From contig NIVC01000299.1 of the NCBI GenBank assembly GCA_002269645.1, positions 1 through 64,000 on the forward strand: DNA of 64,000 bases, read 5' to 3'. Numbering within the stretch: the stretch's first letter is position 1; each line of letters starts with the position of its first letter. The notes beneath the pieces are model-generated. The model searched no databases and had not been told where the DNA came from. It saw only the letters and a program-made list of their open reading frames with translations. Both the position numbers and the translations under genes were made by a program. Shown piece after piece: positions 1 to 64,000 of this stretch. The DNA comes from Macrostomum lignano (Eukaryota).

Positions 1-159
1 TTCACTGAACTATTGTATCTATGGTTCAAATTCTTTTACACACTTTGAGCTACATCGATTGCCCGAGAACTCTTTTAAAATGCTCAAGTGCTCGCATTTC
101 AATATTTTTAGAAATTCAAGCTGTTTTTTTAAATTGAAATTTCTGCTTGATTTGACCAG

Positions 160-2979
160 CATGCGTCCATGTACGAAACTGGTGGATGGCAACACGAGAA
201 TTCTCTCAGACGATGAAGTTGTTCAAGTTCGGAAGCTGCTCAGGCGGTACGGCGGCTGTACATCCTGTTTCAGCTCTGTTCGCCATCACCTTCACGGCTC
301 TTTTACTCTGTTCACGATGGCCTACCAGCAGAGGCGAATCCTGGATCCTGAGAGCAAGCAGTTCAAGTGAGTCACTTTTTGTGCTGTCTTTAGGAATAAG
401 GGTGGTAGAGGATCTGGGAGGCTGGCCCAGCAACTGGGATCTGGGAGGCTGGCCCAGCAACTGAGGATCTGGGAGGCTGGCCCAGCAACTGAGGATCTGG
501 GAGGCTGGCCCAGCAACTGGGATCTGGGAGGCTGGCCAGCAACTGAGGATCTGGGAGGCTGGTCTACCAACTGAGGATCTGGGAGCTGGCTTAGCAACTG
601 AGGATCTGAGAGGCTGGCTTAGCAACTGAGGATCTGGGAGGCTGGCTTAGCAACTGAGGATCTGGGAGGCTGGTCCAGCAACTGAGGATCTGGGAGGCTG
701 GTCTACCAACTGAGGATCTGGGAGACTGGCCCAGCAACGGAGAATCTAGGAGGCTGGCCCAGCAACTGAGGATCTGGGAGGCTGGCCCAGCAACTGGGGA
801 TCTGGGAGGCTGGCCCAGCAACTGAGGATCTGGGAGGCTGGTCTACCAACTGAGGATCTGGGAGCTGGCTTAGCAACTGAGGATCTGAGAGGCTGGCTTA
901 GCAACTGAGGATCTGGGAGGCTGGCTTAGCAACTGAGGATCTGGGAGGCTGGTCCAGCAACTGAGGATCTGGGAGGCTGGTCTACCAACTGAGGATCTGG
1001 GAGACTGGCCCAGCAACGGAGAATCTAGGAGGCTGGCCCAGCAACTGAGGATCTGGGAGGCTGGTCCAGCAACTGAGGATCTGGGAGGCTGGTCCAGCAA
1101 CTGAGGATCTGCGAGACTGGCCCAGCAACGGAGAATCTAGGAGGCTGGCCCAGCAACTGAGGATCTGGGAGGCTGGTCCAGCAACTGAGGATCTGGGAGG
1201 CTGGTCCAGCAACTGAGGATCTGCGAGACTGGCCCAGCAACGGAGAATCTGGGAGGCTGGCCGCAACTGAGGATCTGGGAGGCTGGTCCAGCAACTGAGG
1301 ATCTGGGAGGCTGGTCCAGCAACTGAGGATCTGGAGACTGGCCCAGCAACGGAGAATCTTGGAGGCTGGTCCAGCAACTGAGGATCCGGGAGGTTGGCAA
1401 GCAACTGAGGATCTGAGAGGCTGGCTTAGCAACGGAGGATCTGGAGGCTGGCTTAGCAACTGAGGATCTGGGAGGCTGGCCCAGCAACTGAGGATCTGGA
1501 GGCTGGTCTAGCAACTGAGGATCCGGGATGCTGGCCCAGCAACTGAGGATCTGGGAGGCTGGCTTAGCAACGGAGGATCTGGGAGCTGGCTTAGCAACTG
1601 AGGATCTGAGAGGCTGGCTTAACAACGGAGGATCTGGGAGGCTGGCTTAGCAACTGAGGATCTGGGAGGCTGGCCCAACTGAGGATCTGGGAGGCTGGTC
1701 TAGCAACTGAGGATCTGAGAGGCTGGCTTAGCAACGGAGGATCTGGGAGGCTGGCTTAGCAACTGAGGATCTGGGAGGCTGGCTTAGCAACTGAGGATCT
1801 GGGAGGCTGGCTTAGCAACTGAGGATCTGGGTGGCTGGTCCAGCAACTGAGGATCTGGGAGGCTGGTCTAGCAACTGAGGATCTGGGAGGCTGGTTCAGC
1901 AACTGAGGATCTGGGAGGCTGGTCTAGCAACTGAGGATCTGGGAGGCTGGCTTAGCAACTGAGGATCTGGGTGGCTGGTTCAGCAACTGAGGATCTGGGA
2001 GGCTGGCCCAGCAACTGAGGATCTGGGAGGCTGGTCTAGCAACTGAGGATCTGAGAGGCTGGCTTAGCAACGGAGGATCTGGGAGGCTGGCTTAGCAACT
2101 GAGGATCCGGGAGGCTGGCCCAGAAACTGAGGATCTGGGAGGCTGGCAGCCCAGCAACTGAGGATCCAGGAGGTTGGCCCAGCAACTGAGGATCTGAGAG
2201 GCTGGCTTAGCAACGGAGGATCTGGGAGGCTGGCTTAGCAACTGAGGATCTGGGAGGCTGGCTTAGCAACTGAGGATCTGGGAGGCTGGCTTAGCAACTG
2301 AGGATCTGGGAGGCTGGCTTAGCAACTGAGGATCTGGGAGGCTGGTCTAGCAACTGAGGATCTGGGAGGCTGGTTCAGCAACTGAGGATCTGGGAGGCTG
2401 GTCTAGCAACTGAGGATCTGGGAGGCTGGTCCAGCAACTGAGGATCTGGGAGGCTGGCTTAGCAACTGAGGATCTGGGTGGCTGGTTCAGCAACTGAGGA
2501 TCTGGGAGGCTTGTCTAGCAACTGAGGATCTGGGAGGCTGGTTCAGCAACTGAGGATCTGGGAGGCTGGCCCAGCAACTGAGGATCCGGGAGGCTGGCCC
2601 AGCATCTGAGGATCTGGGAGGCTGGCTTAGCAACGGAGGATCTGGGAGGCTGGCCAAACCTTCCAATGCACGGACTCAGAGCCTGTGCGCTACCTAACGA
2701 TGAGGAAGTCAGAGCCGTTGTACACCCTGCGGGAGCGTGTGCAATAGCCAAGTCAAGCTGCTCCTGACAGCTCAGCCACTGACCGAACTGACTCGCAGGG
2801 CCATGCTGTACGCTATGTCGTCATCCTCGCTGCTGGCAATGCTGTTCTGCCTGATCATGTCGCACCTGCAGTGCCAGTCATTGGAGATCCTCAAAGCCGT
2901 GTACATCAAGAAGATGCAGAGCGGAGATCTTGTCGGTGAAGTCGCTGAAGAGCCGGACAGCACCAAGAAGACTGTGTGA
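160..2979 (+). CDS. 3' part of an unidentified gene (two putative exons; 5' end outside window)
   Basis: Exon 160-366 lies between TTTGACCAG and GTGAGT and ends in phase 2. Exon 2748-2979 follows CAATAG in the compatible phase and reads ..NQVKLLLTAQPL..AMLYAMSSSSLLAMLFCLIMSHL..KKTV-stop, with one hydrophobic stretch. No family recognised. Confidence 0.45.
408..2655. repeat. 28-bp minisatellite (GAGGATCTGGGAGGCTGGCCCAGCAACT)n, ~80 copies with variants
   Basis: Periodicity read directly (e.g. units at 463 and 491). Fills the putative intron 367-2747. Confidence 0.97.
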
Positions 2980-3143
2980 GCAGAGGACTGACTAATCACT
3001 ATTTTACCTGCGTCTTTGTACTTAAATTTCTGCGCGAATCTTTGTACCAATGCTTTTGTAATTCCAATTTATAAATATATAAAACGAGAAACAAAATACA
3101 TCAACCAAGTGGCTGGTGATTGCTCCCGACTAGAGCTGACTTC

Positions 3144-3709
3144 ATTCCTGCTGTAATCCTGCTGTATTCCTGCTGTATTCCTGCTGTATTCCTGCTGTAC
3201 TCCTGCTGTATTCCTGCTGTATTCCTGCTGTATTCCTGCTGTGTTCCTGCTGTATTCCTGCTGTAATCCTGCTGTATTCCTGCTGTATTCCTGCTGTACT
3301 CCTGCTGTATTCCTGCTGTATTCCTGCTGTATTCCTGCTGTATTCCTGCTGTGTTCCTGCTGTATTCCTGCTGTAATCCTGCTGTATTCCTGCTGTATTC
3401 CTGCTGTATTCCTGCTGTACTCCTGCTGTATTCCTGCTGTATTCCTGCTGTATTCCTGCTGTGTTCCTGCTGTATTCCTGCTGTATTCCTGCTGTTTTCC
3501 TGCTGTATTCCTGCTGTATTCCTGCTGTATTCCTGCTGTATTCCTGCTGTATTCCTGCTGTATTCCTGCTGTATTCCTGCTGTGTTCCCGCTGTAATCCT
3601 GCTGTATTCCTGCTGTGTTCCCGCTGTATTCCTGCTGTATTCCTGCTGTATTCCTGCTGTGTTCCTGCTGTATTCCTGCTGTATTCCTGCTGTGTTCCTG
3701 CTGTATCCT
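3144..3709. repeat. 11-bp minisatellite (TATTCCTGCTG)n, ~50 copies
   Basis: Read directly; accounts for the repetitive ORFs at 3069-4071. Confidence 0.97.
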
Positions 3710-4088
3710 CACACACTGAACGGTGGTTAAGCGCAGCGCCAGACGGACAGCCCGGATCAAGCGAGCTGACCAACGCTCTCTGCCACGTCACGAAGCCCAC
3801 GCTGCCCTGCCGGACCCTGAGCCCTGCGCCATCTGTTGCCCGCCTGCCTTCCCCTCAGACACGTGGGGCAAACTCTGAGCAACCCTGCCCAGGCGCGTAC
3901 AATCCCAGTGGGGGATCTGAGGGGATATTTCCACCGATCTTCCACTCCGTTCTTATTGTGTCTCAGCTTTCCCCAACTCTGCAGAGTTCAGTCAGTGAAA
4001 GAATTTACACGGGAAATCACAGAGGCAACTTTGTGCAGCTCAATTTCATTGTTCCTCTTATTTTTGTTTGACTGAGAAATTCGGCTGT

Positions 4089-6195
<2,107 letters not shown>

Positions 6196-6496
6196 TGCTT
6201 ATTCTGGCACTCGACCGACTTGTTCTTCTTTTTCTATTTTGAATCGAAATTGCTGTCAAAACGTTGTTGGACTTTAATAGAAATAAAAATATGGTAAATA
6301 ATAAGACCGATTTCTTCAAAAGCATGTAAAATCCCTATTTTTGCTCACTATCTGATCTCTTGCTGATTTATACTACTGTTATCGCAGTAGTATGATTTGA
6401 ACATAAAATTACATTTTTATAATATTTAGGACATTTGAATGTCGTCAAAAACTGTCAGCAAATTGATTGCCAGCTATTTGACGCCCAACAATTTAA

Positions 6497-6681
6497 GGGT
6501 TTGGATTTAGGTTGGGGCTTTGTTTGGGGTTTAGTTTAGGTTTAGATTAGAGTTTATTTTAGGCTTAGTTTATGGTTTCGCTTCGAATTTTTGTTTAGGG
6601 TTTAGGTTAGGGTTTAGGTTAGCGTTCAGCTAAGGTTTAGGTTTGGGTTTAGGTTAATGTTTAGGCTAGGGTTGGGGTTGG
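6497..6681 (+). repeat. Degenerate telomere-like (TTAGGG/TTTAGG) tract
   Basis: e.g. TTTAGGGTTTAGGTTAGGGTTTAGGTTAG at ~6594-6622; strongly G/T-biased. Confidence 0.6.
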
Positions 6682-7187
6682 CGACAGTCAGTTGTCGTAG
6701 ACGCCTGTGCGTCATGGACAGAACGGAGAGGTGAAAAGCCATTAAATTAACAACAAATAAATGCCGCAGCAGTTTAGATCCAGGGGGGTGGCACAGACCT
6801 GGGCCTCACAACCAGGAAACTCGGCAGGCGGACTCGAAACCCGTAGCCGCACTGCAGTGCGATAAGCTGGGCCACCGAGTCATTAAATTCATCGGACTGC
6901 ACATTCGATTCGCACCGCTGGTGGCTGCGATAAGCTCTGGGAGGCCGCCAGCTGCTTCTCGCGAGCTGCCGTCCCACCTCTGCGTCTCCCTTCCCCCGTC
7001 TCCCTGCCGCTGTCTCTCTTTCCAGTAGAAACTGCAGGGACTCTCCAAGCAGGCCAGGGAGCTGCAATTCCTCACTAAAGTTTTGGGTATTTTTACTCAG
7101 TTGCCCAGCCGAAGCAGTCGACAGCACTAAACTTGATCGCCAGCCCAGCAGTCTGCCGATGCCAACGGCCCTATGCGAAGGCAATTC

Positions 7188-10100
7188 ATGGAGCGAGTCG
7201 GGCTGCTGCTATTCGCCTTGGTGTGCGTGCAGCTGCCGCAGCCGCACAGCCACGGCCACGATGGTCTTGAGCCAAATCAGCTGTTGGAATCGGCGTACAA
7301 TCCGAAATTTACTGAATCAGGGTGAGTTTCCCATCCTAGCTCCTAACATTGGAGCTTGGCTACCGATTGTGACTCCTACCTCTCCAAGACAGTGACTCCC
7401 AACTCTCCAAGACAGTGACTCCCAACTCTCCAAGACAGTGACTCCCAACTCTCCAAGACAGTGACTCCCAACTCTCCAAGACAGTGACTCCCAACTCTCC
7501 AAGACAGTGACTCCCAACTCTCCAACACAGTGACTACCAACTCTTCAAGACAGTGACTCCCAACTCTCCAAGACAGGGACTGCCAACCCTCCAAGACAGT
7601 GACTCCCAACTCTCCAAGACAGGGACTGCCAACCCTCCAAGACAAGTGACTCCCAACTCTCCAACACAGTGACTCCCAACTCTCCATCACATTTAACTAG
7701 ACAATATAAGGATTAAAAATACCCCACCATAGGTACGGCATCTGCGATCTTCATAACGACGTCCCTGTGGTACAGAGCTCTCTCATCACAATATACTCAC
7801 CGACGATAAGCAACGATAGCAATCTCTATCCACCGAATGTCAACTGCTCCGTGCTCATCCGCGCGACTGAGCCCGGCGCCCTGTTCCAGATCAAGTTCAG
7901 CCACCTGCACATTGAAAAGCCGGACGACCAGTCATGCGTTCGGGATAGTCTGGTCTTTGAAGAGGCCGCTTTCAACTCCAGCGTCGAATGCTGCGGCAGC
8001 GTCTGCACCCTGAGCGACGGCCGACAAGACACCGTTTGGAAGAGCCTTGGCTCGGACATTCGGTTAATCTTTCGATCGGACAGTCAAATTGAGAAAACGG
8101 GCTTCAAGGTGACTTTGTCGCAGTACCTGCCCGTGCACTGCATCAGCGGAGAGCAGAACCTCGAGGCCACAACGGATAGCATCGTCTCAATCGACAGGCC
8201 CAATGCGGACCGCGTGAGCCTATGCTATGTAAACATAACTTCGAGCTCGCCACGAAGGATGTTGCTGCTTGACTTCGAATCGTTCCGGTTGGACTATTCA
8301 GGCGCAAGCTGTGTGTACGACCGGCTAGAGATCATTCATGCCATTGGCAACGAAACTTTCAACGATTATGGCTGTGGCTATCGAACGCCGTTCTACTACC
8401 ACATTAACTCCGATTCGGCCTCAATCGCCTTCAGAACTGACAGCAAGTCCACCAGCCGGTTCAGAATCCGGTACACCGACTTAAAGAGGGAAGAGTGGGA
8501 GTACCGCAAGCGCATTGACGAGTTCACTCTGGAAGATGACAAGCCCGTGACTATCGATCTCAGCCAAGTGGCGCCAAACTACGTCACGGAGATTGACAGC
8601 GCCTTTTACAACCACAGCACCTACATCTTCAAGTTCGAGACCGCCTACGCCAGAAAAATCAACGCCACGCTGTCTTTCGTCAATGCAACTTCGCGCAACC
8701 AATCCGAGTGCTACAGAAACCTGATCTTGGCCTACTCGGACCGGCTGATGGCGTCTCCTACACCAAGGGACCTGCTGGAGCACAACTTCATGAACGAACC
8801 AAACACGACCGGCTTGACTTGTCTTGACCCGGTAGAATTTGACAGGCTGTCGCCTCAGATGATGGTGTTTGTATTCTCGCTCTACTCTCGAGTGCTGGAC
8901 CCGCTAGTTTTGACTGTCCAGGCCAGCAGAATGCGAGACCGCATGGGCAACGATTCTAGCGAAGTTGGCGACAGTCCAATGATTGCTGACTCACGAATCG
9001 CCACCTATAAAAACTTCAGCTTCATCTACTCTTTCAAATCTTTACAGGAAAAAATGCACGCAATTCAACCCAGACAGAGATCTGTGCAGCTAACCGTGCC
9101 GCTCTACATCAAATCCGCTGAATGGAAGTCCGATGTGTACTTTAACTTTACTCGATTCGGTTTGTACACCGACCCGCCTGATCCGAGCTGTCGCATGAGC
9201 GGCTTCATCATCATCCTGACGGACGCAGACGGTAATGAAGAGACAGAAGGCCCCTACTGCGCGCCCAGCCCCCAATAGTGGTTATGGCTCGGAACAAGTC
9301 GATGGAAACGTGGATTTATTATTTTGAAGACCCGAGAGGGCAGGAGCAGGTGGTCCCTGACGGTGTCGTCCTCAGCTTTAATATAAACCGGTACAAATGC
9401 GACCACGTGAACTTCTGGAACCAGAAACAGGAAATTATTAACGCCGACTGCGTCATGCTGCAGTCGCCCGTGAAAAAGTGCATTGAAAGTGTGTCCAATC
9501 ACTCTGTGACCTTCGTTACACCCGAGCCGTATCTCGTATTTTCGTTATTCACAAACCGATTCTTGACGGCGCTCATGTTGCTCAACGAAACCCAGAGCCT
9601 TCCAGGTCCCTTATCGATGTTCGACAAGGCCAACTGCTCCTCGACCTTAAACTTCGTTCGTCAGCAGATAAATGGATCCTACTTGGTGACTGTCAGCTAC
9701 ACCTCCACCTGTCCGTTCTCGCCTGATCACTGGTCTATCCACCTGGAGCAAAAGTGTCGAACTCGCGTGCCGCACAACGAAATTAAAAATGTCAATTCAG
9801 ATAGCGAGCAGATTGTTCAACATGAATGCGGCTTCTTGGAGACCCCAAATTACCCTTTCGCGTACCAGAACTACGAGGAGCCCCTGGTATGGATCTTCGA
9901 CCCGCTGCAAAGTCGGAACGAGTCGGAAAGCCTCAGTCACTACTACGAGTTTTCGCTGGACGTGTTCACCCTCGACGTGTGCCTGAACAGCAAGCTCCTC
10001 ATGTCCGAGTCCATCAACGGCTCATTCAGCAAGGAGACAACTCTCTGTGGCTACAAGAAAGGGGAGAAGTTCTCCACTATATCAAGTCGAAGACTGCTGT

Positions 10101-13100
10101 TGATGTTTCTGGTAAGTTTACAGGTAAAGTATTTGCACAGAGTTTTTGTTTCCAGATAGGGCAAAGGCCTATTGCATTTAGCCGAACTATTGAGAGGTTG
10201 GTCTTTGAAGATTAAAGTATAAGTGGTAAGATCATTCATTCACCTCCCGCATTTCCAGGCCAGTAAGATATCCCAAACGTCCAGCTCCTACCAGGGCTTC
10301 TCCATATCTTTCAAGCTGAAGCAGGACGCCAGTCGCATGAAGTTCGAGCCCTGCTCCGAGCCAGGATGGATTAGCTTCAACAACTCCTGCTACGCGTACA
10401 AGCGTCCAAGCGCTCCGGTCTCCTGGGATGAAGCCTCAATGGAGTGCTCAAGGCTTGGCGGGCACCTGGTCAGCATCCAGAGCCAGGATGAGATGAACGC
10501 CATCAAACAGATGCTGCTCTACGAATGGCACTCGGAGGCGTTCGCCCATCCGGACGTGTTCATCTACATCGGGCTGCGGGCTCGGCCGGAGGTGCGAACG
10601 GAGTTCCGACCGACAGTTCGAATTCCTCAAGAGGACGAGAGCTTCAACATGGACTATTTCTACCTCAGCAATGTAAGTGGTTGCTCTATAAGACTTGAAA
10701 GTTTCTGTAGGCCCTATAGCTGTTGGACCCTGTTATTGCGATAGAGTGACTGCAATGCTTTGCTGCCTTGCAAAATGTTTATAATTGCGAGGAAGGTGTT
10801 AAAATAATCGAAGCATCAGCCAGTCAGCTGTTCTTCAATAAAACTTAAAATTAGTTTCTACTTCAATAGTTAAATTTAAGTAGCCCCTGACTTAGGTGCT
10901 ACACGGACCTTTTCTGCTAAATTCTGCTTAAAACTACACCTTATTTACGAGCTACATGTACAAATTTCCAGAACTTTGAGTGGAGCAACGGCGAGCCCTT
11001 CGTCTTTCACGAGTGGTTCCCCTCGCATTATGAGACGGTCTACTCGCGCTCTTCGCCCAACGTTCAAGCCTTCATCAATGAGGAATTCCCACAGCCGAGC
11101 AACGATCCCAATTACCCGTGCGTGGGCATGATGCTGCACAACCCGCGGCACCACTCCAACTGGATCAAGGTGCCCTGCAACATCGAGATCAAGGGCCAGA
11201 GCCACATCTGCGAACGGTCTCGAGACGACAATCACAAGGTAGAGTTGGAGCGCCATTTCAACCAGCAGCTGGAGAAGATCCGGGCGGAGGCTCCCACCTG
11301 CGCAGACAACTGGATCGAGCACGAGCGTCAGTGCTACATGCTGTTGACTCTCAACAGTAGTGCCGTGGAACCGAACCTGACTCTGGATGCGGCCAGGCTC
11401 ATGTGCGAGAGGCTGGGCAGCCAGATTGCCACAATGCCGAAGGAGGTCAGCAAGCAGAAGCCTTTCAATCAAATGCTGCGAGTCTGGCGCTACTCGGTGC
11501 AGAGAGGCCGCATATTCGTGTTCTCATCGGACAGGAATCCCTTTTCCGATTACAGCAGAGCTGGCAGCGACGATGATCTAGCGAACGCTTTCAATCCGGT
11601 GGGGTTCAGCTGGATTCATGATGATGTCGAAGCGCCCATATTTCATGAAAACAGACGCGCTGGCGGTGAGATCGGAAGGCTGCCAACTCGGTCCGTGCTT
11701 TGCGAGCGTAGCCCGGTGGCCGAGCAGGTCGGTTGCCGTAGCAACCAATTCGCCTGTCTCGATGGGACCTGCATCAGCAGCGACGGACAGTGTGATGGAA
11801 AGAAGGACTGTCCCAGTGAGTGCATGAAGCGTCAAAAAACGAAAAGACATGAAAACCAGAGCATTCAGTGCTTCTTTAGCAGCAGACGACTCATTTTTAG
11901 CATAGCGGACATCAGTTAAATTATCAATAGTTTGTGAGTTTGTTGGTTCGTCCCTTGTAGTAGATTTTCACTAATCATCGCAGTGAAAGGTGGATCTCTG
12001 AACTTTATAACAATAGCACGTCTTTTTTACTGTTGCACTGTAAGCATACTTAAAGAAAAGTGAGAGAAGTTAGAGTCTGAAGATGCCTGCTTTGGTTGAG
12101 CCAGCTTCAAAAATTCTCTCTTACAAATTCGTTTCTTTCGAAGGTGGCGAGGACGAAATGGACTGCAGCTCGGAAGTTGTCGATCGATTCTTCGAGTGCA
12201 ACAGCGGCGGCACTCATTTGCAGCGGATCAGCTGGTCTCGGCTGTGCGACCACAAGGTCGACTGCAGCACAGGCTTGGACGAGGCCGACTGCCAGTTCAG
12301 CCCGTGCAAAGCGAACGAATTCCAATGCGAGAGAACCAAGGAGTGCATTCCCAATGAGCAGCGGTAAATACTAAACCTAATTTTGGACCTCAGGATCTTT
12401 TTCTTATGTTTGGCCAAGAAGGGAATGAATAATTCATCTGTCTTGCCTCACTAGCAGTGTACAGCGATATATATTTACCTGTAATCATGGTCTATCGACC
12501 GAGATAATATTTCTTCAAATTAAGTGCGAAAAAACAGGTTATTGAGTTTATCAGCAAAATTCTGAATTTCTACTTCAAAGTATGTATAGTTGCAAACCTC
12601 AGGGCATGGCTAATTCAGCCACTCAGAGGTACTTGGTGATGTAAAATGTCTAAAACCAACCCCATTTCAAATGAATTCAGCTGCAACGGCATCAGCTCGT
12701 GCCAGGACCTCACCGACGAGCAGAACTGCGAAACCTGCAACGGCTTCCAGTGCCTCAGCGGTCGGTGCATCCCGAACGGCCTGGTGAACGACACGCAGGT
12801 CGATTGTCCGGGCAGCCTGCTAGAAGACGAGGCCATGACGTGCCTACGCGCCAACAACTGCACCCGAGGCGAGGACGTCATCGATCCGGGCTCGCGGAAG
12901 TTCCCGGACTGCCCCGACAGCCAATGGGAGCGCTGCATGTTAAACCACGTGAAGTGTTTTCCCAGGCGCGACGCGTGCGTCTTCGATCGGCGGCAGTTTG
13001 GCAAGCAGGTCTGCCCGAACATGGAGCACCTGCGCAGCTGCGTGGGCGACCGTGCGGGCTTTGGCTGTCGGCGTCTCTTCCAGTGCCCCTCTGGCTACTG

Positions 13101-15243
13101 CATCCCCGTCTACAGGCTGTGCGACGGCGTGCAGGACTGCAGCGATGGGGCCGATGAGATCGACTGCTCTGAGCCTCCTCTGGTGCGTGCTAAGCATTTG
13201 CTGTTTTGCAAACTGTCTGATAATTTGATAGTTTATAATTGACATCCACCTCCATTACAGCTTATTGGTCACCTACGCTGTCGCAGCCCTCACGGCGTAC
13301 TTGGCTCGTTCAACATCAGCGTGCCGGCGGAGAATTCCTGCGACGGGATCGCTCACTGTCGAGACGGCGAGGACGAGGCCTTCTGCGACATGGAATGCCG
13401 GCAGCCCTGCAACTGTCGTGGCTACATCACGGAGTGCCTGCGTCCACTGAACTTCAACATCAATCAGACTGTCTCGCCGTTGACCAGGGCGCTGTACTTG
13501 AGTGGCAACACGCAGGTCTCTGCGAAGCCTGGTGACTTTGACCACCTGTCCCTGCTTGGCCTGCTTGAAATGCGCAGTATCGGCCTTAAAGAGATTGCTG
13601 TTGGCCTGTTCTTTTACCTGGTGAATCTGCGCTACCTTGATTTGAGTAACAACGAAATCAGCATCATACCAGGCCATGTCTGGGCCGGTCTGGTACATCT
13701 GAACACGCTGCTGATTCGAGGTAACCCGATAGTAACCATTGAGAGCTTCGGCTTCGCTCACCTGCCACTCGTAGTGGACCTCGACCTCTCGAATATGAGC
13801 ATAGCCAGCCTGCCGAACTATTTTCTCTTCGATAGCAACAGCACGCGCCACCTGAATCTGAGCCGGAACCCACTAAAAAGCATCGAGGAGATGGCTTTCA
13901 CCGGCGGGCCGCATCAGCTCAACACCCTGGACTTGTCTGGCACCGGCCAGGACGTCTACATTCCCATCGGGACATTTTCAAAGCTGAGCCGGCTGGACAA
14001 TCTGTACACCGACTCCTTCAAATTCTGCTGTCTGGCTGATGGCATCGCCGTGAACTGCACACCGCCAGCTGACGGCTTCAGCTCGTGCGACGATCTACTT
14101 GGCGATCTGGCGCAGCAGGTCATGGTTTGGATCTTCGGCTGCCTGGCTTTATTTGGAAACCTGTTCGTCATCGCGTGGCGAGTGGTGAAGAAGCTGCTGA
14201 AGAAGACTACGGACTTTCTGATCTTAAACCTCAGTCTGGCAGACCTGCTGATGGGTGTGTACCTGTTGATCATAGCTGGCACCGACACCTCCTACCGCCA
14301 CATTTACATCGCTCACGACGACCAGTGGCGCGCCTCCAGCCTGTGCACCGTCTGCGCCATCCTGGCCACCATCAGCAGCGAGGTCTCCGTCACCATTTTA
14401 GCCTTCCTGTCGTACGACCGCTACAAGCTGACTGTGCAGCGCTTCAAGCAGCACGGCTGGACCCTGCAGAGAGTGGCCATCATAGTTGGCAGCACCTGGC
14501 TCGCAACTTGCAGTTTCTCGCTGCTGTTTCTATCGGAGACAGTGCGCAGGAACATGCCCTATAACCTGAACGCGGCCTGCTCGCCCTTCTACCTAGACAG
14601 CCAGATCCCCATGCTCCAGCGGGTCCCGCAGTTTGTTGCCATCGTGTACAACTGCGCCGCTTTTGCCTTCATGACCGGCTGCTACCTGCGCGTGTTTCTG
14701 TACCTCAAGAACACGCGCCGAAAGGCGAAGCGCAAAGCGATGGACATCGACCACTTGATGGCTCGCCGTTTATTCCTGCTGGTGCTGACGGATCTCATCT
14801 GCTGGCTGCCAACCATCGTGCTGTTCTTGTTAGTGTCGTCCGGCTACAAAATCTCCCGCACGACCACTACCGGCCTGGTGATATTCGCCCTGCCAATCAA
14901 CTCGGCGTTGAACCCCTACCTGTACACGGTCTCCCGCCTGCGGATGTTCTGTCGGGAGAGCAAGGAGAAGCTGCACCGGCGCCAGGCTCTCGAGACAATT
15001 TCGGCCTATCTGGAAAACCGACGTCGCCTGTCCTCGACGAAAGACCTGACGATCGAGCCCAGGCAGTCGCCTTCCCAGTCGCAGACGTGCGCCCAAACGC
15101 AGACAAATTTTGGGTTCGAATTCGACGAACCAGTTCAGCTGCATCACCGCGCCAACGCTTCTTCTCCCGACGCGGTACACGTACATGCAGTCCAAACCCA
15201 TGACAGCGCTGATGAGGATCCGAGTGACGGAGTATTCCTGTAA
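7188..15243 (+). CDS. GRL101/RXFP-like LRR GPCR with extended ectodomain (multiple CUB, 2 C-type lectin, ~7 LDLa, LRRs, 7TM); ~2,158 aa after repairing one frame break
   Basis: Exons 7188-7321 (signal peptide MERVGLLLFALVCVQL), 7733-10111, 10259-10672, 10972-11815, 12144-12363, 12681-13182 and 13261-15243, all phase-compatible GT..AG. Sum is 6476 nt, one short of 2159 codons; the frame breaks at the C5 run 9269-9273. Motifs: CUB (YPPNVNC..FRSD..GF), CTL (WDEASMEC..GGHLVSI; WSNGEP), LDLa (CDGVQDCSDGADEIDC), LRR (LRYLDLSNNEI), hinge LYTDSFKFCC, TM motifs GNLFVI, NLSLADLLMG, DRY, CWLP, NSALNPYLY. Confidence 0.92.
7368..7686. repeat. 23-bp minisatellite (GTGACTCCCAACTCTCCAAGACA)n in GPCR intron 1
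   Basis: Units at 7392, 7415 and onward; lies within intron 7322-7732. Confidence 0.95.
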
Positions 15244-15654
15244 TTCCATCTACATTTATTGCTTCTACCGAAACGCTCGCACTTTTCTACTTGAAATTGA
15301 CTCTGAGGCTTTATTTTCATTTCATGTACAGTTTCGTGTCTCTCATTTTTACTTGACATGATCGGCTTACATTGAAGAGTGAAAATCTTTATGTACTGTA
15401 TTGTTCGCCTAGGAGAATATAACATAATCGGGGCAGATGCAGAGTAAATTTGCACCACTTCATCAATTTAACAATTTGCTTTTGTTAGATTTTATTCGTT
15501 TAAATTGTCTCAGAGTCGTCAGGGGGGCACAAGGGGGGCCGCTGTTTGCCCTCTCACTAGACTGGTAAAAATTAGAGCGCGCCCTCGCACCAGGTTTGGC
15601 GCCCCTGGTCTCAAATTTAGCAGCTTCCCAAACTAAATTAAAAAAACAATTGAA

Positions 15655-15737
15655 CTGGCGCCCTTTGGTGCTGGCGCCCTTTGGTGCGTGCTGGCGCCCT
15701 TTGGTGCTGGCGCCCTTTGGTGCTGGTGCCCTTTGGT
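15655..15737. repeat. Short 16-bp tandem repeat (CTGGCGCCCTTTGGTG)x5, possibly part of a MITE
   Basis: Five near-identical copies read directly. Confidence 0.8.
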
Positions 15738-16379
15738 ATGCGACAAAAATTCGTTCCTTACAGGCCTCCAGCTGATTTCTAGAAAAATCGAATGTAGCGT
15801 TCTACTTTAGTTCTCCATGGGCGCAACAGTAAGCAGAGCTGCAATAAATTAATCATTAAAACTTTTGAAGCTAATTTCTTTCATAGTGGGACTCATTTAC
15901 AGCAGTAACTCGGTTACAATGTTACTGTAAGCTAAACACGTAAAGTGGCCAATAACCATGTAATGGCTACAGCTGTTGAGATTGCATGCGATGTTAGGTC
16001 AACCATCAACGAGAATCAATTCGGTTCAAACAATCGATGTTGATTTTTTCCTGTGCGGTTATTGCTTGGTTATGTCTACATGACTCGGCGCGGTCCTGAA
16101 GCAGTAAAATCCTCTGAAGTTGGCTTTCCATCTCAGAAGACGCCTTGGCGGCTATTGTTTGTGCAATCGTAGCTTTCAAGTAGAATTCAGCTGGCTATAC
16201 ATGTATGTGCCCTGTATAAAATGCCAACAATGTCAAAATTTTCTTGCCAAAATTACACGCACGTCACGTGCAAATTATATCCTTCCGTGATATTTGGCTA
16301 AGCAGCCCTCGGATTCTTTGTGATCGAAAAGCTGCGGTTTTCTTCTAATTTTTCTCTAATTCTGTTTCTGTGACTACTG

Positions 16380-17180
16380 CAAGGACGAATTAAGTAGAAG
16401 GACGGGAAACCTCGTTTCTTAGAAAATTTTAGAAGGCAATAAGTTCTCCCGAAAAAATACGCTACGGAGATAGGAAGTTTTCATTTTTCAGCACAAAAAT
16501 TGTTATGGCTTTTGATAGAAGGCCGATCCAGTGTTCATCTTTTAATATGTTGTGCCTTTCTTATTGCTCTATCGATATTCATAAAGCTTTTCGTTCAAAG
16601 AATTACGATTCTATGCGCACATACAAGATTTTCATTTTTAGTATATGGATTTCGTACAAGCAAGATTTTCATTTTTAGAATACTAGATGTGAATTGTTTA
16701 TTCTACGTGTCTTGTGTGCATGTGTCTTGTGCCTAAAAACTATTGAAATGGCACAGCTCGGCTCTTTGGTTCTATGAGTCTATTTTATCATTTTTACTGA
16801 CTAGTAAAACTGACTAGTAGCTGACTGTGTAACAAATATTTGTAACAGAGATGATAAAATAGATTCATAAAACTAAAGATTCGAGCTGTTTCATGCATTT
16901 TTATGATTTTTAAGTACAGGAAATGTACGTAGAATAAAATAATTAGCATAGAATCCTAATTTTCTGAAGAGAAAGCTCTATGAATATCGATAGAGCAATA
17001 AGAAAGGCACAACATATCAAAAAATTTAACACTGGGTCTGCCTCCTATCAAAAGCAATAGCAATTTTTGTGCTGAAAAATGAAAACTTCCTATCTCCGTA
17101 GTGTATTATTTCGGGAAAACTGCCTTCTAAAATTTTCTAAGAAACGAGGTTTCCCGTCCTTCTACTTAAAGTCGTCCTTG
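16380..17180. mobile_element. Palindromic non-autonomous hAT-type MITE (~800 bp)
   Basis: The left end CAAGGACGAATTAAGTAGAAGGACGGGAAACCTCG matches the reverse complement of the right end, and the arms stay similar for about 400 bp. An identical 8-bp flank GACTACTG lies at 16372-16379 and 17181-17188. An 8-bp TSD and CA start are typical of hAT. Confidence 0.9.
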
Positions 17181-20042
17181 GACTACTGTTGTCAGAAGTA
17201 GTCTAGACTTTGCTAGACGTCGTTGACTCCTTTGCAAAGAAAATAATGTCATTCCTTTAAATGCTAATATGCAGTAAAAAATAATTTCTGAATCAACTTC
17301 TGTATTTGTGTACAAATAAACAATAGAATTAAGTGTTAGTTTTGTTAACTTTTTAAATAAAATTTAACTTACTGTCGTATGTGAATTTTTCTGCGACTTT
17401 GTTTATCGATGATCTTTTACAATACTAATCTCGTACTGTCCATAATGGTATAGTATGTTGCTAGCTTAGCTAAAATAACTCTAAAAACAAGCAATTTATG
17501 GAACAAAACAAAATCAAGTTTTCTCCCAGTCAATCATTATTTAAATAAACGCTGCTAATTAGAAGTAGGCCCCATTTGGCATTTTTATAATTCGATTTAC
17601 TGTACAGGTACTGTAACTGTAACTAGATAGGCCCCTATGCCTAACCTAGAAATCGACTAAGATTAGCGATTAGGCTTATGAAATTTATAGGCCTTAATAT
17701 AATTTTTGTACATACTAGAATCATAGACCTAAGATTATAGGCTTGCAGTCTATAGTATAATAGGTGTAGTCCCTAGGCGGCTTGGCTAGGCCTAGTGTAG
17801 TCCTGGTCGTGGCGTGGTCTAGCCTCTAGGCCTATTTTTTTCAATGTTATGATATTAGCATGTATCTAGCTTAGCTTCCAGGCCTAGCAATCGCAGTCTA
17901 GGTCTTGGACTAGGTCAACTTGTAAGTTTCATGTTTTTGTCATGTAGTCCCTAATTTTTTCCATTTTTGCTAGGCCTAGGCCTACCTTAGGCCTTAGCCT
18001 TAGTTAGTTAGTAGGTCCCTAGGTCCCTTACTTAATAGGTTTCCATGCATTTTGGTGCCCGTGCTTTTTGGTGCCCATCATTTTGGTGCCCTAGCTTGCT
18101 TTTTGATGCCCAAATTAAACATTAGAATTGGACACAAAATATAGAGATTGAGCCCTAATTTTAGCTTAAATGCTTTGTCTTTGCAGTACTTATTTACTTT
18201 AAAAAATAAGGTATTATTCAATTATTTAAGCTGACCTACTGTTTTAATTCAAAAAATGGTTTTTGATTAGGCCTACTCGATTTGATTTACTTCTATGTTG
18301 CTACAGCTGTGCGTCTCAGCCGCGTCAAAATTTTAAACTAATGCCTCAAATGCACTTGTAATAAAATCCTATATTTTATGGTCTAATAGTTATGCCCAAA
18401 AAGATTTCAGTTAATTAAATAATATTCGCTTCATTTCCTAGGCAGTTTTATTAAATAAAACATGATCAGATGATTAAAAAATCAATACTAGGCCCTAACT
18501 GAAATACATCTAGACTTGTCACATTTCAAGTCACATTTAATTCAATTGGTAACCTGATTGCAGCGCATGGGCATTTTGGCGGACGGCGTCCGGCGCGGAT
18601 CTAATACGGCGCGGCGCGGCGCGTACGGCGCGCGGCGATTAGTACGGCGCGGCGCGGTACTAATTAGATGCCGAGGCATTTAGGCTTGATAAGACAGTCA
18701 TAGTTACTCCTGCCGTTTACCCAAAACTGCGTTAATTTTGCTTTAGGGTTTCTTTCACAGGTAAGTCATTTCACAGCGTGGCGCAGGTTGTGTAGGCGTC
18801 TGGCGTACTTAAGCCATGCGCTGCAATAGGGATTGGTAATCGTCCTATATGCTAGCTAACTAGGGCCTAGCCTAGTTGCTTTGGCATATTAGAGATATTT
18901 CAAAAGTGCATTTTCTATCAAAATTGAAATTTGCTATTTTTTCCAAAACAACTAAACTTATTATAATACTTTTTTATTTACTTTTGATTTATTGCTTGAT
19001 TTAATGATTTTTTGGCATTTATTTGTAACTATTCAATTTCTGTTTAGGTATGCATCTATTATAATCTAGACTATGGCATGTTATTAACAAAAACTTGTAA
19101 GTCTAAGTGAAATTTGCATTTAGGCACTAATCAAATCAAATCAAGTTATTAGAAAAAAGGTAAAATAAAGAGAGCAAAGGTAGCAAGGAAGTCATCTAAA
19201 CTATGCATATTTATGCAAGATAAAAATGCCTAGGTATAGAGCAGCTAATAGGGCAAACAATGGGGCAACTAGTGGAGCAAATTCCTAGGGTTGGAACAAC
19301 ATTTAGAAAAACAGCAAAATAACAAAGAAATAAATGAGAAAAAAATTAAAAACCATAATGGAAAAATAGGAGATAGATAAAAAAGGAACAGGGAGACCAA
19401 CAAAAAGGCTAGGCATGGAACTTGCTAAAGGGCACAATGATGGAACATTTTGTCATATGGGAGGTCATATATATCATTGATGTAAATTTCACGTGAATTA
19501 AAACCATATAAGTGGTATTTCACTCTAGTACAAATGTAAATTTTATTGTTAGATAACTAATAAACCTTAATATAGAAAAACCTATAAAAAGATACTTATA
19601 AAAATCAAATACCTTTTAAAATTTGCATTGTAAGGTTTAAAAACTTATGAAAAATGGTATGCAACTTTCTATGCCAAAATTGCTATGCAAAGATTCTATT
19701 CTGGCTTATAATACATTTAAATTGTTATTATTAATATTATAAAATATTAACAATATCAATAATAATTACTTACCTAATATAACAAAGAAAGATAAACATT
19801 TTTAATGATATTAACAACTGACAACAACTATTATTATAGTTCTACTAATGTTAAAATATAAGTGAATCTAATAATTTTCTTATATCTTACTGTTTGATCT
19901 TTAATAACCAATCTATTAAGTATCTATAATATAAATAATCAATAATTAACAAATTATTAATAACTTAATCATCCAATTAAACTAATGTTTTATTCAATTA
20001 AAGTTAAAATAAATAGTTTAAAGTATATTTAAAATTTCTAAA

Positions 20043-20397
20043 GGGGGCTGTAGCCTAGCAGTCTAGCGCAGGCTCTGGTATGCTAGCAACCCAGGCTCGA
20101 TTCCAAGTGCAGTCACAATAATTTGGGACTGAGTTTGAATCTTGGCTTGGCTCTGCTTGTGCAATTAATGGCCTTGAGAGCCAATCCCCAAGGCATAGTG
20201 AAGTGTATATGCCTAATAATAAAATAAAGTTAGGGTCACTGTACTCTCCTATATGAATGTGTGCCTGCATTCTGTGCGCTTGTATGCCTGCTCAGGTAAG
20301 TCAGTAGAATGGGCAGTAATGCCTCTCGCTGGTTGTATGTTGATATCGCTTAAAGTGCACCAGGGTGCACACAACCCCCTGCCTCTAATACAAAAAA
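20043..20397 (+). mobile_element. tRNA-derived SINE, copy A (heavily C>T/G>A mutated)
   Basis: Aligns end to end with 20633-20999; B-box-like GGCTCGATTCC; A-rich tail. Confidence 0.75.
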
Positions 20398-20632
20398 TAT
20401 TTAAAATTTGCTTGTTCTTATTGTATGTTTAAATCTTATATAATAGGTTGTTATATTTCTCTAAAATGTTGTGATAAATTTTTATATACATAAAAATAAT
20501 ATTGCATTATATCTCTTTATAAGATAAAAAGAGGCATATAAAATGACCATGCATCCTATAGACTAGGCCTATAGGTATCAATGTAGTTTTGTTTGTAAAA
20601 TTATTTTTATTTGAATGTATGTTAGCACAAAA

Positions 20633-20999
20633 GGGGGGCCGTAGCGCAGTGGTAGTGCAGTTGCTCTGGTGTGCCAGCGACCCAGGCTTGATTCCAAGTG
20701 CAGTCACATTAATTTGGGGCTGAATTGGAATCTCTGCTTGGCTCTGCTCGTGCAATTAACAGCCTTGAGAGCCAACCCCCTAAGGCGCAGTGAAGTGTAC
20801 ATGCCTAACGATAATATAAAGTTAGGGCCGCTGTACACTCCTGTGTGAGTGTGTGCCTGCGTACGTATCCGCGCGCTTGTATGCCTGCTCAGGGGAGTCG
20901 GCGGAATGGGCAGTAATGCCTCTCGCTGGTTGTGTGCCTATGTCGCTTAAAGTGCGCCAGGGTGCACACAACCCCCCTGCCTCTAAAAAAATAAAAAAA
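20633..20999 (+). mobile_element. tRNA-derived SINE, copy B (~365 bp)
   Basis: A-box TAGCGCAGTGG, B-box-like GGCTTGATTCC and A-rich tail. Probable TSD TGTTAGC(A/G)CAAA at 20620-20631 and 21001-21012 (11/12 match). Confidence 0.8.
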
Positions 21000-21023
21000 C
21001 TGTTAGCGCAAATGAATGTATGT

Positions 21024-21353
21024 TTGCTGAGCTGGTCCAGCACTCATGGGAGGGATTGCTGAGCTGGTCCAGCACTCATGGGAGGGATTGCTGAGCTGGT
21101 CCAGCACTCAGGGGAGGGATTGCTGAGCTGGTCCAGCACTCAGGGGAGGGATTGCTGAGCTGGTCCAGCACTCAGGGGAGGAATTGCTGAGCTGGTCCAG
21201 CACTCATGGGAGGGATTGCTGAGCTGGTCCAGCACTCAGGGGAGGGATTGCTGAGCTGGTCCAGCACTCAGGGGAGGGATTGCTGAGCTGGTCCAGCACT
21301 CATGGGAGGGATTGCTGAGCTGGTCCAGCACTCATGGGAGGGATTGCTGAGCT
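21024..21353. repeat. 32-bp minisatellite (TGCTGAGCTGGTCCAGCACTCATGGGAGGGAT)n, ~10 copies
   Basis: Units at 21025, 21057 and onward; internal hairpin GCTGG-T-CCAGC; no spacers. Confidence 0.95.
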
Positions 21354-21360
21354 CCATCAG

Positions 21361-22994
21361 CACTGCCAAAATTCTCAAAGCGAATCTCAAAAAAATTGCA
21401 GCGCCCCCGCGCCGCTCTGCACTCACAGCAGCAGCAGAAGCAGAAGACAAGACGGCAGCCAAAGTGTCTCTAACGCGCATCATCGAGGACGTGACGGGTC
21501 GCGGCGGCGCCGCAGTCGGCAACGGCGCCGGCGCGCCCGTCAGCGAGGATGACGCAGGGGGCGCCGCCTCCGACTTGGGGGCCGCCGACGCCGCCGACGC
21601 CGCAGCCGCAGCCCGGCCGCCGAAGCAGCGAAAGCCGATCGGCTTCGGCCGGCGCTCCCGCCGAGCACGCCGGGACCCGCAGGAGCCGCTGAACCCGCGC
21701 TCCGCCTACACCATCTTCGTGAAGGAGCGCATGGAGCAGCTGGGGTGCACATCCGGGACACGCCGGATCTGAAGCTGAAAGGCCGGGACCAGATCAAAGT
21801 GGTGGCCCAGCAGTGGCGGGATCTGTCAACGGAGGAGAAGGAGCGCTACTCGGAGCTGTACAAGAAAGCCATGGAGCAGTACGAGAAGGATCTGGCGGCT
21901 TACAAGCAAACCGATTCCTATCGCGCATTTCAGGTTGGTTCAGTGTATTTATGCGATAATCTGGCTCACTTTTACAAGCTGTTTACTGATAGTAGCACGG
22001 TAGGGGCAATGCTATTTAGCTGGCGAGGCAGTTACGTAGAAGTTACTCTGGCTATTTACCCGCAGCGAAAATTAGCTCTGTTCAAACAACATTTTTGATG
22101 AGAGTCTTCCAAATTCTTAGGTTGCTTTGCAATTTTTTTTCTCTGAAAAATAAATTCTAGGAGAAGCTGAAAGCGCAGACTGCAAAAGCCGCCCAGCAGC
22201 AGGCCGACAGGCCCTCCACCTCGGCCCCGACTGCCGCAAAGCAGTTGAAGAAGACCGCTAATCTGGGCGCGGCGGCGGCGGTCCCGTCCGCCGTTGTGAA
22301 GCAGCCCAAGCAGGAAGAAGTGCTGCAGCAGCAGCAGCAGCCTCAGCAGCTCCTGCATCAGCAACAGCCAATGATGATTGTTTCGCAACATCAGCAGCAG
22401 CAGCAATTTCTGCAGCCGATGCAGCTGCAGCAGCTGCCAGCGCAGTACCAGCTGCAGCAGCAGCAGCCGATTGTGCTGCCCATGATGGGCGGAGCCGCCG
22501 CCCCGGCTGTCAGCGGCGGTCCCGGCAGCCTGCTGCCCTGCCTGCCGCCCGGCACCATCGCTCTGCTGGCTGTGACGCCGCAGGGCGCGGTGCCCATATC
22601 GCTGTCAAGCCTGCAGGAGCTCGCGCAGCAGCATCAGCAGCGCCAGCTACAGCAGCAGCAGTTGCCGCAGCTCCAGCAGCTCCAGCAACAGCAGCAACAG
22701 CAACAGCAGGCGCGGCCAAACCTCGCCCAGTCGGCTGCCGAGCTGGCCGCAAACGTGCAGCAAGTGGCCCTGGCGATGAGCATCGAGACCTGCTCACCGG
22801 AGGAGGCGCACCAACAGCTGCGGGACCGGGTGCAGGCGGTGCAGGGCCTGTACCGGTCGCAGGGCCAGGCGCAGGCCTTCGTGCCGGAGCTGCAGCAGCA
22901 GATCGACCGGATTCTGCCGGCCATCAGCCACGTGAGGCAGGAGGTGCTGGGCAAACTGCAGGATATTATCAGAGAGCTCATCGCTCCGTTTTGA
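21361..22994 (+). CDS. HMG-box protein (HMG20/BRAF35-like) with polyQ region; 5' end unresolved
   Basis: HMG box RDPQEPLNPRSAYTIFVKERMEQL..QIKVVAQQWRDLSTEEKERYSELYKKAMEQYEKDLAAYKQTDSY. The frame breaks at the G4 run 21742-21745 and one extra G restores it. Exons ~21361-21933 and 22161-22994 (GT..AG, phase 0). No start codon found. Confidence 0.75.
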
Positions 22995-24293
22995 TTGCTT
23001 TGATATTTTATCTAGAGAAATTCTAAATGGCCTTTTGTTGTTTTTGGGGGGGGGGTTTAATTGCGTTTTTAATTGCTTCTCTGATCAGGTAAGAAGGCTC
23101 GGTTTTATCCTCCAAGGGGGAATATGGAAGTTTGACTTGCTTGTCACTTTTTTCTATTTAAATCTTGAGCTGAGCTGACCTGTTTAAGCCATCTGTGCGG
23201 TCTATCAATCAATGCTTACATAAATTATTATTTATGCTGTTGGCAATTGTCATTCATTTATTCACCTGAGCGGCTTAGCGACATCGTGAGTTTTTCTCTC
23301 TCTCAGAACTTTGGTGTGTTCCCCGATCCCTTCGAGGTGCTATGGCCCAATTTTTGTTTTTGATGATTGACCCGAATTGACCCGGGGTGAGGCGCGACAG
23401 CTCTGTCTGATGCCCCCCCATCTGCCAGGCTTCTGCTTTTCACCTGTTGATTGCTAATCTCTGCCGTCTTTTACTGTTTTCATTTTCTATTCTCTCCGGA
23501 TCGTGGCTCCGTTTATTAATTATTGATTATTTATATTCTGCAAATATTGCTGTCTATTCGCCTCTCACACTACTTGCGGCCTTGTCTTCTTAACTACTTG
23601 CGTCCTCTGCTTGACGAACCCCCCCCTGACATCCCGGCTACACCAATACAGATCATGCTGGGTTTCTGTTGATGAATTGATTCCCTCCTGCTGCTATCCG
23701 TGTTAATAATACTATTATTATTATTACTATTGTTAATATTACTCTTTGTTTTGCTGACTTTAACAGCCGCTTATTAGTTTACAGAGTTCGGGCACAGCCC
23801 TGCCAGTGCGTAATTCATCCGGCAGTTTTTTGTAGTTTTATGTGCAAATATTTGCTTATTTAGTACTAGCAGTAGTGCATCATCGTTTAAATTGACTGGC
23901 TGAACGCAACATTTTTTATCTTGAATATTTAGACTTTGCTTATTTAATATCTATGAATAATGACTCACTTATCTCTGCGTGTGCTCTCGGATCCGTCATT
24001 TTTCTGACTTTCGCGCTCCAGTCTCCATCTTTTCCTCATTTTTATTCTCTGTCTCTCTGTTTATATAACTGCTTGCGAAGTTTCTTTTAAAAATTAAGTG
24101 TTAAGCCGACAGTTTTTTGGCGTCAAAATTGTTCAAATTTACTTAGCGAATCAGCGAGGCACACCTGTACAAACAAATACAAGCATAGGTACATCCTACT
24201 CGTAGATGCACTGCTGTGTCTTACTTTATTGTGGAATCGGCTGCCCGCTTTCATTGTACGCGACTTCCTTATTTTTCGGATTCCAGATTAACC

Positions 24294-24830
24294 ATCCTGA
24301 TCCCCCAGCTCCCGATCCTGATCCCCCAGCTCCCGATCCTGATCCCCCAGCTCCCGATCCTGATCCCCCAGCTCCCGATCCTGATCTCTCAGCTCCCGAT
24401 CCTGATCCCCCAGCTCCCGATCCTGATCCCCCAGCTCCCGATCCTGATCCCCCAGCTCCCGATCCTGATCCCTCAGCTCCCGATCCTGATCCCCCAGCTC
24501 CCGATCCTGATCCCTCAGCTCCCGATCCTGATCCCCCAGCTCCCGATCCTGATCCCCCAGCTCCCGATCCTGATCCATCAGCTCCCGGTCCTGATCCCTG
24601 ATCCCTTAACTCCCGATCCTGATCCCTCAAGTCCCGATCCTGATCCCTCAGCTCCCGGTCCTGATCCCTGATCCCTTAACTCCCGATCCTGATCCCTCAA
24701 GTCCCGATCCTGATCCCTCAGCTCCCGGTCCTGATCCCTGATCCCTTAACTCCCGATCCTAATCCCTTAGCTACCGATCCTGATCTCTCAAGTCCCGATC
24801 CTGATCCCTGATCCCTCAGCTTCCGATCCC
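24294..24830. repeat. 21-bp minisatellite (CCTGATCCCCCAGCTCCCGAT)n degrading towards the 3' end
   Basis: Read directly; explains the PAPDPD, RDQDRE and GSGAG ORFs. Confidence 0.95.
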
Positions 24831-24860
24831 TCGGCTCACTATCCCTCAGCTCCCAGTCCT

Positions 24861-25020
24861 GATCCCTCAGCTGAGTCAGCTCCCAGTCCTGATCCCTCAG
24901 CTGAGTCAGCTCCCAGTCCTGATCCCTCAGCTGAGTCAGCTCCCAGTCTGAGTTTATTGACAGACTGGATAAAGCTGGGGAAGGTGTTGCTAAGTAAACT
25001 CGAGTAGCTGGCTTGAGTCA
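24861..25020. promoter_or_regulatory. Cluster of AP-1/MARE-like sites created by a 30-bp tandem repeat
   Basis: GCTGAGTCAGC occurs in three 30-bp units (TGAGTCA at 24872, 24902, 24932), plus a fourth TGAGTCA at 25014, all 160-310 bp upstream of ATG 25180. Function is inferred only. Confidence 0.35.
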
Positions 25021-25179
25021 CTCAGTTGAGCTCAATCCACTTGATTGGCTGAAAGCTTGAGAGCAGGGCCGCTGGCTGCGAATCCACGATGCGTCTCTGC
25101 AGTAGGAAAGAGATCGCTCTGTCTAATGGCATCAGCTCGGGGAGTTGCCGCTCACTTGCTGCTGCTCCAATCCGGAGTG

Positions 25180-27826
25180 ATGAAGCTGCTTGCCAGACTT
25201 ACCGTGTGGCTGCTGCTCAGCTTCAGCGGCAGCCGCCTGCAGGCGTCCTCGGGCGGATGCAGCTGGAAGTTCCACGCAACCGACAGGTGCCCGCAGGTGG
25301 GCATTCGACAACCGACGGAGCTGATAAGCCTTGGAGCTGGGCCTGTGTCGGATGTGGGCGCTCAGGCGGCCTGCGTGCTGCGCTGCCGCCGGCGGCCCGC
25401 CTGCGTGGCCGCGCACTCGCCTGAGGACGGCAGCGGTGCCTGCTGACTGGCGCGAGTTCTCGCTGGACTGGCGCTTCCGAACCGGCTGCCGCGCCTTTGC
25501 TGTCAGCTGGACGGGTGGGTTTAGGATCACTAACTGGGGTCACTCTAGTTTAGGGTCACTCTAGTTTAGGGTCACTCTAGTTTAGGGTCACTCCAGTTTA
25601 GGATCACTAACTGGGGTCACTCCAGTTTAGAGTCTTTAGGATCACTCTAACTGGGGTCACTCCAGTTTGGGGTCACTCCAGTTTGGGGTCACTCCAGTTT
25701 GGGGTCACTCCAGTTTGGGGTCACTCCAGTTTAGGATCACTCCGACTGGGGTCACTCCAGTTTAAGATCACTCCAACTGGAGTCACTCCAGTTTAGGGTC
25801 ACTTCAACTGTGGTCACTCCAGTTTAGGATCACTCCAACTGGAGTCACTCCAGTTTGGGGTCACTCCAACTGTGGTCCCGTGGCTTGGGTTTAACTTCAT
25901 GGGGCACTTCCCCTAGGTCTACATGCACATGAGTTTGACTGCAAAGCTAAAATAATATTTATGATAATGTACAACCGACAGCTCAGCCGCAGCTATTGCG
26001 CAGCGCATCTGAAGGCTGCATACGGCTATTCAGTCCAAGGACTGGGGGGGTCGCCACACAGACCCTCAAATTACCCCAGCTAATGCTGGTACAATAATTT
26101 TAATCCTGGGTGAAATAAAGGGGTGAGTTTCACAAACGCGAAATTTCACAACCGCTAAAAGCACTTACTTTCATATACGCGAAACTTCACAACCGCTAAA
26201 CTTCACTAACGCTAAAATTTTTGCACTTACTTTCATATACGGCAGTCTTTAGTGGTTGTGACGTTTCGCGGTATTGTAAAAGCAACCCAACTAAAGCAAC
26301 TCCCTGACAGCTTACATGTACATGTAGATAAGCATTTGGCTACAGTGCAATACTACAGTCGCTAAGGCAGCCATGCAGAACTTCACCCGCCCGCCCCAGA
26401 CTCGCTACCCGACAAGCTGCTGGCGTCCGCCGAGATTCTCTACAATTTCCGTTTGTCTCTGGACAATCTGACCAAGCCGGGGACTCGAACTCCGAACCTC
26501 ATGTCAGCGGATCGCGTGGACGGATTCGGGCTCAGCCTGGCCGGCCACATGGGCTCGCAGGCCTGGACGAACCTGTCCGGACTGCACAATCTGTTCCAGC
26601 CTGGGGGGCTGCACTCCGTGTACACGTGGGCCCGGTACAACCTCTCCCTGCCCAGGTAAGAAGCCCCTACATCAATTCGACATCGGTCGACGGATAGCGG
26701 TGCAATGAACTTATCTATTTTAGGAATTGTAGTTTACAAGCCTGTCGTCATAGCGTTTAGTACAATTAGAAACCACTGAGAGTCCAGAAGCAAGTACACG
26801 GATTTGTACGCCAGCTGGGAGTACGCTCTGACGCAGGCTGTCATTTCTTAGTTCATATGCACTCGTCTCTGTTTACTCTTGTTTTCGCCCCCTCTCTGCC
26901 CGATTCAACCTTGTTTTTCTTTCTCCCCTCGCTGTCTTCTGATTGGCTCTCCCATCTCGGCTCTTTCCTTAGTCGCGCGTTCCGTCTTATTTTGCAACCC
27001 TCCCCCCTCCCCCACTGACAGCTCGTAAATATAACCGTTCGGTCTTTGAGCCCCTCTTACTTCCGTCTGTCTGTTTTTAACTCAAATTTAATAATAAATT
27101 AACTATTCGTATCTAAATTTGAGTTAAAACTGAAAGACAGAGGGACAGAAAACTGGAGTAAGCAGGGACGAGTGCAGATAAACGTACTAAGAAAGTCGCG
27201 ACACTGGGTGTTCAGCAATCATGACTTTCTCATCTACGGGGATGCACAGCACACGCTACAACCCCCCATGGCAGATTCCTAGCACGAAGTTCCAATTAAC
27301 CGATAACTGCTGTCTTGTAACACCTAAGAAACGTTCAAAATCATTTTTGCACATCTTGACGCAAGCACTGCGAGTCCCGTTTGTCCTCCCGGCTTCGAAC
27401 CTGCAGCTCCTCTCGCTCGGTCCCTGCGGCGGCTCCAGCCAGGGCGGCTGGCTGTTCCAATCCGGAACCTACGTTGAGGCCGGCGGCTTCGTCCCGAATG
27501 TGGGCGGCGAAAACCACCTGTCGAAGTTGAAGGCCTTTGGCTCCTTCAACGGCTCCACCAGCCACTCCGTGGGCGCTGTGTTCAACGGCACCAACTACCA
27601 GCTCCTGTTCTACAATGACCGAGACGACCTGAACAACACCCGGCTGCAGCAGACCGCCTCAACGATGACGCTGACTGAAGCGACCTTCAGCTGCGTGAAG
27701 ATTGGCTTTGAGCCGCGCCGCAACGAGAGCTGCATCAGCGGCAGCGTGGCCTGCTTTGCGCTGTTCGCTCGGATGATTGACAGGTCCGAGTTCCACCAGC
27801 TGCAGGCCTGGTGTGGCGAGGAGTGA
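25180..27826 (+). CDS. Secreted PAN/apple + LamG/pentraxin-like protein
   Basis: Signal peptide MKLLARLTVWLLLSFSG and PAN Cys pattern ACVLRCRRRPACVA. Exons 25180-25514 (frame break near 25441-25483), 26400-26655 and a last exon ending 27826 whose acceptor is unresolved. LamG-like HSVGAVFNGTNYQL..VKIG..SGSVACFALF; AATAAA near 27858. Confidence 0.6.
25520..25872. repeat. 16-bp minisatellite (GGGGTCACTCCAGTTT)n in intron
   Basis: Begins a few nt after the GTGGGT donor at 25515. Confidence 0.93.
26121..26288. mobile_element. Small MITE-like element with imperfect TIRs
   Basis: Left GGGTGAGTTTCACAAACGCGAAATTTCACAACCGCTA versus right TAGTGGTTGTGACGTTTCGCGGTATTGTAAAAGCAACCC; internal direct duplication; no clear TSD. 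Confidence 0.5.
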
Positions 27827-28200
27827 GCAGGACGGGTCGAGCTTCGGATTTCCGAGAAATAAAACTTTGATAAACTGAACTAGAATTACTGTGAGAAGCA
27901 TTCAGCCGCAGGCGTTGGACACAGTTGACCCAGAGAGTCAGAGGTGCATCCCCTCTGACTCTCTCGTTCGTCTCTTTCACGCACTTTGATCCTTGAGCCC
28001 AAGCTTACGACCCAGTTTGCAAACACAACTTTGAATGTCGCTTTGAAGTTCTAAAATAAAATCTAAAAGCTTTCTGGATTCTGATTGTAAGCAAGTTTAC
28101 TCAAGTCTATCAGGGCTCGTGTTCAGAACTTTTTACTCATTCATCGAGTCAATTAAGAAATAGATCATAAAACTGCGATCGAAAATCGTTATGCGATTAA

Positions 28201-31200
28201 GCAATCATCAAACTGCAATCAAAGCAATCATCAAACTGCAATCAAAGCAATCATCAAACTGCAATCAAAGCAATCATCAAACTGTAATCAAAGCAATCAT
28301 CAAACTGCAATCAAGCAATCATCAAACTGCAATCAAAGCAATCATCAAACTGCAATCAAAGCAATCATCAAACTGCAATCAAAGCAATCATCAAACTGCA
28401 ATCAAAGCAATCATCAAACTGCAATCAAAGCAATCATCAAACTGCAATCAAAGCAATCATCAAACTGCAATCAAAGCAATCATCAAACTGCAATCAAGCA
28501 ATCATCAAACTGCAATCAAAGCAATCATCAAACTGCAATCAAAGCAATCATCAAACTGCAATCAAAGCAATCATCAAACTGCAATCTAGCAATCATCAAA
28601 CTGCAATCAAAGCAATCATCAAACTGCAATCAAAGCAATCATCAAACTGCAATCAAAGCAATCATCAAACTGCAATCAAAGCAATCATCAAACTGCAATC
28701 AAAGCAATCATCAAACTGCAATCTAGAAATCATCAAACTGCAATCAAAGCAATCATCAAACTGCAATCAAAGCAATCATCAAACTGCAATCAAAGCAATC
28801 ATCAAACTGCAATCAAAGCAATCATCAAACTGCAATCAAAGCAATCATCAAACTGCAATCTAGAAATGATCAAACTGCAATCTAGCAATCATCAAACTGC
28901 AAACAAGCATTCATCAAACTGCGATCAAACAATCATCAAACTGCAATCAAAGCAATCATCAAACTGCAATCTAGCAATCATCAAACTGCAATCTAGCAAT
29001 CATCAAACTGCAAACAAGCATTCATCAAACTGCGATCAAACAATCATCAAACTGCAATCAAAGCAATCATCAAACTGCAATCTAGCAATCATCAAACTGC
29101 GATCAAGCAATCATCAAACTGCAATCAAAGCAATCATCAAACTGCAATCAAAGCAATCATCAAACTGCAATCAAAGCAATCATCAAACTGCAATCAAAGC
29201 AATCATCAAACTGCAATCTAGCAATCATCAAACTGCAATCAAAGCAATCATCAAACTGCAATCTAGCAATCATCAAACTGCAATCTAGCAATCATCAAAC
29301 TGCAATCAAAGCAATCATCAAACTGCAATCTAGCAATCATCAAACTGCAATCAAAGCAATCATCAAACTGCAATCTAGCAATCATCAAACTGCAATCAAA
29401 GCAATCATCAAACTGCAATCTAGCAATCATCAAACTGCAATCAAAGCAATCATCAAACTGCAATCAAAGCAATCATCAAACTGCAATCAAAGCAATCATC
29501 AAACTGCAATCAAAGCAATCATCAAACTGCAATCAAAGCAATCATCAAACTGCAATCTAGCAATCATCAAACTGCAATCAAAGCAATCATCAAACTGCAA
29601 TCTAGCAATCATCAAACTGCAATCAAAGCAATCATCAAACTGCAATCAAAGCAATCATCAAACTGCAATCAAAGCAATCATCAAACTGCAATCAAAGCAA
29701 TCATCAAACTGCAATCAAAGCAATCATCAAACTGCAATCAAAGCAATCATCAAACTGCAATCAAAGCAATCATCAAACTGCAATCAAAGCAATCATCAAA
29801 CTGCAATCAAAGCAATCATCAAACTGCAATCAAAGCAATCATCAAACTGCAATCTAGCAATCATCAAACTGCAATCTAGCAATCATCAAACTGCAATCAA
29901 AGCAATCATCAAACTGCAATCAAAGCAATCATCAAACTGCAATCAAAGCAATCATCAAACTGCAATCAAAGCAATCATCAAACTGCAATCAAAGCAATCA
30001 TCAAACTGCAATCAAAGCAATCATCAAACTGCAATCAAAGCAATCATCAAACTGCAATCAAAGCAATCATCAAACTGCAATCAAAGCAATCATCAAACTG
30101 CAATCAAAGCAATCATCAAACTGCAATCAAAGCAATCATCAAACTGCAATCAAAGCAATCATCAAACTGCAATCAAAGCAATCATCAAACTGCAATCAAA
30201 GCAATCATCAAACTGCAATCAAAGCAATCATCAAACTGCAATCAAAGCAATCATCAAACTGCAATCAAAGCAATCATCAAACTGCAATCAAAGCAATCAT
30301 CAAACTGCAATCAAAGCAATCATCAAACTGCAATCAAAGCAATCATCAAACTGCAATCAAAGCAATCATCAAACTGCAATCAAAGCAATCATCAAACTGC
30401 AATCAAAGCAATCATCAAACTGCAATCAAAGCAATCATCAAACTGCAATCAAAGCAATCATCAAACTGCAATCAAAGCAATCATCAAACTGCAATCAAAG
30501 CAATCATCAAACTGCAATCAAAGCAATCATCAAACTGCAATCAAAGCAATCATCAAACTGCAATCAAAGCAATCATCAAACTGCAATCTAGCAATCATCA
30601 AACTGCAATCAAAGCAATCATCAAACTGCAATCAAAGCAATCATCAAACTGCAATCAAAGCAATCATCAAACTGCAATCTAGCAATCATCAAACTGCAAT
30701 CAAAGCAATCATCAAACTGCAATCAAAGCAATCATCAAACTGCAATCAAAGCAATCATCAAACTGCAATCAAAGCAATCATCAAACTGCAATCAAAGCAA
30801 TCATCAAACTGCAATCAAAGCAATCATCAAACTGCAATCAAAGCAATCATCAAACTGCAATCAAAGCAATCATCAAACTGCAATCAAAGCAATCATCAAA
30901 CTGCAATCAAAGCAATCATCAAACTGCAATCAAAGCAATCATCAAACTGCAATCAAAGCAATCATCAAACTGCAATCAAAGCAATCATCAAACTGCAATC
31001 AAAGCAATCATCAAACTGCAATCAAAGCAATCATCAAACTGCAATCAAAGCAATCATCAAACTGCAATCTAGCAATCATCAAACTGCAATCAAAGCAATC
31101 ATCAAACTGCAATCAAAGCAATCATCAAACTGCAATCAAAGCAATCATCAAACTGCAATCTAGCAATCATCAAACTGCAATCAAAGCAATCATCAAACTG

Positions 31201-34200
31201 CAATCAAAGCAATCATCAAACTGCAATCAAAGCAATCATCAAACTGCAATCTAGCAATCATCAAACTGCAATCAAAGCAATCATCAAACTGCAATCAAAG
31301 CAATCATCAAACTGCAATCAAAGCAATCATCAAACTGCAATCAAAGCAATCATCAAACTGCAATCAAAGCAATCATCAAACTGCAATCAAAGCAATCATC
31401 AAACTGCAATCAAAGCAATCATCAAACTGCAATCAAAGCAATCATCAAACTGCAATCAAAGCAATCATCAAACTGCAATCAAAGCAATCATCAAACTGCA
31501 ATCAAAGCAATCATCAAACTGCAATCAAAGCAATCATCAAACTGCAATCAAAGCAATCATCAAACTGCAATCAAAGCAATCATCAAACTGCAATCAAAGC
31601 AATCATCAAACTGCAATCAAAGCAATCATCAAACTGCAATCAAAGCAATCATCAAACTGCAATCAAAGCAATCATCAAACTGCAATCAAAGCAATCATCA
31701 AACTGCAATCAAAGCAATCATCAAACTGCAATCAAAGCAATCATCAAACTGCAATCTAGCAATCATCAAACTGCAATCAAAGCAATCATCAAACTGCAAT
31801 CAAAGCAATCATCAAACTGCAATCAAAGCAATCATCAAACTGCAATCAGCAATCATCAAACTGCAATCAAAGCAATCATCAAACTGCAATCAAAGCAATC
31901 ATCAAACTGCAATCAAAGCAATCATCAAACTGCAATCAAAGCAATCATCAAACTGCAATCAAAGCAATCATCAAACTGCAATCAAAGCAATCATCAAACT
32001 GCAATCAAAGCAATCATCAAACTGCAATCAAAGCAATCATCAAACTGCAATCAAAGCAATCATCAAACTGCAATCAAAGCAATCATCAAACTGCAATCAA
32101 AGCAATCATCAAACTGCAATCAAAGCAATCATCAAACTGCAATCAAAGCAATCATCAAACTGCAATCAAAGCAATCATCAAACTGCAATCAAAGCAATCA
32201 TCAAACTGCAATCAAAGCAATCATCAAACTGCAATCAAAGCAATCATCAAACTGCAATCAAAGCAATCATCAAACTGCAATCAAAGCAATCATCAAACTG
32301 CAATCAAAGCAATCATCAAACTGCAATCAAAGCAATCATCAAACTGCAATCAAAGCAATCATCAAACTGCAATCAAAGCAATCATCAAACTGCAATCAAA
32401 GCAATCATCAAACTGCAATCAAAGCAATCATCAAACTGCAATCAAAGCAATCATCAAACTGCAATCAAAGCAATCATCAAACTGCAATCAAAGCAATCAT
32501 CAAACTGCAATCAAAGCAATCATCAAACTGCAATCAAAGCAATCATCAAACTGCAATCAAAGCAATCATCAAACTGCAATCAAAGCAATCATCAAACTGC
32601 AATCAAAGCAATCATCAAACTGCAATCAAAGCAATCATCAAACTGCAATCAAAGCAATCATCAAACTGCAATCAAAGCAATCATCAAACTGCAATCAAAG
32701 CAATCATCAAACTGCAATCAAAGCAATCATCAAACTGCAATCAAAGCAATCATCAAACTGCAATCAAAGCAATCATCAAACTGCAATCAAAGCAATCATC
32801 AAACTGCAATCAAAGCAATCATCAAACTGCAATCAAAGCAATCATCAAACTGCAATCAAAGCAATCATCAAACTGCAATCAAAGCAATCATCAAACTGCA
32901 ATCAAAGCAATCATCAAACTGCAATCAAAGCAATCATCAAACTGCAATCAAAGCAATCATCAAACTGCAATCAAAGCAATCATCAAACTGCAATCAAAGC
33001 AATCATCAAACTGCAATCTAGCAATCATCAAACTGCAATCAAAGCAATCATCAAACTGCAATCTAGCAATCATCAAACTGCAATCAAAGCAATCATCAAA
33101 CTGCAATCAAAGCAATCATCAAACTGCAATCAAAGCAATCATCAAACTGCAATCAAAGCAATCATCAAACTGCAATCAAAGCAATCATCAAACTGCAATC
33201 AAAGCAATCATCAAACTGCAATCAAAGCAATCATCAAACTGCAATCAAAGCAATCATCAAACTGCAATCAAAGCAATCATCAAACTGCAATCAAAGCAAT
33301 CATCAAACTGCAATCAAAGCAATCATCAAACTGCAATCTAGCAATCATCAAACTGCAATCAAAGCAATCATCAAACTGCAATCAAAGCAATCATCAAACT
33401 GCAATCAAAGCAATCATCAAACTGCAATCAAAGCAATCATCAAACTGCAATCAAAGCAATCATCAAACTGCAATCAAAGCAATCATCAAACTGCAATCAA
33501 AGCAATCATCAAACTGCAATCAAAGCAATCATCAAACTGCAATCAGCAATCATCAAACTGCAATCAAAGCAATCATCAAACTGCAATCAAAGCAATCATC
33601 AAACTGCAATCAAAGCAATCATCAAACTGCAATCAAAGCAATCATCAAACTGCAATCAAAGCAATCATCAAACTGCAATCAAAGCAATCATCAAACTGCA
33701 ATCAAAGCAATCATCAAACTGCAATCAAAGCAATCATCAAACTGCAATCAAAGCAATCATCAAACTGCAATCAAAGCAATCATCAAACTGCAATCAAAGC
33801 AATCATCAAACTGCAATCAAAGCAATCATCAAACTGCAATCAAAGCAATCATCAAACTGCAATCAAAGCAATCATCAAACTGCAATCAAAGCAATCATCA
33901 AACTGCAATCAAAGCAATCATCAAACTGCAATCAAAGCAATCATCAAACTGCAATCAAAGCAATCATCAAACTGCAATCAAAGCAATCATCAAACTGCAA
34001 TCAAAGCAATCATCAAACTGCAATCAGCAATCATCAAACTGCAATCAAAGCAATCATCAAACTGCAATCAGCAATCATCAAACTGCAATCAAAGCAATCA
34101 TCAAACTGCAATCAAAGCAATCATCAAACTGCAATCAAAGCAATCATCAAACTGCAATCAAAGCAATCATCAAACTGCAATCAAAGCAATCATCAAACTG

Positions 34201-36812
34201 CAATCAAAGCAATCATCAAACTGCAATCAAAGCAATCATCAAACTGCAATCAAAGCAATCATCAAACTGCAATCAAAGCAATCATCAAACTGCAATCAAA
34301 GCAATCATCAAACTGCAATCAAAGCAATCATCAAACTGCAATCAGCAATCATCAAACTGCAATCAAAGCAATCATCAAACTGCAATCTAGCAATCATCAA
34401 ACTGCAATCAAAGCAATCATCAAACTGCAATCAAAGCAATCATCAAACTGCAATCAAAGCAATCATCAAACTGCAATCAAAGCAATCATCAAACTGCAAT
34501 CAAAGCAATCATCAAACTGCAATCAAAGCAATCATCAAACTGCAATCAAAGCAATCATCAAACTGCAATCAAAGCAATCATCAAACTGCAATCAAAGCAA
34601 TCATCAAACTGCAATCAAAGCAATCATCAAACTGCAATCAAAGCAATCATCAAACTGCAATCAAAGCAATCATCAAACTGCAATCAAAGCAATCATCAAA
34701 CTGCAATCAAAGCAATCATCAAACTGCAATCAAAGCAATCATCAAACTGCAATCAAAGCAATCATCAAACTGCAATCAAAGCAATCATCAAACTGCAATC
34801 AAAGCAATCATCAAACTGCAATCAAAGCAATCATCAAACTGCAATCAAAGCAATCATCAAACTGCAATCAAAGCAATCATCAAACTGCAATCAAAGCAAT
34901 CATCAAACTGCAATCAGCAATCATCAAACTGCAATCAAAGCAATCATCAAACTGCAATCAAAGCAATCATCAAACTGCAATCAAAGCAATCATCAAACTG
35001 CAATCAAAGCAATCATCAAACTGCAATCAAAGCAATCATCAAACTGCAATCAAAGCAATCATCAAACTGCAATCAAAGCAATCATCAAACTGCAATCAAA
35101 GCAATCATCAAACTGCAATCAAAGCAATCATCAAACTGCAATCAAAGCAATCATCAAACTGCAATCAAAGCAATCATCAAACTGCAATCAAAGCAATCAT
35201 CAAACTGCAATCAAAGCAATCATCAAACTGCAATCAAAGCAATCATCAAACTGCAATCAAAGCAATCATCAAACTGCAATCAAAGCAATCATCAAACTGC
35301 AATCAAAGCAATCATCAAACTGCAATCAAAGCAATCATCAAACTGCAATCAAAGCAATCATCAAACTGCAATCAAAGCAATCATCAAACTGCAATCAAAG
35401 CAATCATCAAACTGCAATCAAAGCAATCATCAAACTGCAATCAGCAATCATCAAACTGCAATCAAAGCAATCATCAAACTGCAATCAAAGCAATCATCAA
35501 ACTGCAATCAAAGCAATCATCAAACTGCAATCAAAGCAATCATCAAACTGCAATCAAAGCAATCATCAAACTGCAATCAAAGCAATCATCAAACTGCAAT
35601 CAAAGCAATCATCAAACTGCAATCAAAGCAATCATCAAACTGCAATCAAAGCAATCATCAAACTGCAATCAAAGCAATCATCAAACTGCAATCAAAGCAA
35701 TCATCAAACTGCAATCAAAGCAATCATCAAACTGCAATCAAAGCAATCATCAAACTGCAATCAAAGCAATCATCAAACTGCAATCAAAGCAATCATCAAA
35801 CTGCAATCAAAGCAATCATCAAACTGCAATCAAAGCAATCATCAAACTGCAATCAAAGCAATCATCAAACTGCAATCAAAGCAATCATCAAACTGCAATC
35901 AAAGCAATCATCAAACTGCAATCAAAGCAATCATCAAACTGCAATCAAAGCAATCATCAAACTGCAATCAAAGCAATCATCAAACTGCAATCAAAGCAAT
36001 CATCAAACTGCAATCAAAGCAATCATCAAACTGCAATCAAAGCAATCATCAAACTGCAATCAAAGCAATCATCAAACTGCAATCAAAGCAATCATCAAAC
36101 TGCAATCAAAGCAATCATCAAACTGCAATCAAAGCAATCATCAAACTGCAATCAAAGCAATCATCAAACTGCAATCAAAGCAATCATCAAACTGCAATCA
36201 AAGCAATCATCAAACTGCAATCAAAGCAATCATCAAACTGCAATCAAAGCAATCATCAAACTGCAATCAAAGCAATCATCAAACTGCAATCAAAGCAATC
36301 ATCAAACTGCAATCAAAGCAATCATCAAACTGCAATCAAAGCAATCATCAAACTGCAATCAAAGCAATCATCAAACTGCAATCAAAGCAATCATCAAACT
36401 GCAATCAAAGCAATCATCAAACTGCAATCAAAGCAATCATCAAACTGCAATCAAAGCAATCATCAAACTGCAATCAAAGCAATCATCAAACTGCAATCAA
36501 AGCAATCATCAAACTGCAATCAAAGCAATCATCAAACTGCAATCAAAGCAATCATCAAACTGCAATCAAAGCAATCATCAAACTGCAATCAAAGCAATCA
36601 TCAAACTGCAATCAAAGCAATCATCAAACTGCAATCAAAGCAATCATCAAACTGCAATCAAAGCAATCATCAAACTGCAATCAAAGCAATCATCAAACTG
36701 CAATCAAAGCAATCATCAAACTGCAATCAAAGCAATCATCAAACTGCAATCAAAGCAATCATCAAACTGCAATCAAAGCAATCATCAAACTGCAATCAAA
36801 GCAATCATCAAA
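28201..36812. repeat. Large 23-bp satellite array (GCAATCAAAGCAATCATCAAACT)n, ~374 copies, 8.6 kb
   Basis: Units at 28201, 28224 and onward. A CTAG variant is concentrated towards the 5' end; the 3' portion is very homogeneous. Confidence 0.99.
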
Positions 36813-37572
36813 TAGCCATTAATCCCATTCCTTTATCTGTTTTACCCGTTTTAGCAACGGTCCCAGTCCTGTTGCATTTGAGTAGAATTATAATCTGTCA
36901 TCCCATTATCCATTTAATAAATTGATTTCGCTTTCATTCTAAAATCCTGTTTCAGGCTACTATAACACTCTAAGTGCTGGAGAATATTGACAATCAAAGA
37001 GGAGAAAGCAGTTCACGCGACACAGGGTTGGCTTGGAGACGCAATCAACAAGGCAGACTGGCTGCAATGAAAATTACTGCCCAAAATTGCCCCCTCCGCG
37101 CGCCTATCAACACCCCCATGCATGGCCGAGTGCTTCAGCAGAGCGTGAATGAGACAGCAGAGGGAATGGCTGGCTTCAGTCCATTGTCTCCTGAGCAGCC
37201 CACTCAGAGAATGAGGAGCATTAAAACTCAGTTGAATTAAAGTAGGCCAGTGCAACAATGCCGAGTGCGCTGATCTATACTCAGAGACGTGCTGGGCATG
37301 CGATGTGAGCATGAAAACGTGCCTGGCAGTGCTGCTGACAAAGCCCCATACTCAGACACTATGCTCAACCTCTTGCCTGTCCTCTCCTTATTCTTGCGCG
37401 TGCCCGCTGCCACGAGCACCTGCGGCCGCTGCACAGACACCGACTCTCCGGCCCACCTTCCATTTCTCTACCTCTGGAGTGTAGAGCATTTAATGCAACA
37501 GCACAAGAATTCATTTTGGCAAGAACCTCATCTTTCTCATCTTTCTGACCCGCTCACCGTCCCCAAGAGGCA

Positions 37573-39901
37573 ATGCTGCAGTTTGTTTCGCTGTTCTCGC
37601 TTCTGCTGTTGCTTTCAGCGCCGTCGCCGGGCCGGGCGGACGAGCCGCACCACGGCCTGCTACACGTGGAGTTCGTGCAGTACGCGGTGCCCGACTCCAG
37701 GCTGGCCAGCGGCCACTACTGCGACAGCTTGTTCTTCTTGAAGAAGCGCGTCTCTCCCTGCGATCCGCAGGTCAATCTGTGCGTTGGCCCCGCCGGCGAC
37801 TTCAAAAGGTGAGACGCGACGTTTTGGACTGCTGAAAAAAAAGACAGATTGCTACTGCGTTTCTCAGCAACTCCCCTTCACGGCATCTCAGCAACTCCCT
37901 CACGGCATCTCAGCAACTCCCACTCACGGCATCTCAGCAACTCCCTCACGGCATCTCAGCAACTCCCCTCACGGCATCTCAGCAACTCCCACTCACGGCA
38001 TCTCAGCAACTCCCCCTCACGGCATCTCAGAAACTCCCTCACGGCATCTCAGCAACTCCCCTTCACGACGGCATCTCAGCAACTCCCCTTCACGGCATCT
38101 CAGCAACTCCCCCTCACGGCATCTCAGCAACTCCCTCACGGCATCTCAGAAACTCCCTCACGGCATCTCAGCAACTCCCACTCACGGCATCTCAGCAACT
38201 CCCCTCACGGCATCTCAGCAACTCCCCTTCACGGCATCTCAGCAACTCCCCTCACGGCATCTCAGAAACTCCCTCACGGCATCTCAGCAACTCCCTCACG
38301 GCATCTCAGAAACTCCCTCACGGCATCTCAGAAACTCCCTCACTGCATCTCAGAAACTCCCTCACGGCATCTCAGCAACTCCCCCTCACGGCATCTCAGC
38401 AATTCCCACTCACGGCATCTCAGCAACTCCCTCACGGCATCTCAGCAACTCCCCTTCACGACGGCATCTCAGCAACTCCCCTTCACGGCATCTCAGCAAC
38501 TCCCCCTCACGGCATCTCAGCAACTCCCCTCACGGCATCTCAGCAACCCCCCCTCACGGCATCTCAGCAACCCCCCTTCACGGCATCTCAACAACTCCCC
38601 TCACGGCATCTCAGCAACTCCCTCACGGCATCTCAGCAACTCCCTCACGGCATCTCAGCAACTCCCCTTCACGGCATCTCAGCAACTCCCCTCACGGCAT
38701 CTCAGCAACTCCCCTCACGGCATCTCAGCAACTCCCCTCACGGCATCTCAGCAACTCCCTCACGGAATCTCAGAAACTCCCCTCACGGAATCTCAGCAAC
38801 TCCCTCACGGTATCTCAGCCTCCCAATTGAGCTTTGGATCTCAGCATTCCACCCCTCGATCCATGTAAAAAAAATTGTAAAAATAAAGATTTTTTAGCAT
38901 AATCTCCAGATTTTCTCGAAGCTCTCATACTCATGCCTTGCTGCTCCATTCAACGCCGACTTCGCCCGCAGCTGCTCCGTGGCCAAAATCGCCCTGCCGT
39001 GGATCAAAAACTCGGACAGCGTCAACTTTGGTTCAAAAATCGGCGGCATGTCCAACCCGGTGACGCAGCCGTTCAGCAAGCTGCCGGAGGCCCTGTCTCT
39101 GTCCTCCACCATCTACGACCATGACAGGGTGGGCAGCGCGGACCTCATCGAGACGCTGCAGAGGAGCTCCGTGACGCCCACCAAGAGCAAGCAGACTGTG
39201 CAGCTGAGCCACAGGACCCAGTGAGAGCTTTTAGCAGCTGATGTGTTTAGTCATTGGATGGCAAATATTTGCGGAGATGGCAGCCCACTGCAGTGTCTGT
39301 TGGAGGATGTGGGGCAATTAGAAGTTAACTTAGTAGTTAGGCTATTGAAGTTTGGCTCTGCCGCAGATCAAGGTGACCCTATTCTGCTGACACCTGAGCA
39401 CACAAAGGCACACGGATGCGTACGCAGGCACGTAACTTTCCCTGAGCACTGCTAGCTGGTTAGGCAGTTTCCATAGAGTAGAAAGCACACAGCCACTCAG
39501 AGCTTTCTTCCCTCGCCGGTTGCAGCCTCCGCATCCGGCTGTGGATCAGCTGCGCCACCAACTACTACGGCTACCTGTGCCGCCTGTTCAACCACTGCCA
39601 CACCAAGCCGTGCGGAGACCACGGTCGCTGCATCAACTCGGCCGCCTCGTTCCGGTGCAGCTGCCAGGCCGGCTGGAGCGGCGAGCGCTGCGACAAGAAC
39701 GACTCGGCCGGTAATCCGTGCGCCGGGCGCAAGGCCAAGCGCTTCCACGTGTGCCGGTTAAAGTACAAGCGCGGCCGGCCGAGCCTCATCGCGGTGGAGT
39801 ACGTGACTAAGCCCGTGGCCAGAGGCGACAGTTGCGAAATGAGCCGCAGCAAGAAAACCGTGACCGGCTCCAAGGCCAGCAGCATGTGCCGGCACGGTTA
39901 A
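37573..39901 (+). CDS. Secreted Notch-ligand-like protein: N-terminal C2/MNNL-like domain, truncated DSL-like motif, one EGF, no TM (286 aa)
   Basis: Exons 37573-37808, 38972-39220 and 39526-39901 (phases 2,2; 861 nt). Signal peptide MLQFVSLFSLLLLLSA; GLLHVEFVQY..RLASGHYCD..CDPQVNLC; CATNYYGYLC; EGF CHTKPCGDHGRCINSAASFRCSCQAGWSGERC; AATAAA near 39935. Confidence 0.8.
37858..38822. repeat. ~22-25-bp minisatellite (CACGGCATCTCAGCAACTCCCCT)n in intron 1
   Basis: Read directly, with variable C-run length; lies within intron 37809-38971. Confidence 0.96.
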
Positions 39902-40414
39902 TCAGTCTGTCTTTGATGATCTTCAAAACTCTACAATAAAAAAGAAACAAATTTATTTGCAAACTGTTCTACACGTAGAAGGGTTGTCAATAAGAATTTT
40001 CTGATTGAATATATTGTCAGAGCAAGTGAAAAATTTAAAAAATCCTGTTCTTGGAATACTGCAACTGTCTATGGTAAAATCCCTGACAAATTTATCGATT
40101 TTTAATGTTGCATCCCTGCAGTCCCGGCCTAGGCAGTGCGGTGGGTCCTACATGGTACAGTATTTAATACATTACGGGTCCTTGCCAGCCTGCGCTCGAG
40201 CGCGAGTGCGAGCAATCTCCCAAAGTCTGGGGCGTCAGGATGCACCCACGCAGCCTTCCCACGCGTCGGGACGCGGTGATGTCGGCCACCTTCAGCAAGA
40301 CGTCGGGACGCACAGGCTTGCGTTCAGATTACGCAATACAGTACCGATGTGTCTAACCTAGGTCGGCGTCAGGACACTAGCCCCACAGCCCACCACCCCA
40401 CCAGGGGGAAAGCA

Positions 40415-40490
40415 GCACCGCCCGCCGCCCGGCCCAGCCAATCAGTAACTCGCCAAAAAAGGGCAAAGCTGACCGCAGCCAATCACAGCT
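40415..40490 (+). promoter_or_regulatory. Putative promoter: GC boxes plus two NF-Y-type CCAAT boxes
   Basis: AGCCAATCAG (CCAAT at 40438) and AGCCAATCAC (40479), 41 bp apart, preceded by CCGCCC motifs. Downstream splice signals (donor 40834, acceptor 40895, donor 40955, acceptor 41077) suggest 5'-UTR exons leading to the MSP-domain gene. Confidence 0.35.
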
Positions 40491-41147
40491 CAGAGCCCGA
40501 GATAAACAACAATACCGCTTAAGCCCAACTGCGGTATACGCGATGGGGGGATGACCCACAACGAAAAAAGGGACGCAAAAAGGGGTGACTCAGACCGTCG
40601 GAGGACAGAATGCCCTCGCACTGCAAAAGTGCGCGTGTATATAGTGCATACGGCAAAGTAATATACGCCAAATTTGTCATGGCGTCAATGACCATTACAA
40701 ATTGCAATTGTTCATAACAAGACACTACCCCGGCCTTTCACGGGCAGGTCACACAATCTACTGACTTCACAACAAGCTGGGGTATGAAAATGAGAGGAAT
40801 GCAAATTATCGGTAGATTTATGAAGGTTCTCAGGTGAGCCGAGCAGAAATTTAATCCTCGCATTTCTTTCAAACAAAATCATCTGGTTTTTCCAGCGTTC
40901 TTCCTCGTAGGAACAACGACTCTTTCTCAGCTCCGTTGGTAAAATAGTCGACAGGTATGGCTCGTATAAAATATGATGATAAGTTTTAAAAAGGAGAGAG
41001 GCTGTCAGCAACGTTACTATAGCTGGTAATTCAAAGCGTGTGCCTTCGAGCGCATCTGTGCGGTTGTGCGTGTTCAGGGTTCAACGGAATGGGCATTAAT
41101 GCTTGCCTCCTCGGCATGTCGGAGATTTATTAATAACGCTATTTTTT

Positions 41148-44100
41148 ATGATACCAAACCACTCTATGGCCAAATCGCATGCCTTACTGAGCAGCAATAC
41201 TCAACTGAAGATGCTATATAAAACGCACATCGCCCCTCACGTAAAGCTGAGCAACGCCTTTGCCAGAATGTTCAACCGCAGCGACATCGCCTTCCCGCAG
41301 CAGGAGATCATCGTGACGCGGAACACCAACCGGGACAGCTGGGTCGGTCACTGCGAGGTCTTCAACCGAAACCCCACCGAGTGCATCGGCGTGATTGTGC
41401 GCCAGCTGGATCGGAACTACCACTACAACTATCGCCTGCTCGAGGGCTCCAGCTTCCTGCTGCAGCCATCCGGCAGCATCAACGACTTTCACAGCTTCAA
41501 GTTCATGGTGGTGTTCAATGACGACAAGGGCGGCTACGTTGGCGACATTGACAAGGTGATGAAAGGCGCCGACAGGGAGCAGATCGAGCGTATGGTAGAG
41601 AAAGGTCACAGCATGCTGCTGGAGGATCTCTGCATCGTCTACGGCAACGTGCTGAACTCCGTCGACTGGAAGGCTCGCCTGGAGAAGTTCGCGCCCTACA
41701 AGGCGAGCATCCGGGTCCGGATTCCCAGCCTGCCGTTCACCAAGCGGCGAACGATTCTCATCCCGGAGGTTGGGGCGCAGAACCATCGGGTCAACGAATC
41801 CAACGATATCCTGCTGGACGCGGCGGCGACGCGGCAGGAGGAGCTGGACCAGGGCGATCAGCAGATCCGGCGGGTGCTGCGCATCCGGAAGTTCACAGAC
41901 TTTGAAATCCGAGCCCAGCGATTGTTTCGAAATTTTACCAACCCGAGCGAACCGTATAAGGCTGAGCACGCCGAGGTTTACCCGAACCGCTACATCCAGT
42001 TCAAGCGAGAGACCCGCATCCAGCTGAAGAAGGGGAAGCGCTCCTACAACCCCTGGATCGGAGAGGTCACCATCCGCAATCACGCGCCCAGCCACTATCT
42101 GATCTACAAGCTGAGGACCACAGCGCCCCAGCACTATGTTGTGATGCCTACCGAGGGCGTTCTAATGCCAAGATTCCGTCGCAAGATGTTCAGCTTAAAG
42201 TACCAAACGTCGAAGTTCTCCGAGACACTGGAGCATTTAAACAAAACTAACGGAATGGCGTCGAATTCTTCTAATAACAATGTTTTGCCAACTAATTCGT
42301 CAGCTGCGTTTGGAGACGATGCGGGTGAGACTGGTTAGTAAAAAACGTTGGTACAACCTTCATCGCTTGACTTTAACGCCCTGTGACTTTATATTTCTAT
42401 AGAATTTGTGAGACCTAGTGTATTGACAGTTTTTATTTAGGATTCACAATCCACGAAGCCAATTTTTTGACTCAGCTTTCCCTTGTGCCTCCCTACACAC
42501 CAAAGATGCGATCGAGACGGCCAGTTCAAAAGCGGAGCAAATCCAGCCGGACATCATGATGGACAAGAAGTTCTTCCGCTCGTCAGTCAGCCGCAGCGCA
42601 CCGCAGAACAAGGTCCGCTGCGACAATCACCGTTTCGCTGACACACAGAATTTCGCCTCGATGGCCAGAGATACTCTGAATGAGAAGGAGCACGAAGAGC
42701 AGGCAGACTCCGTGTCCATCCGCTTCCTTTACAGCGATGTGATCGCGGAGGGCGAGGCTCTCAGCTCATCCGGCGAGTCAGCTTTTAACAAGCCCTCCTA
42801 TTTAAGGCATCAGGAGCAGCAACAACAGCAAGCACCAAAGCAGCAGCAGCAGCAGAAGCAACAGCAGCAGCAGCATAACAGCAACGTGAGCAATGCCGAT
42901 AGTGCTAATTTTTTTCGACGAGGCTCCTCTAGAAACTCTGAGATTGCTGGGCTCAGTTCCGCATTAAAAGAGACGGGGTTCGATGATCAGCGCATGACTC
43001 TGGGGGGCCAGCAGTCCGGCGAGCTCTACTCGGGTGATGTTAGCCGTTCATCAGCCGATCTCACCCGCCTCATGGCCACTGCTGGCGGCATTGGCAACGC
43101 AGATGCCCTCGGCCGCAATGACGACTCCCCAAGGCTGCTGCGAACCATGCAGAGAAAGAAAGACCTCGCAGTTTGGATGAAAATGGCCGCAACTGAGCGA
43201 AGCGCGGAAGTCAAGGACGAAAAGAATCACGTGCAGAGTCACGTGTTTTTATTGGACGTAGCATTCGTAGATCCTTATGCAGTGGACGAGCGAAACTACA
43301 ACATCGAAGAGCTGTTTCGACACACGGAGACCCTCACTGGTGGCTACAAGATGAGCCGTTGTTTTTACCCATACTTTGTTCCGGAGGACACTATCTCCGG
43401 CCCAGTGATTGTCTATCCAAAGAATGACGTCATAATTGATCGGGGAATCGGAAGCCCGCACGTGCACTGGCTGACGGAGATCTACCTGGTGAATATCTAC
43501 AAGGCGTCGCTGTACTACTGCATCATTCCTCAAGAGGAGGATTACGGCCAGCTGGAACTCGGTGACGAGATACTGGTGACCCCGCGGTTCGGACAGCTGC
43601 TGCATTACTCGGAGAAGCGAAAGTTCGGTGGCGGTGCCCAGGAGTCAACGATGTCAGATAGCCTCTGCGAGCAGATACAGATATACCTAAGGTAAAATCT
43701 GATAGCTTCAAACTGCGAAGTCTGTCTGCATATAGCATTGACGGTTTGACACTTTATTTGATATTAAGAAGGCATTAATATAATATTGAGAAAAAGTGGG
43801 TTCAATCTTTTTTTCACTTAAACTTAACCAAACTTCAGGTACACACGAACTTGCTTCATGGAGGACGGCCCAATCTTCAAGCTGCACATATTTTTCTTCA
43901 CTAAATGCAACGCGCCTTCGTGGCTTGCCGATCCTGCAAGTGACGATGTACAGCTGGACATGAGCAACCCGCTTTACCAGAACGCCCTGCACAAAGCCCT
44001 CGACGTTGTCACTGTGCGAATTTTCATCAAGGATGCCGAACAGCAAATCACAGCCAAGAACGTGATGACATACGACGACCTTGATGACACTGAGGACGTC

Positions 44101-44997
44101 TTCCGGCCGATGAAAGGCGAAGGTGGCCAGCTGCTATGCGATCCGGTTGGCTCGCAGCAGGCCGCTGCGTACATGGCACCTTCGGATGCTTCGTCGCGAG
44201 TGGGCAGCGAATCGCAGAAGACGGCACAAGCACTCAGTGGCACCAGCACGGAAGTCGCCCTGGTACCCCGCGACATTTCACTGCGGATAATCGATTCAAC
44301 GGCTGCCCGCGGTATTGGCGAGCTGCTGCACCACGCCAGCAGTGCCTGCGAGACCGTGCACTCGTTCAGACAGGCCGCAGATCCTGCTTTGGAGCTCAAC
44401 TACGACTGCGACACTCTAGGCATGACATCTTTGTCCTATCAGCCCGACCTAATGACACCCACCAGATCTCTCCGCCTTACTGGAAATCAGCTGCCTCAGA
44501 AATATTCCGCTCAGCAGTTCCAGCAGCAGATTCAGGGACGCGATTCGGACCTGTTCGACAATTCTCGTTTTTCGCTGATATCTGACGATCCACTTCTGCC
44601 CCTGCCACCGCAGGCGGCCTCAACACAACCTGCCGCTTTGCCGCCGCCTGAAGTACAACAGCAACAACAGCAACAAGAACAACAGCAGCAGCAGCAGCAA
44701 CAACAAGAGCAACAACAGCAACAAGAACAACAGCAACAGCTGAATTTGCCGTTGCAGGCGCGGCTTAAGCAAAGGAGGCCATCGCTGCTGCTTGACGTGT
44801 CGCCACATTCGCAACTGCCTGATCCGATGCCAAGGCCGCCGCAGCCGACGCAGCCAGTTGCGCAGACGCTTTCATTGTCACAGAAGTCGTTGGAGCAGCA
44901 ACCACAGCAGCAGCTGGCCCTGCGCAGCGACTCTCCTCGGGCGTCTAGAAAAGTGTCTGCCGATGTTGACAAAAGCGAGGAACAGGCGGAAGACTAG
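41148..44997 (+). CDS. Large protein (~1,183 aa) with MSP/VAP-like Ig-fold domain(s) and polyQ tracts
   Basis: Exons 41148-42324, 42476-43691 and 43839-44997 (phases 1,2; 3552 nt). Clear MSP signature EVTIRNHAPSHYLIYKLRTTAPQHYVVMPTEGVLMP, plus two more divergent similar segments. The start ATG is uncertain (41148 or 41211). Confidence 0.72.
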
Positions 44998-45724
44998 CAG
45001 CAGCAGCAGCAGCAGGAGCGAGGGCGAAGACAATGAAACGTTATAAAGCAAGCCTGAGACGCTCGTAACTGTAGTCAGTTTCACGTACTGTAGTTAACTG
45101 AATGAAACTTGCTTTTGTGAATTGCTTATTAGTACATGCATAGACACCTGCGTTTTGCTCTGAAACTCGGACGAGAGTTTGAATTTTGATTTTTTAATAT
45201 TTTTCGTGGACAGTTTATGCACGAATGTAGCTCCAGCCAGGGTACGCCTTTGTTCTCAATGAAAGCATCTAATAAGCTCAAACTGCAAGTTGCGCATAAA
45301 CAGGTCCTTGAATTGTCTCGGAGGAAAAAATCGGCTCAAATAAAGTCAGTAAGGCCTTTTTAACTACTCAAATAGTAGTAGCCGCAGTGACTGCAAATCG
45401 TAAAAAGAAACTACTTGTTTTTCAATGATGGTACCATGTCCTTTTTTGAAAAATTGGAATAAACTGCAGGGCAAAATAGCAAACGCTAGTTCTGGCTTAA
45501 GCAGAACTGTTAGAGTAAAAGATAGCCAGCAGAAAAACAAACAACGCAGACATGTAAAGAATTGACATACTGGCTGTTTTGTTTTACTGAGGTGAGTGGT
45601 CTGTCGGATTATAAAAGTACATTTACGAGTAAAGAGGGAGAGAGAGAGAGAGAGAGAGATGAAACTTCCACCAAACCAAACACTGAGTTTTAATCCAGTT
45701 TTTTTAACAACTCATCGTCCGGCG

Positions 45725-46084
45725 TCAAGGCGTCGGGGCCAGGAGGGTGACGGAGGCACAGCCGGCCATGCAGACACCGTTGGCGGCGTTGCAGGCCAGG
45801 ATGGCGGCGGGCACGGCAGTGCCACCCGTGGAGACCCCGGCAACGCCTCCGGCGGCGGCCACGCAGGCGACCCAGACGGTGTTGCAGCCGGTCTGGCAGA
45901 CCCCGTAGCTGGCCACAGCGCCGATAATACCGGCCTCGGCCTGCAGCTGCGGCCCGCCGATCAGCAGCAAAGCCAGCAGGGCGACTTTGGTGACGAACTG
46001 GATAGCTGAATCAAAGCGAACGTAATAAAAGCAGTTTATGGTATGCACACTTGTACTACGAGCTAATTTTAAATTCTTAAGCAT
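45725..46084 (-). CDS. Small secreted 6-Cys peptide, copy 1
   Basis: Hydrophobic signal VALLALLLIGGPQLQAEA followed by YGVCQTGCNTVWVAC..CNAANGVCMAGCASVTLLAPTP. The 5' part may include a phase-1 intron (TTCAG acceptor), as in copy 2. Confidence 0.85.
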   Translation of the reverse strand: MLKNLKLARSTSVHTINCFYYVRFDSAIQFVTKVALLALLLIGGPQLQAEAGIIGAVASYGVCQTGCNTVWVACVAAAGGVAGVSTGGTAVPAAILACNAANGVCMAGCASVTLLAPTP

Positions 46085-46937
46085 GGGTTCTTTTCTTAGA
46101 CTTATGAATAAACAAGTTCCTAGCGTCCTTTATTAATTATTTGTGTGAGTTTTTAATATAAAATTATAATATACTTATCCATTGCAAATTCGCTAGGTGA
46201 GATCTGTTGCTGAACGATTCGTTCGCAATAATCTGACAGCAGACTTTGTGTCGCGAGAACAGGGGGAATTTCTGGCTGAACAGCCTCAACTACTTGTATT
46301 TATGGTGGTCCTTCCCTGCGTACGTACGGCCTGCCATGGGGTAGAGGGGTGGGGGGGGGTTAGACAGGGAAGCGAAAACAGTTTTAACTTGCGTTCCTCT
46401 GTGCTTGCAAAGGGCGTGAGTGGCGAGTGGGTACATTTGAATTTCCAAGAAATCTATTTTTCTTTCTTTCCTGGAAATTCCAATCTAGGCATTTTAGCAC
46501 GTGCTGGCTAAGACTTGTCGCTAAATTTTTATTGCGAGTGCGCCTGCACTTGCTCCCCTCTTTTTCTTTCTCTATCTGCCCCTGGGCCCTGTCTAACCAT
46601 CCACCTTATCTTTAATTATTCAATGCCTCGGCCACAAATCAACATGTACGCCATCCTCCGTTCCGCCTGTCTCTTTTCTACGTTTGTTCGTTCGTTATTC
46701 TGAAAATGTACGTTCAACCTCCCGCTGTACTTGTCTGGACCCAGTCCCTTCTTATTCAACATGGACGCTGTATTGGGTATGGGGGGTTGGTAGAGTTGGG
46801 CTTGGGCTGTCGTTCTCTCCTTTGTAGCGTACACTATGCAATGCACAAGGCCCAACTTTCCACAACAGGGGGGTTCATAGTCCGCCCATGGGCTTCCTCT
46901 CAACTTTCGGGTACACTCAATGCCACTCACTCTTAAC

Positions 46938-47663
46938 TAGGGATTGCAAATCCCGGCTGTCCCCCGGGATCCCGGACTAAGCAATGGCTCAATCCCGGGA
47001 TCCCGGACCCAATCCCGGGATTGACATTTTAAATATTTTTGCCGATAGAAGGCCAGAAAACCCGCTTTTTTAAACGTTTTTTAAAGTAGTAACTTTTCTA
47101 TTTGATTTTACTAAAAAAACGAGAACACAAATGTGTAAAGCAGTAATAGTGTGTAATACATTTTATATTTCTCGACTTGACAGCATTACCGAGTATTCTA
47201 TTATCTAATATATAATGGTTTCTTTTCTTGTTTTGTTATTTTCTACACTTGTAACTTACGAGCTTGTAATCGTAATACATGCATGCAAAATTATCTCCCA
47301 GTCATTTTTCAATGCTTTTATGTACATAACACAAAGTTACACAACCTCACAAGTTACACAAGTAACACAAGTAGTCAATTACACAAACACAACACAAGTT
47401 TGAGACTCGCATGTATTGTCTGTATTGTATAATTTGTATTGTATCACGATTACGAGAATCGAGAGTCACGTCACGATCACGACTCATGATCACGACGCGC
47501 GAATGTTACTTGTGTAATGTATTTAAAATACAAAAATTTTGATATTTCCTGGATATCACCCACTTTATAAAAAAAGTTTCCAATCCCGGGATCCCGAGCC
47601 CCTAATCCCGGGATTCCGTCAGGCCAAAAAGTGTCCGGCCGGATCCCGGGATTGCAATCCCTA
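46938..47663. mobile_element. Non-autonomous hAT-type MITE (726 bp), TIR TAGGGATTGCAA(A)TCCCGG
   Basis: TIRs at both ends; perfect 8-bp TSD CTCTTAAC at 46930-46937 and 47664-47671; subterminal CCCGGGAT repeats. Confidence 0.92.
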
Positions 47664-47834
47664 CTCTTAACACCAACCACTCGAGGCTTGTTTTAAATAA
47701 TCAATCGATAAAATTAAATGTACACTTGCGGCAAGCTGTGTTTCGATTGTAAAAGAAGGGGAAGAAAGTGGCCAAGGGCACCCCCCCACAAGGCAGGCAG
47801 GCCGGCCCGAGCGCGCAAACGCGGTTCGCCTCGC

Positions 47835-48506
47835 CATCATAAACCCGAAAAATCACAACTCCGAAAGCACTTCCCATCATAAACCCGAAATATCACAAAC
47901 CCGAAATATCACAAACCCGAAATATCACAAACCCGAAATATCACAAACCCGAAATATCAAAAACCCGAAATAACACAAACCCGAAATATCACAAACCCGA
48001 AATATCACAAACCCGAAATATCACAAACCCGAAATATCATAAACCCGAAATACCATAACTCCGAAATTAATAGCAGGGCCCATCATAAACCCGAAATATC
48101 ATAAACCCGAAAAATCACAACTCCGAAATTAATAGCAGGGCCCATCATAAACCCGAAATATCATAAACCCGAAAAATCACAACTCCGAAAGCTAAAATAG
48201 TGTTGGACATTGCTAGAAATTTTGGAGTTATGATATTTCGAGTTTATGATATTTCGGATTTATGATGGGCGTTGCTATTTTGTTTTTCGGAGCTGTGATT
48301 TTTCGGGCTTATGATTTTTCGAGTTTATGATGTGCGTTGTTATCAATTTCGGAGTTATGAGATATTTCGGGTTTGTGATGTTTTGGGTTTGTGATATTTC
48401 GGGTTTGTGATATTTCGGGTTTGTGATATTTCGGGTTTATGATATGATATTTCGTGTTTATGATGGAAAGCGCTTTTCGGAGTTGTGATTTTTCGGGTTT
48501 GTGATG
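47835..48506. mobile_element. Foldback element built from inverted arrays of a 16-bp unit (ATCACAAACCCGAAAT)
   Basis: The left arm has tandem ATCACAAACCCGAAAT units and the right arm has their reverse complement. Termini CATCATAAACCCGAAAAATCACAACT and AGTTGTGATTTTTCGGGTTTGTGATG; TSD unresolved. Confidence 0.75.
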
Positions 48507-48597
48507 CCCCCCTCGCAAACGCAATGACATAATAAAATTAGAAAAGTACACTATTTACGCTTCATAGGTCATATACAAAAGTAACGATAATAATAGA

Positions 48598-50559
48598 TAG
48601 GGAAATACAATTCCGTGATCCCGAAATTCCGGGATTAGGGTTTGCAATCCCGGGATCCCGGGATTGCAAATACTCGCCAGGATTTATCGGGATTGATAAT
48701 CCCGGGATTATCCATGGACGGGATATGCCGATCCCGACAATCCCGGGATTGACAGAAGACCGGGATTTTGCAATCCCTACCCGGGATTATGCCTGAATCC
48801 CAGGATCACACTTGTCAGGGATTCGAAAATCCCGGGATTGACCATCGGGATCCCGATCCCGGTTTTCAATAATTCAATCATTCATTATCGAGTAGTATAG
48901 TATCTGCAGCTGAGCTACCTGTCAGGTGAAAATCATAAACCCAGTTGGCCTGCTTTTGATTTATTAATCTTTTTAGCATGCAGGCTAGTGAGAAGGCCAG
49001 GGCTGCAGGGATACAAAACTGAAGTTGTGGCAGTTCGTAGGAGATTTCAGGTGTAATAATGTACGTGCAACTGTATGCATATGGTACTCGCAGACTATAT
49101 TATTCTAAAACCTGTGCACAGAGTCTAGACTCTAAAGCAATAGAAGCCAATTTCTCATAGTTTCCTATCACAGCGCTATAGCTTGCTAGACGGGAGTCAA
49201 ATAATTGTTCATTTGAACTCTTCCTCAATCTCAACCCAGCTAAAGTCAGGGGGTCTCGAGTAGGGAATACAAAATCCCGAGTTTTGCCCATCCCGGGATT
49301 TTCCGAATCGAGATAATATCCCGGACTTTGAAAATCCCGGGATTCTCGGGATCGGGATATCCCGGACTTTGCCAATCGCGGGATCCCGACGAATTGGGCC
49401 GGGATCCCGGGATCCCGGAATTGAAAAAGTTTCTCATCTTTGTTGGTGCAAATTTGGCTTTCGAAGCCATCTAACCTGATTTTAATGGGCTTTTAATAAT
49501 AAAGTAGAAGAGAATAAAATATTTTGCAAACAAGAAACTGACAATGAGCTCTGAATTGGAGTGTTATGTACGGGCTGGCGTAATGGGCGTGCTTTTTTAC
49601 ATGCCAGTATCAGCTCAGGAAAATCACACTCGATTTTGATGTAACCTGGGGAATGATAGCTTACAGCAGAGCTATGACCCGAGGTACTGATAACAAGTTA
49701 GAAGGGGATCAGAGTCCAGACTCAGACCTCCCCCTCCCGCCCTAGATGGAGAATTGCATGGTAGCTTGGGTTATTCGGATAGCAAGGTCCCACTGTTCTA
49801 ATCCCAACTATACGGCCAAGGAGTTTTAAAGTATCGACTGCTTAAAGTAGTTCTGTCATCACCCCTTTGCTGCATGCTGGGCAATCTAAAGGGTTTCCTG
49901 ACAGTGCTGAGAATGAGGTCTGTCGCAAAGGGGGCTTCTGATCTGTGCAAGGTCGAGACCCCTTGATTTTAGCTGCATGGGTTTGAGAAGAGGGAGAGTT
50001 CAAATGAACAATAATTTGACTCCCGTTTGGCCAGCGTCATCGCTGCGATCGGAAACGATGAGGAATTCGCTTCTACATGTATTGCTTTAGGGCTTAGGCT
50101 CTGTTCACAGGTTTTTGAATAATAATTACATTAGTCTGCGAGCACCATATGCATACAGCTGCACGTACATTGTCACACCTAAAATCTAGGGGGTCGTACT
50201 ATAAAGCTGTCGTAGCGTAAGTTCGATCGTACGTCGGAACTTTTACACGGCGGAGATAGGAGCTAAGAACGATCTTATCTTACGTTTTGTATCCCTGCAG
50301 CCCTAGCCTTCTCACTATAGCCTGCGCATGCTTAAAAGATTAATAAATCAAAGCAAGACAAATGGGTGATGATCTTCACGTGACAAATAGCTCAGCTGCA
50401 GATACTCTACTACTCGAGAATGATTGATTGAATTACTGCGAACCGGGATCGGGATCCCGATGGTGCAATCCCGGGATTTTCGAATCCCGGACAATTGTGG
50501 GCCTAATGGGCCCAATCCCGGGATTTCGGGATCCCGGGAACCCGGGATTGTATTCCCTA
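48598..50559. mobile_element. ~2-kb foldback element with ~650-bp inverted arms and TAGGG termini
   Basis: 48598-49260 is the diverged reverse complement of ~49955-50559 (e.g. GGGAGTCAAATAATTGTTCATTTGAACTC vs GAGTTCAAATGAACAATAATTTGACTCCC). Ends are TAGGGAAATACAAT and ATTGTATTCCCTA; a further TAGGG left end lies at 49261. Confidence 0.75.
48636..48779. mobile_element. Mini hAT-type MITE nested in the left arm of the foldback element
   Basis: TAGGGTTTGCAATCCC...TTGCAATCCCTA; flanks TCCGGGAT and CCCGGGAT (7/8 TSD match). Confidence 0.65.
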
Positions 50560-51164
50560 ATAGGTACGGTATTAATGACAGTTTATTTTCGAACAAAAGT
50601 AGCTACTTTCAAACCACCAGCACGTAGAGAGTTATTAAAATTTCACTGTTTATGAAATTTTATAAAATTTAACACAGAATTTTAGATATTGAAAACTTTA
50701 AAAGAAGGGTATTACTGTTGCATCTTGCATGTGACTAAAACCGTGGTAATAGGATGGTGAAACTGGTGATTGGTATCTAGCTTCTTTTGATAACTTAGCT
50801 GGTTAGACCCCAATATTGTAACGCTGGAGCCAAATACAATGGAGCGATTAGTTTCTCTCAAATGTCTCTGCCAGTGCCAGTTTAGTCCATTATAGTAAGT
50901 AACCAATAGTTACGAGCTACGACCGAAGGAAGTTGATAGTGAGGTCCGGGAAACAATTTTGGATGACGAATTTTGATAAAGAATTGCTGCAAAATTTTAG
51001 CATTTTTGGTCCCCTGATTTGAGCCAGGTGTCAAAATGCGTAGAAAAGATGGAATTTTATTATGAAATAACAAAACGGAAATTCCACTTTTGTACACGAA
51101 AAATACCAAAAACCTCTAAAACGGCCCTTTTTCGGTTGTTACAGTCTGCAGCTATTTGCTTTAG

Positions 51165-51672
51165 ATTGCTGCTGCTGTGTGCTGCAGCCTGATGCTGTCT
51201 GCTACAAATTGCTGCTGTGTGCTACAGCCTGATGCTGTCTGCTTCAGATTGCTGCTGTGTGCTGCAGCCTGATGCTGTCTGCTACAGATTGCTGCTGTGT
51301 GCTGCAGCCTGATGCTGTCTGCTACAGATTGCTGCAGCCTGATGCTGTCTGCTACAGATTGCTGCTGTGTGCTGCAGCCTGATGCTGTCTGCTACAGATT
51401 GCTGCTGTGTGCTACAGCCTGATGCTGTCTGCTACAGATTGCTGCTGTGTGCTGCAGCCTGATGCTGTCTGCTACAGATTGCTGCTGTGTGCTGCAGCCT
51501 GATGCTGTCTGCTACAGATTGCTGCTGTGTGCTGCAGCCTGATGCTGTCTGCTACAGATTGCTGCTGTGTGCTGCAGCCTGATGCTGTCTGCTACAGATT
51601 GCTGCTGTGTGCTGCAGCCTGATGCTGTCTGCTACAGATTGCTGCTGTGTGCTGCAGCCTGATGCTATCTGC
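51165..51672. repeat. 40-bp minisatellite (GCTGCTGTGTGCTGCAGCCTGATGCTGTCTGCTACAGATT)n, ~12-13 copies
   Basis: Read directly. Confidence 0.95.
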
Positions 51673-53826
51673 TGCTGTCAGCTGCTAGCTGCTTCCTGGT
51701 GCCATCTATTCTAGTCCGGCTTCAATAGTTGTCTGCTGCTTTTTTGCTGTCTTCTGCCTGCTGCCTTCAGCTGCCTTCTGCTGCCATATGGCACTGTCCA
51801 CTGATGTCTGCTGCTATCTGCTGCTGGGTATTGCTACTGTATGTGCTACGCAACTGCTTCTGCCGATTCTTGAAAAGTGGCACAGCATTGCAGCGTGGCA
51901 TCACCAAATCGCGCGCGCGCACCTTTGTCAGAAAGAGTCCGGAGGCGGAAAATGCATACTTTGATTCGCATAAACTGAGTTTCAATCGGCTTTCTGTGAA
52001 TCTTTTTCTTATTTAAATGGCAAAAATTAGGTTACAAATCCATTTTTTTTATATTTTTTCTCCCCGGGATCCCCGGTCCAATTCCCAGGGGAGCACTACC
52101 CGGGGTTGACATACCTAGTACTCCCGAATGGGAACCTAAGAGTTCGGATACGTTGCCAAGAAGAACCTCCCAGGCTCTGGCTTCTTAACGCAGCTAAGAT
52201 AAATGCTTGGAGTTGATTTTAGCTAATTAACAGCTAGGGATCTTTTGTCATCTTAATTGACCCAATTTCACGTCTGTGGTTTACGGCAGCTGGCCGGGTG
52301 TTTTAATTCCCTGAACACACCCTGCCAGCCGTCTATCTTCATTATGCAAATGCCAAAATTGAGACAGAACGCCAAGGCTCCGTTCATCCATTAGGGAATG
52401 TGATGAAATGGGTGGAATGTGAAGTTTAAGGAATTGGAAGTTCGCTGTTACGTATACTTCTTCGAAGGCTTTACTCACGACTTTTCGTTTTCATTTTCGA
52501 GTGAGCACATTTAATATTTGTCAAGATTTTGGGCTTTTTGACACTGAGGACACCGAGGATTACCAGCTATATTTACCAGCAGTAGAAGTGCCAAGTTCAC
52601 CCATATTTGATAAGTTTTCTTACTTTCATGCTAGAATCGACCAAACCCGAACACACGAAACTCAAGGACATCGTTGAACTATCTGTTGCAAACCTTCTGA
52701 AACAGCTGTTGCTATTGTTCTTATGGGGGTTGCTATTGCGCAGATCCCCCATCCTGTCAATGCTGCTTTTGTTCCTTTTGTACCTTCTATGGGTTTGAAG
52801 CAGCAAATAAAGAAGTTGTTCCTACATGTCAAATGCACTCCTGATGTCTGACGTCCTATCCTGTCTTGACTCTTAAATTTTATTGATGTTCACTTCACTT
52901 CGAGCGGATGTTATTCTTCAGATTAAATTTGCGTGTACTTGTTGAGACGTGCATGCTCGACCACTTACATTGGTGTAGTGCTTGGATGAAAAATCTGGCA
53001 CCTATCTGCAGCCTATTCGAATTTAGCGTCACTACACCTCCCCCCCCCCCCCCCCCCTACTTATACTGTATTCTCGCAATTGGATTCAAATCAACTAATT
53101 GCAGTGCGAACGCTTTTGATCACTCGTAGAGAATCACTTAATTGTGTGACAAATTGATGGGATCGTCAAGGATTGCTCGATAGCTAACTGAAACTTTGTG
53201 TGAAAGAGCCTTTCAGGACATGAAAACATTGTTAAGCTGCAGCATTCTGTGAGGACAACTCTAACTCTGCACAATAACTTTACGGTCGTACAACATAGCT
53301 TTGGTGGTACTGCTATGCCGCTTTGTGAAGAGTTCGCAAAATGCTGCTTTGGTTCTCTTTCTCTCTCCCTCTCTCTCCCTTGTTATCTTCCTAGGGACGG
53401 GAGACAGACAGAAACTAATGCTGGACGCGCGGTCACTCCTCAGCAGGGGCAGCCTCCACAACGCTAAAGAAGGGGAATGAGTTGCATATTTTAAATTATT
53501 TTTTCCTCCCTTCAAAGCAAAACGTTTGGGAAATCTATGTTGCATCCTATCCCCCTTCTCAGTGGCGTAGCCATATGTTTTTCGTAGGATGACCAGGGGG
53601 ATGGGGGTAGCGAGCCTCTCCAACTGGAGAAGGAAAATAGAAATGTTTGATTAAAAAAGCGCAACTGCCACTGGAATTCTCACTCACCTGAATTTGCGGG
53701 TCATTACCGCTGCGTCCACCCCGCCACCCCAATGCGATCGGGCAAAATGCATAAAGCAGCCAGTATAGCAGCAATAGACGCGCAAGCCTTTTGCCCCGTA
53801 GACAGAACTCTGTAGAGCCGCTTACC

Positions 53827-54640
53827 ATGCAGGCCTCATTAATTCTGCCGCTTTTCTGCTGCTGCGTCGCCTTCCGCTGCTCCCTTGGCGTCGAATTCAG
53901 TCCGTTGGGCTGCTTCGTGGACAGCCCAACTCGAGACATAACCGGCCTTGTAGGCAGGTCCACCATCGGGCCCTACTCGGTGAACACGCTGAGTGTCGAC
54001 CTCAGCAATATGACCCTGGAACTGTGCAGCCGAATCTGCGCCTATGGAAACTTCAAGTACTTTGCTACTCAGTACTCACGTTCATGTGTCTGTGGGAACT
54101 CGTACGGCGGCTTAGGCCAGGCAGCTGACAGCGACTGCAACATGAACTGTGCTGGAAACCCCGCTCAAATTTGCGGAGGATTTTACAGAAACTCAGTGTA
54201 CCGGCAGGTCTACCTTCGTCCAGGTGAGTTGCAACACGGAGACAGCGATTCTGACGCTCTCAAACCTACGGTTAGGGCTAGCGTCTAGCGCTTAACCTGT
54301 CATGTATAAAGGTCCCAGCTCGCATAATGATCTGAGACATGTGACCAGTTACCAAGGAGATGATTATAACCCGCGATCATGACTAATTATGGATTGCACT
54401 TTCAGCCAGCGGACGCTTCACCTGGGCTGATCGAGTCTACCTGAACGTGACCTCCTCCAGCGCGCCTTTCTACCGCACCGTGCAGCCCGTGAGGTGCCTG
54501 ACCGACTGCATGGTTCGCTGCGGCACCGACTGCCAGGCCGTGTTGTTCCACCTGGACACCTAGCCTGCCACCTGCTGAGACTGCCCGCTCTGCCGCACGA
54601 GCTGGAGTACGTGCCTGGTGAATTCTTCCTTCGCGTCTGA
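53827..54640 (+). CDS. Secreted WSC-domain + PAN/apple-like protein (~210 aa after repairing one frame break)
   Basis: Exon 53827-54223 has a signal peptide and WSC motif LGCFVDS..MTLELCSRIC..YFATQYSRSCVCGN..CNMNCAGNPAQICGG..NSVY. Exon 54406-54640 (phase 1) has CLTDCMVRCGTDCQAV. One extra C at 54559-54560 restores ..TLACHLLRLP..FFLRV-stop; total 632+1 nt. Confidence 0.82.
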
Positions 54641-55610
54641 GCGATCGGATAAATGAGAGTTGAGGAGACGAGACGAGTCACCGCAAGGACCCTAAAAAAA
54701 CAGAATTTGTCAGTTTAACTCTGTGATTAGCGGAACTCGAAGCGAACCCCTTTTGACTCATTCAATCCTGATTTCATTCTGTGGTTAAGCGCTCTGTCTC
54801 AGTACAGAACTCTGATTGTTAACCATTTTTAACTCTGATTAAGCGCTCTGTCTCAGTAACAGAACTTTTTAATTGTTAACCATTGTTATTTATGTGATTA
54901 AACACCGTCTCTGGAAAAATTAACTTCCCTAAACCTGTCTGTTTGCTCTGTGATTAAGACCAATCACACAGCAATAACTCATTGATTTCTTTAAGCGTGG
55001 AGTGACTCTTTTATTAGGCTCTTCCCTCTTTTTCTTAATCTGTCCTGTGTTTTATCGTGTCCAACTTTGCAGAAAGAACTTTTTTCACTAATTAATAAGT
55101 TCAAAATTAGTCGACGTGCTTGACAAGCAGTCGCTTTGTTAGCAAAAAACACATGTTTTGTTATCAGTCGGCAGTGAAACTTTCCACTGATCTCTTTTGA
55201 AACAGTCAATCTGTAATTTTTTAGAAAGTGTCTACGTCTTGATGAAACAAGACCGTCAGGCTACGAAGAGAGTCAGTTGGTTCTAATATATTCAAGCTCG
55301 CAATTCGTCAAACTCAACTCCGTACGCCCAGACCCGTGAAGAGAGAATGGAGGGCACTACGCATGGAGGAGGAACTGGAAAGAGGCAATGAACAGCGAGG
55401 TGACGCATCGCGACCTTCCAAAATTGTCCCGAACCCCCCCCCCTATAGCCCCACTTAAACAAGACAATTCTTACTGTAAGATCACGACCACGGAAGGAAA
55501 CTCTAATTGTCAATAGAACATTGTCAAACCAGTCACTCCGCCGGCTTGCCTACCTGATCATCTTCAAAGCAACGCTCGCAGAACGTCGAGACAGTTTAAG
55601 CCATCACTGT

Positions 55611-57793
55611 ACGCCTTCCAGTCTGGGAGGACGACTGAGCATGCTCTCCACGCCATTACCTCCAAAATTGAGAGTGCCATCCTTAGCAAACAACTCGCTT
55701 GCGGGTTGTTCGTTGACTTCGAAGGAGCATTTGACAATGTCCTCTTCCGCTCCTTCAGAAATTCTCTTTCCCGCAGGAATGTAAGACACAGCATTGTTCG
55801 CTGGATTTATTTTATGATCCGCAAAAGGTTTGTGACATCCACACTTATGGGCGTTACCCTCACCCGGGCGGTGATGAAAGGCGGCCCGCAAGGTGGCGTG
55901 CTAACTCCACTTCTCTGGAATCTCGTCATGGACGAACTTCTAACCGCTGACATTCCCAGCAGTATCACCAGGGCGGGCTACGCCGATGACGTTGCCGCGG
56001 TCGTCAGCGGACCCGACCCCGCCACTCTGCGCAACCTGATGCAGCAATTCGCCGACAAGGCGGCCGACTGGGCTACACAGCATGGCCTAAAAATCAGCGT
56101 CACTAAGACTGTCGCTGTCGTTTTCACCAAGCGCCGTAAGTGGGAGATGAAAAACCTCACTGTCTATGGCAGAAACATCCCCTTCAAGAAGGAGGTCAAA
56201 TACCTCGGTGTGACGCTAACGCATGACCTGCGCTGGACGAAGCACCTTGATAACGTCATCGGTCGGGCAAAACGCTGCTTTGCCCAGCTGCGCAGAGCCA
56301 TCGGGCCGACTTGGGGCCTCTCGCCTAGAACGGTCCGTTGGATTTATACCGGCATCATCCGGCCCAGTATCACATACGCGAGTCTCATCTGGACTAGCGT
56401 GCTGGAGCAGAAGGCCGCCCGTCAGCGGCTGTACCAGCTTCAGGGCAGCATTTGCCGTGCCATCACAGGTGCGTACCCGTCCACCCCTTACGAGGGGCTG
56501 AACACTATCCTTAACCTACCTCCGCTTCACCTATTTATTAGGGCGGAGGCTATGAAGTCTGCCTCCCGGCTTATCAGAGATAAAACGTTGAATAACGCGC
56601 CCTCTGGCTTTATGCCAATGAAAACATTAATCCCGCATATGGACTTTGTCCGCCGCGACCTTAACAACATCCACATGGACCTGGGCAATGTGGATAGTCG
56701 ACCTCCCGCCCTCAACATCAGGAGGGGCTTCAAGACCGCCATCCCTGGCCGAGACAACATTCCGCTGGATGTCGGTGTGAACCGGCGCAGCCAGGGCATT
56801 CACTGCTTCACCGACGGCTCGCTGTTCAACGGCCGCGCTGGAGCGGGTATTGCCATTTTCCACGAGGGTAAGATGCTTCTCCAGGAAAGTCTGCACCTCG
56901 GTGAGAACACCTCAGTTTTCCAAGCTGAAATTTGCGCCATCGAGCAGTGTGCCCAGCAACTGTTTCAGGCGAACATTAATAATTTTGACATTAATTTCTA
57001 CACTGATAGCCAAGCTGCTATTAAGGCCTTAACCACTGAGAATATCTCCGCTGCTACAGTATCTCAATGCCACCGCAGTGTGCAATCTCTCTCAGTCCTT
57101 AACAGGATTAGAATTATCTGGACACCTGGTCACAGCAACATCCTGGGCAACGAGCTCGCGGACTCTCTCGCCAAGGAGGGCAGCAACCCAGACGGCAACC
57201 ACCGTCTGATGAGGCTACCCACCCCCAGGTCGCAAGTCACCCGCCATATCAACAGGTGGCTCCATCAGCAGCACCAGCTCCACTGGAACAGCTGCACCGA
57301 GTACAGGCAGAGCCGCTCTGCCATGCCTAACCTGAACAGGAAAGTCTCTGATTATCTGATTTCGCTTAACAGAACCGACCTCAGGGAGATGTGCATGGTC
57401 CTAACCGGCCACGGATTCTTCCAGAGACATATATCGTTGCAAACCGGTTGCCCTCCCACCTGCCCCTTCTGTGGCATAGGAGAGGAGACCGCGGAGCATC
57501 ACGTCACCTTCTGCCCTTACTTCAACAAGGCGCGGCACAAATACCTCGGCCACCCCCAGCGGATGGACGAGCTGACCACCGCGGACAATATCCGAGACCT
57601 CCGCGCCTTCGTCCGGGACTCCGGCCGGATGAGGGTCGCCGATGCCTCCACTGCGGACCTGCCGACTACTGGCGGGGACTGGGCGCACCCCCAAGGCTAA
57701 TCCTTGTGCTCTTTTACCTTGGGGTTGCGATAGGGGCCTCGCGGCCTATTCGCGGCGCCTGCGCCCCCCGTCAGTAGTAAGTAAGTAAGTAAG
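55611..57793 (+). mobile_element. 5'-truncated non-LTR retrotransposon (RT + RNase H + Cys/His finger; R1/LOA/I group)
   Basis: 14-bp TSD TAAGCCATCACTGT at 55597-55610 and 57794-57807; 3' (TAAG)n tail; uninterrupted ORF. Confidence 0.93.
55613..57700 (+). CDS. Reverse transcriptase-RNase H polyprotein of the LINE (N-terminally truncated)
   Basis: RT motifs [28 protein letters not shown] and YLGV; RNase H motifs [20 protein letters not shown] and [15 protein letters not shown]; CPFC..ETAEHH..C. The frame is open from the element's 5' junction. Confidence 0.92.
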
Positions 57794-57807
57794 TAAGCCA
57801 TCACTGT

Positions 57808-58345
57808 CGCTGGCTTCCACCGGCTTCCATTGGCAGTCTTTCGCCAGCATGAAGTCACCTGAAGTCACCGACATCGATGTGACAGTCATGAGCATGGACG
57901 TTATGCCGTTGGTTCTGCAGAGCTGGCTGCTGCTGCACCCTGGCTGGCAGGTCCGGTCTAACGCGATCCAGCAGCGAGTGCAGCCTCAGGAGGAACTTAG
58001 GTCGTGGCATGGGGCGTCACGCGGCGTAGGTGAGCAAAAATCGGGCTACTCGCTCGTCCAAGGATTCACTCTTCTGCTTAGCTAGCAACCTTTTGAGCGT
58101 CTGGACCGCCCTCTCGCCTGAGCGTTGGACGCCAGTGGTAGGGCGCCGTCCTTACGTGCCGAATCCCGTTTTTTGACAGAAAGGTCTCCATCTTCTTCCT
58201 CATGAAGTTCGGTTCGTTGTTCGATACGATGCTGCCCATGTGTAGAAAAACTTTGTCGCAGCCTCTGGATGGTTGCGGCTTAAGAAGTCATAGTTATTGC
58301 GTGGACATCCATACACTTTGAGTGCGCATCCACAGTGAGTATAGG
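57808..58345 (-). mobile_element. Degenerate Ty3/Gypsy integrase relic (continues at ~55520-55596 on the other side of the LINE)
   Basis: Minus-strand translation across several frameshifts gives DAHSK, IVSNNEPNF..FLSKNGIRHVRTAPYH, ASNAQA, RAVQTLKR..RVARFLLTY, TPHATT and RWKPATV, all typical Gypsy integrase segments. Confidence 0.7.
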
Positions 58346-59311
58346 CGGGACCAATGGCCTGTCTGGCCAAGCTCAAGGATGTTTATCTGTCGAATGTAGA
58401 TAGTATAGAGTAGAAAAGTGTAAAAAGAAAATTATTAATTAAAGTTTCTGAAGCTCTAAATTGTCTCGATCTATTGAGACTATCCACTCTCACTCTCACA
58501 CAGCAACAAATACTAGCAACTACGAGGTGCCAACCAACCAAGCGGGAGCTTATCAACTTCCAACCAATACCAATTGCCAAGTCTATCCATTGAGCAATTT
58601 GAAAAACGAAAACGAAAATCCTGACAGACTTAGTTTCCACTCGGGTGACAGCAGCGGCTTTAAAAAGACGCCACGCGAAGCGAGGCATCTAACGGAAACT
58701 AGCGCAGTATAATAAACCAGTTCTGGGCTCAATTATGTTCATATTATAACACTTTTTGTAATCATAACAAAAATTTGTCCCGGGATTGCAATCCCTATAC
58801 CCAATATTGCAATCCCTTATCCCCATTGTCAGTTTCTGAGTGCGTAGTACGCGCACGAATAGAAAAAGCTACCGGGTGGACTGTGAATCGAAGTTTCTCT
58901 TAAAAACAACTGGCTATTTACTCACAATCAGGTACAATTGTCAGTTTTCAGGTTTCAGTTTTTCGTATTTCATTTTCGTTTTTCGTTTTTCATTTTCGTT
59001 ATTCGTTTTCCATTTTCAGTTTTCGATTTGGCTATTTGAAAATTTAAATCAGAGAGTCTTGGACACTTTGCTTTATTTTTTCCAGACAACGATTAGATAA
59101 TATTCTATACAGTGTGTCTTGAGCCACAGCTCACAGTGATTGGTGGTAGCTGGTAAAAAAAACCTATACATTTAAAAGCTAGGAGCTATTATAGAGGTCA
59201 GCAGCAATTTTATAAATACGCGTCTCTCTTTTCAACTCTTCCCACACGACAAAGCCTTCTCTAGATTTCCAAGCCAATTCTAATCCCAGCAGAATTCTTA
59301 ATTCATACGCT

Positions 59312-59675
59312 ATGGGTGAGTACAGTTAATACAGTTTAAAGTACACGCATTAACGCCCTGCCGATAACTATAACCATTTGCTCTGGTAATTCAGCCACCA
59401 GCTTTGCCACCGCTGCTGTGCTGACCGTGTCGCTGCTGCTGACCTGCGGGCCGCTGCTGCAGGCCGAGGCGGGGCTCTTTGGCGCCTTGTTCGGCTACGG
59501 GATCTGCCAGACCGGCTGCAACACCGTCTGGGTCGCCTGCGTGACCGCCGCCGGAGGCGTTGCCGGGGTCTCCACGGGTGGCACTGCCGTGCCCGCCGCC
59601 ATCCTGGCCTGCAACGCCGCCCAAGGAGTCTGCATGGCCGCCTGCGCCTCCGTCACCATTGCAGGTCCAGTTTAA
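59312..59675 (+). CDS. Small secreted 6-Cys peptide, copy 2 (94 aa)
   Basis: Exon 1 is ATGG (59312-59315), followed by intron GTGAGT..TTCAG and exon 2 at 59395-59675 (285 nt total). 50/54 identical to copy 1 over the YG..SVT core. Confidence 0.88.
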
Positions 59676-59924
59676 TTGGCGGCACTGGATTTGATGCATG
59701 CCGGAGGTCATCTGTCTGCGGCCATTAATTCAAATGGTTCCTCTGCACCTGGCGTCTGTTTCTCGCTTTTCTTCGAAAGCCATTGCTTTTTCTGAAAGTT
59801 TCTGTCCGTTTCAAGATCAAATATTTTTATATCCCTTCGACACACAAAGACTACTCAAGTAACATGTATATACATGTGGGACGCTACACTCGAAATCTAT
59901 GGGAAATGTTTTGTAAGCAACTTT

Positions 59925-60135
59925 TCGCCGAAAAATACACTACAGAGATAAAAGGTTTTAATTTTTTCAGCACAAAAATTGTTATTGCTTTTGATAGGAG
60001 ACAGATCCAGTGTTCGTCTTTTAATGTTGTGCCTTTCTTATTGCTCTATCGATATTCATAAAGCTTTTCGTTCAGAAATAGTTTTAAAGGCAGGTTTCAC
60101 CGGAAAAATACACTAGCTACGGAGATAGGAAATTT
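59925..60135. mobile_element. Partial copy of the 16380-17180 hAT-type MITE
   Basis: Shares TTTTTCAGCACAAAAATTGTTA..TTTTGATAG..GATCCAGTGTTC..TGTTGTGCCTTTCTTATTGCTCTATCGATATTCATAAAGCTTTTCGTTCA with 16480-16600. Confidence 0.8.
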
Positions 60136-60244
60136 CACGATCACATTATTTTGTGCCTCACATGCTGCTCTAACGACGCATTAATCGATTTTTCATGTTT
60201 GGTCTTGTCATTATTTTAAACGTTTTTTCCAAGTGCGAAGTAGA

Positions 60245-60365
60245 GTTTCCGGGATCTCCATTGGCCCAGCAGTCGTTCCTCCCGCCATCCTGGCCTGCAA
60301 TGCCGCCCAAGGAGCCTGCATGGCCGGCTGTGCCTCCCATCACCATCCTGGCCCCAACGCCTTAG
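60245..60365 (+). pseudogene. 3' fragment of a third 6-Cys peptide copy
   Basis: VSGISIGPAVVPPAILACNAAQGACMAGCAS, then with one C removed ITILAPTP-stop. No 5' half found; preceded by the MITE fragment. Confidence 0.75.
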
Positions 60366-60469
60366 CGCTGGACGATGAGCTGTTAAAAATAACTGGAGTG
60401 AAGAAACGATTTTTTGCCAGATTAATTATTTAAAAAAAAAATTTTTAAAAGACGATACGTAAAATCGTC

Positions 60470-60600
60470 TTACGTACAGCCATCGGTGACGCAATTCTGC
60501 ATAGCGTACAGCGGCCCTAACTTTCTATCCGTCAGGCAAGTACACATAAACTCACTACATGTATGCCTTTGGGGGCTTGGCCTCATGGGGTGTGAATCGA
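60470..60600 (-). mobile_element. Diverged internal fragment of the same SINE family
   Basis: GTACAGCGGCCCTAACTTT and neighbouring motifs match the reverse complement of SINE copy B (AAAGTTAGGGCCGCTGTAC). Confidence 0.55.
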
Positions 60601-61917
60601 ACAGAGGAGATGCCGCGAGAGTAGGAAACGTAATTACCATTGAGCTACTCGGAAGCACGAAGGCAGCTCTCTAAAAATCGAAGGCAGATCAGATTTTTAA
60701 GCTGTCGCAGTAAACTGCGGAAATTCCACTTGTGACAGCGAGACAACCAGCAGACAGGGTGTGCTGCTATTGGCTGCTGCTCGTTGCTCTTAATTGGTGA
60801 TGTAGATCCAGGGAGTCTGCAGTGCCCGGAGAGGGCATTTCACCGATGTTAATCAGGCGCTATTGCCGGGTAAAGCGGATAGGTGTTCGTAGATAGGACG
60901 GTCTCCGTGCCGGAGAGAGCTGCACGTACAGTATATGCATGCAGGCCGGTAATGGAAAAAGGGAGAGGGATTGGACCGCGGGGGGGGGGCAGGCGCCCGT
61001 TGTTTAGAAGCGGGCACGCCGCCGCCCCTAAATCGTAATCAAAGCTTCTGTTGCAACTATGAATGGATCATCATCACACTTATATTAATTATAATTGGAT
61101 TATTAAGGGGTAGAATAATTTTGCGATACTTCGGTCTCTTTCTCAAAGTTTCTTTCCTTCTACTTAAGTCTTAAGACCTCTTAGATGATTTCATTACATG
61201 AAAAATTGTTTCTTGTTTCGGACCTTTTGATAGAACGAAGCTTCAAAGCATGCATCTAGCATGTGAAGCTGTACACCTTATAAGGCGATAGTCTTCATTA
61301 AAATTTTTTTTTTCGTTTATTGATTTAAATATTTTTATTTAAATTCTGAATTAATTCACAGTTAATTTTTAAGCTTTTATTTTTACTTTAGTTGTTAAAA
61401 CGATTGCTTCTATAGCTACGGCACGCTAGAACACAAAAAATACAATTGCGAGTTAATTTTAACCATTAAATTCTGTACCCTTATTCAAAGCTCTTTACTG
61501 TACTTCCCTCTCATGCTTAAGAGAAATAAAAGCCTTAGCTTTGATTTATTATTTTACTAAATTCCTTCTGAAGCAATAATGAAGACTATGTTACAGTCTG
61601 CTCAAACTCAAATTAATCGTTTTCATTTCCACAATAAATCTCCGTTTAGATTACATTACAACCAACATTTATTGACATCAAGTACTCGTTTAGAAACTAG
61701 CTTCATTAAAACCTAAAATCTGCAAAGAAAGAATCATTTAATATTTTATTTAAAATAGTTATTTACATTAAATAGCTTATTCATTGCCACCTAAATATGT
61801 ATGGAGTTAAATGTGCCCACTAATACATACTATTTTCTGTTAATACAATACATATTCGTAAAAAATGTATTCATAATCGCCTTAGTGTGTATTGATTTTA
61901 TTAAATTATATTTATTT

Positions 61918-62026
<109 letters not shown>

Positions 62027-62905
62027 GTTCAGGTATTAACAAGGTCAACCTCTAATTTCTTGGTTGACAATCTAGTTATCAAATTAATATAATATTTAGC
62101 ATCTTATGAGTAAATTGTTCATTTGAGTTTTCAAATCATTTTTATTTTAAATAATTGCCTTTGCAGTGCAGTCAAAGAAGTTTCTGGGTAAATAGGGTTT
62201 TATTAAAAAGTTTATTTTGCTAGAAACAGTTTTAATAACACTTTCCATAGTTGCTCCATATTTGTTTTGCCATTTTTTTCAAATGAGTATTAAAAAAATC
62301 ACTCTAATTAAGCAGTTAAAATTAAAATTAAGCAGCTGCTAAGTATGCCCTGTGTTTTTATGGCTGTTTTGTATTTCTACAATCAAAATAATTAATTGGT
62401 TCGTTTTTATTCAAATTATTTACGAATTTTTCAGTGAAAACATTGTCTAAACTAGAGTTATTTTATTTTTTTCAAGATTTTCTACATAAATAAGTAATAT
62501 AGGTAATTTTCAATAATATCCTGTAAAATCTTTATGTCTATGTTTTATATGAGATTAAGCATGACTTTTCGGGCCCTCGTGATTTATACAAATAGCTCCC
62601 TCAAAAGGAATGCTAGCAGGTTGATCTGGACAGACAAAAACTCTTAGACAACTTAACAGATATTGCCTCGATATGCAATAGTTTTAATTTAAAAAAACTG
62701 AGATCTCTTTGTTTAAGTAAAATCGAGCTACAGCTATTTTTAGAACAGCTATACTCGTAAGTATAGTTTTCTCCATAGACGAGCTCACGCAGTTATGAGT
62801 TATTTTAAGCTCAACTTTGCGGAACCAAATAAACAGTCGATGAGCTGAGAACTTTCCGAACGCTCACACGCGATGCAACAAAAAACTTGTTTATTTAACC
62901 CGGCG

Positions 62906-63265
62906 ATGCCCCGTCCGTTGCAGCGCAAGCAGATGAAAAGTGGCGGCAACCGCAGCAAGAAGGTGAAGGTCTGGGTTCGAGTCCGGCCCAGCCAGAACTT
63001 CGCCGACGACGCCATCAAGCTGGACCCGGAGGGCCGGTCGCTGCAGATCAGCGTGCCGCGGCCCGGCGGCGACCAGCAGCCGCAGCAGCGCGGCTTCGCC
63101 AACAACCAGCGCTCCGACTGGTCCTTCCGCACCGACGGCATCTTCTCCAACTCCTCGCAGCAGGAGGTCTACGAGACTGTGGGGGCCGACCTCATCGAAA
63201 GCGGCTTGGCGGGCTACAACGGCACCATCATGTGCTACGGCCAGACCGGAGCGGGTGAGCTGAGC

Positions 63266-63296
<31 letters not shown>

Positions 63297-63357
63297 GTGT
63301 CTGTCTGTGTGTCTGTCTGTCTGTCTGTCTGTGTGTCTGTCTGTGTGTCTGTCTGTG

Positions 63358-63398
<41 letters not shown>

Positions 63399-63489
63399 TA
63401 GTGTCTGTCTTAGTGTCTGTCTGTGTGTCTGTCTGTGTGCCTGTCTGTCTGTCTGTCTGTCTGTGTGTCTGTCTGTGTGTCTGTCTGTG

Positions 63490-63532
<43 letters not shown>

Positions 63533-63545
63533 GTGTCTGTCTGTG

Positions 63546-63612
<67 letters not shown>

Positions 63613-63613
63613 A

Positions 63614-63650
<37 letters not shown>

Positions 63651-64000
63651 TAGTGAATCTACAAAGCTGCTTGCCAATGCTCAAAGATCGCTCTCGTGCG
63701 TGGTGTTTCAGGCAAAACTTTCACCATCACGGGTGCCACCGAGATGTTCCACAATCGCGGTCTGGTGCCCAGGGCGCTGAGCCATCTGTACAAGGAGATC
63801 GAGGCCAAGTCCGACCTGGCCATCACGGTGCGCATTACCTACTTGGAGATCTACAACGACACCATGCTGGACCTGCTGGCCACCATGCCCGACAGCCAGG
63901 AGGCCGGCAGCCCGCTGGTCATCACCGAGGAGAATGGCGGCGTCTACGTCAAAGGCCTGAATGTCCACCTGGCGCAATCGGAGGAGGAGGCGCTGAACCT
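62906..64000 (+). CDS. KIF9: Kinesin-9 family motor (KIF9-like), 5' part; runs off the window
   Basis: Exon 62906-63254 reads [47 protein letters not shown]. Exon 63712 onward reads [39 protein letters not shown]. The P-loop is split by a phase-1 intron. NNQ..DWSF and TGATE are KIF9-type segments. Confidence 0.88.
63265..63650. repeat. (TCTG)n/(TG) microsatellite in KIF9 intron 1
   Basis: Fills intron 63255-63711; contains TCTTAGTG interruptions. Confidence 0.97.

What the first reader, a model, noticed from the sequence alone, without database searches (positions are those of the whole stretch)
7188..15243. Giant GRL101-type GPCR with CUB and C-type lectin modules in front of LDLa-LRR-7TM
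Seen: one phase-consistent gene with at least three clear CUB domains (plus degenerate ones), two C-type lectin domains, ~7 LDLa, LRRs and a rhodopsin-type 7TM. Established: Lymnaea GRL101 has LDLa repeats + LRR + 7TM and RXFP1/2 have a single LDLa; CUB and CTL are not part of those canonical receptors. Inference: a lineage-expanded receptor coupling glycan or protein pattern recognition to G-protein signalling, possibly in immunity or chemosensing.
Basis: partly seen in the sequence, partly recalled or inferred. Interest (0 to 1): 0.7.

Follow-up and report, generated by a model that had tools for sequence, protein, structure and literature searches.

The report
Flatworm orphan receptor with CUB/lectin ectodomain
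This is one copy of a Macrostomum lignano (free-living flatworm) gene for a very large relaxin-receptor-like G-protein-coupled receptor; the module layout looks exotic but recurs in unstudied predicted proteins of many invertebrate phyla, so this is a new member of an existing, uncharacterised family and not a flatworm invention.

Summary
The gene is real, on the + strand from ATG 7173 to TAA 15243. It is locus Mlig009194.g3 of Macrostomum lignano: GenBank PAA85960.1 matches my model 100% from aa 568 to the end. Layout: signal peptide, 2 clear CUBs, about 440 aa unassigned, 1 degenerate CUB, 1 clear C-type-lectin-like domain (CTLD) plus 1 doubtful, 6 LDLa, LRRs, hinge, and a rhodopsin-type 7TM closest to RXFP1. 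The window copy is not cleanly phase-consistent. A C5 run at 9269-9273 is C6 in the sister copy g2, which gives one 2163-aa ORF (PAA57333.1). The 47-nt 'intron' that would rescue the frame is exon-like, and no public model of any copy uses it. The GenBank models (g1-g3) come from an RNA-seq-guided transcriptome, which supports one transcript. The architecture is not lineage-specific. Among the 118 non-M. lignano representatives with a 7TM hit (best 150), 26 have CUB+CTLD+LDLa and 13 have CTLD+LDLa, typically [CUB]n-CTLD-LDLa6-LRR-7TM. They come from tick, oyster, nemerteans, brachiopod, hemichordates, echinoderms and amphioxus. The 7TM lies outside the RXFP clade and never groups with the 12-LDLa receptors I take to be canonical GRL101. 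The CTLD lacks the sugar-binding motifs (QPS/WIK), so glycan sensing is unsupported. The three flatworm copies are near-identical duplicates. The ligand is unknown. Interest is modest.

The parts
7173..7321 (+). Exon 1: start codon and hydrophobic signal-peptide-like N-terminus (MRRQFMERVGLLLFALVCVQLP...); donor GTGAGT at 7322
   Evidence: same start as PAA57333.1
7322..7732 (+). Intron 1 (411 nt), holds a 23-nt minisatellite at 7369-7686
   Evidence: same splice sites in copy g2
7733..10111 (+). Large exon (a single exon in the intact copy g2). Encodes CUB1, CUB2, the unassigned region and most of the degenerate CUB3.
7743..8117 (+). CUB domain 1 (aa 54-178)
   Evidence: Pfam CUB E 3e-8; 73 bits with the family profile
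8139..8474 (+). CUB domain 2 (aa 186-297)
   Evidence: Pfam CUB E 4e-7; 55 bits with the family profile
8475..9796 (+). About 440 aa with no assignable domain (aa 298-738), beta-rich. aa 500-597 is a possible CUB vestige that spans the frame break.
   Evidence: no Pfam or PDB hit; weak CUB profile hit (i-E 0.004, hhalign 28%); AF2 without an alignment was uninformative
9269..9278 (+). Frame break: C5 run (9269-9273), then TAG (9276-9278) in the upstream frame. Copy g2 has C6 and reads ...GPYCAPSPPIVVMARNK...
   Evidence: the only exonic indel between the copies
9232..9278 (+). Candidate 47-nt 'intron' (GTAATG..CAATAG) that would restore the frame. Judged to be coding sequence, not an intron.
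   Evidence: 60% GC like the exons, against 36-39% in five of the six true introns (intron 1, with its minisatellite, is 50%). Not used in any public model of g1, g2 or g3. It would delete the Cys of a CUB-like 'G.YC..P' motif.
9797..10312 (+). Degenerate CUB 3 (aa 739-861), split by intron 10112-10258
   Evidence: family CUB profile over its full length, 8.5 bits, i-E 2e-4; hhalign 83%; no Pfam or PDB hit
10352..11223 (+). C-type-lectin-like domain 1 (aa 875-1065) with a long loop insert, split by intron 10673-10971. Motifs are QPS / WIK, not EPN/QPD / WND.
   Evidence: Pfam Lectin_C E 6e-8; 122 bits with the family profile; motif alignment
11281..11712 (+). Doubtful second CTLD-like region (aa 1085-1228)
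   Evidence: only weak Xlink/UL45 hits; phmmer against CTLD1 E 3e-4; hhalign 15%
11713..13386 (+). Six LDLa modules (aa 1229-1270, 1278-1312, 1313-1352, 1353-1390, 1453-1499, 1510-1545), with a 62-aa Cys-rich insert between the 4th and 5th. Crosses introns 11816-12143, 12364-12680 and 13183-13260.
   Evidence: Pfam Ldl_recept_a: four above the curated cut-off, two below; family profile finds six
13387..14151 (+). LRR N-cap, leucine-rich repeats and Cys-rich hinge
   Evidence: Pfam LRR_8, 5 stretches, E 3e-23; aligns with the RXFP1 LRRs and hinge
14155..14925 (+). Rhodopsin-type 7TM domain with DRY, CWLP and NPYLY motifs
   Evidence: Pfam 7tm_1 E 2e-27, profile positions 1-260 of 260; RXFP1 7tmw E 1e-57; motifs
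14926..15243 (+). Cytoplasmic tail and TAA stop codon

Best explanation
The interval holds one copy (Mlig009194.g3) of a single Macrostomum lignano gene for an orphan leucine-rich-repeat GPCR of type C, the relaxin-receptor/GRL101 group.

Its ectodomain is: signal peptide, CUB x2, about 440 unassigned residues, a degenerate CUB, a CTLD (plus a doubtful second one), LDLa x6, LRRs and a hinge. It belongs to a bilaterian-wide, unnamed subfamily with a conserved proximal core, [CUB]n-CTLD-LDLa6-LRR-7TM. This subfamily is distinct from RXFP1/2 (one LDLa) and from canonical GRL101 (about 12 LDLa).

Shown: the gene structure, the domain content, identity with the public models, intact signalling motifs, purifying selection, and conservation of the layout.

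Inferred by analogy with RXFP1: a protein ligand is captured by the LRRs and distal modules. The LDLa module next to the LRRs and the hinge relay this to the 7TM bundle. The receptor then couples to a G protein, probably Gs/cAMP. The CTLD probably binds protein, not sugar.

In this window the reading frame is broken by one missing C in a homopolymer run. I judge this more likely a long-read assembly error (about 60-65%) than a very recent real frameshift in a redundant copy (about 30%).
For: - Gene model: 7 introns if 9232-9278 is counted, all GT..AG, giving 2147 or 2163 aa.
- Identity: PAA85960.1 (g3) is 100% identical to the model from aa 568 onward, with the same five downstream junctions. 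PAA57333.1 (g2, 2163 aa) is the read-through model with 9 aa differences. My exon coordinates transferred to the g2 locus translate exactly to it.
- Transcript support: the GenBank annotation derives from a genome-guided RNA-seq transcriptome with boundaries cut at trans-splice and poly(A) sites (PMC5730564).
- Receptor type: exon 8 matches RXFP1 best (E 1e-57), ahead of FSHR/LHCGR/TSHR (about 1e-34) and LGR4 (about 1e-27). The alignment runs unbroken through LRRs, hinge and 7TM. DRY, CWLP and NPYLY are present.
- Selection: 38 synonymous against 9 nonsynonymous codon differences between g2 and g3 (pN/pS 0.07). pS is the same up- and downstream of the break and pN is low on both sides.
- Same layout elsewhere: Saccoglossus, Lingula, Antedon, Branchiostoma, Dermacentor, Ostrea, Acanthaster and Tubulanus by Pfam; Lineus, Mactra, Glandiceps and Anneissia by my own profiles. 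Of the 118 non-M. lignano representatives with a 7TM hit, 39 carry a CTLD and 26 also carry CUBs, mostly with six LDLa.
- An unannotated animal contig (L005) shows the same arrangement: a large N-terminal ORF ending in the first half of the CTLD, then an ORF with the second half of the CTLD, LDLa, LRR and 7TM.
Against: - No cDNA or reads were available here. Continuity rests on a published transcriptome-based annotation of the sister copy, not on this copy.
- In this copy the annotated CDS starts only at Met 568, because of the frame break.
- The 7TM is a long branch. Its grouping with the CTLD-LDLa6 receptors is weak (41/100 with Lineus), and it sits next to the RXFP clade in 20/100 replicates.
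- Only NJ trees were made, with no type A/B outgroup.
- The ligand, the G-protein coupling and the tethered-agonist role of the LDLa are entirely by analogy.
- About 440 aa of the ectodomain remain unassigned.
Confidence: 0.85

Rival explanations
1. The window copy is a real pseudogene or truncated allele. A genuine 1-nt deletion in the C run ends the full-length ORF after aa 566. This leaves at most a secreted 567-aa CUB protein and/or an N-terminally truncated receptor started at Met 568. The g2 copy carries the function.
For: C5 against C6 is the only exonic indel between the copies. GenBank annotates g3 from Met 568 only. The genome holds redundant copies in which loss is tolerated. Copy g1 also has a private frame break in LDLa4.
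Against: pN/pS is 0.07 and there is no excess of nonsynonymous change on either side of the break, so any inactivation would be extremely recent. A single-base deletion in a homopolymer is the typical error of the long-read data used for this assembly (my own knowledge). Private single breaks in two of three otherwise about 99.5% identical copies look more like errors than decay.
Confidence: 0.3
2. One reading: 9232-9278 is a real 47-nt intron, and this copy makes a 2147-aa receptor lacking 16 residues of the CUB-like vestige.
For: GTAATG..CAATAG with matching phases restores the frame. Removing the 48-nt equivalent in g2 would also stay in frame.
Against: The segment has 60% GC, like the exons. 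Five of the six true introns here have 36-39% GC, and the shortest is 78 nt. No public model of g1, g2 or g3 uses it. g1 and g2 translate straight through it, and the g3 model would have been 2147 aa if the junction had read support. An older model of another copy (P0123) skips a larger, different span, which looks like a predictor's patch.
Confidence: 0.05
3. There are two separate genes or mature mRNAs: an upstream secreted CUB protein and a downstream CTLD-LDLa-LRR-7TM receptor. They could be cut from one precursor by spliced-leader trans-splicing, which is common in this species.
For: Public databases hold 'CUB domain-containing protein' models of 886-1370 aa without a 7TM. About 7% of M. 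lignano transcriptional units are polycistronic precursors.
Against: Those shorter models overlap the receptor model. They run into CTLD1 or LDLa4 and end at assembly frame breaks or model truncations, not at natural stops. The boundary-aware annotation gives g2 one 2163-aa CDS. Orthologues in ten other phyla-level lineages join CUB, CTLD, LDLa, LRR and 7TM in one protein.
Confidence: 0.05
4. One reading: a lineage-specific innovation that couples glycan or pathogen pattern recognition to G-protein signalling in immunity or chemosensing.
For: CUB and CTLD folds occur in many innate-immune recognition proteins (my own knowledge). Relatives in tick and oyster add ApeC, and relatives in tick (sub-threshold), oyster and starfish add F5/8-type-C modules; both are known from microbe- or sugar-binding proteins elsewhere. 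A starfish 'GRL101-like' with six LDLa is enriched in sensory tentacles (PMC6267866).
Against: The architecture is pan-bilaterian, not lineage-specific. The CTLD lacks the EPN/QPD and WND residues needed for Ca2+-dependent sugar binding, in this protein and in most relatives inspected. No expression or functional data exist for this gene. The conserved six-LDLa/LRR core fits a conserved endogenous ligand better.
Confidence: 0.1

Closest known systems
RXFP1/RXFP2 (vertebrate relaxin/INSL3 receptors; type C1 LGRs; structure 7TMW)
   Same: Best solved-structure match (E 1e-57). The alignment runs unbroken through the LRRs, the Cys-rich hinge and all seven helices. An LDLa module lies directly N-terminal of the LRRs. 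CWxP and NPxxY are shared.
   Different: RXFP1/2 have one LDLa and no CUB or CTLD. This protein has six LDLa and about 1200 further ectodomain residues. The RXFP clade is recovered 100/100 without it. It has DRY where RXFP1 has EKY.
Lymnaea stagnalis GRL101 and its orthologues (type C2 LGRs; arthropod 'LGR5')
   Same: LGRs with several LDLa modules, all orphans. NCBI names many relatives of this protein 'GRL101-like'.
   Different: Canonical GRL101 has 12 LDLa and 6 LRRs and nothing else (Tensen 1994, as cited in PMC8286064). The representatives with 9-12 LDLa form their own clade (67/100) that never includes this protein. I take that clade to be canonical GRL101 on LDLa count; only one member is named, a Ptychodera 'GRL101-like'. 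This protein has six LDLa plus a CTLD and CUBs.
Uncharacterised [CUB]n-CTLD-LDLa6-LRR-7TM proteins, e.g. Saccoglossus XP_006821766.1, Lingula XP_013411505.1, Dermacentor XP_054927509.1, Ostrea XP_048738543.2, Acanthaster XP_022098818.1, Tubulanus XP_074645996.1
   Same: Same order of modules. Six LDLa by my own profile in most of these. The same non-canonical CTLD motif ('QPx ... W-I/V-K-hPC' in Lingula and several others). About 29-38% identity over LRR and 7TM.
   Different: The distal N-terminal modules vary: ApeC, F5/8 type C, Kringle, EGF_CA, and 1-7 CUBs. The flatworm protein instead has about 440 unassignable residues and degenerate CUBs. Orthology is not resolved by the 7TM tree.
Type A/B LGRs (FSHR, LHCGR, TSHR; LGR4-6)
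   Same: LRR ectodomain, hinge and rhodopsin-type 7TM.
   Different: Clearly weaker matches (about 1e-34 and about 1e-27); these receptors have no LDLa modules.

Membership tests
LGR (leucine-rich-repeat-containing rhodopsin-class GPCR) | Complete rhodopsin-type 7TM domain whose closest relatives are LGRs | tested here: met
   Pfam 7tm_1 E 2e-27, profile positions 1-260 of 260. The top PDB matches are all LGRs.
LGR (leucine-rich-repeat-containing rhodopsin-class GPCR) | LRR ectodomain with a Cys-rich hinge directly before TM1 | tested here: met
   LRR_8, 5 stretches, E 3e-23. The hinge aligns with that of RXFP1.
Type C LGR | LDLa module(s) N-terminal of the LRRs, and a 7TM nearer to RXFP than to type A/B | tested here: met
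   Six LDLa. RXFP1 scores 1e-57 against 1e-34 (type A) and 1e-27 (type B).
Type C1 (RXFP1/2, Drosophila Lgr3/Lgr4) | A single LDLa (rarely two), and membership of the RXFP clade | tested here: not met
   Six LDLa. The RXFP split is recovered 100/100 without this protein; it is sister to that clade in only 20/100 replicates.
Canonical GRL101 (type C2) | About 10-12 LDLa followed by LRRs with no other ectodomain modules, and membership of that clade | tested here: not met
   Six LDLa plus CUB and CTLD. It groups with the clade of 9-12-LDLa receptors in 0/100 replicates. That clade is identified as canonical GRL101 by LDLa count only.
[CUB]n-CTLD-LDLa6-LRR-7TM subfamily (database predictions only, unnamed) | Module order CUB(s), CTLD, six LDLa, LRR, 7TM | tested here: met
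   Local profiles give CUBx2-CTL-LDLax6-7TM for the flatworm protein and the same pattern in 26 relatives. Pfam confirms it in 8 named relatives.
[CUB]n-CTLD-LDLa6-LRR-7TM subfamily (database predictions only, unnamed) | 7TM clusters with other members | tested here: inconclusive
   Long branch. It sits nearest to the Lineus CTLD-LDLa6 proteins in 41/100 NJ bootstraps. No ML tree and no outgroup.
Carbohydrate-binding C-type lectin | EPN or QPD tripeptide plus WND motif (Ca2+ site 2) | tested here: not met
   QPS and WIK occupy the aligned positions. Most relatives inspected also lack WND.
CUB domain | Match to Pfam PF00431 above the curated cut-off | tested here: met
   Met for two domains (34.3 and 30.7 bits against 21.4). 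The third candidate (aa 739-861) fails Pfam and is seen only with a family-specific profile.
Signalling-competent class A GPCR | D/ERY, CWxP and NPxxY microswitch motifs | tested here: met
   DRY, CWLP and NPYLY are present. Actual coupling cannot be tested with these tools.
RXFP-like activation mechanism | The LDLa and linker act as a tethered activator; the agonist is a relaxin/insulin-like peptide | not testable with these tools
   Analogy only. Needs receptor expression and mutagenesis.

The most novel reading that the evidence does not exclude
The [CUB]n-CTLD-LDLa6-LRR-7TM receptors form a third, ancient class of type C LGRs. They are present from flatworms to amphioxus but absent from vertebrates and from the usual insect models. 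Their conserved CUB-CTLD-LDLa6 core would recognise something other than an insulin/relaxin-like peptide, such as a matrix, lipoprotein-like or microbial protein, and pass this directly to G-protein signalling. The swappable distal modules (ApeC, discoidin, kringle, or the flatworm's unassigned 440 aa) would tune specificity by lineage. I found no paper in the searchable library that describes this class.
Probability: 0.25. Interest if true: 0.6.

Novelty: new member of a known kind. Interest (0 to 1): 0.3.

Why it matters
For the gene itself the result is mainly a correction. Public annotation of this copy starts at Met 568, and older models stop inside the lectin domain. The true product is a 2163-aa receptor, as in copy g2.

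The wider point is modest but useful. 'GRL101-like' in databases hides a well-conserved, apparently undescribed subfamily of orphan LGRs. Its core is CUB-CTLD-six LDLa, and it is separate from both relaxin receptors and the receptors that look like classical GRL101.

M. lignano has RNAi, in situ hybridisation and transgenesis, so it could be a convenient animal in which to find out what this subfamily does. The result does not show a new kind of system, and the glycan-sensing and lineage-innovation readings are not supported.

Tried and rejected
- The full-length protein search returned only two irrelevant LDLR/LRR proteins, because repeat words swamped the candidate list. I split the query instead.
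- Partial relatives from ENA assembly ERZ24900295 (L001, L002) showed only LDLa exons within 10 kb upstream, too little to judge their N-termini.
- PDB sequence searches with aa 744-863 and aa 453-602 gave only chance hits. Pairwise phmmer and hhalign among the protein's own pieces gave weak signals only.
- AlphaFold2 without an alignment on exon 2 gave pLDDT 33 even over the two Pfam-supported CUBs. It therefore had no power, so I did not run a fold search or a second job.
- Literature searches for GRL101/LGR together with CUB or C-type lectin found no description of this architecture; most 'cub' hits were DOI strings of Current Biology. A search for 'Mlig009194' found nothing.
- I considered and rejected the 47-nt intron, the two-gene reading and the sugar-binding lectin reading. 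The reasons are given under the rival explanations.

Full report
**What is in the interval**

The window is animal DNA rich in mini- and microsatellites. On the + strand, long stop-free segments between 7137 and 15240 join through canonical GT..AG sites into one gene. The exons are 7173-7321, 7733-10111 (with a frame break, see below), 10259-10672, 10972-11815, 12144-12363, 12681-13182 and 13261-15243 (TAA). The annotated start is 7173.

**Whose gene it is**

A search with the N-terminal 1178 aa gave one hit, a Macrostomum lignano 'CUB domain-containing protein'. An exhaustive search with exon 8 gave a 1596-aa top hit. This hit is GenBank PAA85960.1, BOX15_Mlig009194g3. It is 100% identical to my model from Met 568 to the end and uses the same five downstream splice junctions. 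The window is therefore copy g3 of M. lignano locus Mlig009194.

The same 90% cluster holds two other copies:
- g2 (PAA57333.1, UniRef A0A267E6X1) is 2163 aa. It is my read-through model with 9 amino-acid differences.
- g1 (PAA93754.1) is 1370 aa and ends at a private frame break in LDLa4.

I fetched the g2 locus (L003, NIVC01002501.1). My exon coordinates carried over to it translate exactly to PAA57333.1.

The GenBank annotation of this assembly comes from a genome-guided RNA-seq transcriptome, with gene boundaries set from trans-splicing and poly(A) evidence (PMC5730564). The CUB/lectin half and the LDLa-LRR-7TM half are therefore on one annotated mRNA.

**The frame break**

In the window, the frame of 7733-9275 ends at TAG 9276-9278, and the downstream frame opens at 9239. 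The only exonic indel between g3 and g2 is C5 (window 9269-9273) against C6. With C6 the sequence reads '...GPYCAPSPPIVVMARNK...', as in g1, g2 and two older models.

The frame can also be restored by splicing out 9232-9278 (GTAATG..CAATAG, 47 nt). I reject that intron for three reasons:
- The segment has 60% GC like the exons. Five of the six true introns have 36-39% GC; intron 1, which holds a minisatellite, has 50%.
- No public model of any copy uses it.
- The transcript-based g3 model starts at Met 568 instead of bridging the gap.

Between g2 and g3 there are 38 synonymous and 9 nonsynonymous codon differences (pS 0.026, pN/pS 0.07). pS is the same on both sides of the break and pN is low on both. 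Any real inactivation would therefore be very recent. A one-base loss in a homopolymer is a typical long-read assembly error (my own knowledge). I put assembly error at roughly 60-65% and a real frameshift at about 30%.

**Domain anatomy**

Numbering follows the 2163-aa protein.

| Region (aa) | Assignment | Evidence |
|---|---|---|
| 1-27 | Signal-peptide-like N-terminus | hydrophobic core |
| 54-178 | CUB1 | above the Pfam cut-off |
| 186-297 | CUB2 | above the Pfam cut-off |
| 298-738 | Unassigned | no Pfam or PDB match; a faint CUB vestige at 500-597 |
| 739-861 | Degenerate CUB | family profile 8.5 bits; hhalign 83% |
| 875-1065 | CTLD with a long insert | Pfam E 6e-8; family profile 122 bits |
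| 1085-1228 | Doubtful second CTLD | weak hits only |
| 1229-1545 | Six LDLa, with a 62-aa Cys-rich insert between the 4th and 5th | four above the Pfam cut-off, two below |
| 1546-1800 | LRR cap, LRRs, hinge | LRR_8, 5 stretches |
| 1802-2058 | 7TM with DRY, CWLP, NPYLY | Pfam 7tm_1, full profile length |
| 2059-2163 | Cytoplasmic tail | about 100 aa |

**What kind of receptor**

Exon 8 matches RXFP1 best (7TMW, E 1e-57). FSHR, LHCGR and TSHR follow at about 1e-34 and LGR4 at about 1e-27. The RXFP1 alignment is continuous from the LRRs through the hinge to helix 7. This makes it a type C LGR.

NJ trees of the 7TM region, with 100 bootstraps on a 45-taxon subset, gave the following:
- The RXFP clade is recovered 100/100 without the flatworm protein.
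- A clade of receptors with 9-12 LDLa is recovered 67/100 and never includes it. I take this clade to be canonical GRL101 on LDLa count; only one member is named, a Ptychodera 'GRL101-like'.
- The flatworm protein is a long branch. It sits most often with the Lineus CTLD-LDLa6 receptors (41/100) and sometimes beside the RXFP clade (20/100).

It is therefore 'GRL101-like' in the loose database sense only. It is not a member of the canonical GRL101 group or of the RXFP group.

**Is the architecture unusual?**

No. The exhaustive search found 16,626 proteins at E <= 1e-3 and 1,115 at E <= 1e-30. I built profiles for CUB, CTLD and LDLa from relatives and applied them to the best 150 representatives. 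Of the 118 non-M. lignano sequences with a 7TM hit:

| Modules upstream of the 7TM | Number |
|---|---|
| CUB + CTLD + LDLa | 26 |
| CTLD + LDLa | 13 |
| CUB + LDLa | 1 |
| LDLa only | 60 |
| None of the three | 18 |

The pattern [CUB]n-CTLD-LDLa6-(LRR)-7TM recurs strikingly. Many of the shorter sequences are fragments.

Pfam confirms CUB, Lectin_C, LDLa, LRR and 7tm_1 together in Saccoglossus XP_006821766.1 (CUB x6), Lingula XP_013411505.1, Branchiostoma XP_078576616.1, Dermacentor XP_054927509.1, Ostrea XP_048738543.2, Acanthaster XP_022098818.1 and Tubulanus XP_074645996.1. In Antedon XP_071964993.1 Pfam finds all but Lectin_C, and the CTLD is seen by phmmer and my profile. Further members by my own profiles are in Lineus, Mactra, Glandiceps and Anneissia, and probably Pomacea (a Logan-derived representative clustered with a Pomacea protein). 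Several add other distal modules: ApeC, F5/8 type C, Kringle and EGF_CA.

An unannotated animal contig (L005) has the same arrangement. A large N-terminal ORF with a signal peptide ends in the first half of the CTLD. A second ORF then carries the rest of the CTLD, LDLa, LRR and 7TM.

All these proteins are labelled 'uncharacterized' or 'GRL101-like'. In the searchable literature I found type C1/C2 classifications and a starfish 'GRL101-like' with six LDLa (PMC6267866, PMC11863921, PMC8286064, PMC4079206). I found no description of CUB/CTLD-bearing LGRs. I found nothing on Mlig009194.

**'Lineage-expanded' and 'glycan recognition'**

The three M. lignano copies differ by about 0.4-0.6% in protein and about 2% in DNA, with different intron insertions. 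The assembly of the DV1 line is stated to be highly redundant because of extra large chromosomes. This is duplication of the whole region, not a receptor family expansion, and the window holds no second receptor gene.

In the CTLD alignment, the flatworm protein has QPS and WIK where sugar-binding C-type lectins have EPN/QPD and WND. The Lingula protein and several others share 'W-I/V-K-hPC'. The domain is best called C-type-lectin-like, and protein binding is the more likely role.

**How it most likely works**

Shown: an intact, selectively constrained gene for a secreted-pathway type C LGR with all class A microswitch motifs.

Inferred from RXFP1: a protein ligand engages the LRRs and distal modules. 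The LDLa next to the LRRs and the hinge act on the 7TM. The receptor then signals through a G protein, probably Gs. The ligand is unknown. Insulin-like peptides have been proposed for GRL101 proper (PMC8286064), but that proposal need not transfer to this subfamily.

**Verdict**

The structural interpretation is right. The evolutionary and functional inferences are not supported. It is a new, mis-annotated flatworm member of an existing but unstudied receptor subfamily, of modest interest.

Noticed in passing
window 28199-36812: An 8.6-kb satellite: 377 copies of the 23-nt unit AAGCAATCATCAAACTGCAATCA at 98% matches, with strong strand skew (GC skew about -0.5, AT skew about +0.45).
   Followed up: no
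window 408-2655, 3144-3706, 4281-4735, 5277-5983, 21024-21353, 24294-24872, 37862-38819, 51170-51673, 63265-63650: An unusually dense set of mini- and microsatellites (units of 4-46 nt, including (GTCT)n and (CTGT)n). This fits the published 15% simple/tandem repeat content of the M. lignano genome. These arrays create many spurious long ORFs.
   Followed up: partly
window 55517-57697 (+): An open 727-aa ORF with reverse transcriptase (RVT_1, E 8e-23) and RNase H domains: a retroelement pol gene that may still be intact.
   Followed up: partly
window 62849-64000 (+): Exon(s) of a kinesin motor-domain gene that runs off the window end, with a (CTGT)n array inside the locus.
   Followed up: partly
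window 39482-44994 (+): An EGF-like exon (39482-39898), followed by three long ORFs (412, 422 and 389 aa) with no Pfam family apart from a sub-threshold MSP-domain hit. This is probably one or two uncharacterised genes.
   Followed up: partly
window 45728-46129 (-) and 59340-59672 (+): An inverted pair of small ORFs sharing the motif LQAEAG(I/L)xGAxxxYG(V/I)CQTGCNTVWVAC, with no Pfam match. They may be a duplicated small Cys-containing secreted or membrane protein.
   Followed up: no
L003 (NIVC01002501.1, copy g2) 6490-7158 and 9370-10085, against window introns 10673-10971 and 13183-13260: The sister copy has much longer introns 4 and 7 (669 against 299 nt; 716 against 78 nt). The extra piece in intron 4 is about 94% identical to window 20632-20991, so it is a dispersed repeat that inserted after the copies diverged.
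   Followed up: partly
public models P0123, P0274, P0276, P0277 (M. lignano): Older or other-copy gene models of this locus are truncated or patched. There is a frameshift-looking stretch in CUB1 of A0A1I8HWR9, invented introns around the C run, and a private frame break in LDLa4 of g1. The public annotation of this gene is inconsistent across copies and assemblies.
   Followed up: partly
relatives P0145 (Dermacentor), P0166 (Ostrea), P0200 (Acanthaster): Members of the same receptor subfamily carry extra distal modules: ApeC (apextrin C-terminal domain), F5/8 type C (discoidin), Kringle and EGF_CA. The distal ectodomain therefore seems to be swapped between lineages while the CUB-CTLD-LDLa6 core is kept.
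   Followed up: partly
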